A DNA stretch of 64,000 nt from an uncultured Clostridia bacterium (GCA_904501985.1 CAJGCT010000004.1:3629-67628), one strand, 5' to 3'. Positions 1 to 64,000 are shown, counted from the first letter of the stretch. Made by a program: numbers and translations. The notes: generated by a model from the letters alone, not told the origin.

Positions 1-1824
1 ATTATAAAGGATGCTCCCATAGGAATGTCCGTGGCAGATATTGACGGACGGTGTGAGCGTGCCGGCGAAGCCCGAGCGGAGCTTCGTGCGCTATTCACCG
101 AGCTTGAATTTTCGGCTCTCATAAAACGCTTCGGACTTGAAGAATCTGCCGGAGCAGGCTGTGCTGACGGCGGAAATACTTCTGCGAAAAATACCGTTAT
201 GTGCGCCGATGTTATGGATGCGGCAGAAAAAGCTTTGTCCGGCGGTGAGCGTGTGGCTGTGTTTGTATCGGACACCGTAAGCTTCTCGGCGGACGGCACT
301 AACGTGTACTGTGCCGAGTCCCAGGAGGGGCTTTCCGATGTGCTTTGCAGGCTCAAAGAGCGTGGCGCAAAGCTCTATGTGTACGACTCAAAGGCACTGT
401 ATTCCATGGACGGACTTTACGCAAAACTCGCCTTTGATTTCGACCTTACGCTTGCGGCGTATGTCATAGACCCCACGGCAGGAAAATATGACACTGCCGC
501 CCTTAAGCTTGCCTATCTCGGCGATTCATCGGAGGGCTTTGATGCCGCCGACCTTCTAAGGCTTTCGGACGTGCTGTTGGGTATTATCACGGAACGCTCA
601 CAGGAGTCGCTTCTTTATGAAATCGAGCTTCCTCTTGCGGCGGTGCTTGCGGAGATGGAATCGGACGGCTTTAAGATAGACGCGCCGGGACTTCGAGAGT
701 TTACCGCCATGCTGTCCGATGCGGCGCATCAGCTTGAAGAGCGGATATTTTTTGCGGCGGGCGGGGAATTTAACATAAAATCTCCTATCCAGCTCTCCGA
801 GGTGCTGTTTGAGCGTCTTGCGCTCCCTCACGGAAAAAAGAACAAGAACGGAAGCTATTCCACAAGCGCGGATATACTTGAAAAGCTTGCACCATACCAT
901 CAGATAGTGCAGGATATACTTGATTACCGTCAACTGACAAAGCTTCAGTCAACCTACGGCGAGGGACTTGTTAAGGCGGCGGACAGTGAGGGGCGGATTC
1001 ATTCAAGCTTCAATCAGACCGTTACTGCAACGGGCAGACTTTCGTCCACCGAGCCGAATCTTCAGAATATTCCCGTGCGCACCGAGCTTGGTCGGGAGCT
1101 TCGCCGATTCTTTATCCCAGGCGACGGACGTGTGCTTATTGATGCCGATTATTCCCAGATAGAGCTTCGTCTGCTTGCACACATTTCGGGGGACGAAACC
1201 ATGATAGATGCCTTTACAAACGGTATCGACATTCACACCGTTACGGCATCTCAGGCATTCGGTGTTCCGATTGAAGCGGTCACGGGCGAGATGAGAAAGC
1301 GTGCCAAGGCAGTGAATTTCGGAATCGTGTACGGCATTTCCGATTTCTCGCTGGCACAGGATATCGGAGTTACAAAAAAGCAGGCGGCAGAGTATATCGA
1401 GGCTTATCTTGCGAAATATCCGAGAGTTGCAAAATATCTTACTGATATCGTGGAACAGGCGAAGTCTGACGGCTTTGTTACCACCATGTTCGGTCGCAGA
1501 CGTGATATTCCGGAGCTTAAATCCGGCAAGCGTATGCTGGCACAGTTCGGCGAGCGTGTGGCAATGAACAGTCCCATACAGGGAAGTGCGGCGGATATCA
1601 TCAAGATTGCTATGAGTAGGGTAAACCGTGCACTTCGGGACAGCGGACTTGATGCAAAGCTCATACTTCAGGTGCACGACGAGCTTATAGTCGAAGCGGC
1701 AGAGCGTGATGCCGAAGCGGCGAGAGAGCTGCTTGTCCGCGAGATGGAAAGTGCCGCCACGCTTCTCGTTCCGCTGACAGTCAGTGCGGCGGTGGGAAAA
1801 AGCTGGTACGACTGCAAGGATTAA
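1..1824 (+). CDS. polA: DNA polymerase I, C-terminal part (5' end lies upstream of the window)
   Basis: Frame 1 is open from base 1. Family-A polymerase motifs are present: RLSSTEPNLQNIP, DYSQIELRLLAH, KAVNFGIVYGIS, QVHDELIVE. Confidence 0.95.
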   Translation: MIKDAPIGMSVADIDGRCERAGEARAELRALFTELEFSALIKRFGLEESAGAGCADGGNTSAKNTVMCADVMDAAEKALSGGERVAVFVSDTVSFSADGTNVYCAESQEGLSDVLCRLKERGAKLYVYDSKALYSMDGLYAKLAFDFDLTLAAYVIDPTAGKYDTAALKLAYLGDSSEGFDAADLLRLSDVLLGIITERSQESLLYEIELPLAAVLAEMESDGFKIDAPGLREFTAMLSDAAHQLEERIFFAAGGEFNIKSPIQLSEVLFERLALPHGKKNKNGSYSTSADILEKLAPYHQIVQDILDYRQLTKLQSTYGEGLVKAADSEGRIHSSFNQTVTATGRLSSTEPNLQNIPVRTELGRELRRFFIPGDGRVLIDADYSQIELRLLAHISGDETMIDAFTNGIDIHTVTASQAFGVPIEAVTGEMRKRAKAVNFGIVYGISDFSLAQDIGVTKKQAAEYIEAYLAKYPRVAKYLTDIVEQAKSDGFVTTMFGRRRDIPELKSGKRMLAQFGERVAMNSPIQGSAADIIKIAMSRVNRALRDSGLDAKLILQVHDELIVEAAERDAEAARELLVREMESAATLLVPLTVSAAVGKSWYDCKD

Positions 1825-1904
1825 GCTTATCTATTGACAAAATCCCCTTTATATGATATAATATTACATTATTTAATGTGTCACTTAAGAAAGAAACAGA
1901 AAAA

Positions 1905-2426
1905 ATGATAATTCTCGGAATCGACCCCGGTATTGCCATTGTGGGTTACGGAATAATCGAATACAAAAATTCCCGTTTTACCACCCTTGCTCACGGGTCT
2001 ATACAAACGCCTGCCCACACCGATGTTGACGTCAGACTTTCGATGATATACGATCAGCTTTCGGAGCTTATCTCCATATATCATCCGGAGGAAATGGCAA
2101 TAGAGGAGCTGTTTTTCAACACCAACCAAAAGACCATGGTGCCTGTTGCCGAGGCGCGCGGTGTTATTCTCCTCTGCGCAAGGCAGAATGGGATTAGCAT
2201 CAGCGAATATACTCCGCTTCAGGTCAAGCAGTCGGTGGTGGGATACGGACGCGCCCAGAAAAAGCAGGTCATGCATATGGTGGAGCTTCTTTTAAAGCTT
2301 GAATCAGCCCCCAAGCTTGACGACACCTGTGATGCGCTGGCAATCGCTATCTGCCACGCAAACACGGGCAATTCAAAAATGCGCGGATATTTCAACAAGG
2401 ATTACTACGCAACAAGAAAAAACTAA
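1905..2426 (+). CDS. ruvC: Crossover junction endodeoxyribonuclease RuvC
   Basis: MIILGIDPGIAIVGYGII is a typical RuvC N-terminus. ATG at 1905 is preferred over the GTG at 1878. ruvA and ruvB follow. Confidence 0.9.
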   Translation: MIILGIDPGIAIVGYGIIEYKNSRFTTLAHGSIQTPAHTDVDVRLSMIYDQLSELISIYHPEEMAIEELFFNTNQKTMVPVAEARGVILLCARQNGISISEYTPLQVKQSVVGYGRAQKKQVMHMVELLLKLESAPKLDDTCDALAIAICHANTGNSKMRGYFNKDYYATRKN

Positions 2427-2447
2427 AACCGTTTTCGGAGGATTTTT

Positions 2448-3050
2448 ATGTTCTATCACATATGCGGTGAGCTGTGTCTTACCGAAGCACATACCGCCGT
2501 TATAGACTGTTCGGGTGTTGGGTACAAGCTAACAATATCCGCAAACACAGCGGCGGCTGTCGGACACAAGCTCGGTGAGCGTGTCAAGCTTTATACTTAT
2601 CTTGCGGTGCGCGAGGATGCAGTGGAGCTGTTCGGATTTTACTCCATGGAGGAGCATTCCGCATTCTGCAAGCTTATCACCGTTTCGGGGGTCGGTCCGA
2701 AGGCGGCAATATCAATTCTGTCGACCCTTACCCCTGAGCAGTTTGCGGCGGCGGTCTGCTCCTCCGACACAAAGCTTCTCGGAAAGGCAAACGGTATCGG
2801 TGCAAAGACTGCGGCAAGAATCGTGCTCGAACTCAAAGATAAGCTGGCAAAGGAATACGGTGGGGAGGCTGTCACGGCGGCGCCTGTTGGAATCACTGCC
2901 ACCGGCAAGCTGTCCGATGCGGTAAATGCGCTTCTCGTTCTCGGCTACACCAAATCCGAAGCCACCGAGGCTCTTTCGGGAATTGATTCATCGGTGATGC
3001 CGCTTGAATCCCTTATTACCGCGGCACTGAAGCGGCTCATGAAGCAGTAA
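2448..3050 (+). CDS. ruvA: Holliday junction branch migration protein RuvA
   Basis: 200 aa with the HhH region LITVSGVGPKAAISILS. Sits between ruvC and ruvB. Confidence 0.9.
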   Translation: MFYHICGELCLTEAHTAVIDCSGVGYKLTISANTAAAVGHKLGERVKLYTYLAVREDAVELFGFYSMEEHSAFCKLITVSGVGPKAAISILSTLTPEQFAAAVCSSDTKLLGKANGIGAKTAARIVLELKDKLAKEYGGEAVTAAPVGITATGKLSDAVNALLVLGYTKSEATEALSGIDSSVMPLESLITAALKRLMKQ

Positions 3051-3094
3051 TTACTGCACACCTTAAAATTCTAACATAAATTTCGGAGTGTAAC

Positions 3095-4189
3095 ATGAAT
3101 TACTACGATAACGAGTTTGACGGGCGAATTGTTGATGCCGCTCCCATCTCGGAGGATGGGGAAAACGACAGAAGTCTTCGTCCCACGACCCTCTCTGACT
3201 ATGTGGGACAGTCAAAAGCCAAGGAAAATCTTAAAATAAGCATTGATGCCGCAAGACTGAGAGAAGATACGCTGGACCATGTTCTGCTGTACGGCCCTCC
3301 GGGACTTGGCAAGACAACGCTTTCAAATATCATCGCAAACGAGCTTGGTGTGAACATCCGCGTAACAAGCGGTCCTGCCATTGAAAAGCAGGGTGACCTT
3401 GTGGCTCTGCTGACAAATTTAAACGAAAAAGACGTGCTCTTCATTGACGAGATACACAGGCTTCCAAGGCAGGTGGAGGAGATACTTTATCCTGCCATGG
3501 AGGACTATGCCGTTGATATCATCATCGGTAAAGGCCCGTCGGCGCAGAGCATACATCTGCCACTGCCGCGCTTTACGCTGATTGGCGCGACAACAAGAGC
3601 AGGTCAGCTTACAACGCCGCTCCGTGACCGCTTCGGCGTACTGCTTCGTCTGGAGCTTTACAGCGTGGAAGAGCTTGCGTTTATCATACGCCGCTCTGCC
3701 GGCATACTTGGTGTTGCCATCGACGAGGAAGGCTCCCTTGAGCTTGCGTCACGCTCACGGGGCACGCCGAGAATCGCCAACCGCTTACTTAAGCGTGTGC
3801 GCGACTATGCGCAGGTAAAGGGAAGTGGAGTCATTGACAGAAAGACGGCATCTGCGGCACTTGACATGATGGAGATCGACGAGCTTGGTCTTGACAATAT
3901 TGACAGACGGATGCTTGAAACCATAATAACCTTCTACGGCGGCGGCCCTGTGGGACTTGAGACCCTTGCCGCAACTGTGGGAGAGGAAGCTATCACCATT
4001 GAGGACGTGTACGAGCCGTACCTTATGCAGATCGGCTATCTTTCACGCACACCGCGTGGAAGATGCGCCACAAGGCTTGCATATGAGCACCTTGGTCTGC
4101 CTTTTTCCGAGCCTCAGGCAAGAAAAGAGGATGATTCGTCACAGTTCGACATATTTTCTCAGTCGCTAAACGACCAAAATAAAAAGTAA
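3095..4189 (+). CDS. ruvB: Holliday junction DNA helicase RuvB
   Basis: Walker [10 protein letters not shown], Walker [10 protein letters not shown], and [15 protein letters not shown]. Confidence 0.95.
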
Positions 4190-4202
4190 AGGACATACAG
4201 CA

Positions 4203-5072
4203 ATGTGGAAAGCCGATAATTGGCAGGAATATGAGCTTATAGATACATCAGACGGCGAACGTCTTGAAAGATGGGGAAAATACATCCTTATTCGCCCCGA
4301 CCCACAGGTAATATGGCATAATCAGAAGAAAAATCCCCTTTGGAAGCGTGCGGACGCGGTATATCGCCGTTCTTCAAGCGGCGGCGGAGCGTGGAAGGAG
4401 AACAGACTTCCCGAAGAATGGCGTCTGCCGTATGGGAATCTGTCCCTTGAATTTGTAATAAAGCCCATGGGCTTTAAGCATACGGGACTGTTTCCGGAGC
4501 AGGCTGTCAATTGGGATTGGTTCTCATCGCTTATTAAAAAGGCAGGTCGCCCCATAAAGGTGCTGAATCTGTTCGGATATACAGGCGGTGCTACGGTTGC
4601 CGCCGCAAAGGCAGGTGCTTCCGTTTGCCACGTTGACGCGGCAAAGGGAATGGTTTTGCAGTGCAAGGAAAACGCAAAGCTGTGCGGTCTTTCTGACGCG
4701 CCCATACGCTATATTGTGGACGACTGCAAAAAATTCGTTGAGCGTGAGATTCGCCGCGGCAACAAGTACGATGCCGTTATAATGGACCCACCAAGCTACG
4801 GACGCGGTCCGTCGGGCGAGGTATGGAAGCTTGAAGAAAATATTGACGACCTTGTTTTACTTACCGCGCAGGTGCTGTCGGACGATCCGCTGTTTTTCCT
4901 TCTTAACTCCTACACAACAGGTCTGTCCGCTTCCACCACAGGCTATCTTTTAAATCTCCACATCGCAAAAAAATACGGCGGCAAGGTCACGGCGGACGAA
5001 ATTGGTCTGCCCGTTACCGAGACAGGAGCAGTGCTCCCCTGCGGTTCATCTGCAAGATGGGAGTCGCAGTAA
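4203..5072 (+). CDS. Class I SAM-dependent methyltransferase (RlmI-type catalytic domain)
   Basis: SAM-binding VLNLFGYTGGATVAAA and the MDPPSYGRG motif. The substrate cannot be told from the sequence. Confidence 0.7.
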   Translation: MWKADNWQEYELIDTSDGERLERWGKYILIRPDPQVIWHNQKKNPLWKRADAVYRRSSSGGGAWKENRLPEEWRLPYGNLSLEFVIKPMGFKHTGLFPEQAVNWDWFSSLIKKAGRPIKVLNLFGYTGGATVAAAKAGASVCHVDAAKGMVLQCKENAKLCGLSDAPIRYIVDDCKKFVEREIRRGNKYDAVIMDPPSYGRGPSGEVWKLEENIDDLVLLTAQVLSDDPLFFLLNSYTTGLSASTTGYLLNLHIAKKYGGKVTADEIGLPVTETGAVLPCGSSARWESQ

Positions 5073-5094
5073 CATATTATAAGGAATCGGCATA

Positions 5095-6240
5095 ATGAAG
5101 GATTTATCACAGTGCAGAGCGGAGATCGACGAGATCGACTCACAGCTTTTAGCACTTCTTGAAAAGCGCATCCGTGTGGCGGAGAGCGTTGCAAAATATA
5201 AGCTTGCAAACAGCATGAAGGTGTTCGACGAGACCCGTGAGAGGGCAGTGCTTGACAAGATAGGCGAGCACTCTCCCGCCGATGTCAGAGAAAAGCTTGT
5301 TGGTACATACGACGGTATCATGAATATGTCAAAGCTTCATCAATATGAGCTTAAGAGTCAGACGTCACCAAAAAGAGAATTTTTTAATAACGCTATTTTA
5401 GCAGGTGAGCGCGTTCCTTGCGGTTTTGAGGGCAAAAAGGTGGGCGCACAGGGCGTTGACGGCGCATTTTCCTCCAAGGCGGCAAGACATATGTTTCCCG
5501 GAGCTGAAATTGTGTTTTTCAGTAGCTGGTCTGAGATTTTCGAGGCACTTCGGAAAGGTGATATTGATTTCGGCGTTCTGCCGGTGGAAAACTCCACCTA
5601 CGGCTCTGTTACCGACGTATACAGGCTCATAATGGACAACGATGCCTATATTTACGCATCTCTGAGGCTTCCCGTGGAGCACTGTCTGCTTGCAAAGCAC
5701 GGTGTGAGCCTTTCGGATATCAAGGAGATTATATCTCATCCACAGGCGATCGGTCAGTGCAGTGAATTTCTTGAAAGTGCGGGAATCTCTGCAACACAGA
5801 CTACCAATACCGCAAAGGCGGCGGAGCTTGTTTCAAGTTCGGTGCGCTCCGATCTTGCCGCCATCGCTTCCTCTGAATGTGCCGAGCTTTACGGACTTAA
5901 TATCCTGTCGCGCGGTATTCAGAACGAGAAGCACAACACCACACGCTTTGCGGCCATATCCCGTGAGCTGACAATTGCACACGGGGCTGATAAAATAAGC
6001 ATACAGTTTTCTCTTGCCCACAAGGAGGGCACACTTTCGCGTATTCTCGGTTATTTTTCGGCACTGGGACTGAATCTTACAAAGATCGAGAGCCGTCCCA
6101 TACCGAAAGCGCCTTTTGAATACCGATTCCATCTTGATTTTAACGGCTCAATGACCGACGAGCACACATTTAATCTTATCTGTGCGCTGTCCGACGAGCT
6201 GTCCGATTTCCGCTTTATCGGAAACTATAATGAGGAGTAA
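5095..6240 (+). CDS. pheA: Bifunctional chorismate mutase / prephenate dehydratase
   Basis: N-terminal chorismate mutase helix (CRAEIDEIDSQLLALLEKR), a prephenate dehydratase core (VLPVENSTYGSV, HPQAIGQC, TRF) and a C-terminal ACT-like region. Confidence 0.85.
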   Translation: MKDLSQCRAEIDEIDSQLLALLEKRIRVAESVAKYKLANSMKVFDETRERAVLDKIGEHSPADVREKLVGTYDGIMNMSKLHQYELKSQTSPKREFFNNAILAGERVPCGFEGKKVGAQGVDGAFSSKAARHMFPGAEIVFFSSWSEIFEALRKGDIDFGVLPVENSTYGSVTDVYRLIMDNDAYIYASLRLPVEHCLLAKHGVSLSDIKEIISHPQAIGQCSEFLESAGISATQTTNTAKAAELVSSSVRSDLAAIASSECAELYGLNILSRGIQNEKHNTTRFAAISRELTIAHGADKISIQFSLAHKEGTLSRILGYFSALGLNLTKIESRPIPKAPFEYRFHLDFNGSMTDEHTFNLICALSDELSDFRFIGNYNEE

Positions 6241-6267
6241 GCGTAAAATCCGTTTACGCGCTGTAAA

Positions 6268-7134
6268 ATGAACGATCCATTTATTAAAGTCGAAAAACTG
6301 AATTTTTCCTATTCTGAGGATGACGGCTCGGATGTAGAGGTGCTCCGCGATCTTGATCTTACCATTGAGCGCGGATCGCTTGTTGCTGTGCTGGGTCACA
6401 ACGGATCAGGAAAATCCACTTTGGCAAAGCTTATAAATCTCATACTTACGCCCACAAGCGGCAAAATATTTGTGGACGGTCTTGAAATTACAAAGCCCGA
6501 CCTCTCTGAGGATGAGCTGTTTGAAAACCGCAGAAATGTGGGCATGGTGTTTCAGAATCCCGACAATCAGCTTGTTGCCACAATTGTTGAGGAGGATATC
6601 GCTTTCGGACCTGAAAATTTAGGCGTCACGCCGTCCGAGATTAGATCGCGCGTTGACTACGCACTTGAAACTGTGGGAATGACTGAATTTGCGCGTCATT
6701 CGCCTCACCAGCTCTCAGGCGGTCAGAAACAGCGTGTCGCCATTGCAGGAATTATCGCAATGATGCCGAAGTGCATAATCTTCGATGAATCCACCGCCAT
6801 GCTTGACCCGTCGGGACGGCGCGAGGTTATGGACACCATAATACGCCTTAACCGTGAGTTTGGCATAACCGTGCTTCACATCACCCACTACATGAACGAA
6901 GCGGCTATGTGCGACAGAGTGGTGGTTATAAATGACGGCAGAATCGAGCTTGACGGCAAGCCCGAAGAAGTGTTCTGCCATGTTTCCCACCTTGAGCGGA
7001 TAGGTCTTGACGTGCCGCAGACCGTTGAGGTGTTAAACGAGCTTAAAAAGTCAGGACTTCCTGTTGATATAGCCAAGCTTTCGGCGGACGACTGCGCCGA
7101 CGAGATAATGAAGTTGTTTGGAGACCATAAATGA
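6268..7134 (+). CDS. ecfA1: Energy-coupling factor transporter ATPase
   Basis: Walker A GHNGSGKST, ABC signature LSGGQKQR, Walker B IIFDEST. First gene of the ecfA-ecfA-ecfT-truA cluster. Confidence 0.85.
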   Translation: MNDPFIKVEKLNFSYSEDDGSDVEVLRDLDLTIERGSLVAVLGHNGSGKSTLAKLINLILTPTSGKIFVDGLEITKPDLSEDELFENRRNVGMVFQNPDNQLVATIVEEDIAFGPENLGVTPSEIRSRVDYALETVGMTEFARHSPHQLSGGQKQRVAIAGIIAMMPKCIIFDESTAMLDPSGRREVMDTIIRLNREFGITVLHITHYMNEAAMCDRVVVINDGRIELDGKPEEVFCHVSHLERIGLDVPQTVEVLNELKKSGLPVDIAKLSADDCADEIMKLFGDHK

Positions 7135-7991
7135 CAGCCATCGAATTAAAAAACGTAACATATGTATATTCGCCCGATACGCCGTTCTGCAAGACTGCGC
7201 TTGATGACGTCTCCCTTGAAATAAAGGCAGGTGTCATAACGGGACTTATGGGGCATACAGGCTCGGGAAAGTCCACGATGGTACAGCTTTTCAACGGACT
7301 TACGCGCCCCACATCCGGAACTGTGTTTGTTGGCGGCGAGGACATTTGGGCAGAGCCGAAAAAAATAAGCCGTTTTCGTTTCAAGGTAGGACTTGTATTC
7401 CAATATCCCGAATATCAGCTTTTTGAAGAAACTGTGCGCCGTGACATCGCTTTCGGTCCAACGAATATGGGACTTGATGAGGCGGAGGTTTCGCGCCGCG
7501 TTGAAGAAGCGGCGATATTCTGCGGAATCTCTCCCGAAATGCTTGAAAAATCCCCCTTTGATCTGTCGGGCGGTCAGAAACGCCGTGTTGCCATTGCCGG
7601 AATCATGGCGATGGAGCCGGAGGTGCTTGTGCTTGACGAGCCTGCGGCAGGACTTGACCCACAGGGTCGCGAGGAGATACTGGGCGGCATCCGCTCCTAT
7701 CAGAGGCAGAAGAAGAACACGGTTATCATCGTGTCTCACTCAATGGAGGACATGGCAAGATATTCCGACGAGATAGTTGTAATGGATCACGCGAAGATAT
7801 TCATGCAGGGAAGCACTGCGGAGGTATTTAAGAATGCCGAGGCGCTTTCAAGCGTGGGACTCAGCGTTCCGCAGGTGACGGAGCTTTGCAATAAGCTAAA
7901 AGAGCGCGGTCTTGATATACCCGACGGAATTTATACCACAGAAGCCGCAAAATCCGCAATACTCGCGCTTCTTTCCGGAGGTAACAAATGA
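7131..7991 (+). CDS. ecfA2: Energy-coupling factor transporter ATPase
   Basis: GHTGSGKST, LSGGQKRR, LVLDEPAAGLD. A 4-nt overlap with ecfA1. Confidence 0.85.
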   Translation: MTAIELKNVTYVYSPDTPFCKTALDDVSLEIKAGVITGLMGHTGSGKSTMVQLFNGLTRPTSGTVFVGGEDIWAEPKKISRFRFKVGLVFQYPEYQLFEETVRRDIAFGPTNMGLDEAEVSRRVEEAAIFCGISPEMLEKSPFDLSGGQKRRVAIAGIMAMEPEVLVLDEPAAGLDPQGREEILGGIRSYQRQKKNTVIIVSHSMEDMARYSDEIVVMDHAKIFMQGSTAEVFKNAEALSSVGLSVPQVTELCNKLKERGLDIPDGIYTTEAAKSAILALLSGGNK

Positions 7992-8809
7992 TAAAAGATA
8001 TCACGCTTGGACAGTATTTCCCCGGAAATACCGTGCTTCACAGGCTTGATCCGCGAATGAAGATAATCCTGACCGTAGCATATATTGTGGGTGTGTTTCT
8101 TGCAAAGAACATGATCTCCTTTGCGGCGGTTGCGGCAAGCGCGGTTTTACTTGTGATTATTTCCGGCATCTCGTGGAAAACTATCATAAAGAGCATGAAG
8201 CCGCTTATTTTCATCGTGGCTTTCACCACATTTTTCAATCTATTTTTTACAACCGGCGACGTGCTTTTAATAAGCTTTTGGCGAATCAATATCTATCTTG
8301 AGGGCGTTGTGTATTCCGTCATGATGATACTGCGCATATCCGCAATGCTTGTGGGTACTACAATTCTTTTGACTTATACAACATCTCCCATCATGCTGAC
8401 GGATGCGCTGGAGCGGCTTTTAGCACCCCTTCGCAAAATAAAGCTTCCCGTGCACGAATTTTCCATGATGATGACCATTGCTCTGCGCTTTATTCCCACT
8501 CTTATTGAGGAAACCGACAAGATAATGTCGGCGCAGAAGGCGAGAGGTGCGGATTTTGAATCGGGCAGTCTCATGCGCCGCGCAAAGGCTCTTGTGCCTA
8601 TACTGATACCCCTGTTCATATCCGCTTTCAGACGTGCGGATGAGCTTGCTACCGCCATGGAATGCCGCTGTTACCGAGGCGGCGACGGACGCACCCGAAT
8701 GACAAAGCTTAAGTATGCCGCACGGGACTTTTTTGCTGTGCTTGTAATGGCGGCGTTTATCGCCTCTGTGGCGGCACTGAACATGATTCCCATGGGAATA
8801 AGCCTATGA
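7988..8809 (+). CDS. ecfT: Energy-coupling factor transporter transmembrane subunit EcfT
   Basis: Polytopic membrane protein with the ARG motif (AQKARGADF). Overlaps ecfA2 and truA by 4 nt each. Confidence 0.85.
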   Translation: MIKDITLGQYFPGNTVLHRLDPRMKIILTVAYIVGVFLAKNMISFAAVAASAVLLVIISGISWKTIIKSMKPLIFIVAFTTFFNLFFTTGDVLLISFWRINIYLEGVVYSVMMILRISAMLVGTTILLTYTTSPIMLTDALERLLAPLRKIKLPVHEFSMMMTIALRFIPTLIEETDKIMSAQKARGADFESGSLMRRAKALVPILIPLFISAFRRADELATAMECRCYRGGDGRTRMTKLKYAARDFFAVLVMAAFIASVAALNMIPMGISL

Positions 8810-9552
8810 AAATATTACTCGAACTCAGCTATATCGGCACAGGCTTTGCCGGCTATCAGGTACAGCCGGGACGGGAGACCGTACAGTCCGCGCTTCAGGA
8901 TGCAATTGAACGCATCTACGGTGTACGCTATGCCGTTAAGGGATGCTCACGCACCGATGCAGGCGTGCACGCGCTTCGCTACTATGCCACCTTTGATACA
9001 GACAAGGATATTCCCACAGACAGGCTTCCTTTTGCGCTTAACAGTGTTATCGACCGCCGTATATCCGTAATTTCGGCTGTGGAAGTGCCGGAGGATTTCC
9101 ACGTGCGCCATGACGTTAGAGAGAAAGAATACGAGTATCTTATCCGCCTGTCTCGCATTCCCGATCCGTTTCTTGTAGACCGCGCGTGGCAATTCCCGAA
9201 GCCTCTGCCGGCGGACGGGATTTCCCGTATGCGGCAGGCGGCTAAAGCTTTTATCGGGCGTCACGATTTTTCGGGATTTATGGCAAACGGCTCGGATGTT
9301 GCCGACACCGTGCGGAATGTGACACGGCTTGATATAATCGAGGACGGCGAGCTTCTTCGCATACGCATTGCCGCCGATGGATTTCTTTACAATATGGTGC
9401 GTATTATCGTTGGCACGCTGATAGATACTGCCCTTGGAAAGATTGAGCCGTCCGACATGTCGGACATTATCGCATCCTGCGACCGAAGCCGCGCCGGGAT
9501 GACCGCGCCGTCGGAGGGGTTGTATCTTAGGAGTGTAACGTTTCTGCGGTAA
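8806..9552 (+). CDS. truA: tRNA pseudouridine(38-40) synthase TruA
   Basis: GFAGYQVQPG and the catalytic RTDAGVHA motif. Confidence 0.9.
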   Translation: MKILLELSYIGTGFAGYQVQPGRETVQSALQDAIERIYGVRYAVKGCSRTDAGVHALRYYATFDTDKDIPTDRLPFALNSVIDRRISVISAVEVPEDFHVRHDVREKEYEYLIRLSRIPDPFLVDRAWQFPKPLPADGISRMRQAAKAFIGRHDFSGFMANGSDVADTVRNVTRLDIIEDGELLRIRIAADGFLYNMVRIIVGTLIDTALGKIEPSDMSDIIASCDRSRAGMTAPSEGLYLRSVTFLR

Positions 9553-9655
9553 ATATAAAAATAAAATACACTTAACCAATTATTTCATTGGATAAAATCT
9601 CACGAATGTCAAATAATAAGGCTGTAAACCAAATATGGAGGAGATTTTATCTACT

Positions 9656-10201
9656 ATGAAAGCAACAGGAATAGTCAGACGCATCGACGATCTGGGTCGT
9701 GTCGTTATCCCTAAGGAGATTCGCCGCACTATGCGAATCCGTGAAGGCGACCCCCTTGAAATATTTACCGACCGCGAAGGCGAGGTCATTTTTAAAAAAT
9801 ATTCACCCATAGGTGAGCTTAACGCATTTGCCGCACAATATGCGGAGACTCTTTACAGAATCGCCGGTATGGCGGTAGTCATATGTGACCGTGATGCGGT
9901 CATCGCCTGCGCAGGTCTTCCGAGAAAGGAATATCTTGACAAGAAGCTTTCCGGCGAGCTTGAGGACATTATCGAGGGACGCGGTAATTACCGCTATCTT
10001 GAAGGCTCACAGCCGGTACGAATCACTTCTGATTCTAACAGTGCCGCCGTTTCCTGCGCCATGCCCATAATAGCTGACGGAGACCTTATCGGTTGTGTTG
10101 CTTCTGTGCACATTCCCGATGCAGAGCCGGTTGAGGGCGATGTGGAAAACAAGCTTATAGGCACTGCCGCGGCATTTTTGGCAAAGCAGATCGAGGCGTG
10201 A
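9656..10201 (+). CDS. spoVT: Stage V sporulation protein T (AbrB-type regulator)
   Basis: MKATGIVRRIDDLGRVVIPKEIRRTMRIREGDPLEIF is near-identical to the Bacillus SpoVT N-terminus as I recall it. GGAGGAG lies upstream of the ATG at 9656. The ATG at 9635 has no RBS. Confidence 0.9.
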   Translation: MKATGIVRRIDDLGRVVIPKEIRRTMRIREGDPLEIFTDREGEVIFKKYSPIGELNAFAAQYAETLYRIAGMAVVICDRDAVIACAGLPRKEYLDKKLSGELEDIIEGRGNYRYLEGSQPVRITSDSNSAAVSCAMPIIADGDLIGCVASVHIPDAEPVEGDVENKLIGTAAAFLAKQIEA

Positions 10202-10211
10202 GGTGCAGTCT

Positions 10212-10472
10212 ATGAAAAAGAATGTACCGAAGGTTAAGATCCTGCGCAGTGTGTCCGACGATTTTCTCGGCGCATATCCGGCACAGCCCTTAGAATTTCC
10301 CTCAAAATACCCCTGCGAGGATGCATTTCTCCACGGTTCTGTGGCGTCTGCAACCGACTGCACGGGAATCGCGGTAGTACAGCCGGAGACCGATGAGGAG
10401 GCTGAGTCCCTCATGAGCATACGGGATGTGCCCATAACAAGCGTTGAGGGCGACGGGATTATCCCTAACTGA
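10212..10472 (+). CDS. Hypothetical acidic protein downstream of spoVT
   Basis: 86 aa with GAGGTG 7 nt upstream of the ATG. A hairpin follows at about 10488-10511. No recognisable motif. Confidence 0.5.
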   Translation: MKKNVPKVKILRSVSDDFLGAYPAQPLEFPSKYPCEDAFLHGSVASATDCTGIAVVQPETDEEAESLMSIRDVPITSVEGDGIIPN

Positions 10473-10600
10473 TATATTGTATAGCGCGGAGGACTGCATT
10501 TGGCAGTCCTCTTAGCGCGTTGAATTTACCCTCCAAATCGCCTGCGGCGACAGCTCCTACCGAGTGGGAGTCTAATAATCTTATGAAGTAGGAGAGACAA

Positions 10601-11797
10601 ATGAAACTTACATACAAGCATACGCTGATATCCTGTTACCTTTGCTTTTTTATACAGGCTATCGTAAACAACTTCAGTCCGCTTCTTTTTGTTACATATT
10701 CTGAAGAATTTGGTGTATCCATTGAGCAGATAACTCTGCTTATTTCCTATAACTTCATCGTGCAGATGGCGGTGGATGCCATAGGTGTAAAATATGCGTA
10801 TCGAATCGGACACAGGCGCGGACTTGTCATTGCACACATCACGTCTTTTCTCGGAATGGCAGGTCTCGCGGTGTTCACTAAGATATTTCCGCCATACCTC
10901 GGACTGTTTTTAGCAACTACACTTTGCTCCCTTGGAAGCGGATTTATCGAGGTCATGGCAAGCCCCACTGTTGAGGCACTTCCGCTTGGGAATAAAAGCG
11001 CGGCTATGAGCCTGCTCCATTCCTTCTACTGCTGGGGACACCTTGCGATCGTGCTTTTATCGACTCTCTTTTTCGTCTTGGCAGGAATCGAAAATTGGCG
11101 TATAATGGCGTGGATATGGGCGGCAATTCCGTTCTTTAACTGCATACTTTTCGCTTTAGTCCCTTTAGCTCCCCTTGCCGAGGACAAGGAAAATCAAGGC
11201 TCATTTTTTAAAATCTTCAGGCTTCGTGGATTTCCGATTTTCCTTATTATCATGATCTGCGCCGGAGCAATGGAACAGGGAATTGCACAGTGGTCGTCGC
11301 TGTTCGCCGAAACGGGACTTGGAGTCTCAAAGACTGTGGGCGACCTTCTTGGTCCGTGTATGTTCGGACTTATGATGGCTCTCTCGCGTACCTTTTACGG
11401 AATCTTCGGAGAGAGGATAAACCTCATCCGCTTCATGAAATACTGCGCTGTGGGAATATTTACGGGATATCTCATGTGCGTCCTCTCGCCAACTCCGGTG
11501 CTGTCCCTTTGCGGATGCGGACTTGCGGGACTGTGCGTTGGTATATATTGGCCCGGTACGCTCAGTGTGGCGAGCAGCAGTGTACCCCTTGGCGGAACTA
11601 CCATGTTTGCGGTCCTTGCGCTTGCAGGAGACGTTGGATGCTCGCTCGGTCCCGGAATGATCGGCTTTGTGGCAGACAAGGTGGGCGGAGATGTGGGACT
11701 TAAGGCAGGAATATTTGCGGCAATCATATTCCCGATAACCGCATTCATACTGCTTTCGCTCATAAGAAGACAGCGCAAGCAGAATCTTGCCGAATGA
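10601..11797 (+). CDS. MFS transporter
   Basis: 398 aa with about 12 hydrophobic segments in a two-halves organisation. Confidence 0.8.
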   Translation: MKLTYKHTLISCYLCFFIQAIVNNFSPLLFVTYSEEFGVSIEQITLLISYNFIVQMAVDAIGVKYAYRIGHRRGLVIAHITSFLGMAGLAVFTKIFPPYLGLFLATTLCSLGSGFIEVMASPTVEALPLGNKSAAMSLLHSFYCWGHLAIVLLSTLFFVLAGIENWRIMAWIWAAIPFFNCILFALVPLAPLAEDKENQGSFFKIFRLRGFPIFLIIMICAGAMEQGIAQWSSLFAETGLGVSKTVGDLLGPCMFGLMMALSRTFYGIFGERINLIRFMKYCAVGIFTGYLMCVLSPTPVLSLCGCGLAGLCVGIYWPGTLSVASSSVPLGGTTMFAVLALAGDVGCSLGPGMIGFVADKVGGDVGLKAGIFAAIIFPITAFILLSLIRRQRKQNLAE

Positions 11798-11823
11798 GAT
11801 TTAGCAAAATGTAAATAAAGTGT

Positions 11824-11862
11824 AAACTCTCCCTCGTTTTTGAAACTGTGGGAGAGTTTTTT
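11824..11862 (+). terminator. Rho-independent terminator after the MFS gene
   Basis: Stem AAACTCTCCC / GGGAGAGTTT followed by a T-run. Confidence 0.75.
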
Positions 11863-11896
11863 CGTCTTATTGTGTAGATACATATTTTAAGGAGGG

Positions 11897-13360
11897 ATGA
11901 CCTTGAAATTTAGATACAGCGCACTTATTTTACTCGCCGTAATGCTTATGTTTGCAATGACTTCCTGCACACCGTGGATGTCGGGGAAGATTACGGATCT
12001 CAGAGAGCGTGTTTTCGGTTACAATCCGCCGGATTTTGTGGATTCTACGGTCAAAGTCATTGATAAATCTCCTAAGGATACCAACAATCCGGTGTCTGAC
12101 ACGGGGATTCCCGAAAATTCAGTTGAAAGCGAGATAGACACGCTATTTTCGGAGCTTTCGGAGGATCACGAGATCTACCGCTTCAATAATGACAACTGTG
12201 CTGTGTTGTATAACGAAAAAGACGCTTACATACTTGATTTTACAGCGGAAAGAATCACTCCCGTTACCGATATTGAGGAGATGTACGCCGCCGCCGACCC
12301 AACCGGTCGGGGACGGGAATATTTTAATGATTACCGCATAGAATATGAGTTTTCAGAGAGGGAAACTCAGCTTCATCTGTTTTTCACGGTTTATTCCAAT
12401 ACCGAGGAGGCGTATTTTTCGGTTTACGGTTATTACTATCTGAACGGGCGCATTTACAGCGGCACAGGCATCCCCGATATCAAAAACCGAAGCTTCGTAG
12501 GCTTTTACAAGACGACGGTAAGCTATCCCGGATGCGACGAGCCTTTTACCGTCACAAGCCTTGACGATTATGCGAAGCTCGGCTTATACGAGGACCAATA
12601 CTTGCTTATCTGCACGCGTGCATTTATCGAGAACGACATTGCGACTCTTGAAGAATGTATGGGCGTTGAGGACGGCTTGCTTTCCGTTTGGGAGGGCGTT
12701 GCGGTCAGCGATTACACGCTGACAAACCCTTATCCCAATTTACCCGGTGCGTATACGCTCAGGATGATTGCAAATATTTCGGGAAGCCAAATGGAGCGTT
12801 ATCCCGACGGACAGTATATTATTACGATTTTCGAGGGGCTTGGCGTTGAAATGGAGATAGTTCCCGTAACCGCATCATCAGTTGCCGGTGTGATGTCCGA
12901 TGTCGAAAAGTGGGTCTATATGTTTGCAGAAAGCTACGGTGGCTGGTACGGGGAGGATATGCTTAACCCCGAAAATCGTGATTTTGCTCATCATATGCTT
13001 GACTTCTTCGGGTACATAAACCGCATGAAGGGAATATCCGACACTCTCACCGGTGAGGAATACAAGGCGTACAGCGAGAAATATTTAGGCTTTACGGATT
13101 TTGAAAATGAGTACACATCAGAGGGGCAGATAGAACATTACGGTCACGGCGGCGTGGGGCAGATATGCGAGGTCAAAACGCTGTCAAGTGCCAGCGGTGT
13201 ACATATAATCGAGGTCACATACTTCGCCGATCCCATGCGTTCCGTGGTGGCACTTGTAAAGAGATTCACAGCAGTAGAGCTTGGTGACGGCGAGTATCGC
13301 ATTGACTTGATTGAAACGGTGTTTGAAACGAATCACCACATCTACGGTTGGTCGACGTAA
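11897..13360 (+). CDS. Hypothetical lipoprotein
   Basis: Signal peptide with a lipobox-like FAMTSC. The TTG at 11903 has better RBS spacing than the ATG at 11897. No known domain recognised. Confidence 0.7.
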   Translation: MTLKFRYSALILLAVMLMFAMTSCTPWMSGKITDLRERVFGYNPPDFVDSTVKVIDKSPKDTNNPVSDTGIPENSVESEIDTLFSELSEDHEIYRFNNDNCAVLYNEKDAYILDFTAERITPVTDIEEMYAAADPTGRGREYFNDYRIEYEFSERETQLHLFFTVYSNTEEAYFSVYGYYYLNGRIYSGTGIPDIKNRSFVGFYKTTVSYPGCDEPFTVTSLDDYAKLGLYEDQYLLICTRAFIENDIATLEECMGVEDGLLSVWEGVAVSDYTLTNPYPNLPGAYTLRMIANISGSQMERYPDGQYIITIFEGLGVEMEIVPVTASSVAGVMSDVEKWVYMFAESYGGWYGEDMLNPENRDFAHHMLDFFGYINRMKGISDTLTGEEYKAYSEKYLGFTDFENEYTSEGQIEHYGHGGVGQICEVKTLSSASGVHIIEVTYFADPMRSVVALVKRFTAVELGDGEYRIDLIETVFETNHHIYGWST

Positions 13361-13381
13361 GGGGAGAAATACGCAGTTTAT

Positions 13382-13420
13382 TGTGTGGGACGATGTTTGC
13401 ATCGTCCCACACAAATTTTA
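13382..13420 (+). terminator. Rho-independent terminator
   Basis: 14-bp perfect stem TGTGTGGGACGATG / CATCGTCCCACACA followed by A/T-rich sequence. Confidence 0.8.
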
Positions 13421-13514
13421 TGCCCAAATCTCGCATAATTTTTCGAAAAACTATTGTATTCTGCCATAAAATTTGATATAATATCCATGTATATTTTATA
13501 GGGGAGAACAATAT

Positions 13515-14648
13515 ATGAATATTGGTATACTCGGCTTCGGTTCAATGGGGCGCACACACGCCTTTGCTATTGACAGTCTTGGATATTTTTACCGTGATCT
13601 GCCGTTTAAGGCTGAGCTTTACGGTGTATATACACGCACGCCGGAAACGAGAGAAGCGGCGGCGAGAGAATTTGGATTCAAGCGAGTCTACACCTCCGAG
13701 GACGAGATGATAAGTGATCCGGCGATTGACATTATCGACATCACCACTCCCAACATTGCACATTTCGAAACCATAAAGAAGGCTATAGCCGCAGGGAAGC
13801 ACATATACTGTGAAAAGCCGCTGTGCATATCCGAAGCGGAGGCAAGCGAGGTGTCAAGGCTTGCAGAGGATGCCGGAATCACGGCGCAGGTGGTGTTCAA
13901 CACACGCTTCCTGTCGCCCATAATGCGTGCAAAACAGCTTATTTCAGAGGGACGGCTTGGGCGCATCATCAGCTTCAGATGCGCTTTTCTCCACGCTTCC
14001 TGCACCGATCCTTTGAAAAACGCAGGCTGGAAGCAGGATAAGACTGTTTGCGGCGGCGGTGTGCTGTTTGATCTCGGAAGCCACGCTATTGACCTTGTAT
14101 ATCACCTCTGCGGTGATTTTAAGAATATTTACGGCACTTCGCAGATTGCCTATCCTGTAAGGCGCGGCATGGACGGTGAAGCGTGGCAGACCAACGCCGA
14201 CGAGGCGTTCTACATGATCGCCGAGCTTGAGTGTGGGGCAAAGGGAACGATTATTGCATCAAAGCTTGCCACCGGCACAAACGACGATTTTACCCTTGAA
14301 ATCTACGGCGAGAAGGGTGCGCTGAAATTCGATCTTATGGAGCCTAATTGGCTGTGGTTCTACGACTGCACCGATAAGAGCGGAGACCTTGGCGGCGAGT
14401 GCGGCTTCAAGCGAATCGAGTGCTGCGGAAGATATCCTGCGCCCGGCGGAATTTTCCCCGGTGTCAAAGCACCTATCGGATGGCTTCGCGGTCACATCGG
14501 CTCAATGTATGCATTTCTTGATTCGGTGCATTCCGGAAAGCCTACAGACCCATCCTTTGTTGATGGAGCATATGTTCAGCGCATAATGGAAGCGGCGTAT
14601 CGCTCGGATATCAGCAAAAAAGCGGAGATGTGCGAGAGAATAAACTAA
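13515..14648 (+). CDS. Gfo/Idh/MocA family oxidoreductase
   Basis: N-terminal Rossmann MNIGILGFGSMGRTHA, a CEKP motif and a C-terminal alpha/beta domain. Confidence 0.85.
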   Translation: MNIGILGFGSMGRTHAFAIDSLGYFYRDLPFKAELYGVYTRTPETREAAAREFGFKRVYTSEDEMISDPAIDIIDITTPNIAHFETIKKAIAAGKHIYCEKPLCISEAEASEVSRLAEDAGITAQVVFNTRFLSPIMRAKQLISEGRLGRIISFRCAFLHASCTDPLKNAGWKQDKTVCGGGVLFDLGSHAIDLVYHLCGDFKNIYGTSQIAYPVRRGMDGEAWQTNADEAFYMIAELECGAKGTIIASKLATGTNDDFTLEIYGEKGALKFDLMEPNWLWFYDCTDKSGDLGGECGFKRIECCGRYPAPGGIFPGVKAPIGWLRGHIGSMYAFLDSVHSGKPTDPSFVDGAYVQRIMEAAYRSDISKKAEMCERIN

Positions 14649-14666
14649 CTCTTAAGGAGAAAGACT

Positions 14667-15296
14667 ATGATAAACAATATGCGCGTTATCGGTCTCACCG
14701 GAGGCAGCGGCGCAGGCAAGGGTGAGGTTTCCCTTTGCTTTATATCTCAGGGCATAAAGTGCCTTGATACTGACAAGGTTTCACGTGAGGTTTGTCTTCC
14801 GGGCAAGCCGTGCCTTCGTGAGCTTGTGGAATATTTCGGCGAGGATATACTGCTTCCCGACGGCAAGCTTGATCGCAAGGGTCTTGCGGCGATTGTCTTT
14901 GGCGAAGAAGACCCCGAAAAGCGCGAGGTAAAGCACGCGGCCCTCAACCGCATCACCCACCGCCATATCATCGACGCCATGAACGAATGGCTCCGCGCCT
15001 GTGAGCGCGACGGAGACTCCTTTGCGGTGGTTGACGCACCACAGCTTTTTGAATCGGGCTTTGACCGCCACTGCGACTATACAGTGGGTGTTATTGCTGA
15101 CGAGGATGTAAGAATCAGACGCATTATCTCCCGTGACCGCATAACCCGTGAGACGGCAGAGAAGCGTATCCGCTCGCAGAAGTCGAATCAGTTCTTTATT
15201 GACACCTGCGATTTTACCGTATACAACAATCAAGGGCTGGATGTCCTGGAGGGTCAAGTGAACAACATCCTCGAAAAAATAAACTTCTTTGCGTAG
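14667..15296 (+). CDS. coaE: Dephospho-CoA kinase
   Basis: P-loop IGLTGGSGAGKG, VVDAPQLFESG, and the typical length. Confidence 0.85.
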   Translation: MINNMRVIGLTGGSGAGKGEVSLCFISQGIKCLDTDKVSREVCLPGKPCLRELVEYFGEDILLPDGKLDRKGLAAIVFGEEDPEKREVKHAALNRITHRHIIDAMNEWLRACERDGDSFAVVDAPQLFESGFDRHCDYTVGVIADEDVRIRRIISRDRITRETAEKRIRSQKSNQFFIDTCDFTVYNNQGLDVLEGQVNNILEKINFFA

Positions 15297-15849
15297 GGTA
15301 TTTAAATTTTTATTTGCCGTCACCCTGCTTTGTGCGATTGCTTATCTTGCATGGACGGGATTTCTTCGGGATCAGCTTCTTATGTACCGCTATCCCGTAA
15401 AATACGGGGAGATAGTTTCCGCCTGCGCTGACAAGTACGGCGTGCCGGATGAGATGATATTTGCCGTTATACATACGGAAAGCGGATTTGACGTTGCCGC
15501 AACCTCACGCGCCGGTGCAAAGGGGCTTATGCAGATAATCGACAGCACCAATGAGTGGATCGCCGATGTGACCGGCGAGGAGGTACTGGCGGAGCGGATC
15601 TATGAGCCGTCTGTCAATATTGACCGCGGCACGTGGTATCTGTCCTATCTTTACAGGCAGTTTGGCTCTTGGGAGGTTGCCGCCGCCGCGTATAACGCTG
15701 GCTACGGCAGGGTTTCCGGATGGCTTTCTGATGCAAAATACAGCACTGACGGAAAGACGCTTGATTATATACCTATAAACGAGACGCGCCAATACGTTGA
15801 GCGTGTCATGGAGGCGGTCTCCGTATACCGCCGGTTATACTTTGAATAA
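15289..15849 (+). CDS. Lytic transglycosylase (SLT domain) membrane-anchored protein
   Basis: N-terminal TM segment and the SLT motifs HTESGF and GAKGLMQI. The TTG start overlaps the coaE stop. Confidence 0.8.
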   Translation: MRRVFKFLFAVTLLCAIAYLAWTGFLRDQLLMYRYPVKYGEIVSACADKYGVPDEMIFAVIHTESGFDVAATSRAGAKGLMQIIDSTNEWIADVTGEEVLAERIYEPSVNIDRGTWYLSYLYRQFGSWEVAAAAYNAGYGRVSGWLSDAKYSTDGKTLDYIPINETRQYVERVMEAVSVYRRLYFE

Positions 15850-15867
15850 TTTTATAAGGAGATTAAA

Positions 15868-17259
15868 ATGGACGAAAAAACACAGGGACAGCTTCTTTCC
15901 GAGAAGCTTGTTTACAAAACCAAAAACACTTTTGAATCAAAGAACGCAGAAAAGGACGTTGTAACCGAATACTGCGAGGGCTACAAGAAGTTCCTTGACA
16001 ACAGCAAGACTGAGCGCGAGGCTGTGACCGAGACCATCTCTATGATCGAGAAAAAGGGTTACAAGCCCTATAAGCTGGGTGACAAGCTGGAGCGCGGCGG
16101 CAAATATTACCTCAACAACAGAAACAAGAGCCTTTTTATGTTTAAGCTTGGCTCTGAATCCATTGAAAACGGAATCCGCATCACCGCGTCTCACATTGAC
16201 TCCCCCAGAGTTGATTTCAAGCCCCGTCCTGTTTATGAGGACTCCGAAATGTGCTTCTTCAAGACACATTACTACGGCGGCATCAAGAAATATCAGTGGG
16301 TGACAACACCTCTTTCGCTTCACGGCGTTATCTGCAAGCCGGACGGTGACGTTACCGTATGCATCGGTGAGGATGACAGCGATCCTGTATTCTATATTTC
16401 CGACCTTGCACCTCATATTGCACAGCTTCAGTATCAGAAGCACGTAGGCGAAGCGATTACAGGCGAACAGCTCAATCTCCTTGCAGGAAGCGAGCCGTAT
16501 GACGATGAAAAGACATCCGATAAGGTAAAGCTTACTGTTCTTTCGCTCCTTAACGAAAAATACGGCTGTACAGAGGCTGATCTTATCAGTGCCGAGCTTT
16601 GCGCCGTTCCTGCGCTTAAGGCGCGCGATATCGGTCTTGACCGCTCCATGATCGGCTCGTACGGTCATGACGACAGAGTATGCGCATATCCGTCCGTTAC
16701 CGCTATGCTTGAATCCGAGGATTCCGAGCACACGCTTATGAATATCATCGCGGACAAAGAGGAAGTCGGAAGCGACGGCGTTTCCGGTATGCAGTGCGCG
16801 CTTCTTTCGGATATTATCGAGGAGATCGCGCTTGCCCTTGGCGGCAACCCCAGAGTTGTACGTGCTAATTCCAAGTGTCTGTCTGCCGACGTTAACGTGG
16901 CGTATGACCCCAATTTCCCTGAGGTGTTTGAGCGCCGCAACACCGCATTCCTTAACCATGGCGTTGTTCTTTCCAAGTACACCGGCGCGCGCGGAAAGTC
17001 CGGCACTTCCGACGCATCAGCAGAGTTCGTTGAGTTCGTTACCAGAACCTTTGATGAGGAAGGTGTTGACTGGCAGATGGCAGAGCTTGGTAAGATCGAC
17101 CTTGGCGGCGGCGGAACTGTTGCTAAGTATATTGCCAACATCAATATTGACACCATCGACCTTGGTGTGCCGGTTATATCCATGCACGCGCCATATGAGC
17201 TTGTAGCAAAGAACGACGTATACATGGTTCACAAGGCTATAAAGGCGTTCTATAAATAA
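15868..17259 (+). CDS. M18 family aminopeptidase
   Basis: SHIDSPR, HDDRVCAY, DKEEVGS, and MHAPYE near the C-terminus. Confidence 0.85.
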   Translation: MDEKTQGQLLSEKLVYKTKNTFESKNAEKDVVTEYCEGYKKFLDNSKTEREAVTETISMIEKKGYKPYKLGDKLERGGKYYLNNRNKSLFMFKLGSESIENGIRITASHIDSPRVDFKPRPVYEDSEMCFFKTHYYGGIKKYQWVTTPLSLHGVICKPDGDVTVCIGEDDSDPVFYISDLAPHIAQLQYQKHVGEAITGEQLNLLAGSEPYDDEKTSDKVKLTVLSLLNEKYGCTEADLISAELCAVPALKARDIGLDRSMIGSYGHDDRVCAYPSVTAMLESEDSEHTLMNIIADKEEVGSDGVSGMQCALLSDIIEEIALALGGNPRVVRANSKCLSADVNVAYDPNFPEVFERRNTAFLNHGVVLSKYTGARGKSGTSDASAEFVEFVTRTFDEEGVDWQMAELGKIDLGGGGTVAKYIANINIDTIDLGVPVISMHAPYELVAKNDVYMVHKAIKAFYK

Positions 17260-17284
17260 GAAAAATATAAAGGAGAATGGAAAA

Positions 17285-18250
17285 ATGAACGAAATTCTTA
17301 AGAAAATCGGTCTCTACGGTATCGTGCCCGTAGTAAAGATCGACAATGTTGACGATGCTGTGCCGCTTGCACGTGCACTTTGCAAGGGCGGACTTCCTGT
17401 GGCGGAGATCACCTTCCGTACCGCTTGCGCGGCTGAGGCGATCAAGCGCATCACCACCGAGTTCCCCAATATGCTTGTTGGTGCCGGCACTGTACTTACT
17501 CCCGAGCAGGCTGATGCCGCAGTTGCGGCTGGTGCGAAGTTTATCGTATCTCCCGGACTTAATCCCCGTGTTGTAAAGCACTGCACCGAGATCGGCGTGC
17601 CGATAACTCCCGGCTGTGCAAATCCCTCTGACATCGAGGCGGCTCTTGAGCTTGGTCTTGATGTTGTAAAATTCTTCCCGGCAGAGGCGGCAGGCGGTCT
17701 TCCCATGATCAAAGCCATGAGCGCACCTTACGGAAGCCTCAAGTTCATGCCTACAGGCGGACTTAACGAGAAGAACATTCTTGACTATCTGAAGTTTGGT
17801 AAGATCCTTGCCTGCGGCGGCAGTTACATGGTGTCCGCTGACCTCATGAATGCAGGTGAGTGGGACAAGATCACCGAGCTTACAAGAAACGCTGTTATGC
17901 AGATGCTTGGCTTTGAGCTTAAGCACATCGGCATAAACTGCCAGAACAAAGAGCAGGCAACATCTGCGCTCACCATGATCGAGACAATGTTCGGCTTTGC
18001 CGCAAAGCCCGGCAACAGCGGTGCTTTCGCAGGTACTGAGATCGAGCTTATGTATGCTCCCGGCTACGGCACAAACGGACACATTGCAATCGGCACAAAC
18101 TTTATTGACCGTGCAGTGTTCTATTTTGAGAACATGGGCATCAAGTTTAACGCCGATTCCGCAAAATACAACGACAAGGGCGGTCTCAACGCTATCTACT
18201 TTAGTGATGAGATTGCAGGCTTTGCATTCCACCTCTTGCAGAAGAAATAA
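17285..18250 (+). CDS. eda: KDPG/KHG aldolase fused to a C-terminal VOC(glyoxalase)-like domain
   Basis: The first ~205 aa carry GLPVAEITFRT, GAGTVLT and KFFPAE. The last ~110 aa (LKHIGINC...) look like a VOC-fold module. Confidence 0.8.
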   Translation: MNEILKKIGLYGIVPVVKIDNVDDAVPLARALCKGGLPVAEITFRTACAAEAIKRITTEFPNMLVGAGTVLTPEQADAAVAAGAKFIVSPGLNPRVVKHCTEIGVPITPGCANPSDIEAALELGLDVVKFFPAEAAGGLPMIKAMSAPYGSLKFMPTGGLNEKNILDYLKFGKILACGGSYMVSADLMNAGEWDKITELTRNAVMQMLGFELKHIGINCQNKEQATSALTMIETMFGFAAKPGNSGAFAGTEIELMYAPGYGTNGHIAIGTNFIDRAVFYFENMGIKFNADSAKYNDKGGLNAIYFSDEIAGFAFHLLQKK

Positions 18251-18257
18251 GATACAT

Positions 18258-18296
18258 AAAAACGTGCTTTCGGATTTTCCGAAAGCACGTTTTTTG
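18258..18296. terminator. Bidirectional terminator between eda and the convergent small gene
   Basis: Stem AAAACGTGCTTTCGG / CCGAAAGCACGTTTT with A/T runs on both sides. Confidence 0.85.
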
Positions 18297-18349
18297 TGTG
18301 TAAATGGTCGGGCGAATATGGAATTCGCCCCTATACCACCCGATTTTCG

Positions 18350-18505
18350 CTATTTCCTGCGGCTTACGAGAACCGCTGTTATAATAAGCGCTCCAACAAG
18401 TATAACAGCCGCGCCAATAAGAATTACAGGCATCAGCTCGCCGCCAACAAGAACGGCTGTAGGACCGTCTGCACCGCCGATTATTCCGATAGCACTGTCT
18501 GACAT
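18350..18505 (-). CDS. 51-aa membrane mini-protein with an OadB-like IGIIGGADGPT motif
   Basis: Too short for the ORF track. ATG at 18505 is preceded by GGAGGAG. It encodes MSDSAIGIIGGADGPTAVLVGGELMPVILIGAAVILVGALIITAVLVSRRK and ends just before the terminator. Confidence 0.55.
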   Translation of the reverse strand: MSDSAIGIIGGADGPTAVLVGGELMPVILIGAAVILVGALIITAVLVSRRK

Positions 18506-18520
18506 ATAGAACTCCTCCGT

Positions 18521-20587
18521 TTAATCTAAAACTTCGTGCCAATCACGAATATCAATGTCGGTAAAGTATTTTTCAAGTATCGTAGTAGCCTCGTAACCGA
18601 GCTTAGCGAGATCGCGCACGCCTATCTGTGAGAGACCAACGCCGTGTCCCCAGCCTTTGCCTACAAAGATAAAATTATTTTTATTGCTTGCATAAACAGT
18701 CTGGGTTTTGGTAACGGACGAGGTTTCGTCAAGCTTGACCTTACCGTTCGCGCTAATCACGGTTTTGTTGTCGAGGGAAGTGTCATAGTAGCCGTCAGCA
18801 GTGAGTACACGAAGCTTTTCGGAGTCTGTCAGTGACAAATTGCCGCCCTCGGTGCTAACAGTAGCATTTTTTGCGGAGACCGTGACAAATTCGGTGATTT
18901 CCGCTTCGACAGAGCCTTTACCAACCACGAAATTGGAGCTGTTCACGTATTTTGAGAGTGCTGTGCGTACTCCGTCAGTGGTTTTCACGGTCACTTTTGT
19001 ACCGTAGCTGTCGGTGAAGGTTATCTGATAAACATATGTGGAGTTTTTGGCAAGCTTGTCGATGGAAATGTCCACAATTTCGCCCTTTAATGAAGTGTAA
19101 CCCTTTGTGGTGCGAAGATAGGTGCAAAGCTCAGCAGGGGAGACCTCCACCTGCCATGCGCCATGGGAATGATTGGTGAAGATTTCCCACGGAGTCTCCA
19201 CTGCCACAAGATATGGCTGGGGTGCGCCGCCCCATGCATCGTCAACGCCTACGGTAACGCCGCCTGTCGCCGCGCTGTAGTAAGCGGTAACGATCCTATT
19301 TCCGTAGGTCATTACAAGACCCTCGGTTTCATCCACCGCCTGCTCAACAACATCGGTTATGCGTGTTCTGCCGTTATACACCTGGCAATGTGTTGTGTTG
19401 CACAGGTCCGCCTGATAGGCACTCTCATGGCGCACGCTTGCAAGAGTGAAGGAGCGCACGCAAATGGCAAATGCCTTTTGCGCTTCAAGGGGCCACGAGG
19501 ATGAAATTTCGTAGGGAAGAACGCCTTTTATATATTCCCCAAGAGGGATAATATCCGTAAGAGACACGCCGTCAATGCTTCCGGATATGTAGCGGCGGAA
19601 CATGAATACGCCGTCATAAAGCTTTTTTGCCGGAGTCATGAGATATGCACGCTCGCCCTCCGGTGTGTCGAGGGGAGCAAGACCGAGAGCGGTCCTGTCG
19701 CCGTCGTCGTATTCAAATAATATGCGGTCAGTTAACGGATCAACCACGCTGACTGCGGTATTTGTGGGAGCGGCAACGGTAATTTCATAATCGGGAAGAT
19801 AATCACAAAGCTCCAAGACTATATCCTCTGCATCTGCGGCAGAGGAAAAATGTCCGGCTCTTATACGGTATCCGCCGTCGATATAAGAGGGAATTGCATA
19901 GATATCAAGCTCACTTAAGATTTCTTCAAGCTCCTCTGTAAGCTCAACCGCTTCTTCGTAAGTAAGGTCTTGTCCTATCTCGGCGTGCCATCCTCCAATA
20001 ACAGCCGCCGCAGGGTCTGAGGTTTTACTGTAGGTCATAGCGGATTTTGACAGGTTTGCATCAACAACGCAGGAAACCTTTGTCTCGGGAAGCTCCCAAA
20101 GAAACTCATGGGTAAGATCGCCAAGGCGGTTGACAAGATTTATGGAAAAGCCGTAATCTGCCACCGTTTCAAATCCCACAGTGACGTTTGTGCCGTACAT
20201 AAGCGCCACGCGGATAAGCTTATCATCAGAGCCGGAGTATTCGCTGTATGACGGTGTAAACGACTCTTCATCCTCGTTTTCATCGGCGGAATCTTCGTCT
20301 ACGTCGTTTTCTTCTTCTTCTTCTTCGTACTCTTCGGTTTCCTCGTCTTCGCGGATATCCTCGGTTTCTTCCTCTGCGGTGTCATCCACGGTATTATCAG
20401 TGCCGTTTTGCTCTTTTTCAAGCTCCTGAAGCTTTTCAAGTATCTCGGCTTGGGTCATACCCATTACACTGTTTGCCGAAAGCGATACAGCAAGGTGGTA
20501 AATTGCCGCTGTGCATACTGAAAGTGCAAGAAATACCACCATAACAAGTGCGAGTATTCGCTTTAGCTTGTCTCTCTTATTCAACAA
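18521..20587 (-). CDS. SpoIID/LytB domain protein with N-terminal anchor and polyacidic tract
   Basis: SpoIID signature CNTTHCQVY with YSAATGG, an N-terminal TM segment, and an E/D-rich low-complexity stretch. Confidence 0.85.
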   Translation of the reverse strand: MLNKRDKLKRILALVMVVFLALSVCTAAIYHLAVSLSANSVMGMTQAEILEKLQELEKEQNGTDNTVDDTAEEETEDIREDEETEEYEEEEEENDVDEDSADENEDEESFTPSYSEYSGSDDKLIRVALMYGTNVTVGFETVADYGFSINLVNRLGDLTHEFLWELPETKVSCVVDANLSKSAMTYSKTSDPAAAVIGGWHAEIGQDLTYEEAVELTEELEEILSELDIYAIPSYIDGGYRIRAGHFSSAADAEDIVLELCDYLPDYEITVAAPTNTAVSVVDPLTDRILFEYDDGDRTALGLAPLDTPEGERAYLMTPAKKLYDGVFMFRRYISGSIDGVSLTDIIPLGEYIKGVLPYEISSSWPLEAQKAFAICVRSFTLASVRHESAYQADLCNTTHCQVYNGRTRITDVVEQAVDETEGLVMTYGNRIVTAYYSAATGGVTVGVDDAWGGAPQPYLVAVETPWEIFTNHSHGAWQVEVSPAELCTYLRTTKGYTSLKGEIVDISIDKLAKNSTYVYQITFTDSYGTKVTVKTTDGVRTALSKYVNSSNFVVGKGSVEAEITEFVTVSAKNATVSTEGGNLSLTDSEKLRVLTADGYYDTSLDNKTVISANGKVKLDETSSVTKTQTVYASNKNNFIFVGKGWGHGVGLSQIGVRDLAKLGYEATTILEKYFTDIDIRDWHEVLD

Positions 20588-21146
20588 CGCTGTAGTCTCC
20601 TCTCACCATTATATAGGCGTCCTCAGAGGTTATCTGTATGCCGCGACCGTCGCCTCCGCGGGGAACAAGGAGCTGATTGAACAGCGGAATATCGGCGGCA
20701 TTGAGAAGCTCGCTTCCATCGGTAACATTGTTAAGACCGTTTACGGTTATGGACACAGCTATAGCGGAGCCGGAGCGAAGTATGATCTCGCAGGGAGTTT
20801 CGGCAAGCAGTTTAGCACCTTTTTTGAGGTACACTACCTCATACTGACCAAGGGCTGACTCAGAGGGCGTACCTATAGCGGCTTCAAGCTCGGAGACCTT
20901 GGCTTCGGAATCTTCAAGTGCATCGGTAAGGTCTGATACACTCTGAAGAAGCTCATTTACCGTCTCGGTAAGCTCATCTATCTTTTCATCGTAAGCCGGT
21001 GTTATGACCTCGTTTATGTAGGAGAGAGACACCAGCGGATCTTCCTCGGAGTTATATATTGCCTCATCACCCGAAACAAGCATGGGAAACACCGAAAGTG
21101 TTGTGGCAAATGCGGCGGAGAGCGCAAAAATTCTGATCTTTTTCAT
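20577..21146 (-). CDS. Secreted coiled-coil protein, function unknown
   Basis: Signal peptide MKKIRIFALSAAFATTLSVF. GAGGTG lies upstream of the ATG at 21146. An 11-nt overlap with the SpoIID-like gene. Confidence 0.65.
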   Translation of the reverse strand: MKKIRIFALSAAFATTLSVFPMLVSGDEAIYNSEEDPLVSLSYINEVITPAYDEKIDELTETVNELLQSVSDLTDALEDSEAKVSELEAAIGTPSESALGQYEVVYLKKGAKLLAETPCEIILRSGSAIAVSITVNGLNNVTDGSELLNAADIPLFNQLLVPRGGDGRGIQITSEDAYIMVRGDYSVVE

Positions 21147-21271
21147 ATTACACCTCGTTTTTACTGTTTTCGACATAAAAATACACATTATTATTGTACA
21201 ACATTACAGGCGAAATTGCAATAGCCGAGAATGAAAATATATGTGAATTTTATGAGGTAATTTATTCATAA

Positions 21272-21300
21272 TCAAAAAAGCCTCTCCCTTTGGGAGAGAC
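21272..21300 (-). terminator. Terminator of BNR paralog 1
   Basis: On the minus strand: GTCTCTCCC-AAA-GGGAGAGGC followed by TTTTTT. Confidence 0.75.
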
Positions 21301-21359
21301 TTTTAATTTGTGTAATTTTTCTATCGGTGTTTTATTGTGAAGCTTTTCAGTATTAAGAA

Positions 21360-23063
21360 TCAAACCGGAGGAAGCGGATTTGCTTTGAGGGCTGATTTCT
21401 TTATACTGTAAATATGCTGACGCTGTGCGTGATGGTACGGCTCGGGACCGTCTCCGCCCTGGAGATGCTCGGAACAACCGGCACCGCAGATAACGAAGTC
21501 TTTGGTAGTCTTAACAAAGGCATCAACTACATGACAAACGTGTGAGTTGAAAATATGGTTGCATTCCCAGCGCCAGATATCACCGAGGAACTCCCAATTC
21601 TTTCCATCGGTTGACTTTGCAAGGGAAAGGCGCGAACGGCTCATGGGATTACTTTTAGACATTGGTTTTGAGTATACCCACACCATGTAGTATGTTGTTT
21701 CGTTATCCGCATACGGGTCGCGGTAGAACTGCATTGAGGAGCGTGAACATACAAATTCCGGCATATGCACAAGCGGTCCCCAAGTAACGCCGCCGTCCTT
21801 TGATTCGGAGTAAACGATACAGCCGTAATCGTTCCAGGAATTATAAATTCTGAGCGTACCGTCGTCGCATTCGAGTATCTTGCATTCGCCGAACCACTGA
21901 ACATCGTTATCGGAATTTCCGCCGAAGCTCCAGGAATCGGTTTCAGATTTTGTCCAGGTCATACCGTTATCGTCGGAGTAATAAAATTCACAGAAAACAG
22001 AACGTCCGTCAACCTTTGTACCTATTGGCATAGATTCATAATTCTGGCAGTAGAATATTCTGCCGTTTGATATCTGTGTTATCTTGTCATTCATATTTCC
22101 GGCAATAGCACTTGTGTTGCCTTTGTATGGGGTTATGCAGATGCTTCCGCCCTCACGCCATGTTTTGCCGTCATCAGAGGACAGATCAGCGGATACATAT
22201 CGCTTGCCGTCGATCATCCTTTGAACGATTTTTATGAAATCACCGTTCCTGAGACGGAGGATGTTGGGATATCCGTGGGTGTTTGTCCACATTTCCCGTC
22301 TTTCCCATGTAACACCGTTGTTATGTGATTCAAATGTGGTTCCGTTGTGATGGGTATAGATAAGACTTCCGTCGTTCATCTCGAAAACGCTTCCGCCCTC
22401 GCGGTATACCTCATCGGGAAGCTTATTGTGCACAAGACCGCCAATAAGGGTGCCCTGATTTGACAAAAATGCAACATCCACGCTGTCAACAAATACAGTA
22501 AGTCTGTCAGCCGCCACTGCAACACGTCCGGGGGAAGAATGGGCAAGCTCCGCAGCTGTGAGTATCTTTTCGCCGTCAAGATATGCCGCAGCACCGTCTC
22601 CGTCCACCACAAACTCAATATCATGCCATGTGTCAGGCTCGATTCTGTAGTTTTCGGTACTAGCATATCTGAAAAGGGGATGGTCCTTACCCTCACTTGC
22701 CATAATCGCCCATGCGCCGCTCTTGTGATAATAACTGAGTCTCACATACGCCATGGGACTGTTATAACGTGCCACAAAAGATACAAAAGCATTGCTTTCG
22801 GCAGGATCGGTATACTTGAATCTTGCCTTGAAGCTTACATTTTTCTCAAAAATGTGAAGATATGTAAGCGCACCGTCATCATCCCCGACAGCGGTAAGGC
22901 AGCCGTCCTTCACGGTGAAGTTTTTTGTGCCATCCTCTTCGGTAAAATATCCTTTGTCACAGGAAAAATCGTCGGTATAGTGCATAGGGTTCGAAACATT
23001 GACCGGTTCGCCCCAGAATGACTTTGAGTTAATATTTAAATTGCTTGGTGCTCTCTTATCCAT
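21360..23063 (-). CDS. BNR/Asp-box propeller protein with N-terminal jelly-roll domain (paralog 1, no signal peptide)
   Basis: Asp-box repeats SHNNGVTW, SSDDGKTW, SDDNGMTW, SKDGGVTW, STDGKNW. The start is ambiguous (ATG 23063 preferred, ORF open to 23192). No hydrophobic N-terminus. Confidence 0.85.
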   Translation of the reverse strand: MDKRAPSNLNINSKSFWGEPVNVSNPMHYTDDFSCDKGYFTEEDGTKNFTVKDGCLTAVGDDDGALTYLHIFEKNVSFKARFKYTDPAESNAFVSFVARYNSPMAYVRLSYYHKSGAWAIMASEGKDHPLFRYASTENYRIEPDTWHDIEFVVDGDGAAAYLDGEKILTAAELAHSSPGRVAVAADRLTVFVDSVDVAFLSNQGTLIGGLVHNKLPDEVYREGGSVFEMNDGSLIYTHHNGTTFESHNNGVTWERREMWTNTHGYPNILRLRNGDFIKIVQRMIDGKRYVSADLSSDDGKTWREGGSICITPYKGNTSAIAGNMNDKITQISNGRIFYCQNYESMPIGTKVDGRSVFCEFYYSDDNGMTWTKSETDSWSFGGNSDNDVQWFGECKILECDDGTLRIYNSWNDYGCIVYSESKDGGVTWGPLVHMPEFVCSRSSMQFYRDPYADNETTYYMVWVYSKPMSKSNPMSRSRLSLAKSTDGKNWEFLGDIWRWECNHIFNSHVCHVVDAFVKTTKDFVICGAGCSEHLQGGDGPEPYHHAQRQHIYSIKKSALKANPLPPV

Positions 23064-23112
23064 AATTATTGTCGGTCCTTTCTTACGGTTGAATTTTTTG
23101 GTTATGTGTGCT

Positions 23113-23139
23113 GTTTTCCTCGGTGAAATACCCCTTGTC
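23113..23139 (-). pseudogene. Out-of-frame relic of the paralog motif DKGYFTEEN in the 5' leader of paralog 1
   Basis: The minus strand reads GAC AAG GGG TAT TTC ACC GAG GAA AAC, which is DKGYFTEEN, in a frame closed by stops on both sides. The intact motif lies about 170 nt downstream. Confidence 0.45.
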
Positions 23140-23216
23140 AGAGGAAAAATTATGTTGCCCTCTCGCCTCAAATTATTTGCCATGACCAGCATATATAGTC
23201 AGAATACAGCACAATT

Positions 23217-23245
23217 AGTATACCATAATATTCATACTCTGTCAA
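23217..23245 (-). promoter_or_regulatory. Sigma-A type promoter of paralog 1
   Basis: TTGACA, 17 nt, TATACT with TG at the extended -10 position. Confidence 0.6.
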
Positions 23246-23281
23246 CCTTTTTAGTTTGAAATATATAATTTTTTAAATATC

Positions 23282-23311
23282 AAACGGGAAGCCGATTGCG
23301 GCTTCCCGTTT
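23282..23311 (-). terminator. Terminator of paralog 2
   Basis: 12-bp stem AAACGGGAAGCC / GGCTTCCCGTTT, 22 nt past the stop. Confidence 0.75.
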
Positions 23312-23333
23312 AACTTAATATTTACTTTTTTAC

Positions 23334-26300
23334 TTAGCTCTCAGCATTGATTGTGCCTATCATCACAACCGCAACGCCGTCTTTAAGACTTCTCTCAAAG
23401 AACTTGCCGTATGCGTCGTTTTGACCGGGTTTACCAACAACGACAACCTGGGGAGCGTTGTGAAGAACTTTAAGTGTCGTTTCGGGTTTTTCACTGTAAC
23501 GCCAAATAGCAAGATCGCTCTGATTTACGACAACAAGATCTTTTACATTGTCGCTTGCGTCAATAACACTCTCGCCTTTCATTGTAAGGGTGAGATTTCC
23601 GTCGGAATCAAAGCTTGCGGCTGCATTTACAGTAAGAAGCTCGATATCGTATACGCTCTGAGGAATAGTCTCAAACACGATGTCACTGCCATCCGCAGCA
23701 AGCTTAACGCCGGCTTCTATGTAAGGCTTAACAAACGCTTTAATGCCGTTAAGGTTAGATGACGCAACAGAGCTGTAATCCGCATTGTCCACATTAAGTC
23801 CGCTGTCAATAGCGGTGTTGATAACAGCTGTAAGTGCTTTTGCATATTCCAAAATCTTAGCATTCGCCTCCGCTTTTGTAGCATCGGTTGCGCTTGCACT
23901 GTACAGCCTTGTTTGATACCACTTCCAATCGTCGTAATTTACAGTGCTACTGCTGTTGGTATCGGTAATGCCGTATTTAACATAGTTGCGGGAACCCCAG
24001 TACGATTTGTTGACCTTAGCGTTACGCCAATGGTTTGTGTTATTGTGAGAGGTGTTATCAAGTGTGCCGATAAGCTCATCCGTAACGTATGCTACGTTAT
24101 TCTCATCAACTCTGTATACACGGTTGGTATTCAATTTTACAGTGGAGTAAACCGGAACCTTTTCACCGGTTTCAAGCTCGACCGCGTAGTTGTCGTATCT
24201 GTAGTAGGATGCATTATCATTGCCGTAGATAGCAGCAGGGAGGCCTACTTCCGAAGCGGTTCCTACTTTTGGAGTCCTCGTAGAGCCGGAGGTGATAATG
24301 TATCTGTCATTTGACACGTTCGGGATGTACTTGATAAGCTCAATATCTCTATATTTGTCCCAATCTGCAAGGTGACGTGCAAAGAGTACGGAATCGAGAG
24401 GAGTTATAGCACCGTCGTCATTAAGATCGAAGGTTGTGAAATCGTACACTTCGTCATTGTAATCTGTCCAGCTTGCAAGATAGCGGTTGAATATCGTAAG
24501 ATCTTCAAGAGTTGCCTTGCCGTCCGAATTAGCGTCACCGTAATATACAATAGGAGGAAGCTCGGCACCAAGAGTGGACTTCTTGATGGAGTAAATGTGC
24601 TGTCTTTGCGAATGGTGGGAGCTGGATATAGCAGCATCTGTAGAAAGACCGATATTCTCCGAGATGCCGGATCCTACAATAACGTAGTCCTCTGTTACCT
24701 GTATAAAGGGGTCAACAACGTGATTTATATGTGCTCCAATCGCATAATTGGATTCCCAGCGCCAGATGTCACCGAGTATCTCCCACTCTTTACCGTCAGT
24801 TGACTTTGCAAGAGTGAGACGGGCGCGAGGCATAGTGCCGTCTATGGTATAGCCTTCAGCGTTTACCCATACCATGTAATAGGTGGTCGCATTATCAGCG
24901 TAGGGGTCACGGACAAACTGCATGGAAGAACGTGAGCAGGGGAAGTCCGTCATCTTTACAAGCGGACCAAAGTTCGCGCCGCCGTCGGTGGATTCGCTGT
25001 AAACGATACAGCCGTAATCGTTCCAGGAGTTGTACATACGGATAGTGCCGTCTTCACACTCAAGTATCTTGCATTCGCCGAAGTAGGTCTGATTTCCGTT
25101 GCCTTCAATCGTCCACGAATCTGTATTGGACTTAGTCCATGTGTCGCCGTGGTCGTCGGAATAGTAGAACTCGCAGAATACCTTTCTTCCGTCAACAGAA
25201 CCGCTGGTGGCTTCATAGCTCTGACTGTAGAAGATTCTGCCGTTTTTTGCAGATTGGAACAGCTTGTCGTTCATATTTACGGCAACTGCTGTTGTACTCT
25301 GATACTTACCACTGCAGATGGGATTTTTGCCTATGGTCCAGTTCTTGCCTTCGTCGTTCGATGTGGCGGAATACTTCTTGCCGTCGTCCCCGGTGATGAT
25401 CTGCATGAAATCGCCGTGATCCTGCCCATCTCTGGGGAGAAGGCGGATAACGTTCATGTAACCGTAAGATGTAGGGAAGCGGGGCTCTCTCTCAACCCAC
25501 GAAACGCCGTTATCATTTGAATAGAATCCGTAACCGTTCTGGTGGTGATATACCAGCGTGCCGTCGTTAAGCTCGTGCACGGTGCCGCCCTCGGTGTATG
25601 CATTTGTTTCAAGCTTAGTGTGAGCTACATTGGGGATAACAGTGCCCTCACCGCTGAGCATATAGATGTCGGCATTTTTTACACTCATAGCAACATCATC
25701 GGCGTATACTGCAATACGTCCGGGAGTCACATGAGTAAGGTCGTCCACATAAAGGATATCTTCTCCGTCAACAGAGAGGGTAGCAGTTGTGCCGTTAACG
25801 ATGAACTTGAGGCTGTACCATTCGCCGGGCTCAATCTCGACTTCTTCGGAAGAAGCGTGTCTTACTTTATAGAAGTCAGCGCCTTCACGGGAGGTTATGT
25901 GCCATTTCGAAGTTTCGAAGTCATAGCCTGCTTTTACGTAAGCGTCAGCCGAATTATAGCGGAGCATGAGACCCATGTCGCCGTCGCTGTCAGCGTCAGT
26001 GTACATAATATCCATGTTGTACTCAACATTTGGCTCAAAAGTATGGATGTAGGAAAGTGTTTTACCGTTGCCGTCGGAATTGTATGTGCCGTCCTCGAAA
26101 TGCCAATTGTCAGCGGCATTTTCCTCGGTCCAGAAGCCGTTGTCAAAGCCGAAACGGTCGTAGAATCTGTCGGGATCAGCAACTGTCTCGTCGTAAGCAT
26201 CCCAATCTTGCTTAACAAGTCTTGAGTACTCGTATTCAAGAGAAAAGTCTTCCGCTATAGATACGCTCTTTGGCTTTGCAAGAAGCTTTGCTCCCATGAA

Positions 26301-27941
26301 ATCTTCAACGATATGCTTCATGATCACCGCCGTTGACGGAGCGTGTGGGGAAGTTACAACAAACGTATCTCCATCCATGAATGCGAAGGCGGACTGATAC
26401 TCATCTTCGTCATTTTTCGAGTAGGACAGTTCGCGGTTGGAAACACCTACAAGAATCTCATAATCATCTTCAGGCGCAGAGTCGGTAACTATAGAAAGAG
26501 TTTCGCCGGTCAGAACTCTTACACTCGACACAAGCGTTTTTGCCGCTTCGACAACTTTTATGGGGGCATCTTCGGCGATAACTATCTGATAGTTTGTGAT
26601 ATCGTTTCCGTTAAGAGTTACAGTTGAAGAAGGAGCGGTATAAGTGAACGCATTCGCAGCCTCTTTTGAGGGGAAGAAATAGATAGCCTTTATACTGTAT
26701 GTAGCACCCTCAACGTTGGTGTTTGTAAACAGGGAACAGTGAGTAAGTGCGGTATAAGCACCTGTTGCCGAAAGTCTGCTGATAATACCGTCGGGCAGAT
26801 ATACGGTGTCAGTGAGAACGTAATTTCCGTTTGTATCTGTGACATTATTGGAAAGGCGAATAAGCTCTTTACTGTAGCCGTCGTTCAGCATATACATAGA
26901 AGCAGGCTCAGTGAAAGAGTCCGGGTGATCAGCGGCATAAAGCACACGCATAAATCGGTGATTACTGTTAATATAGTCGGTGCTTGTGAATTTCACCTTC
27001 GCCATGTACTTTATGGGGTAGCTCGTTTTACATGTGTAGTCTTCATAACCTTGCGCATTGGTTGATTTAGCATAGGTGATGTCAAGGTCACCGGTTTCAT
27101 CATTGATAGAATGAACGCCGTATTTAGTACCGTCAAGGGTAGTACCTGTGCCGACGATATCAAAGGTCATCGTTGAGAAATCAACCCCGTCGGGTAATTC
27201 ATAACTATTTTCGTAGTGATCATAAGCCTGCTCTTCAGAGCCAAAGAATCCGATTTCCTTGATATAAAATTCAGCATCGGTTGAATCGCTATTAAATGCA
27301 CGATATGCAATCATGCAGTGACCGCCATTAAGAAAACGGGCAAGTATATCGGATGATGAAATATCACGAGCATAGGAGCATACCCATTCACCCTGAGAAA
27401 CAGAGGTGTTATTAGCAAGAGTAACTGTATCTCCCGTGAGGTTGTTGGTTATAGTCAGGGTGCCGGGGAGTTCGTCTTTTGTCATATAAATTATACTGAT
27501 ATATTTATGGTCCTCAGTAAGCTCAACAGGCAGACTGTTGTCCGAGTTCTTTACGAATTTCGGCATAACGCGATACGATGGTAAAGAGTCGTATTCGTCG
27601 TATAAAAGCTGGAGAGCGGTAGATTCATCATCGTTGGCGTCTTTAACGCTCACAAACTTATACAGCTCCCCCTCTCCGCCTGTATCTTCGAAGAAGCTGT
27701 ATTTCTGAGGATCATTACGATCAAACCAACCACCGTCATTGTGCCAAGGATCCTCGTCAGTAAAGCTCATGATAACGGGTTCGGGAAGTGTGTCCGGAGT
27801 GGTGTCCTCGGTAAACGTATTATAAGGAACATATAATACATCCGGGGCAGTCGCAGATACGCTTACAGTCATTGAGATAGTCAAGACTACCGCAAGCATA
27901 GCTGAAACGACTGCAAAAATAGGTCTCAAAAATTTCTTCAT
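23334..27941 (-). CDS. Secreted multidomain BNR/Asp-box propeller protein with internal dockerin (paralog 2)
   Basis: Signal peptide. The ATG at 27941 has a GAGGAGA RBS. Contains two unknown N-terminal modules, an alpha/beta module, a jelly-roll, and a propeller (SNDNGVSW, SNDEGKNW, SDDHGDTW, STDGGANF, STDGKEW). Dockerin repeats GDANSDGKATLEDL and DLNDDGAITPLDSVLFARHL lie at about 24360-24545, followed by a C-terminal extension of roughly 340 aa. Confidence 0.9.
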   Translation of the reverse strand: MKKFLRPIFAVVSAMLAVVLTISMTVSVSATAPDVLYVPYNTFTEDTTPDTLPEPVIMSFTDEDPWHNDGGWFDRNDPQKYSFFEDTGGEGELYKFVSVKDANDDESTALQLLYDEYDSLPSYRVMPKFVKNSDNSLPVELTEDHKYISIIYMTKDELPGTLTITNNLTGDTVTLANNTSVSQGEWVCSYARDISSSDILARFLNGGHCMIAYRAFNSDSTDAEFYIKEIGFFGSEEQAYDHYENSYELPDGVDFSTMTFDIVGTGTTLDGTKYGVHSINDETGDLDITYAKSTNAQGYEDYTCKTSYPIKYMAKVKFTSTDYINSNHRFMRVLYAADHPDSFTEPASMYMLNDGYSKELIRLSNNVTDTNGNYVLTDTVYLPDGIISRLSATGAYTALTHCSLFTNTNVEGATYSIKAIYFFPSKEAANAFTYTAPSSTVTLNGNDITNYQIVIAEDAPIKVVEAAKTLVSSVRVLTGETLSIVTDSAPEDDYEILVGVSNRELSYSKNDEDEYQSAFAFMDGDTFVVTSPHAPSTAVIMKHIVEDFMGAKLLAKPKSVSIAEDFSLEYEYSRLVKQDWDAYDETVADPDRFYDRFGFDNGFWTEENAADNWHFEDGTYNSDGNGKTLSYIHTFEPNVEYNMDIMYTDADSDGDMGLMLRYNSADAYVKAGYDFETSKWHITSREGADFYKVRHASSEEVEIEPGEWYSLKFIVNGTTATLSVDGEDILYVDDLTHVTPGRIAVYADDVAMSVKNADIYMLSGEGTVIPNVAHTKLETNAYTEGGTVHELNDGTLVYHHQNGYGFYSNDNGVSWVEREPRFPTSYGYMNVIRLLPRDGQDHGDFMQIITGDDGKKYSATSNDEGKNWTIGKNPICSGKYQSTTAVAVNMNDKLFQSAKNGRIFYSQSYEATSGSVDGRKVFCEFYYSDDHGDTWTKSNTDSWTIEGNGNQTYFGECKILECEDGTIRMYNSWNDYGCIVYSESTDGGANFGPLVKMTDFPCSRSSMQFVRDPYADNATTYYMVWVNAEGYTIDGTMPRARLTLAKSTDGKEWEILGDIWRWESNYAIGAHINHVVDPFIQVTEDYVIVGSGISENIGLSTDAAISSSHHSQRQHIYSIKKSTLGAELPPIVYYGDANSDGKATLEDLTIFNRYLASWTDYNDEVYDFTTFDLNDDGAITPLDSVLFARHLADWDKYRDIELIKYIPNVSNDRYIITSGSTRTPKVGTASEVGLPAAIYGNDNASYYRYDNYAVELETGEKVPVYSTVKLNTNRVYRVDENNVAYVTDELIGTLDNTSHNNTNHWRNAKVNKSYWGSRNYVKYGITDTNSSSTVNYDDWKWYQTRLYSASATDATKAEANAKILEYAKALTAVINTAIDSGLNVDNADYSSVASSNLNGIKAFVKPYIEAGVKLAADGSDIVFETIPQSVYDIELLTVNAAASFDSDGNLTLTMKGESVIDASDNVKDLVVVNQSDLAIWRYSEKPETTLKVLHNAPQVVVVGKPGQNDAYGKFFERSLKDGVAVVMIGTINAES

Positions 27942-27986
27942 CTTAAAATTTCTCCTCATAAATTAAAGATTTGTACACCTAGGTTC

Positions 27987-28015
27987 ATTATAACATATTA
28001 TCAGTTTTTTGTCAA
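27987..28015 (-). promoter_or_regulatory. Consensus sigma-A promoter of paralog 2
   Basis: TTGACA, 17 nt, TATAAT. Confidence 0.7.
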
Positions 28016-28050
28016 TATACAATTCAAATTTGAACATAATTCAAAAATTA

Positions 28051-28272
28051 GATGCGCGCCGCCACGCGGTCGCGCCCACCACACAAACGATTACTGAAAC
28101 CCAAAGCCGCCGGAATGGTGAGGACCCATGCAGGCGGCGCGAGTATGGCGTACGAGCGATTCTGCATTCACGTTGCCTTAGCGGTAGGTGATTCCTTGTA
28201 TAAAGTTCTTTGCCAGGCTTTCTATGCACATCGCTATGCGATGTGCTCAAGAACAGCCGCGTGTCCTCTACA
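28051..28272 (-). repeat. Interspersed structured repeat, copy A (long form)
   Basis: Its reverse complement aligns base-for-base over most of its length with 36946-37165. Shared blocks include CCGCCGGAATGGTGAGGACCCATGCAGGCGGCGCGAGT and the hairpin GCACATCGC-NNN-GCGATGTGC. Confidence 0.85.
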
Positions 28273-28306
28273 CAAAAAAATAGCTCCCACACAAGGTAGG
28301 AGCTAT
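28273..28306 (-). terminator. Terminator of paralog 3
   Basis: On the minus strand: ATAGCTCC...GGAGCTAT followed by TTTTTTT. Confidence 0.8.
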
Positions 28307-28314
28307 TCTCATCA

Positions 28315-31300
28315 TTATTCGCCGTAAACGGTTACGTAGTTGTGGAACATGGTTGCAACGAGTGCACGGGATGCAGGAGCGGTGGGATTCAGCTTGCCGC
28401 CCTGACCTGCGTATACGCCGTTTTCGACTGCCCACTTAACGCCGTCTGCCGCCCAAGAGGATACAGACGCGCCGTCGGTGAAGTCTGCCACGGTCTTGCC
28501 GGATGCAGTCGCCGCGGACTTGGAGCCGTTGTAACGGGAGAGCATGAGGCAAATCTGCTCAACGGTAACTTCGCCGTTAACGCCGTAGAGACCGTTGCCA
28601 ATGCCGTTTACAACATTGTTTGCAGCCGCCCACTCAACGTAAGAGGTGTACCACTGACCTGCCACTACATCCTTGAATGTAGGTGTGGTGTACGCCGACA
28701 TATCAGCACCGTCAAGACGACCGAGAACGGTCACGAACATGGAGCGTGTCATGGTAGTGGAGGGAGAGAAGGTAGTTTCGGATGTGCCGTTGAAGAGACC
28801 CTTCTCGGTTACGAAGTTGATTGCGCTGTAGTAGGAGGTTCCCAGCGGAACATCAGTGAACTTGTTTATTGTTCTTGCAGCAGGAAGCGATGCCTTGGGA
28901 ATGGACCAAATGTGCTGACGCTGTTCGTTGTGGTAGTCAGAACCGAATTTCTCGGAAAGACCTGTGCCGCATACGATATAGTCCTCAGTTACATTGATGA
29001 AGGGGTCAACGATGTGAGAAATAGCAATACTGTTGCTGCCTCCGCGCCATCTGCACTCCCAACGCCAGATGTCACCGATGTAATCCCAATTCTGACCGTC
29101 AGTGGAGTATGCAAGAGAGAGTCTTGAACGCTTGGGAAGACCGTTCTGGTCAACGCCGTCATCATAGCACCAAAGCATGTAGTAGGTGGTGTCGGTAGGA
29201 CCGTAGGGGTCACGAACAAACTGCATACTGGAATGAGAGGACTTGAAGCCTTCAAGCTCTTTGAAAGGACCGAAGGTTACGCCACCGTCAGTGGATTCTG
29301 CATACATGATGTTTCCGAGAATGTTCCAAGAGCAGTATGCGCGAACAGTGCCGTCAGCACACTGAAGGAGCTTGTTCTCACCGAAGAACTTTTCGTCCTT
29401 CGCACCTTCAATCTCATGAGAACCGGTTTCGGAGCGGTTCCATGTAAGACCGTTGTCGTCGGAATAGTAGTATTCGCAGAATACCTTCTTGGTGAAGTCG
29501 TTGCCTCTGTTGTCATAGTTGAGACCGTAGAAAATTCTGTTGGTAGTACCGGACTGAGAGAACTTGTCGTTCATGTTTCCGCCGCCAACGCCCATTTCAG
29601 GGTGGATCACAGGGCAGATAACGCCGCCCTCGATCCAAGTCTTGGAATCGTTGGAGGAGAGCCTTGCAACAACATAGTCAACGCCGCCAACGCTCTTAGT
29701 GCCTGCCTGAATGAGCTGACCGTTGTTGAGTCTGAATACGTTCATGTAACCGTAGTTGTTGACCCAAAGGTCGGTGCGCTGCCATGTAGCACCGTTGTCA
29801 ATAGACTGGAATGCCGCATTTCTGTGGTTCTGATACTTCCATACGTTGTTATCCATGATAACTACAGAGCCGCCCTCACGGAACATTTCGTCGGGAAGTA
29901 CATGATGAACTACATCCTTGAAAATAGTACCCTCACCGGACATAAGCACTGCCTCAAAGTTGTCGGCAGATACCGAAACGCCGTCGGAATATACACCAAA
30001 GCGACCGGGAGTGATATGCTCAACTTCACACTCAACAACAACCGCACCGTTAACGGTGAATACAGCCTTCTTGCCGTTAAGTGTAAGATTAAGAACATAT
30101 TCGGTGTTAGGAGCAACTGTAGCAGCCGCGCTTCCTGCGCGGATAAGGCTAAGGTCAATACCTTCGCGGAAATCAACGTACCATTCACCGGTTCTGAAAT
30201 CATAGCCGGCTTTTACGTAACCGTCGGGAGAAACATAGCGTGCGATAAGACCCATGCTGCCTTTTTTAGCGGCGCTGGTGTAGGAAACAGTGGCAGTAAC
30301 GGATACGTTAGGCTCGTATACATGAACATAAGCTACAGAGTAATCACTGCCGCCATAAGTAAGTGCGCCGTTCTGGTATTTCCAGAGCTTTGCACCGTTT
30401 TCTTCGGTGAAGTAACCCTCATCATCGGTGAAATCTTCTGTAAATACTATAGGATCAGATACATTAACGGTATAAGGAGTGTTGTAAGCTTCGTAGGGGC
30501 TGTATTTTACAGCATTGCCGTAGAAACGTACTTTTCCCTCAACTTTGATTTCATCCGGAACGTCGGGCATTCCCATGTAGAGGAAGGACATGAGGAACTT
30601 TTCAGCAGCCACTTCGCAAGCCGCGGGAACATACGCGTTCAGAACTATCTTTTCATCTACGAGGTCGCCACAGTATACAGCGTAGCTTGCGCCGTCCGCC
30701 ATAAGCTCGTTAAGGTAAATACCGGAAGCCTTACGGTTTGTCGGACCTACGAGGATCTCGTACTTGCTCTCGTCCACATCATCGGTAACGATATGGAGAG
30801 TGTGACCGCTTACAGTGCTAACATATTTGGAAATAGAAGATGCTGCATCGTAAACGTAGCTGCTTGAATTTTCAGGGATAACTATCTTATACTTAGAAAT
30901 ATCGTTACCTGCGATAGTTACAGGACGGGTCTCTTTCACATAAACAAAATTGTCAGCCGCTTCCTTGGTGGGGAAGAGGAAGATACCCTTTATGGAGTAT
31001 TCGCCGCCATCTACAGCGGTAGTGGTATAGAACGAGAAGTGACCGCCCTTTGCAAAACGTGCAGGGAAGCTTGAGGGGAGAAGGAATGTTTCGGTCATTA
31101 CATATTCGCCGTTTGTGTCCTTAAGATCCTTGGAGATCGACAGGGGCGCTCCGCCTGCGTCATTCTTCATGTTGAACTCTGCGGTAGTAACACCGTCAGG
31201 ATGCTTTGCACTGTACAGAATGCGCATATAGGTGAAGTCAGTGTAATAGTCGCTGGGATCCTCGAATCTGATCTTCGCCATGTAGTGAACATTCTGGAAG

Positions 31301-32100
31301 TTGGTAGTTTCGGTATAGACTATCTTTACCGCTTCTTCAACCTGATCTATTTCATACTTACCGTAATTCGCTTCAGAGAGGATACCTGCGTTGCCTGCCG
31401 CACCGAATGTGATTGCGGAATAAGCGGGCTTTTCAGGAGGAGGCGGAACTTCTTCACCGTAGTATGCATATGCATCCTCTACGCTCTTGAAGAACGCGAT
31501 CTCCTTTATGCACATATCCGCATCTTCGTGCTCAGCGGTATATTCAAGCATAATATTGCCCTTGCCAACGAATCCGCCGATAACGCCCTCCGGAAGCTCA
31601 ACAGGAGCAGAGATAACCCACTCGCCGTTTGAAAGCTTGGTGTTGGGAACTATTTTCGGCAGGTTGGAGGACTGTCTGAAGATAAGGGAAGCCGCAACAG
31701 CATCAGTCGACCTGTATGTAACGCGTACAAACTTGAAGTCGCTTGTGATATAGTTTGCTTCGCTGAACTGAGGAATACAGCGGTAAGCATTGTACTTTGT
31801 TACTTTGCCCTCATAAAGAAGCTTTATATAAGGCGCATCGGGGTCGTCCTTTGTGATAATCTTGTATTTGCCCTGTGTAACACCGTCCGATATTACACCG
31901 AGAGCGTTTTTGTTTTTGATCATGTTGGGCGTTGTATCAAATCTGATGATACGAGCCTCCGGAGTGGCTGCGGGAGCCGTAGCGGTTTCGGGAGCCGTAG
32001 CGGTAATAAGCTGCTCCGCACTGACTGCCGTCAGCGATGCTGTAAGACAGAGCATAGCTGCCGCGGCAATGGAAATAATTTTTCCAAGCTTTGGTAACAT
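28315..32100 (-). CDS. Secreted multidomain BNR/Asp-box propeller protein with C-terminal SLH repeats (paralog 3)
   Basis: Signal peptide ...LTAVSAEQ, then the same module order as paralog 2. Three SLH-like repeats (FTDVPLGTSYY..., FKDVVAGQWY..., FTDGASVSSWA...) lie at about 28318-28865. Confidence 0.9.
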   Translation of the reverse strand: MLPKLGKIISIAAAAMLCLTASLTAVSAEQLITATAPETATAPAATPEARIIRFDTTPNMIKNKNALGVISDGVTQGKYKIITKDDPDAPYIKLLYEGKVTKYNAYRCIPQFSEANYITSDFKFVRVTYRSTDAVAASLIFRQSSNLPKIVPNTKLSNGEWVISAPVELPEGVIGGFVGKGNIMLEYTAEHEDADMCIKEIAFFKSVEDAYAYYGEEVPPPPEKPAYSAITFGAAGNAGILSEANYGKYEIDQVEEAVKIVYTETTNFQNVHYMAKIRFEDPSDYYTDFTYMRILYSAKHPDGVTTAEFNMKNDAGGAPLSISKDLKDTNGEYVMTETFLLPSSFPARFAKGGHFSFYTTTAVDGGEYSIKGIFLFPTKEAADNFVYVKETRPVTIAGNDISKYKIVIPENSSSYVYDAASSISKYVSTVSGHTLHIVTDDVDESKYEILVGPTNRKASGIYLNELMADGASYAVYCGDLVDEKIVLNAYVPAACEVAAEKFLMSFLYMGMPDVPDEIKVEGKVRFYGNAVKYSPYEAYNTPYTVNVSDPIVFTEDFTDDEGYFTEENGAKLWKYQNGALTYGGSDYSVAYVHVYEPNVSVTATVSYTSAAKKGSMGLIARYVSPDGYVKAGYDFRTGEWYVDFREGIDLSLIRAGSAAATVAPNTEYVLNLTLNGKKAVFTVNGAVVVECEVEHITPGRFGVYSDGVSVSADNFEAVLMSGEGTIFKDVVHHVLPDEMFREGGSVVIMDNNVWKYQNHRNAAFQSIDNGATWQRTDLWVNNYGYMNVFRLNNGQLIQAGTKSVGGVDYVVARLSSNDSKTWIEGGVICPVIHPEMGVGGGNMNDKFSQSGTTNRIFYGLNYDNRGNDFTKKVFCEYYYSDDNGLTWNRSETGSHEIEGAKDEKFFGENKLLQCADGTVRAYCSWNILGNIMYAESTDGGVTFGPFKELEGFKSSHSSMQFVRDPYGPTDTTYYMLWCYDDGVDQNGLPKRSRLSLAYSTDGQNWDYIGDIWRWECRWRGGSNSIAISHIVDPFINVTEDYIVCGTGLSEKFGSDYHNEQRQHIWSIPKASLPAARTINKFTDVPLGTSYYSAINFVTEKGLFNGTSETTFSPSTTMTRSMFVTVLGRLDGADMSAYTTPTFKDVVAGQWYTSYVEWAAANNVVNGIGNGLYGVNGEVTVEQICLMLSRYNGSKSAATASGKTVADFTDGASVSSWAADGVKWAVENGVYAGQGGKLNPTAPASRALVATMFHNYVTVYGE

Positions 32101-32172
32101 TTTTGATTCTCCTTTTTATAAAAGATTTTAGAGAGCACTTGTAAATATGATTACAAGACACCCATCATACAT

Positions 32173-32201
32173 ATTTTAACATAAACGATTGATTTTTTCA
32201 A
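32173..32201 (-). promoter_or_regulatory. Promoter of paralog 3
   Basis: TTGAAA, 17 nt, TAAAAT. Confidence 0.55.
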
Positions 32202-32234
32202 TATGATAGACGAAAATATGTCGTATTTTACTAA

Positions 32235-32254
32235 TATTGTGTTGGATTATGCAT
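32235..32254 (-). promoter_or_regulatory. Conserved 20-nt upstream motif (copy a)
   Basis: TATTGTGTTGGATTATGCAT (plus strand) begins 34 nt upstream of the -35. A near-identical copy sits at the same spacing before paralog 4. Confidence 0.4.
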
Positions 32255-32298
32255 TTTTCAGAGTTGAGGCATCACTAACACATATTTACAGGCAATTA

Positions 32299-34950
32299 TT
32301 AAAGAGTAAATTTCTTTGTGTTTTTGTTATATTTCTTGCCGGAGGGAAGTGTGTCACGGCGAATCGCCCAGATGTGCTGACGCTGTTCGTTGTGATAGTC
32401 CTTACCGAATTTTTCGGAAATCCCCGATCCTGTGATGATGTAATCCTCTGTGAGCTTGATAAAGGGGTCAACGAGATGACAAATGGGCGCACTTACGTAT
32501 CCGCCGCGCCATCTGCATTCCCAGCGCCAGATATCACCCAGGTACTCCCATTCCTTACCGTCGGTGCTGTAGGCAAGGCAGAGTCTTGCGCGGACAGGGT
32601 GGATCGGGTCGCGCTCACCTATGTTATAGACCCATACCATAAAGTATGACGTATCTGTAGGACCGTATGGGTCGCGGACAAACTGCATACTTGAATGGGA
32701 TGAGATAAAGCCTTCAAGATTCTGAAGCGGTCCGAAGGTCATACCGCCGTCCTTGGAGTCCGAATACACGATATTTCCCATGCGGTTCCATGAGCAGTAC
32801 ATACGAATAGTTCCGTCAGCACATTCAAGAAGCTTGTTTTCACCGAAGAATGTGGTATTGCCGTTGTCCTTTATGTCAAGAGAGCCCATGTCAGCCTTGT
32901 ACCAGCTCTTTCCGTTATCGTCAGAGTAGTAGTACTCGCAGAATACACGCTTGGTGTTGATATCGGTAGACCTGTTATCATAGTTCAGGCTGAAGAATAT
33001 TCTGTCGTCTCTTCCGGACTGCATGATCTTATCGTTCATGTTTCCGCTGCCAACGCCAAGCTTCGGATGAACCGCCGGGCAGATGATTCCGTCATCTGTC
33101 CATGTAACACCCTCGTCGGTGCTTGAGCGCGAGTAGACGTAATCTACACCGTCAACGGTCTTTCGTGCGATCTGCATGATGGCACCGTTGTTAAGGCGAA
33201 GCAGGTTGAAATAGCTGGTTATATCAGCCCATTTTTCGGTGCGCTCCCATGTAGTACCGTTGTCAAGGGATTTGAACGCCGCGCCTCTTTGATGGCGGTA
33301 CATCCATACGTTGTCCTTAAGAACGATAACAGAGCCGCCCTCACGGTATTCGTCATCGGGGAGCAGGGTATGAACGGCATTTCTGAATATCGTGCCCTCA
33401 CCGGACAGAAGCACAGCCTTGTAGTTCTCAGCCGTCACCGTAACGCCGTCGGCATAAACGCCGATACAGCCGGGAGTTACGTGGTATATCTCACATTCAA
33501 CCGTAGGCTCGCCGTTGACTGTGAGAGTTGCTTTTTTGCCGTCAACGGTGAAGTTCAGTGTGTATTTTGTATCGGGAGTGAGGACATCCGGCTTGCTTGC
33601 CCAGCGCATAACGCCAAGGTCGAAGCCTTCGCGGAATTCGATGTACCATTCACCTCGTCTGAAGTCATAACCTGCCTTTGCATAGCCGGCAGAGGCAACA
33701 TAGCGCGCCACAAGACCGAAATTAGCGTATTTATCGGCATTTTTGTAGGAGAGGGTCACTGTTTCGGACACATTCTGCTCGTAAACGTGAACATAGGATA
33801 CAGAATAGCCGTTTCCGGTGTAAACATATGCTCCGTTTTCGTATTTCCAGAGCTTTTCGCCGTTTTCCTCGGTGAAGTAACCCTTGTCGGATGCAAAATC
33901 CTCGCAGAATACGGTAGGATCAGCCACATTGACCGGATCATCGTAAACAGCGTATGGGCTGTGTCTGATTACATGACCGGAGAAGCGGATAGGAGCGTCA
34001 ATGTCTATTATTTCCGGAATTTGCGGCATACCCTTGTAAAGGTACGTCATGACAAATTTCTCTACAGCCTGCTCGCACGCCGCAGGAACAAGTGCGTTTA
34101 TAACAGGTGTGTTTCCCACAATTTCACTGCAATATACGGTGTAGGGTGCACCTGCATCAAGAAGCTCCTTAAGGTATACGCCAGACAGCTTGCGGTTGGT
34201 GCTTCCCATGAGTATCTCATACTTGCCGTCAGGCTCGTCGTCGGTGACAACAGGGAGATTGACGCCGCAGAGGGACTTTATGTAATCTGCAAGGATATTC
34301 GCGGCATTTGCAACTTCTGCGCAGGAATTCACAGGAATGACTATCTTATAATTTGCGATATCATTGCCCATTATTTTTATCTGATGATTTTCGCTTTCAG
34401 GAGTTGGCACAACAGGCTCGTCGCCGTAGTACGCGTATGCGTCAGCTTCGGATTTGAAGAAAGCAACCTCTTTTATGCATATATCCGCATCGAAATGCTC
34501 GGCGGTATATTCCATCATGACATTGCCCTTACCAACGAACAGCTCCATAATGTCCTCGGACACTTCAAAGGGCGCTGATACGACCCATTCGCCGTTTGAA
34601 AGCTTGGTGTTTGGAACGATTTTTGGGATATTTGAGGAACGTCTGAAGGTGATGGACGAAGCAACCTTGTCGGTTGTTCTGTATTTCACGCGCACATACT
34701 TATATTCAGCGGTGATAAAATTCGGCTCGCTGAACTGAGGAATACAGCGGTATGATTTATACTGAACGGGAGTTGCTTGATGATAAAACTTTATATATGG
34801 AGCATCGGGATCGTCTTTTGTGACGATTTCATACTTACCGTGTGTGATTCCGTCACCGCAGACGCAAAGCGTATTTTTATTTTTTTCCATATTGGACGCC
34901 GTATCAAACTTTATAATACGGGCATCAGGTTTTGCAAAACATTGTGACAT
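32299..34950 (-). CDS. BNR/Asp-box propeller protein lacking both signal peptide and anchor (paralog 4)
   Basis: Collinear with paralog 3 from ARIIKFDT onward. AAGGAGA lies upstream of the ATG at 34950 (MSQCFAKPD...). There is no hydrophobic leader. The second N-terminal module and the SLH repeats are absent. Confidence 0.85.
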   Translation of the reverse strand: MSQCFAKPDARIIKFDTASNMEKNKNTLCVCGDGITHGKYEIVTKDDPDAPYIKFYHQATPVQYKSYRCIPQFSEPNFITAEYKYVRVKYRTTDKVASSITFRRSSNIPKIVPNTKLSNGEWVVSAPFEVSEDIMELFVGKGNVMMEYTAEHFDADICIKEVAFFKSEADAYAYYGDEPVVPTPESENHQIKIMGNDIANYKIVIPVNSCAEVANAANILADYIKSLCGVNLPVVTDDEPDGKYEILMGSTNRKLSGVYLKELLDAGAPYTVYCSEIVGNTPVINALVPAACEQAVEKFVMTYLYKGMPQIPEIIDIDAPIRFSGHVIRHSPYAVYDDPVNVADPTVFCEDFASDKGYFTEENGEKLWKYENGAYVYTGNGYSVSYVHVYEQNVSETVTLSYKNADKYANFGLVARYVASAGYAKAGYDFRRGEWYIEFREGFDLGVMRWASKPDVLTPDTKYTLNFTVDGKKATLTVNGEPTVECEIYHVTPGCIGVYADGVTVTAENYKAVLLSGEGTIFRNAVHTLLPDDEYREGGSVIVLKDNVWMYRHQRGAAFKSLDNGTTWERTEKWADITSYFNLLRLNNGAIMQIARKTVDGVDYVYSRSSTDEGVTWTDDGIICPAVHPKLGVGSGNMNDKIMQSGRDDRIFFSLNYDNRSTDINTKRVFCEYYYSDDNGKSWYKADMGSLDIKDNGNTTFFGENKLLECADGTIRMYCSWNRMGNIVYSDSKDGGMTFGPLQNLEGFISSHSSMQFVRDPYGPTDTSYFMVWVYNIGERDPIHPVRARLCLAYSTDGKEWEYLGDIWRWECRWRGGYVSAPICHLVDPFIKLTEDYIITGSGISEKFGKDYHNEQRQHIWAIRRDTLPSGKKYNKNTKKFTL

Positions 34951-35019
34951 TTCTGCAATTCTCCTTACAACATATTCCGGGAAAGGCACTTATTTAAAGA
35001 TAAAATCTCTCCCAAAATC

Positions 35020-35048
35020 ATTTTATCATAAGCTACTTGATATTTCAA
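35020..35048 (-). promoter_or_regulatory. Promoter of paralog 4
   Basis: TTGAAA, 17 nt, TAAAAT, the same architecture as at 32173-32201. Confidence 0.55.
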
Positions 35049-35081
35049 TACGTTATACATAATTATGTCGTAATTTGCAAG

Positions 35082-35101
35082 TATTGTGGTGGATTGTGCA
35101 T
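35082..35101 (-). promoter_or_regulatory. Conserved 20-nt upstream motif (copy b)
   Basis: TATTGTGGTGGATTGTGCAT has 2 mismatches to copy a and the same distance to the -35. Confidence 0.4.
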
Positions 35102-35261
35102 TTTGGTCGAATTTTTGCTTCAACATCCACCCCGGAAACCGTGAATTCAACAGGGGACGAAAATCTCTATTGGTTTGATGAAAAAACTCTTATCTGAGCC
35201 CGCTCTTGGAAAAACAGCGAAATTTTTCGCCGTTTTTCGCTTATATTCGTCACAATAACAC

Positions 35262-35290
35262 TTGACCTTGCAGATAATTTCTGATATAAT
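35262..35290 (+). promoter_or_regulatory. purH promoter
   Basis: TTGACC, 17 nt, TATAAT, 35 nt before the start codon. Confidence 0.65.
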
Positions 35291-35324
35291 AGTATACAAA
35301 TAAACACATACGAGGTAAAAACCA

Positions 35325-36890
35325 ATGAAAAAGCGCGCAATAATCAGTCTTACCGACAAAACAGGCGTTGTTGAGTTTGCTCGTGAGCTTGACGCTCTCG
35401 GCTACGAAATACTCTCAACAGGCGGAACATGGAAGGTAATTAACGATGCCGGAATCCCCGTAACTCAGGTTTCCGACGTTACAGGCTTCCCGGAATGTCT
35501 TGACGGACGTGTTAAGACCCTCCATCCCCTCATTCATGCAGGTATTCTTGCGATGAGAAGCAATCCTGAGCACATGGCTCAGATCGCTGAGCTTGGTGTT
35601 ACTCCTATTGACATTGTAGCTATCAACCTCTACGCTTTCAAGGACACCATCATGAAGCCCGGCGTTACCCGTGAGGACGCAATCGAGCACATCGACATCG
35701 GCGGTCCTACAATGCTCCGTGCGGCGGCTAAGAATTACCAGGACGTTTCCGTTATCGTTGATCCTGCTGATTACACAACCGTTATTGATGAGCTTAAGGC
35801 TAACGGCAAGGTATCTGTAGACACCAACCTGAAGCTTGCTTACAAGGTATTCAACCACACTGCGGCATACGACACACTTATTCAGTCCTATCTTCGTGTT
35901 GAGACCGATATGCCCATATTCCCTGAAAAGCTTTCTCTCACCTACGAAAAGGTACAGGATATGCGCTACGGCGAGAATCCCGGTCAGCTTGCGGCTTTCT
36001 ACAAGGAGATCGGTCACTTCGACGGTACTCTTGCGGCGGCAGAGCAGCTTCACGGCAAGGAGCTTTCCTACAACAACATCAATGACACCAACGGTGCTCT
36101 TGAGTGCCTCAAGGAATTTGACGAGCCCTGCGTTGTTGCAGTTAAGCACGCAAATCCCTGCGGAGTTGGCGTTGGAAACGACATCTACGCCGCTTACATG
36201 AACGCATACAATGCAGATCCCGTTTCCATTTTCGGCGGTATTATCGCTTGCAACCGCAAGGTTGATGCGGCAACCGCAGCCGAGATCAACAAGATCTTCG
36301 TTGAGATCGTTATCGCTCCCGATTTCGATGCTGATGCTCTTGAAATCCTTCAGAAGAAGGCAAACATCAGAATCCTCAGACTCCCTGAGATCGCAAAGCC
36401 CAACACCAAGGATATGCTTGACATGAAGCGTGTTGCAGGCGGTCTTCTCGTACAGGAGCGCGATATCGGCGTTTACGACGATGCCGAGCTTAAGGTTGTT
36501 ACCGAAAAGGCTCCCACCGAGGCTGAAATGGCTGATCTTAAGTTTGCTATGAAGGTTGTTAAGCACACCAAATCTAATGCTATCGTTCTCGCAAAGAACG
36601 GCATTACAACAGGTATCGGCCCCGGTCAGACCAACCGTATCACCGCTCTTGAGCTTGCAATAAGATATGCCAACGAGCTTGAGGGAACAGAGAAGAACAG
36701 AGCGGCAGGCAGTGTTATGGCCTCCGATGCATTCTTCCCGTTCTCCGACTGCGTTGAGGCTGCTCACAAGGCTGGCATCACCGCTATCATCCAGCCCGGC
36801 GGCTCTATCCGCGACCAGGAGTCCATTGATGCCTGCAACAAGTACGGCATTGCAATGATCTTCACCGGTCAGAGACATTTCAAGCACTAA
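35325..36890 (+). CDS. purH: Bifunctional AICAR transformylase / IMP cyclohydrolase
   Basis: MGS-like N-terminus [24 protein letters not shown], and a C-terminal AICARFT domain ending FTGQRHFKH. Confidence 0.95.
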
Positions 36891-36908
36891 TTATATGCAT
36901 ATAAAATC

Positions 36909-36942
36909 TCCCCAAGGAGCGTTTGCTTCTTGGGGATTTTTT
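36909..36942 (+). terminator. purH terminator
   Basis: 11-bp stem CCCCAAGGAGC / GCTTCTTGGGG with a GTTT loop, then TTTTTT. Confidence 0.85.
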
Positions 36943-36945
36943 GTG

Positions 36946-37165
36946 TGGGGTACGGTCGCTGTTTTTGAGCACATCGCTTGCGATGTGCTGAAAGCATCCG
37001 CAAAGAACTTTATACAGGGAATTATCACACCGCTGAGGCGATGTAATTTTAGAATCGTTAGGACGCCACACTCGCGCCGCCTGCATGGGTCCTCACCATT
37101 CCGGCGGCTTGGGTTGCGGTAATCGTTTGTGTTTTGGGGGGCGCGACCGCTTTGCGGCGCGCGGT
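36946..37165 (+). repeat. Interspersed structured repeat, copy B (long form)
   Basis: Inverted relative to copy A. Like copy A, it starts directly after a terminator T-run plus GTGT(G/A)G. Confidence 0.85.
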
Positions 37166-37268
37166 ATGTGGTGACTGAGTAACACTCGTAGGGACAGGCA
37201 TCCTCGATGCTCCGTTCACGGTAATATTCCCATTGGAACGAATTTCCATATATTTATGCGTACATATC

Positions 37269-37297
37269 TTGACAATTTAGTGTTAACATGGTACAAT
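37269..37297 (+). promoter_or_regulatory. pyk promoter
   Basis: TTGACA, 17 nt, TACAAT with an upstream TG. Confidence 0.65.
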
Positions 37298-37348
37298 AAT
37301 AACATAGAATTTTTAGCATAGCGAAAACCAAGGAGACTACCCAAAAAA

Positions 37349-38764
37349 ATGAGAAAGACCAAACTTATATGCACCATAGGACCTGCCTGCGAGGATGAAG
37401 AGACTCTTACCAAAATGTGCCTTGAGGGCATGAACGTAGCGAGACTCAACTTCTCCCATGGAACACACGAGGACCATCAGACCAAGATCGACACCATCAA
37501 AAAGGTGAGAAGCAAGCTCGGTTTGCCTGTTGCTATAATGCTTGACACCAAGGGTCCGGAATACAGAATAAAGACCTTTGAAAATAAGAAGGTGACTCTT
37601 CGCGAGGGAGATACTTTTATATTTACCACTGATGATATCGTTGGAAACGAAGAGCGAGTTGCTGTCAACTACGCGCATCTGACAGATGATCTTTCCTGCG
37701 GCGACACCATAACCGTAAACAACGGACTTGTTATATTCAATGTCACCGAAATACAGGGGCACGACGTTATATGCAAGGTAGTTGTGGGCGGCGAGCTTTC
37801 CGACAGAAAGAGTATGCATTTCCCGGGCATCGTAATGAAGCACGAATTTTTAAGTGAGCAGGACAAGGCTGATCTTCTTTTCGGTATACAGAACGATATA
37901 GATTTTGTGGCGGCATCCTTTGTATCAAATAAAAACGACGTGCGCGACATAAGAAACTTCCTCAACGAAAACGGCGGCGAGCAGATTGATATTATCGCAA
38001 AGATAGAAAATCGCTCCGGTGTTGACAACATTGAAGAAATATGCGAGCTTGCGGACGGAATAATGATAGCCCGCGGCGACCTTGGTGTGGAAATACCGTT
38101 CATTGAGGTTCCCTCAATACAGAAATATCTTATCAACAAGTGCAGACTTCTCGGTATCAGAGTTATAACCGCCACGGAAATGCTAGAATCCATGATACAC
38201 AATCCGCGCCCCACAAGAGCAGAGCTGTCCGACGTTGCAAATGCCGTATACGACGGCACCTCGGCTGTCATGCTTTCCGGCGAGACGGCATCGGGAAAAT
38301 ATCCCGTAAAGGCAGTAAAAAACATGGCAGAGATCGCCGCATTCACCGAGCGAACCATAGATTACAGTGAGCGCTTCAGAACTACGGAATTCAAGATACG
38401 CAACAGCATAGATGCCCTCTCTCATTCTGCTTGCTCCATGGCAATAGCACTTGATGCAAAGGGTCTTGTAGTCAACTCCATAAGCGGTAAGACCGCAAGA
38501 ATGGTAAGCCGTTTCAGATGCCCTGTGGACATTCTCGGTATGACCACATCGGAAAAGGTATGGCGCAAGCTGAATCTCAGCTGGGGTGTAACTCCCGTGA
38601 TGTGCGAGGAGTTTTCCTCAATGGAGGTTATGTTCTACAGTGCCATGAAGCGTGCTGAGGAAATATATTCCCTTGAAAAGGGCGACAGCGTGGTTATGAC
38701 CGGCGGTCAGATAAACGGCAAATCCGGCAATTCCAACGTTATTAAGATAGAACAGGTTCACTGA
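37349..38764 (+). CDS. pyk: Pyruvate kinase
   Basis: MRKTKLICTIGPA, ARLNFSHG, MIARGDLGVEIP, MLSGETASGKYP. Confidence 0.95.
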   Translation: MRKTKLICTIGPACEDEETLTKMCLEGMNVARLNFSHGTHEDHQTKIDTIKKVRSKLGLPVAIMLDTKGPEYRIKTFENKKVTLREGDTFIFTTDDIVGNEERVAVNYAHLTDDLSCGDTITVNNGLVIFNVTEIQGHDVICKVVVGGELSDRKSMHFPGIVMKHEFLSEQDKADLLFGIQNDIDFVAASFVSNKNDVRDIRNFLNENGGEQIDIIAKIENRSGVDNIEEICELADGIMIARGDLGVEIPFIEVPSIQKYLINKCRLLGIRVITATEMLESMIHNPRPTRAELSDVANAVYDGTSAVMLSGETASGKYPVKAVKNMAEIAAFTERTIDYSERFRTTEFKIRNSIDALSHSACSMAIALDAKGLVVNSISGKTARMVSRFRCPVDILGMTTSEKVWRKLNLSWGVTPVMCEEFSSMEVMFYSAMKRAEEIYSLEKGDSVVMTGGQINGKSGNSNVIKIEQVH

Positions 38765-38781
38765 TAGTAGCACCGCGAAAA

Positions 38782-38812
38782 AATCCCCAAGGAGCAGCTC
38801 CTTGGGGATTTT
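38782..38812. terminator. Bidirectional terminator between pyk and sigG
   Basis: Stem AAATCCCCAAGGAGC / GCTCCTTGGGGATTT. Confidence 0.85.
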
Positions 38813-38822
38813 CATATGGATT

Positions 38823-39608
38823 TCACATATCCTTTTTGATTCGTTCCAGTGCCGATTTTTCGATTCTCGACACCTGTGCCTGGGAAATGCCGATCTCACC
38901 GGCTATTTCCATCTGCGTGCGCCCCTTGAAATACCTCATTTCGATAATATTTTTCTCCCTTGGCGAAAGACGCTTCATTGCTTCGCGCAGTGCGATATCT
39001 TCAAGCCACGCCTCGTCGGTATTGTCGTTGTCGCTTATCTGATCCATTATATAAATGGAATCACCGCCGTCGGAAAATACCGGCTCATAGAGACTGACCG
39101 GCTCAACTATTGCTTCAAGTGCCGCGCCAACTTCTTCCTTTGGTACATCCACAAGCTTTGCAATATCTTCAAGAGTCGGCTCACGGTCAAGCGTTCTTGT
39201 GAGCTGCTCGCGCGCCTGAAGTGCGCGGTATGCAAGATCGCGGACAGAGCGGCTGACGCGCACTGCGTTATTGTCACGAAGATATCTTCGTATCTCGCCG
39301 ATTATCATTGGAACGGCGTAGGTGGAAAATTTTACATCAAGCGTAGTATCGAAATTGTCAACCGCTTTTATAAGACCGATGCATCCGACCTGAAAAAGGT
39401 CATCGAGATTCTCTCCGCGGCTTGCAAATCGCTGAATTATAGACAAAACAAGTCTGAGATTTCCGTTTATCAGGGTATTTCTCGCAAAGTCGTCGCCTTC
39501 CTTGGATTTAATAAGCAATTCACGCTTTTCTTCAGCGTTTAGCGTTGGGAGTGCGGCTGTATTTACGCCGCATATTTCAACCTTGCGGCTGTAGGTGTTT
39601 GACTTCAT
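38823..39608 (-). CDS. sigG: Sporulation sigma factor SigG
   Basis: VEICGVNTAALP, GNLRLVLSIIQRF, FSTYAVPMIIGEIRRYLRDNN and ISQAQVSRIEK closely follow Bacillus SigG as I recall it. Confidence 0.85.
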   Translation of the reverse strand: MKSNTYSRKVEICGVNTAALPTLNAEEKRELLIKSKEGDDFARNTLINGNLRLVLSIIQRFASRGENLDDLFQVGCIGLIKAVDNFDTTLDVKFSTYAVPMIIGEIRRYLRDNNAVRVSRSVRDLAYRALQAREQLTRTLDREPTLEDIAKLVDVPKEEVGAALEAIVEPVSLYEPVFSDGGDSIYIMDQISDNDNTDEAWLEDIALREAMKRLSPREKNIIEMRYFKGRTQMEIAGEIGISQAQVSRIEKSALERIKKDM

Positions 39609-39746
39609 AATATTTTGCCTTTCCTGTGAAAGTATTGCTTTCTACAGGTAGTATTGCCGTCTGTCGGCTTTAGTTATGCAGTCATAAATTTGTATTGTTT
39701 TGGAAAATAAATTACGCTTCACCACGTACCGGTGAAGCGTAAAATT

Positions 39747-40877
39747 TTATTCATTTATATCAACATAAACGCCGTTGACCGTCACATCCGCATCGGCGCG
39801 TACAAGCACGTATTTCACACCGTCAATTACGCGCGTCTCAACGAGATCGCCTCTCTCGGGATTCACTTTTATGGTCACATCGGGAGTCTTTATCTCAAGC
39901 TTTTTAGGCTCAACGATGTTTTTGGGATAAATCGGTGCGCTGTCACCGTATTCCTCGTCGCATTTATGCTTAAATTCTTCGATTTTTGGCTCAGATACGC
40001 CGCAGGATTCAAGAATGGATGCGATATCGGTACGGGTTATTGTGAGCTGTTCCTGCTCCTTTAAGAGCTTATGCTCCTCAATGCGGCAGGCGATATCATC
40101 GTGTATTGCCTGCACAACGCCGTAACTGCATTCCACACCGAGCGTTTCGCCGAGGACAGTTTCAAATATGGCTTTCTGCTCACCTGCCGGAAGCGGCAGA
40201 TCCGTACCGAACAGACCGTTTGCAAAGGTCTCGCAGTTATCGTCCGGATTCTTGACATAGTACAGCGCGTTGTATATATTGGTCTGCCTTGAATCAAAGG
40301 CAGGGAAGAGAAAACCAAGCTCGGGGGCAGACACGTTCCACTCGCATGAGCGTGTGTGGAATCCCTGCTTTGTGGGGTCATAGGCAAGTGTGGATTTTGC
40401 TTCCTTAACGGGGCACACGGCACACATTATGTAGGTGAACACCGACGAGGATTCCTCCAAGTCGCCGTCGTCGCGGTGCTTTTTGGGGACATCGTACGCA
40501 TCGGTCATAAGGAGAATAAGGTTGTTTCCCTCAAGATTCAGTCCCTCAGCGGCTTTATCGAAGAAGTTTTTAGCCGCCTCATCATCCTTAAGCCGCGACT
40601 GACGCAGGGAAGTGAGCAGTCCGTGCTCCACGCCAGATTCCACCTGCGGTATAGAAAAGGCGATATCTATAAGATTTTTTCCGTTAGTTCCGGACATTGC
40701 GCGGCGGAATATGGCAAGGTATTTTTCTATTTCCTCCTCGGGAAGCATATAAAAGGAGGTGGAAAACTCGTGGATGGTCTCTTTTTTCTCGTTTACATAC
40801 CGTCCGCGAAGTGTCGTGATATTATTTTTATCGGGTGCAAGCCTCCGCCTAAGCTCGGCAATTTCTCTGTCTGTCAT
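39747..40877 (-). CDS. Conserved hypothetical protein (resembles the DUF4317 family from memory)
   Basis: 376 aa. The N-terminus is RRRLAPDKNNITTLRGRYVNEKKE. The family assignment is not verified. Confidence 0.6.
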   Translation of the reverse strand: MTDREIAELRRRLAPDKNNITTLRGRYVNEKKETIHEFSTSFYMLPEEEIEKYLAIFRRAMSGTNGKNLIDIAFSIPQVESGVEHGLLTSLRQSRLKDDEAAKNFFDKAAEGLNLEGNNLILLMTDAYDVPKKHRDDGDLEESSSVFTYIMCAVCPVKEAKSTLAYDPTKQGFHTRSCEWNVSAPELGFLFPAFDSRQTNIYNALYYVKNPDDNCETFANGLFGTDLPLPAGEQKAIFETVLGETLGVECSYGVVQAIHDDIACRIEEHKLLKEQEQLTITRTDIASILESCGVSEPKIEEFKHKCDEEYGDSAPIYPKNIVEPKKLEIKTPDVTIKVNPERGDLVETRVIDGVKYVLVRADADVTVNGVYVDINE

Positions 40878-40966
40878 TTTATATTATCCTTTCAAGAATT
40901 AAATCGTTTTTTATTATACACCCATCGTCTGATAAAATCAAGTGCGCAATTGTAAATGTTAAAGAT

Positions 40967-41024
40967 GGAACGGTCGCTGTTCTTGAGCACATCGCGAAGC
41001 GATGTGCTGAAAGCATCCGAAAAT
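40967..41024 (+). repeat. Interspersed repeat, copy C (short form, 5' hairpin module only)
   Basis: GGAACGGTCGCTGTTCTTGAGCACATCGCGAAGCGATGTGCTGAAAGCATCCG matches the first ~58 nt of copy B. Confidence 0.8.
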
Positions 41025-41059
41025 ATTTTGCCAAAATGTAATATTTTTTAGAAAAGCTA

Positions 41060-41088
41060 TTGACAAATAGGATACAATAGTGTATAAT
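41060..41088 (+). promoter_or_regulatory. Consensus promoter of tRNA-Leu
   Basis: TTGACA, 17 nt, TATAAT with TG at the extended -10, 30 nt before the tRNA. Confidence 0.7.
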
Positions 41089-41118
41089 ATATAAGTCGTT
41101 TAACGGCACACATATTAT

Positions 41119-41203
41119 GCGAGAGTGGCGGAACTGGCAGACGCGCACGTTTGAGGGGCGTGTAGTTCACACTGTACGGGTTCAAGTCCCGTTTCTCGCA
41201 CCA
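41119..41203 (+). tRNA. tRNA-Leu (anticodon GAG), type II with long variable arm, encoded CCA
   Basis: Folded by hand. Acceptor GCGAGAG/TTCTCGC, anticodon stem CACGT/GCGTG with loop TTGAGGG, T arm ACGGG-TTCAAGT-CCCGT, discriminator A, then CCA. Confidence 0.85.
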
Positions 41204-41263
41204 TAAAAAAGCCAAAAGCATTTGCTTTGGGCTTTTTTATCGTCCGTGATATGGTTCGAAGAA
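41178..41263 (+). repeat. Direct repeat copy 1: tRNA-Leu 3' end plus terminator and flank
   Basis: GGGTTCAAGTCCCGTTTCTCGCACCATAAAAAAGCCAAAAGC...TTCGAAGAA. Confidence 0.85.
41207..41239 (+). terminator. Terminator after tRNA-Leu
   Basis: AAAAGCCAAAAGCA...TGCTTTGGGCTTTTTT. Confidence 0.75.
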
Positions 41264-41325
41264 ATCGTATGCAAGAATCCCCACGGGATTCTTGGCCGAG
41301 CTGACGCCGGAGGCGGCTGCTCGTA

Positions 41326-41415
41326 GGGTTCTCACAAGTCCCGTTTCTCGCACCATAAGAAAGTCAAAAGCGTTTGCTTTTGGCTTTTTTATCGCCCGTG
41401 ATAAGCTTCGAAGAA
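41326..41415 (+). repeat. Direct repeat copy 2: degenerate tRNA 3' end plus terminator
   Basis: The same sequence 148 nt downstream, with a 4-nt TCAC insertion in the T-loop and scattered substitutions. No matching 5' acceptor strand lies upstream. Confidence 0.85.
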
Positions 41416-41432
41416 GGGGAGGAAATTATACC

Positions 41433-41939
41433 GTGATTATTGCGGCACAGATTATCGGAATAGCGGCAGTTGCCTCGTTTTTACTTAGCTTTCAGTTCAA
41501 AAGTCGAAAAAATATACTTGCCGTCAACATCCTGTCAAGAGCTTTGTACATACTTCAGTATGTGATGCTTGGAGCTTTTGAAGGCGCTGTACTTGATTTT
41601 CTCGGTATGATTTCATCTGTTATTGCAAAATACAAGGACAAAGCGCCGATACGAAGATACTGTATTATAACTATGATCGCGATAAATGTGTTATTAACTG
41701 CGGTCGGTCTTGTGCTTTACGAAAATATATTCAGCATGTTTGCAATCTTTGGCATCGTCCTTGAGGTCACTGCATTATGGATAACAAAAGAAGCACACAT
41801 AAGGAAGATTTCGCTCCTTGCGGCACCTTTTTGGCTTACATATAATCTGTCAAATCTTGCCTACGGTTCTGCTGTGGGAAATGTTCTTGTGATACTCTCA
41901 ATAACCGCCGCAATGATAAGATATGACAGAAGGAAATAA
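41433..41939 (+). CDS. YgjV-like small inner membrane protein
   Basis: GTG at 41433 follows GGAGGA. Five or six hydrophobic helices. The annotated ATG at 41292 would read through the pseudo-tRNA and terminator copy. Confidence 0.6.
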   Translation: MIIAAQIIGIAAVASFLLSFQFKSRKNILAVNILSRALYILQYVMLGAFEGAVLDFLGMISSVIAKYKDKAPIRRYCIITMIAINVLLTAVGLVLYENIFSMFAIFGIVLEVTALWITKEAHIRKISLLAAPFWLTYNLSNLAYGSAVGNVLVILSITAAMIRYDRRK

Positions 41940-42027
41940 ATATTATATTTGCAAATATTGAATATTAAAAAAATCGTACCCGGATGTCTGTCTTTGTACG
42001 ATTTTTTGTTATATTTTTCCACGCCTC

Positions 42028-42056
42028 TTGAAATACACTGCATTTTGTGCTATAAT
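42028..42056 (+). promoter_or_regulatory. Promoter of the FAD oxidoreductase gene
   Basis: TTGAAA, 17 nt, TATAAT with an upstream TG. It overlaps the ORF-track start at 42028, which argues against that start. Confidence 0.55.
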
Positions 42057-42111
42057 CTATATAAATTCATATAAAGATAATATATTAAAAGTTTTAAATA
42101 GGGTTGTAAAT

Positions 42112-43311
42112 ATGATAATAAACGAGCAGATAAAGACAGAGGTCAAAGGAGAATATGATGTTGCGGTATGTGGCGGAGGGTTTGCCGGAATATCTGCAGC
42201 ATTAGCAGCAGCAAGACAAGGGAGCAAAGTGGTTCTTTTTGAAAAACAGTATATGCTTGGCGGTCTTGGTACAGCAGGTATTGTAACAATGTATCTTCCG
42301 CTTTGTGATGGCTTTGGCAGACAAGTATCATTTGGCATAGCAGAGGAACTTCTTCGTTTGTCAATATTACATGGTGCAGAGGCAAGTTATCCTGAAAATT
42401 GGCTTGAAAACAAAGGAACACGCACACAAACAGATAAAAGGTTTGAGGTTCAGTATAATCCGCAGCTTTTTGCTATTTTGGCAGAAAAACTTCTTATGGA
42501 TGAAGGCGTTGACATACTGTATGGAACATATGCTGTCGGAGTGAACGTAAGTGAAAATAAGATTAAGCATATAATTACAGAAAATAAATCAGGAAGATTT
42601 GCATATCAGGTTAAATCAGTAGTTGATGCAACCGGTGATTGTGATGTTGCTCATTTTGCAGGTGCTCCGACTGAGAACTTTAATCAGGGAAATGTACTTG
42701 CTGCATGGTACTATTCGGTAGGAAATAATGGTTATAAACTTAATATAATTGGCTTTGCAGATATCCCGGATGAAGAAAGAACTGAAGAAAACAAGGTTAA
42801 GCCACTTGTTGACAGACGGTTTTCAGGACTTGACGGGGAGGAACTGTCAGAGCTAATGTGTATGTCGCATCAATCCACATATGCGGATTTTCTGAAAAAG
42901 CGCGAAAGTGATGATACTCTTCTGCCGGCAACTATCGCCACAACGCCCCAAATAAGAATGACAAGACGGATTGTTGGGGAGTATGAATTGTCACATACAG
43001 AGATGCATAAACATTTTGAAGATTCTATCGGAATGGTTTCAAACTGGAAAAAGCGTGGGCCTGTATATGAGGTGCCGTTCAGAACCTTATATAATTCTAA
43101 AGTGAAAAACCTTATATGTGCCGGTCGTTGTACTTCGGTAGGTGAAACAATGTGGGACATTATGAGAGTTATACCATGCTGTGCTGTTACCGGTCAGGCT
43201 GCCGGGACAGCGGCGGCAATGACAGATGATTTCTCAAAGATAGATATTATTGAACTTCAAAAACGACTTGTTGCAAATGGTGTAATTCTTCACGAAAAAG
43301 ATATTATATGA
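42112..43311 (+). CDS. FAD-dependent oxidoreductase
   Basis: Dinucleotide fold DVAVCGGGFAGISAALAAARQG. Visibly lower GC than the surrounding genes. Confidence 0.8.
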   Translation: MIINEQIKTEVKGEYDVAVCGGGFAGISAALAAARQGSKVVLFEKQYMLGGLGTAGIVTMYLPLCDGFGRQVSFGIAEELLRLSILHGAEASYPENWLENKGTRTQTDKRFEVQYNPQLFAILAEKLLMDEGVDILYGTYAVGVNVSENKIKHIITENKSGRFAYQVKSVVDATGDCDVAHFAGAPTENFNQGNVLAAWYYSVGNNGYKLNIIGFADIPDEERTEENKVKPLVDRRFSGLDGEELSELMCMSHQSTYADFLKKRESDDTLLPATIATTPQIRMTRRIVGEYELSHTEMHKHFEDSIGMVSNWKKRGPVYEVPFRTLYNSKVKNLICAGRCTSVGETMWDIMRVIPCCAVTGQAAGTAAAMTDDFSKIDIIELQKRLVANGVILHEKDII

Positions 43312-43395
43312 AATTTTATGTCCTGACTTGATATAAACTCTCACTAAAAAGTTTGGCATCCGGATTATACAGTCTTTATATAAAGGAGAACACAA

Positions 43396-44583
43396 ATGGA
43401 TTTCACAAAGCTTAAAAATTTTCTTGATTATATGGCAGAATACCGTACTCCGGGATGTGCTGTGGCGGTAACGCTTGACGGAAAGCCCGTGTATAAATAC
43501 GCCGCCGGTGTTTCCGATCTTGATACTAAAAAGCCTATGACCGGAGACGAATACTTCAATATCTACTCCTGTACCAAAATTGCTGCCGTTACAGCCGGAG
43601 CACAGCTGTTGGAGCAGGGAATTATTGACCTTAACGATCCGCTTTCTGAATACATCCCCGAATTTCGTCATATGACTGTTAAAGCAAAAGACGGAAATAT
43701 TGAAAACGCCAAGAACTCAATAAAAGTCGGGCATCTTTTCAGTATGACCGCAGGTTTTAACTATAACTTTAATTGTCCGTCGCTTGTAAAGCTTCGTGAG
43801 GAATCGAAAAATATGTTTACAACCCTTGATTTCGCACGCGCGCTTGCAAATGAGCCGCTTTCATTTGAGCCGGGCACACATTGGCAGTATTCACTTTGCC
43901 ATGACGTGCTGGGCGCACTTATCAGCGTTGTGAGCGGCAAGACTTTTGGTGAATACCTGCAGGAAAACGTATTCGGTCCGCTTGAAATGAGCAAAACCGT
44001 ATTCCGCCACACAGACGAGATACGAAGCAATATGGCGTCTCAGTACCGCTTTATTCCGGATGATCCCGCAGAACTGAAGCTTTCCGATGTGGAAGCACAA
44101 CAGAAAGGCTCTGACAACATTGGACATTTTGAAAATGTTGGAATGGAAGTACAGGGCGGTTACGGCGGATATCCCAACTACGAGAGTGGTGGTGCAGGTA
44201 TTACTACCACTGTGGATGATTATGTAAAGCTGATGGCGGCACTGTCTTGCGGCGGAATAGGGAAGAGCGGCAACCGCATTTTGTCCGCAAAAACAGTTGA
44301 GCTTATGAAATGCAATCGCCTGTCGCCGGAATTACTTAAAGATTTAAATTGGCCACACCTCGTCGGTTACGGATACGGACTCGGTGTGCGCACACACATT
44401 GACAAAGCCAAGTCCGGATCGATAGCAAATCTCGGAGAATTCGGATGGGGCGGAGCGGCAGGTGCTACCGCAATTATGGATACTGCTGAAAGGCTTGGCG
44501 TTTTCTTCGTACAGCATACCTTAAATCCGCGTGAGGGATGGTATCAGCCGAGGCTTCGCAATGTTGTATACGGATGCTTATAG
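43396..44583 (+). CDS. Serine hydrolase of the beta-lactamase/transpeptidase-like family
   Basis: SxxK motif YSCTKIAA and the expected size. No signal peptide. Confidence 0.8.
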   Translation: MDFTKLKNFLDYMAEYRTPGCAVAVTLDGKPVYKYAAGVSDLDTKKPMTGDEYFNIYSCTKIAAVTAGAQLLEQGIIDLNDPLSEYIPEFRHMTVKAKDGNIENAKNSIKVGHLFSMTAGFNYNFNCPSLVKLREESKNMFTTLDFARALANEPLSFEPGTHWQYSLCHDVLGALISVVSGKTFGEYLQENVFGPLEMSKTVFRHTDEIRSNMASQYRFIPDDPAELKLSDVEAQQKGSDNIGHFENVGMEVQGGYGGYPNYESGGAGITTTVDDYVKLMAALSCGGIGKSGNRILSAKTVELMKCNRLSPELLKDLNWPHLVGYGYGLGVRTHIDKAKSGSIANLGEFGWGGAAGATAIMDTAERLGVFFVQHTLNPREGWYQPRLRNVVYGCL

Positions 44584-45531
44584 TGCAATTATACTTTGGT
44601 AATTATTTTGTATAATAGATAGGGTAATATATTATTTGTGTTGGATTTTGTATAATTGAAAACATTGCCGGTGCATTTGCTTGCCAAGGGAAATACTTGT
44701 AAGTTGAATTCTCAAACGCTGTGCCGCGGCAAAACATACGCACGGGAAGTTCTGTACTTTGCAAACGCGCTTACAACTGACTCGATAATTATGTCGATGT
44801 TCCGTAATATGCCTGATTTTACAGATAAGCTGTGAGCGTTCAGGACACATCGAAACGTATAAATGTACGTCCGCAGACACGCTGTAGGCTGTCACAGCAC
44901 AGTTCCTGTAATTATCGATGGTTATGCACACAGTATCGTAATTGTGCAAGTAACAAGATGTCCGGTGCGGAACGCTGTGAGCGTATGCCGGTGATATGAT
45001 TACAGCAACACGCATTGCACAGCGCAGCGATACGACACTTCAAACAATAAACAAATACGCCGTCGGGTGAACTTGGCAAAACAGTTCATCTGACGGTTTT
45101 TCCTATATTTTAATATATTTAATGTGTATTTCGCTTCCCTTTATTATACAAAATTTGCATTTTGTATAGTTGCGTCAGCATTCGGATAGCAGCTCCCTTC
45201 GGCTCGCTGCTCTCTTGACGCAGCCTAAACAAAATGCACGTTTTGTATGGTCGCCGCCGTAGTTTTTCCATTTTTGGTACAATTTTCAATATTTGCAAAA
45301 TCAACGCCCGATTTTGTCAGATAGCCAAAGGCTAAAAGAGCGATTTTTGCCGTAAACTCTTGGCGTGTATTACCCCCGTGATACTACAGTCGGGGGTTGC
45401 CAAAGTGGGCGTTTTTCTTCCAGCGATAAAATGGCAATATTGGTAATTGTTAGTGTGCTGTCCGCTTTGGCGCGGGATCCTCGCATGAACGGCACCGTTA
45501 GTCTGGCTGACGCCGGGCAATTAGAGGAAGG

Positions 45532-45567
45532 AAAAAAGCCTTACCCGGTGATCAGCCGGATAAGGCT
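45532..45567 (-). terminator. Terminator after the phage rep gene
   Basis: On the minus strand: AGCCTTATCCGG...CCGGGTAAGGCT followed by TTTTTT. Confidence 0.8.
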
Positions 45568-45621
45568 ACAAAATTCTATTCGTTTGTATTAAGTAATTAC
45601 GTAATTATTCAATATGTTCTT

Positions 45622-46602
45622 CTATTCTATCTGTTTTCCTACCTGCTCAGCTCGCATCATATCAAGCTCCGCAAGCATTAGCTTCTGCTTTGCGTTCAGC
45701 TTGCAATGCTTCACTGCATCGAGAAGCTTACCGATATCTCCATCGTGGGCGATCATATACGCCTTAAGGGAGCTTGCTACGTTATGTTCAAGGTAGTGCT
45801 CCAGCCTATCAAGGGTGTAATCCTGTCCGGGCAAATAGAGTTGCGGGATTCGCTCTGCCGCGCCGATGAAGTCTGACCACCACGTAACTGTAGGCAATCT
45901 GTGCTGATTGCTGTGTTGTTTGATGGTCTTTATGCTCGTCCCACGTGGAGGACTGACGAAGCGGAGGAAGTCGATCATTACTCCGGCATAGAGCTTGCCA
46001 ATGTCTCGGTGCTCGCACCAATTGAGATACCATGATGTTGCACTGTCATTACGAAACTGAAATTCAAAACGCATCCAATCGGTATCCGGTATTCCCTGCT
46101 CCAAGGCTTTGTTGTAAATTCGCAGAAGTCTATTCGATTTCTCGGAACCGTAATAAACTACCTCAGTACGCATTTCACGCAAGTCCGGGAGCTCCTTAGC
46201 TCTTGATACATAAAGCTGTGATTTGGAATACTTGTAAATCATGTTATACGTAATAGATCCGTCATCCACGTCACAGGCGATATCTATACGTGAAATATGT
46301 GCTTTTTTGTCTCTGATCTGACTGTCGTACCGGTACAGAAATTCAAACCAATCGAAACCCGGATTCAACTGCTCCACCGTGCGGCATCCTTTACCGGAGA
46401 TATTTAGAAAGGTGTCAGATATTTCACGTTCGTCATTGAAATTGTAAGCTATCAAAACACCGTCTATATATTCTCCTCCGTCATACCAACGTGTTTTCTT
46501 CGGCTGCATCTCTGCATCCTGAAGTCCGAGAAGCTCGTAAAGCTCGCCCACGTTGTCGTATTTCCATGTGATTGATAAGCTGTCTATCAGTATCTTATGC
46601 AC
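45622..46602 (-). CDS. Rolling-circle replication initiator (Rep_trans / RstA-like)
   Basis: ISRIDIACDV, YYGSEKSNRLLRIYNK and RFEFQFRN match my memory of the Rep_trans family. GTG start follows AAGGAGG. Confidence 0.75.
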   Translation of the reverse strand: MHKILIDSLSITWKYDNVGELYELLGLQDAEMQPKKTRWYDGGEYIDGVLIAYNFNDEREISDTFLNISGKGCRTVEQLNPGFDWFEFLYRYDSQIRDKKAHISRIDIACDVDDGSITYNMIYKYSKSQLYVSRAKELPDLREMRTEVVYYGSEKSNRLLRIYNKALEQGIPDTDWMRFEFQFRNDSATSWYLNWCEHRDIGKLYAGVMIDFLRFVSPPRGTSIKTIKQHSNQHRLPTVTWWSDFIGAAERIPQLYLPGQDYTLDRLEHYLEHNVASSLKAYMIAHDGDIGKLLDAVKHCKLNAKQKLMLAELDMMRAEQVGKQIE

Positions 46603-46667
46603 ATAATAAACCTCCTTTCATGTACGCCGCCGCACATCGCGCATCCGCGCGATCCGCGCCGCGGCGT

Positions 46668-46970
46668 TTACTTGAAAATATAGTGTGCTGCTTGAGAAGT
46701 GATATTGATCGCCCATGTAAGAAATCTGGAAGTAATATTCCATGTTATAGATGCTGTTATCATCCACTCGTATCCCGGAGGAACAAACAAATTGAGGAAT
46801 CCTCTTGCTCTCATAAGATAGGCACTCAAAACCAGAACTATTTGATAAAATCCTTCACTAAGAGCGGAAATATCAATCATCTCGGTAACAGGAAGAGCTA
46901 CTATCAAAGCTATAACCCCAAGTGCTACAGCTATGAGTATACCCCATTTTGCTATATCAGCCACAATCAA
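46668..46970 (-). CDS. Phage membrane protein (pVI-like by size and position)
   Basis: 100 aa with hydrophobic helices. ATGA overlap with the upstream gene. Confidence 0.6.
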   Translation of the reverse strand: MIVADIAKWGILIAVALGVIALIVALPVTEMIDISALSEGFYQIVLVLSAYLMRARGFLNLFVPPGYEWMITASITWNITSRFLTWAINITSQAAHYIFK

Positions 46971-48271
46971 TCACCATCCTCATCGCCTACAGATTTACCC
47001 TGAAGAAAACGATTTATCAGCTTCATAAGCGTAAATATCGCATTTAAAACTATACCTATTACCGTAAACCACTGCACAACCTTCATGATACTTTCAGGTA
47101 TCATATAAATATAATCGGCAAGATTTACCGAAGTATTATTCATCAAAACTATAGGTTCAGATGTAACCCCCTCCATAGCAGGTATGGAAAGTTTGGGGAT
47201 ATTAATAGGGCATGTTCTCCCACTATACGAAAGCGTATTCAAAAAAAGCTTAAAAGAAGAAATAATTCCTTCTGTATCTACAACACCACCAAGCTCACCT
47301 ACAAGCTGATCAAGAAATTCATTTCCGGCTGACTCTGCAGCTTCCAATTCCTTTTGGGACTGTTCTTCAAGCTTCTGCTCGAACTGGTTTCCAATGTCAT
47401 CGGGAAGCTTATCAAGCTGTGTCTTGATATCAGAAACCTTAAGGCTTAGCTCGGTGTTTTGTGCCACAAGAGTTTCAGTAGTCGCTTTGAGTTCTTCAAG
47501 CTTCTGAACCTGTGTACTGCCTGTAACCTGCAGAATGGCTATTTCGGCATTGATCTCATCAAGCTTACTGACTGCATCACCAAGCTTATCTACTACAGAC
47601 TCCTCAAAAATGTCTCCCTCCGGGTCATAGGATGCAGTTACGGATATATCCCAATAACTTACAAGGTAACGGACATTTTCAGATTCCGGGTGCATATCAA
47701 AGAAAGACATCATATACCAGATACCCTCATTAAGGTTATCTATAAAGCCGGACGCGGTGCTGAAAGAAAGGTGGTAATTAAGCTCGGTAAGCTCTTTCTC
47801 TGAGTTGTAAAAAGAATCAAAGCTCATTGACACTAAGTCTGAATAAGACTCCCCGGCTCTGTTTTTCTGATCAAGCAGTATATTCGAAGCATTTACTTGA
47901 TTCTTTCCGGAAACGTAAGAATCATCTCCAAGAAAAGATATATTGACAAGCTCACCCGGCAAGGGATATATTCCCACATCCGGATCATCACTGTTTGGAA
48001 ATTCCATTTCAAGGGTTACATCAACCGTATAAGTATGGAATTTCTTTAGTTCCAAGTCATGAAAAAATCCCCATGAAGTATCGGGAGTATCAACGATAAT
48101 ATCATCACCGTAAAGAACACCCGCGATTTTCAAAACACTGCTTCCGGTCTCTCCAAATATGAAATAAGCATCACTCGACGTATACGAGGAAGCGGAGATA
48201 CTGACCGCCAATATGGCAAGCACAAGAAGCAATGCCGTTATACCGGTTAGGACTTTGTATTTCTTCTCCAT
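46967..48271 (-). CDS. Phage minor coat/adsorption-like protein (pIII-like by architecture)
   Basis: AGGAGG lies upstream of the ATG at 48271. It has a signal peptide (MEKKYKVLTGITALLLVLAILAVSISASS), a central coiled coil and a C-terminal TM anchor. Confidence 0.65.
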   Translation of the reverse strand: MEKKYKVLTGITALLLVLAILAVSISASSYTSSDAYFIFGETGSSVLKIAGVLYGDDIIVDTPDTSWGFFHDLELKKFHTYTVDVTLEMEFPNSDDPDVGIYPLPGELVNISFLGDDSYVSGKNQVNASNILLDQKNRAGESYSDLVSMSFDSFYNSEKELTELNYHLSFSTASGFIDNLNEGIWYMMSFFDMHPESENVRYLVSYWDISVTASYDPEGDIFEESVVDKLGDAVSKLDEINAEIAILQVTGSTQVQKLEELKATTETLVAQNTELSLKVSDIKTQLDKLPDDIGNQFEQKLEEQSQKELEAAESAGNEFLDQLVGELGGVVDTEGIISSFKLFLNTLSYSGRTCPINIPKLSIPAMEGVTSEPIVLMNNTSVNLADYIYMIPESIMKVVQWFTVIGIVLNAIFTLMKLINRFLQGKSVGDEDGD

Positions 48272-48651
48272 GCGAAAAGACCTCCTCTGAACATCACCCA
48301 AAGTGCACCACAGCACAGTGCGACAATTATCGACCATGCTATCATGATCTCATGACACGGCAGAACCGACATAGTGCCGTAACCAATATTGCTGTACACG
48401 TAAATTTCGTTACTGATATCGTAGCTCCATGTGCTCTCATACTCATCAATCTCATACCCGGTATTAGTTCCGTTTCGGTATATGACATACTCCATAACGT
48501 CATCATGATTTACAGCGTTTCTGACAAGCATGGTATACTCGTAATCATCGGTCTGGCAGATGATATATTCATCAAGCGGTCGGAGCTTGCTGTAGAATAC
48601 ATTGAGGTATGTGGAGCTGATTGTAGACCTTGCATCACTCACCTGTTTCAT
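48247..48651 (-). CDS. Phage protein with C-terminal TM segment
   Basis: 134 aa. It follows the 35-aa ORF directly (stop at 48653, start at 48651) and overlaps the next gene by 25 nt. Confidence 0.55.
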   Translation of the reverse strand: MKQVSDARSTISSTYLNVFYSKLRPLDEYIICQTDDYEYTMLVRNAVNHDDVMEYVIYRNGTNTGYEIDEYESTWSYDISNEIYVYSNIGYGTMSVLPCHEIMIAWSIIVALCCGALWVMFRGGLFAWRRNTKS

Positions 48652-48652
48652 A

Positions 48653-56359: not shown

Positions 56360-57724
56360 TTATTCATCATCCTCGGAAGATTCCCCATCATCGTCTTCAT
56401 CCACTGGGAACGGTTCAAGACGCAAAAGAACAGCGGATTCTATCTGATGCTCCACTATCACAGGATCGGTTATCTTCATTCCCCACGCTTCAAGTGTAAA
56501 TGATTCACCGTCGTCGGGTATCGAATCAAGCTCCGAGAACACCATGCCGCTGAAGGTATCAAAATCATCGGCAGGAATATCAAGCTTCATAGTCTCGGCA
56601 ATCTCGTCAAGCGGAACATTTCCTGTAAGCTTCCAGGTAAGCTCGCCTGTCTGTGCAAGCTCTACCGCAGGTTTCTCATTTTCCGCATCGTCACCGAGGT
56701 CACCCACAAGACGTGTAATGAGGTCGTTCATGGTGACAATTCCTCGCATACCGCCGTACTCGTCAAGCACCACGGCAAAGGTTTTTCCGCCCTTTTTCAT
56801 GTTGCGGAACAGAACGTCTGCTTTTACGCTTTCCGGTACGAAATATGGCTTCTTCACCGCTTTTTCCATCACGGCATCACGTCGCTTGTCATCAAGACGG
56901 AAATAATCCTTGAGATACAGCACACCCACAACGTCGTCAACGCTTTCGCCGCAAACGGGATAGAACATATGACACTTATCGTGTATAGCACTGTTCCACT
57001 CCTCGTCCGATTCATCAAGCCACAGCATCGTTACATCTGTTCTGTGAGTTGCAATCTCACCGGCGGTGAGATCGTCAAACTCAAAGATATTTTCGATGAA
57101 AGTACGCTCTTCGTCGTCTATTGAACTGCTTTTTGCGGCGGAATCCACCATAACGCGGATATCCTCCTCGCTTACGTCATTATCTATTTTGTTTGGATCA
57201 ATGCCGATAAGACGAAGCACCAAATTAGTGGATACTGTGAGCATCCATACGATAGGTGCGAACAGCTTTGCGATAAAGCTGATAAGCTTTGCAAGAGAAA
57301 GTGCTGTCTTTTCGGGATTTCGCATTGCGGCTCTCTTCGGAACAAGCTCGCCGAATACAAGTGTGAAATATGAAAGAATCAGCGTAATAAGAACTACAAC
57401 AGCGGCGTCAAGTGTGGATTCCGACACTTCCTTGACTCCAAGAGAAACAATCCACTTTACAATAGGGCCGGAAAAGTTTTGTGCCGCAAATGCAGAGCCG
57501 AGAAATCCTGCAAGTGTTATGGCTACCTGTATTGTTGCAAGGAATTTAGCCGGCTTCGATGTTAATTTAAGTAATTTTTTGGCGCGTTTATCGCCATCCT
57601 CGGAAAGCTTTTCAAGCTTTCCCTCGCCTACGCTTATAACAGCTGTTTCCGCATACGCAAATATTGCATTGAGTGCGATAAGAACTATCTGAAACAAAAG
57701 CATAAGCCATAAATTGCCTTCCAA
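56360..57724 (-). CDS. CNNM/DUF21-CBS-CorC_HlyC family membrane protein
   Basis: N-terminal polytopic domain, tandem CBS region, a C-terminal CorC-type domain and an acidic tail. Confidence 0.85.
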   Translation of the reverse strand: MEGNLWLMLLFQIVLIALNAIFAYAETAVISVGEGKLEKLSEDGDKRAKKLLKLTSKPAKFLATIQVAITLAGFLGSAFAAQNFSGPIVKWIVSLGVKEVSESTLDAAVVVLITLILSYFTLVFGELVPKRAAMRNPEKTALSLAKLISFIAKLFAPIVWMLTVSTNLVLRLIGIDPNKIDNDVSEEDIRVMVDSAAKSSSIDDEERTFIENIFEFDDLTAGEIATHRTDVTMLWLDESDEEWNSAIHDKCHMFYPVCGESVDDVVGVLYLKDYFRLDDKRRDAVMEKAVKKPYFVPESVKADVLFRNMKKGGKTFAVVLDEYGGMRGIVTMNDLITRLVGDLGDDAENEKPAVELAQTGELTWKLTGNVPLDEIAETMKLDIPADDFDTFSGMVFSELDSIPDDGESFTLEAWGMKITDPVIVEHQIESAVLLRLEPFPVDEDDDGESSEDDE

Positions 57725-57987
57725 AATATGTCCTCCTAAAATACTTTTATTGAGTGTTTAAAATAACGTCGACGTCTAATCATTCACGCCTCGGAAGGAT
57801 GCGTCTTTTTGACACCCAAACGGTATATATATACTTTACCGTGCATAAAGGAGGGTTAGTATGGCCACCGCCATCCATTATAGATTTTCACCTGCTTTCG
57901 CATTTACATTTAGATTATTATACAACATCTTGCGTGTTTTGTCAATAGCTGTAGGCAAGATATAACGGACTTGTCTCGGAATATCAG

Positions 57988-58022
57988 AAAAAACGCCTCG
58001 GAGTGCGTCCGAAGCGTTTTTT
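57988..58022 (-). terminator. Terminator after the PPIase lipoprotein gene
   Basis: AAAAAACGCTTCGGA...TCCGAGGCGTTTTTT on the minus strand. Confidence 0.75.
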
Positions 58023-58046
58023 AAAGTCTATAAATTATGCCCTGAC

Positions 58047-59156
58047 TTATTTAACAGTCTTTGCGTTATTTATAATAAAGTCGTGAACAATAACATCAGA
58101 GAGGAGATACTGCTTGATGTAGGGTGCGCCGTAGGTTTCAACATATCCGTCATAGCCGTTAGCGGTGATATCATCATCACTTACGGTAAGTCCCTCAAGC
58201 TCTGCAATTGCCTGAGCCGCGAGGAAATTGAGAGCGGTGGTCTCATATGTATCACTCTGAGACTCGATATAAGCATCAACGGAGTCGTAGCCGCCGGACT
58301 TCATATAATCTTCAACGGTCATTCCGTACATAGCCGCATAATACTCAAACTGCGCCACATCTGCATTTATGAAGAAATCAAGCACCTCTTCAGGTATTTC
58401 CTCGCAGGATGCTCCGGAAAGAATGCCGTTTACGAAGTTATACTTCTGAGTCTGCACAAGCCATGCCTTTATATCGTCGATAAGTGCCTCTGCGCTGTCA
58501 AAGCCGTAATCTGCGGCAATTTCATCAGAAAGCTCGGGGGTTACGGTTTCAATAAGCTCGCCCTTTATGTAGTTTACGGTGATGTTGAATATAGCATCCT
58601 TACCGTTAAGCTCATCATTTCCGTAATCCTCGGGGAATGTTACCTCGATGTCGAAGTTCTCGCCGGGCTTATGACCGATAAGCTGCTCAAGAAAATCGTC
58701 GATATACTGTGTCACGCCGATTGTAACATCAGTGCCGAGACCGCCTGTATTTCCGCCCTGGAATTCTACGCCGTCAATGCTTCCCACATAGTCGATGTTT
58801 ACAGTATCGCCGTCGGCAATAGCCTTGTCTGTGATCTCCTCGTAAATATCCTCGGAGTAGGATTCAAGAATAATATCAATTTCACCCTGGAGAGCTTCTT
58901 CGGATGCCACTGTAACGGACTCGGGAAGCTCAACGCCCTTGTATTCGGGGAGTGTCACTATCTCGGATGCCTTTATCCCTTCGAAAAATCCGTTCTCGTC
59001 AAGTCCCGCGCTGTAGTCATATGCTTCGGTGTCAGCGGTCGTGTCCGATGCGGTATCGGTGGTATCGGTGTTATCGCCGCTGTCTACTCCGCAGGCACAT
59101 ACAGATGCGGCAAGCGCACCTGCCATAATAAGTGCCAAAAATCTGTTAAACTTCAT
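58047..59156 (-). CDS. Trigger-factor-like FKBP-type peptidyl-prolyl isomerase lipoprotein
   Basis: AAGGAGA lies upstream of the ATG at 59156. Signal peptide with lipobox (LAASVCACG). FKBP block GDTVNIDYVGSIDGVEFQGG...FPEDYG. Confidence 0.8.
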   Translation of the reverse strand: MKFNRFLALIMAGALAASVCACGVDSGDNTDTTDTASDTTADTEAYDYSAGLDENGFFEGIKASEIVTLPEYKGVELPESVTVASEEALQGEIDIILESYSEDIYEEITDKAIADGDTVNIDYVGSIDGVEFQGGNTGGLGTDVTIGVTQYIDDFLEQLIGHKPGENFDIEVTFPEDYGNDELNGKDAIFNITVNYIKGELIETVTPELSDEIAADYGFDSAEALIDDIKAWLVQTQKYNFVNGILSGASCEEIPEEVLDFFINADVAQFEYYAAMYGMTVEDYMKSGGYDSVDAYIESQSDTYETTALNFLAAQAIAELEGLTVSDDDITANGYDGYVETYGAPYIKQYLLSDVIVHDFIINNAKTVK

Positions 59157-59313
59157 TTTAAATTTCTCCTTAGTCGATTTGTGATAATTGGAATCATACA
59201 TAAAACGTAATTATTATACCACACATTTTCACCGATTGCAAGGGGAATTTTGTGATGTAAAATATATTTTTTGTGAACGTTTTCGGGATTTTGTGTGAAA
59301 AGCGGTTTCACAC

Positions 59314-59342
59314 TTGACAAAATTTCGCTTTTGTTATATAAT
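59314..59342 (+). promoter_or_regulatory. hisS promoter
   Basis: TTGACA, 17 nt, TATAAT. The leader is only about 40 nt. Confidence 0.65.
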
Positions 59343-59384
59343 ATCTGTATATTTATTGCAAATTTCTGAAAGGATATCAAATCA

Positions 59385-60626
59385 ATGAAAATCACACCTG
59401 TTAAGGGCACTGCCGACTATCTTCCCGCCGAGGTGCTTGTACGCGATTATCTTCAGTCTACCATTCTTGAAACATACCGCTCCTGCGGTTTTGAACGCAT
59501 AACCACGCCCATAATTGAGGACATTGAAAATCTTGACAAATCCGAGGGCGGTGAGAACCTTAATCTTATATTCAAGATAATGAAGCGCGGAGAAAAGCTT
59601 GAGGAAGCGGCTTCTTCCGGCAATCTTAAGGAGCTTGCCGACATGGGTCTTCGCTATGACCTTACTCTCCCTCTCACTCGCTATTATGCCAACAACAGAG
59701 CAAAGCTCCCTTCTCCGTTCAAGGTAATTCAGATAGACAAGGTATACCGCGCCGAGCGTCCTCAGAAGGGTCGTATGCGCGAGTTTGTTCAGTGCGACAT
59801 TGACATAATCGGAAGCGACTCCTATACCGCCGAGGTTGAGCTTATCGGCACCACTGCAAAGGCGCTCCTTAACATAGGATTTGATAATTTCAACATCAGA
59901 ATCAACGACCGCCGTCTTCTGAAGGCTATTATAATGAGTGCCGGATTCGCTGAGGACGACTGCGATTCTGTGTGCATTTCTCTTGACAAGCTTGACAAGA
60001 TAGATGTTGCCGGAGTTCGCGAAGAACTTGTTGAAAAGGGCTTTGATGCCGCCAATACGGACAAGCTTATGGCAAATATCGCCATAAAGCCTTTTACTTT
60101 GGAAACTGCCGCTTCCATATGCGGCGAGCTTGACTGCATTTCAAATCTTCGCCGTATTATGGAGCTTGCAAATACCGCTTCACACGGCAAATATTCGGTT
60201 ATCTACGATATGACGCTTGTACGCGGTCAGGGGTACTATACCGGCACTGTTTTTGAGATTTCCAGCCCCGAATTCAGAGGCGCAATCGGCGGCGGCGGAC
60301 GTTATGACAATCTTATAGGCAAGTTCCTCGGCGAGAGCATCCCTGCTGTAGGCTTTTCCATTGGTTTTGAGCGAATTGCAGGCATACTTCTCGATAAAAA
60401 CTACAAGCTCCCCGGCAAAAAGCCGCGTATGGCACTTATATACGACGAGGAGACCTTCCCTGCGGCACTGGGTCACGCTGATGAGCTTCGCCACGAATAC
60501 GATGTTACGCTTTTCGAAGCTCCGAAGAAGCTTGGCAAGCTTTTTGCCCGTCTTGAAGAGAGCGGCTACGACTGCTGCATGGTAGAGGGCAAGGATGAGA
60601 TAAAGCATCTCGGCGAAAAAGTATGA
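59385..60626 (+). CDS. hisS: Histidine--tRNA ligase
   Basis: Class II motif 2 context YRAERPQKGRMREFVQCDIDIIG, GGGRYDNL, and a C-terminal anticodon-binding domain. Confidence 0.9.
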   Translation: MKITPVKGTADYLPAEVLVRDYLQSTILETYRSCGFERITTPIIEDIENLDKSEGGENLNLIFKIMKRGEKLEEAASSGNLKELADMGLRYDLTLPLTRYYANNRAKLPSPFKVIQIDKVYRAERPQKGRMREFVQCDIDIIGSDSYTAEVELIGTTAKALLNIGFDNFNIRINDRRLLKAIIMSAGFAEDDCDSVCISLDKLDKIDVAGVREELVEKGFDAANTDKLMANIAIKPFTLETAASICGELDCISNLRRIMELANTASHGKYSVIYDMTLVRGQGYYTGTVFEISSPEFRGAIGGGGRYDNLIGKFLGESIPAVGFSIGFERIAGILLDKNYKLPGKKPRMALIYDEETFPAALGHADELRHEYDVTLFEAPKKLGKLFARLEESGYDCCMVEGKDEIKHLGEKV

Positions 60627-61552
60627 AAATAATCACGCTTACTCTGAATCCCGCATTTGACGTACACTGCGGGATTCCTCATTTTGAGCCGTTTCACGAA
60701 AACCTTGCTGTAATCACCGCCCGTGAGGCAGGCGGTAAAGGCGTTAACATTTCCCGTGCTCTTACCTTAAACGGAGTTGACAATCTTGCGCTTGTAGTGC
60801 TTGGAGAGGAAAACGGAAGCGATTTTAAGCGCGCACTCGATGCGGATTCCATGAAATATCTGGAAATATCCGTTCCGGGGCGCATCCGCGAAAATATCAC
60901 GCTCCACGCTGACGATGCTGACGAGACGCGCATCAGCTTTACGGGATTTGATGCGGATGATTCGCTGATTTCCCGTACAGAAGCCGTTCTTCTTCCCTAT
61001 GCCAACGATGATTGCATTATCACCTTTACGGGACGTGTGCCGTCGGGCATATCAATGGAATCTGTAAAATCAATGCTTCGTGAATTCATGGAGCGTGGCG
61101 CAAAAATTGTAATTGACTCCCGTTCTTTCTCAAAGGATGACCTTATCGAAATAAAGCCGTGGCTCATAAAGCCAAATCAAGAGGAAATAAGCTACTACCT
61201 TTCCCGTGAGATTGAAAGCTTTGATGATACCCTTTTGGCGGCAAAGGAGCTTAATTCTTTGGGAATTGAAAATGTAATGATAAGCCTTGGCTCAAAGGGG
61301 GCGCTTCTTGTGTGCTCCGAGGGGGCTTTTACGGCTGTACCGCCGAAAATCGAGGCGGTATCTACCATCGGTGCCGGCGACAGCTCAATTGCAGGCTTCC
61401 TTGCGGCGACAAAGCTTGAAAAATCTCCGGAAGAAGCTCTTCGCACCGCCGTGGCATACGGAACTGCCGCCTGCATGAGTGCCGGCACGCGTCCGCCACT
61501 GCCCTGTGATGTTGAAGCTATATATGAAAAAATCAGCACAAACAAGCTTTAA
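60623..61552 (+). CDS. PfkB-family sugar kinase (1-phosphofructokinase-like)
   Basis: TLNPAFD, AGGKGVNISRAL, and C-terminal GAGDSSIAGF. A 4-nt overlap with hisS. Confidence 0.8.
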   Translation: MKIITLTLNPAFDVHCGIPHFEPFHENLAVITAREAGGKGVNISRALTLNGVDNLALVVLGEENGSDFKRALDADSMKYLEISVPGRIRENITLHADDADETRISFTGFDADDSLISRTEAVLLPYANDDCIITFTGRVPSGISMESVKSMLREFMERGAKIVIDSRSFSKDDLIEIKPWLIKPNQEEISYYLSREIESFDDTLLAAKELNSLGIENVMISLGSKGALLVCSEGAFTAVPPKIEAVSTIGAGDSSIAGFLAATKLEKSPEEALRTAVAYGTAACMSAGTRPPLPCDVEAIYEKISTNKL

Positions 61553-61694
61553 CCATCTGCACTATCCGACATATTTTTTGTAATATACAGCATATTTTTG
61601 AACATTATATTGAAACATTTGTGCAATTATACTCGCAATATATTTATAAACGGAAACAATATCAAGGATTATACGATAGTAATTCCCGAACAAC

Positions 61695-61730
61695 AGATGG
61701 GCGAAACCGTTAATTCGGTTTCGCCCATCT
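61695..61730. terminator. Bidirectional hairpin between the convergent kinase and M20 genes
   Basis: 15/16-bp stem AGATGGGCGAAACCG / CGGTTTCGCCCATCT. Confidence 0.7.
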
Positions 61731-61791
61731 TCTTATTCATTTTGACCTCAAGGTGTTTTATAAGGGATACAGGGGTTCAGAAGCAAAACTT

Positions 61792-63051
61792 TTATCCCAA
61801 AATCTTAAGAATATACGCTGCAATAGTTTTTGTATATTCCAAAAATTTATCACATTCAATAAACTCATTAGGCTGATGCGCGCCGCCTTCCTTACTGAAA
61901 TCGCGGCCTGCACCAAACCCGTAAGCACGATCGCTTCCATATTTCGAAATGACAGAAAGATCAGAAAGACATGAGCCGCATACAATAGGTTCTTCGCCTG
62001 TTGCTTCTTTTGATGCTTTTAACATAATCTTTACATCTTCGCTGTTAGGCTCGCAAAATACATAATGGAAAAATCTTGTAGCAGGCTTAAACCCTTCTCC
62101 CACAATTCCAAGCGGAGCAAGGCGGTTTTCCAAAACCTTTTCAAGTTCAGCAAATTCTTTATAAATTTCATCTTTGGTTTTATCTGTGTAATAAACGAAA
62201 TATACTTCACCTACGCCCAAATCCATTCCGTTGTTTCCGGCGCGAACGCCCATATATCTCAAAGACGTTTCGGGTATGATCGTTCCCTTATAGAATCTGT
62301 TTTCCTCCAATTCATTACGACGATTTTTTGCAAATTCCTCTATAACATCCAAGACAATCGGCAATGCTTCAGCTGTTAGTTTGGCACTGTCAACAGTATC
62401 TTTGGTATGATATATATATTTTACTTCTCCGCCACCGGAACCGCAATGCCATATCTGTCCCTCTACTCCGTCCATGCTTACTATTCTTTTTGAAGGGTGT
62501 TTTATAACTGCAGCCAACGCACCATGTGAACCGCCGTATTCTTCATCAGAATATGCCGAGAACACAAGATTAGCCTTAGGGGTAAAACCCTCTTCTTTTA
62601 AAAGTTTTACAAGAAAAAGAACCGTTGCCAAAGCATATTTATCATCACAAGCACCTCTGCCATAAATCTTTCCGTCTTTTATCTCGCCGGAAAGCGGATC
62701 AAATTCCCAGTTGTCGGGGTTTCCTATTTCAACAGTATCGGTATGCGCCATAAGCATAAGCTCGTTTTTGTCCTCTATACCCTTCCATACAGCCGAAACA
62801 TTATATCTGTTTTCCAAGCCTCGTCCGGGCAGATAGTCCGGATGATTCTCAAAGTCTGCTATTTCCAGCGGCGAATACAGTTCACTCTCCATACCAAGCT
62901 CCCCGCATAAAGCATGTATGTGTTTGGCTAATTCCTCTTCGTTACCATAGCTTTTGAAACTCTCGGAATTTATTTTGATAAAAGAACTAAGCAGTTCAAA
63001 TAATTCGCTTTTTCTTTCTTCAATTAAATTTAAAAAATGATTTATATCCAT
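61792..63051 (-). CDS. M20 family metallopeptidase (ArgE/DapE/ACY1 type)
   Basis: MAHTDTV, GRGACDDK, SDEEYGG. Confidence 0.85.
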   Translation of the reverse strand: MDINHFLNLIEERKSELFELLSSFIKINSESFKSYGNEEELAKHIHALCGELGMESELYSPLEIADFENHPDYLPGRGLENRYNVSAVWKGIEDKNELMLMAHTDTVEIGNPDNWEFDPLSGEIKDGKIYGRGACDDKYALATVLFLVKLLKEEGFTPKANLVFSAYSDEEYGGSHGALAAVIKHPSKRIVSMDGVEGQIWHCGSGGGEVKYIYHTKDTVDSAKLTAEALPIVLDVIEEFAKNRRNELEENRFYKGTIIPETSLRYMGVRAGNNGMDLGVGEVYFVYYTDKTKDEIYKEFAELEKVLENRLAPLGIVGEGFKPATRFFHYVFCEPNSEDVKIMLKASKEATGEEPIVCGSCLSDLSVISKYGSDRAYGFGAGRDFSKEGGAHQPNEFIECDKFLEYTKTIAAYILKILG

Positions 63052-63141
63052 ATGTATGTACCTCCAAAAAGTATTGATTTTTCATTTTACTTCTTTATAC
63101 AGAGACTGCTCATTTCGTTCATATCGACGATTCCATAACGC

Positions 63142-63172
63142 AAAAATTCGCCCGTTAAACGGGCGAATTTTT
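63142..63172. terminator. Hairpin terminator downstream of the NagB-like gene
   Basis: 13-bp stem AAAAATTCGCCCG / CGGGCGAATTTTT. Confidence 0.7.
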
Positions 63173-63315
63173 AAGCCCTGACAAATTACAAGGCAGAAAG
63201 CAAGCACGAAATATGGGAAAATTCAAATCTTGTGCCCGACGGCTCCTTCAGTCAGCTTCGCTGACAGCTCCCTTACGGAGGGAGCCATTTGCCTTGTGCA
63301 AACAATAATTTTGTA

Positions 63316-64000
63316 TCAGTTGCATTCAGCTACCAGCGGACCTGCAAGCTCTTCAAGGAAGAACAGCTTGCCGGGGAGCGTGGGAATGTAGGAAGATGTG
63401 ATCCACGGTGTCTTTCCGTAACGGAGAGTCATCCACAGAGAGAGTCCCTGCCACTGCATTCCGCGGCCGAGAGTACCGTCAGCACCGCCGATTGCATAGT
63501 CAGCCTTGAGGAAGAGACCGGGACCGATGGTGTTGGCACGGCAAGGAACGAGCGGAGTTCTTGACTTGAAGCTGGTGAGAGCGTTCTGCTCGACGGTAAG
63601 GGGATGAATCTTAGCCGCGATGCGGTAAGGTGCTGCTTCCCACTCTGCGGCAGATGCATAATCAGCGGCGAAGGTAGGCTCCCAGAATGCGATATGGCAC
63701 ATTCTGCCTATACCGTATACAAGAACCAGCTTTGCGCCCTCAGCCTTAAGAGCGTCGATCTTTTCGGGATATGTGGGGAGATTTGCCTTAGTTGCGAAGT
63801 TTCTGTGATCCTTCGGAACGGTCAGCTCGCCAAGGGGATTGAAAAGTGCCTGCTCCATTGCATACTGGAATGCACCGCTGTTGGTAGGCTCAAGGGTGTT
63901 GCCCTCAGAATCAGCCCACTCGTCCATATTGAAGGTATAAACGTGTTCGCAGGAAATATTCCAAGCTTTAATGAAGTATACCACCCACTTGTACATACCC
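63316..64000 (-). CDS. Glucosamine-6-phosphate deaminase/isomerase-like protein (N-terminus beyond the window)
   Basis: NagB-type FNMDEW motif. The reading frame runs off the right edge. Confidence 0.7.

Follow-up and report, generated by a model that had tools for sequence, protein, structure and literature searches.

Genes and repeats at the locus

The window analysed here, a stretch of 64,000 nucleotides from an uncultured Clostridia bacterium (GCA_904501985.1, CAJGCT010000004.1:3629-67628), contains two inverted copies of a repeat that bracket an 8.6-kb block carrying two BNR/SLH paralogs and purH. Copy 1 lies at 28054-28273 on the minus strand (nhmmer, E=2e-49) and copy 2 at 36943-37162 on the plus strand (profile search, E=3e-51). 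When one is reverse-complemented, the two align with 87.7% identity across 211 positions, with a local alignment score of 137.5 vs 12.9 +/- 2.3 for shuffles, which bears out the preliminary description of the pair as one non-coding element in inverted orientation. Their longest unbroken identical run is only about 40 nt, and their G+C content is 56% vs 47% for the window. The neighbourhood of the pair contained no recombinase gene.

Each copy was said to begin immediately after a terminator T-run plus GTGT(G/A)G, and this is the case for both. The T-run of the purH intrinsic terminator (36909-36936, plus strand) leads directly into the GTGT start of copy 2, which reads GTGTGG. Copy 1, with GTGTAG, is abutted by a run of seven T residues (28274-28280) that follows the terminator hairpin (28281-28305, minus strand) of the upstream BNR/SLH paralog gene (28315-32100, minus strand). 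This hairpin was read by eye in the sequence, as the terminator scan missed it because of its 11-nt loop. In the promoter scan, the 5' ends of both copies were free of promoter-like sites, and the downstream genes have their promoters on the far side of the elements, at 28015-27987 (minus strand) and 37269-37297 (plus strand).

Both copies consist of three modules, M1, M2 and H3. The M1 head module of copy 1 (28197-28273, minus strand) runs from the head GTGTAGAGGACACGCGGC through an A/T stem, P1, with a nested hairpin, to the invariant block AACTTTATACA (28197-28207); that of copy 2 spans 36943-37016 on the plus strand and has its nested hairpin at 36969-36988 and its AACTTTATACA block at 37006-37016. 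The nested hairpin, GCACATCGC-ATA-GCGATGTGC at 28226-28246 (minus strand) in copy 1, has a perfect stem of 9 bp, so that the lower but not the upper end of the 9-11 bp first proposed holds; it is an optional insert at the P1 tip that most copies elsewhere do not have. The central hairpin of M2 (28106-28138, minus strand, and 37076-37108, plus strand) has the expected GCCGCC/GGCGGC stem around a 21-nt loop region, TGCATGGGTCCTCACCATTCC, identical in the two copies. The GC-rich 3' hairpin H3 reads GCGCGaCCGC-GTG-GCGGCGCGC in copy 1 (28054-28075, minus strand), where it is followed by ATCTAATTTTT, and GCGCGaCCGC-TTT-GCGGCGCGC in copy 2 (37141-37162, plus strand); only copy 1 of the two has a terminator-like H3 plus T-run. 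The complementary termini attributed to both copies are found in copy 2 (ACGGTCGC...GCGACCGC), whereas copy 1 has them only in a different register (CACGCGG...CCGCGTG). On the same strand, 3' of copy 2, there is a REP-like unit composed of GTAGGG and a hairpin (GTAGGGACAGGCATCCTCGATGCTCCGT; 37188-37215, plus strand), which is a frequent fourth module of the family. The partial third copy is confirmed at 40967-41023 on the plus strand; it consists of M1 only (ACGGTCGC, P1 and nested hairpin), lacks AACTTTATACA and M2, and is placed where synteny to relatives stops.

Family size and modular architecture

With pattern scans and a profile search, the loci collected from relatives plus the window yielded 53 near-full copies and about 20 partial ones, which supports the earlier reading of a multi-copy, structured, non-coding interspersed repeat of the MITE/REP kind. 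The loop pattern was present in 9 loci of two Candidatus Flemingiibacterium genome assemblies and in 23 loci of one metagenome; most loci were collected by this pattern, and the invariance of the loop is therefore partly an ascertainment effect. M1-like heads behind stop codons were also found in a more distant relative, an Anaerotruncus plasmid and a viral contig. With Rfam 15, no family reached the gathering threshold for the repeat, the only hits in the window and six loci being tRNAs, and permissive scans of copy 1 and one long form returned chance-level matches only. As had been noted, ORFs through the copies differ; one frame through copy 1, used as a protein query, gave no match, and the long forms share no conserved ORF.

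The unit, of 190-225 nt, comprises up to four modules: M1, M2, H3 and the GTAGGG-headed REP-like hairpin. The consensus of M1, a REP-like head, is (G)T(A/G)T(A/G)GG(A/G)G-ACGGTCGC, an A/T-rich hairpin with a variable tip, and GCTCCGC-A(5-6)-CTTTATACA. Its heads are GTAGGRG, GTATAGG or GTGTGGG, with GTAG itself in a minority and GTAT or GTGT in many copies. M2 is a body of about 140 nt with the invariant hairpin, while H3 is found in only some copies, and the GTAGGG hairpin, which is followed by GTTTT, is likewise optional. REP-like hairpins interrupt M2 in 3 copies, and 17 of the 53 copies have one downstream at a distance of at most 120 nt and on the strand of the copy; from the opposite angle, 20 of the 42 such hairpins in 464 kb belong to repeat copies, either inside or downstream. 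Since M1 types and M2 loop types combine in every way, the copies are mosaics, and their 3' ends vary from one to another.

The commonest form is that of about 220 bp, to which both window copies belong; its complementary termini measure only 7-8 nt and show no co-variation. About 11 long forms of 400-540 bp have near-perfect terminal inverted M1 modules of about 55 bp that enclose conserved non-coding DNA, with linkers of about 400 bp, and the left and right M1 of one long form are often of different subtypes. Tail-to-tail dimers (at least five), one tandem pair, many solo M1 modules and shortened units complete the collection. T(T)TG(T/C)(G/A)T stands in front of most copies and GTTTGTGT closes M2, so that a TTTGTGT-like sequence recurs 5' of the element and at the M2 end, and tandem copies join end to start; as this sequence is identical across loci, it is part of either the element or its target preference. 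The preliminary description had not covered the modular make-up, the longer form with its terminal inverted repeats, the association with GTAGGG units or the position at indel and synteny breakpoints.

Conservation of the hairpins

The element is very unevenly conserved: AACTTTATACA does not vary in any of 50 copies, whereas identity in the middle is about 50%. The hairpins carry the compensatory changes that a covariation check had been proposed to look for. In the central stem, GCCGCC/GGCGGC changes to GCCTGC/GCAGGC; in H3, C-G pairs change to U-A and to A-U; and in P1, TTTTTT/AAAAAA changes to TTTCTT/AAGAAA. Overall, four pairs are doubly changed, a number that 1 shuffle in 500 attained. 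Where only one side of a pair has changed in the scored hairpins, the outcome is always G.U on the sense strand of the element, and the M1 outer stem has 115 G.U cells vs 30 A.C cells. Within M1, three runs, one of U and two of A, co-vary in sequence and length, a pattern that might reflect a purine-motif triplex or a two-state switch. No fold is common to the middle region, the MFE z-scores of -2.2 and -1.2 are weak, and the variable part is not complementary to the DNA that flanks it.

Placement and polymorphism among relatives

In the genomes of this genus of uncultured gut Clostridia, the repeat is nearly always located just behind gene ends. Single units are co-oriented with the upstream gene in 25 cases and opposite in 6 (n=31), and 22 of the 25 co-oriented units begin within 70 nt of the stop codon. 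A strong intrinsic terminator precedes both window copies and about 10 others.

The insertion polymorphism that had been suggested as a check is present between close relatives. Copy 2 is missing from six related genomes: five (L034 and L037-L040) have purH, terminator, promoter and pyk without the element, within 128-142 bp vs 451 bp, and the sixth, L043, the nearest relative detected and 95.5% identical over the 8.6-kb block, lacks copy 1 as well, although its genome has at least 12 family copies elsewhere. In L010, the orthologous site is occupied by a different variant. Orthologous copies are 77-94% identical, with many indels, vs 95-98% for the upstream coding flank. All three window copies lie at synteny breakpoints, and the family is also found at indel and rearrangement breakpoints. 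Among the compared loci there was no empty site with identical flanks, which leaves the exact ends of the element undefined.

Searches for direct repeats of flanking DNA detected no target-site duplication at 10 long forms. No transposase of any kind was found beside or between copies, where the enclosed ORFs encode a lipoprotein, a LysM-type protein and small HTH proteins. IS200 TnpA and RAYT queries gave no tblastn match in the 486 kb analysed, which cover a small part of any one genome, and no parent IS with the ends of the element was detected in these 486 kb or in plasmid and phage collections.

Comparison with known systems

In the portion of the literature consulted here, REP units and longer families with terminal inverted repeats are linked to RAYT/TIRYT tyrosine transposases; REPs are arranged in dimers or clusters, some abutting stop codons, and the species named are mainly Pseudomonas, Stenotrophomonas, E. 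coli and Acidobacteria (PMC3733652). The present repeat resembles REP/BIME elements in its extragenic hairpin units, G-T-A-G-like head, high copy number and mosaic modules, in the genuine GTAGGG-plus-hairpin units physically joined to it and, as far as that source portrays them, in its tail-to-tail dimers, clusters, stop-codon or 3'-end positions and lack of target duplication. The alternating orientation typical of BIMEs is found in the dimers, long forms, tandem pair and mixed modules. Unlike REPs, which measure 20-40 bp, the unit is five to ten times longer, with a long non-palindromic conserved body; the GTAG head is loose in M1, the long-form linkers reach about 400 bp, no RAYT gene was found in the 486 kb, and the host is a member of the Clostridia rather than one of the hosts mainly named in that text.

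With bacterial MITEs (Correia/NEMIS, RUP, ERIC, bcr1 and Nezha) it shares a small, non-coding, multi-copy, intergenic and foldable nature, insertion polymorphism between strains, internal indel variants and, in the long form, terminal inverted repeats. It departs from them in its lack of target-site duplication, in the absence of true terminal inverted repeats from the commonest form, in its strong strand bias relative to the upstream gene and in that no parent IS was found. Similarity to the non-autonomous IS200/IS605-derived PATEs, with their single-strand 'peel and paste' transposition and insertion 3' of a fixed tetra- or pentanucleotide, lies in the near-end hairpins, the tolerance of G.T on one strand, the lack of duplication and the recurrent TTTGTGT-like sequence; however, the hairpins at the left and right have no sequence relationship to each other, target and cleavage sites are undefined here, no TnpA or TnpB gene was found, and Rfam gave no IS605-type omega-RNA match. 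Class C group II introns are likewise found right behind the hairpin and T-run of terminators and point the same way as the gene upstream, but the repeat is only about 220 nt long and has neither domain V/VI nor a reverse transcriptase. This assignment was rejected, as there was no Rfam intron match; the long-form hairpin GAGCGCGG...CGCGCUGUC did not fit a 34-nt domain V on inspection.

Nature of the repeat

We consider it probable that this is a non-autonomous, non-coding mobile mosaic repeat of MITE/BIME type that has multiplied in Candidatus Flemingiibacterium-like Clostridia. An independent gene family for small RNAs, as entertained in the preliminary description, finds no support, given that neither copy has a promoter-like site at its start, that strong terminators stand in front of the window copies, that the 3' ends vary and that orthologous copies have diverged faster than the upstream coding flank. 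A host RNA of another kind is unlikely, although it would account for several of the observations: the repeat would be a 3' UTR of the upstream gene, or a small RNA cut from it, with M1, the M2 hairpin and H3 as a functional fold and the REP-like hairpin plus U-run as terminator, and possible roles in mRNA stabilization or in base-pairing or protein binding through the invariant loop. The strong same-strand bias and position right behind stop codons, the blocks conserved in all 50 copies, the compensated hairpin changes with one-sided changes restricted to G.U on the sense strand, the three co-varying runs, a REP-like hairpin with GTTTT that could end transcription, and the heads behind stop codons in the distant relative, plasmid and viral contig are all in keeping with such an RNA. 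Nevertheless, it would have no promoter of its own, and little transcription should reach the copies preceded by a strong intrinsic terminator. Shortened, dimeric and REP-interrupted copies with differing 3' ends are common, orthologous copies are less conserved than the coding flank and full of indels, and genomes that are 95.5% identical differ in presence and absence; the unfolded middle with weak z-scores, the missing complementarity to the flanks and the lack of an Rfam match also tell against it. The invariant AACUUUAUACA and the co-varying runs in M1 feed into a broader alternative, to which we give little credence, whereby M1-headed elements are a strand-specific system aimed just behind stop codons or terminators (single-strand or RNA-based), or an RNA module that is widespread in the 3' UTRs of uncultured Oscillospiraceae-like Clostridia.

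A classical cut-and-paste MITE, in which the 400-540 bp form is mobile via a DDE transposase and the 220-bp units are immobile one-ended deletion derivatives, appears rather improbable. Near-perfect inverted M1 ends around conserved non-coding DNA, together with many solo M1 modules and shortened units, are what it would produce, but none of 10 long forms has a target-site duplication, the 220-bp form is both the commonest and polymorphic between close relatives, and the two M1 modules of one long form often differ in subtype. A gene-relative strand bias would be unexpected for cut-and-paste into double-stranded DNA, and no IS with these ends was found in the sequences and collections searched. 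It is very improbable that the inverted pair functions in recombination as a module for flipping the 8.6-kb block, as its similarity, orientation and spacing, and the coincidence of family repeats with rearrangement breakpoints, might suggest. In L043, where neither copy is present, the block is oriented towards its two outer flanks just as it is in the window, so that there is no sign of inversion; moreover, the longest identical stretch is short, no recombinase gene is nearby, and the position of each copy is separately explained by the gene-end rule of the family.

For the mobile mosaic repeat, the one-sided changes limited to G.U, the lack of target-site duplication and the REP/RAYT precedent point to a single-strand, HUH-type mechanism, and we tentatively propose that an HUH/Y1 transposase (RAYT/TIRYT type), which reads hairpins in single-stranded DNA, may catalyse movement in trans; a DDE transposase would likewise be compatible with the 55-bp terminal inverted repeats that bound the long form. 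Units are found alone, in tandem, as tail-to-tail dimers or as the longer form closed by an inverted M1, and they land, or survive, right behind stop codons or terminator T-runs in the direction of the upstream gene, where they are probably only passively co-transcribed into 3' UTRs. Simple decay after a burst does not predict the uneven conservation, which hints at function or gene conversion. The repeat behaves like a small parasitic mobile element and is therefore an undescribed example of a familiar kind, whose main effect on its host would be to provide hot spots for recombination and indels.

Copies of the repeat in the window

The preliminary description had proposed that an 8.6-kb block carrying paralogs 3 and 4 plus purH is bracketed by inverted copies of one element, with a third copy near tRNA-Leu. 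Copy 1 (28054–28273, minus strand) and copy 2 (36943–37162, plus strand), whose coordinates are approximate element ends, are indeed copies of one element: 211 aligned positions show 87.7% identity, and the local alignment score is 137.5, against 12.9 ± 2.3 for shuffles. The third copy was located as a partial match at 40967–41023. The structural details held overall, except that the first hairpin measures 9 bp and not 9–11 bp; the complementary termini are present, with the pairing in copy 1 using a different register. Copy 2 starts with the final T of purH's terminator (36909–36936), and copy 1 is preceded by a hairpin (28281–28305) and T7 terminating the upstream BNR/SLH paralog gene. Neither copy has a promoter-like site of its own, and the sigma-70-type promoters of the next genes, perfect or near-perfect, are located past both elements, which puts each copy between the terminator of one gene and the promoter of the next.

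The window encodes four tandem paralogs on the minus strand (21360–34989; 610, 1541, 1261 and 896 aa), with BNR_2, 3-keto-disaccharide-hydrolase or SLH domains. Near partial copy 3, the 3′ end and terminator of tRNA-Leu(GAG) (tRNA at 41119–41203; duplicated segment 41183–41263) recur 152 bp downstream at 41335–41415 with 91% identity, a duplicate that, judged from its sequence, looks like a scar of an att site, from an element that had integrated or been excised, or like a decayed tandem tRNA.

Extent of the family

In a single scan of genomes, the pattern of the 21-nt loop matched nine loci, which belong to two assemblies of Candidatus Flemingiibacterium (JAZTWV01 and JAZRGK01); in a single scan of metagenomes, a relaxed version matched 23 loci, almost all within one metagenome. 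A profile built from 40 copies and searched against the window and these pattern-collected loci gave 76 matches, 53 near-full and about 20 partial, so that scans and profile alike revealed the further copies sought beyond the window. Collection by the loop pattern makes the loci a biased sample, and that pattern is missing from 11 of the 53 near-full copies. Among the collected loci only one, L010, is orthologous to the window, which indicates that the window derives from a related species. The family is an abundant, not previously described repeat of a little-known set of gut Clostridia that are represented solely by metagenome-assembled genomes.

The head module of the repeat, M1, extends further. 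In L036, from a more distant relative, M1 is joined to a different body and lies immediately behind two stop codons; in L037 and L040, mini-palindromes of M1 halves lie behind one terminator; and M1-like heads also follow stop codons on a viral contig and on a plasmid of Anaerotruncus colihominis. In plasmid and phage collections the only matches were short M1-like ones, in that plasmid and in a faecal phage record. On plasmid NZ_CP094683.1 (L033; 3650–4060), tandem M1-like A/T hairpins, GCTTTTTTGAAAAAAAGC-CTCG-GCAAAAAAC, lie past a sugar-kinase gene and adjoin a GC-rich repeat block, GGCGCGCGCGACCTGTGCGCAGG...CACCGCCGG; the 52-kb record has four M1-like places. The viral contig IMGVR_UViG_3300029305_011410 (L042; 3030–3130) carries between two genes an M1 variant with a GC-rich insert in place of the A/T stem and with the flanks ACGGGTCGC and GCTCCGCAAAGAACTTTATACA retained.

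Modular organization

The repeat unit is modular, comprising M1, a conserved body (M2), an optional 3′ GC hairpin (H3; GCGCGaCCGC-nnn-GCGGCGCGC) and, frequently, a REP-like unit. M1 is about 55–60 nt long (about 85 nt where a nested hairpin is present) and runs from a purine-rich head, (G)T(A/G)T(A/G)GG(A/G)G, through ACGGTCGC (or ACGCGGC / ACGCGC) to the A/T stem P1, whose tip may bear the hairpin GCACATCGC...GCGATGTGC; its 3′ part consists of GC-TCC-GC, an A-run and CTTTATACA. The M1 block AACTTTATACA is unchanged in 50 of 50 aligned copies. M2 (~140 nt) has a weakly conserved middle, CGCGCC, a central hairpin, GCCGCC-TGCATGG-(GTCCTCA or CCCCGCA)-CCATTCC-GGCGGC, and then TTGGGTTGCGGTAATCGTTTGTGTGG. 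The copies are mosaics, since every combination of M1 subtype and loop variant is found.

REP-like units (GTAGGG plus a GC hairpin) often lie 3′ of the element on the same strand, and 20 of 42 in 464 kb are inside a full copy or at most 120 nt downstream of one. At about 11 places a long form of 400–540 bp was found, in which M1-M2 (with or without H3 and a REP-like unit) precedes another conserved module, of 200 nt, and then an M1 in inverted orientation, so that the whole is bounded by ~55-bp inverted repeats. Full units also form tail-to-tail pairs at no fewer than five places and a tandem pair at one.

REP-like hairpins of the type GTAGGG(C/G)GGGG occur in this clade as singles and BIME-like inverted pairs (L035, 11655–11745; many other collected loci; window, 37188–37215), also in a genome without the 220-bp element at that site, and no RAYT gene was seen in the DNA examined. 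In L008 (5704–7692), a gene for a 532-aa protein with a LysM-like C-terminus lies between a truncated unit and an M1 in inverted orientation, an arrangement that could be due to chance or be a passenger-carrying composite.

Folding and covariation

The whole unit folds slightly better than shuffles (z-scores −2.2 and −1.2), its RNAalifold consensus retains the central hairpin alone, and the middle region of M2 has no fold in common, each copy differing. Across 21 aligned copies, pairing in the central hairpin and H3 stands at 98.7%, with four pairs changed on both sides, a number reached by one in 500 shuffles; five one-sided changes preserve pairing, and each of them gives G.U on the sense strand. 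P1 changes from TTTTTT/AAAAAA to TTTCTT/AAGAAA in at least 17 copies. Unexpectedly, across 45 short-form M1 modules the A-run before CTTTATACA co-varies perfectly, in sequence and length, with both P1 strands: the classes in the window and L001–L036 (P1 5′/P1 3′/A-run) are T5/A6/A5, T6/A7/A6 and TTTCTT/AAAGAAA/AAAGAA, and in one copy of L036 the third run mirrors the purine strand. Candidate explanations are alternative pairing, a mirror-repeat triplex, repeated protein sites or tight linkage. In the outer stem of M1 (TGTATAGG with TTTATACA), variation on the 5′ side is nearly all A/G, and the 115 G.U cells against 30 A.C cells are weak evidence, since the M1 head is G-rich anyway. Judged by eye, a pseudoknot between the purine-rich head and the CCUC loop was rejected because the loop variants GUCCUCA and CCCCGCA are independent of head variants, as was long-range pairing of ACGGTCGC with GCGACCGC, because H3 variants and 5′ subtypes do not co-vary.

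Placement, occupancy and breakpoints

Crude, heuristic ORF calls place the upstream gene on the same strand for 25 single units, against 6 on the opposite strand, and 22 of these 25 begin within 70 nt past the upstream stop codon. Many units abut a terminator T-run; others abut the stop codon itself.

Five relatives (purH protein identity 93–94%) have purH, terminator, promoter and pyk without the element, and their 111 kb contain no full copy. Every orthologous site among the pattern-selected loci is occupied; the insertion polymorphism anticipated earlier was found as empty sites reached through purH and paralog-3 orthologues. The locus of the closest relative found, JAZTWV (L043), is collinear with the window, and its 95.5% identity spans precisely the 8.6-kb block between the two copies; other parts of that genome carry 12 or more copies. 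On one side L043 lacks 7.0 kb (copy 1 with paralogs 2 and 1), and on the other it lacks the 1.9 kb that hold copy 2, a REP-like unit and pyk, which places both copies at the inner edge of an indel. The block has the same orientation there as in the window, and we thus found no evidence for the inversion that the paired copies had suggested. L010 shares the site and terminator of copy 1 with a different variant, and synteny stops at the 3′ end of the element; synteny of L034, L037 and L040 with the window stops within ~10 bp of partial copy 3. Orthologous copies are 77–94% identical, with many indels, against 95–98% for the upstream coding flank.

Other differences surround these sites. In L043 (1130–1210 versus window 36891–38824), purH and the sigma-factor gene share a single bidirectional terminator, with no pyruvate kinase gene between them; purH followed by pyk is retained in more distant relatives. 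The island from the SpoIID-side genes to purH is hypervariable, with two paralogs only in L043, small ORFs in L037 and DUF4838 genes instead in L034 (five) and L040 (one). DUF4317, a 37-aa ORF and CNNM adjoin in relatives, and window region 40957–57945 is rearranged: the CNNM gene (56360–57724, minus strand) and its promoter lie 17 kb off in the opposite orientation, with one breakpoint at partial copy 3 and just a doubtful M1-head-like string, TGTAGGCAAGATATAACGGAC, at the other (about 57946–57990).

Nature of the element

These data fit a non-autonomous mobile mosaic repeat, given its multiplicity, modular shuffling, truncated and nested copies, presence or absence in near-identical genomes, lack of coding capacity and promoter, and position at breakpoints; the MITE- or REP-like nature first suggested is supported. 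So is its non-coding character: reading frames across the element vary from copy to copy, a search of 5.8 billion proteins with copy 1's antisense frame found no relative, and the long forms have no ORF in common. An internal promoter in M1 was rejected for unacceptable −35/−10 spacing, and sigma-54, sigma-E and sigma-H consensus sequences do not fit. Integron attC (no GTTRRRY core) and dif/Xer sites (no 28-bp dif-like arms) were dropped, the adjacent genes being housekeeping genes, and a variable guide region of the omega- or bridge-RNA type was discarded because own-flank matches are no longer than those to other copies' flanks.

A function as RNA keeps some weight, drawing on the invariant blocks, the orientation rule relative to genes and the three co-varying runs of M1, although the terminators upstream of copies, variable 3′ ends, fast turnover and polymorphism speak against it. 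For the small RNA family considered in the preliminary description, Rfam gave no match at gathering or permissive thresholds (window, copy 1, six loci and a long form); the hairpins do show compensated pair changes. For a mobile repeat, the favoured mover would be a hairpin-reading single-strand enzyme (HUH/Y1, RAYT/TIRYT-like). Pointing to it are the GTAG-like head, the true GTAGGG REP units physically joined to the element on the same strand, the existence of dimers, a wobble pattern specific to one strand, the biased orientation with respect to genes and the absence of any target duplication among the forms inspected. The orientation bias could arise if a preference for one replication strand acted together with the co-orientation of genes with replication. 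Because approximate query sequences found no IS200/RAYT-like ORF or enzyme in the 486 kb examined, this mover is one that we infer; the ORFs between convergent copies, considered as an autonomous partner, are not transposases. The literature (PMC3733652) describes REPs adjoining stop codons, composite inverted repeats in which degenerate GTAG units are joined to unrelated stem-loops, and TIR families tied to RAYT-like genes; like the stop-codon-adjoining REPs of those systems, the element here lies behind gene ends.

The family alone opens no new class of mechanism. Broken-up assemblies, false ORF calls and rearrangement breakpoints in these genomes are easier to understand once the family is recognized, and it provides a strain-typing marker. 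The element joins a REP-like head to a long conserved body, occupies a strand-specific site directly past gene ends and lies at every local indel boundary observed against close relatives. It is therefore a good case for studying target choice by hairpin-based repeats and the reshaping of variable gene islands, here glycan-hydrolase-like paralog arrays.
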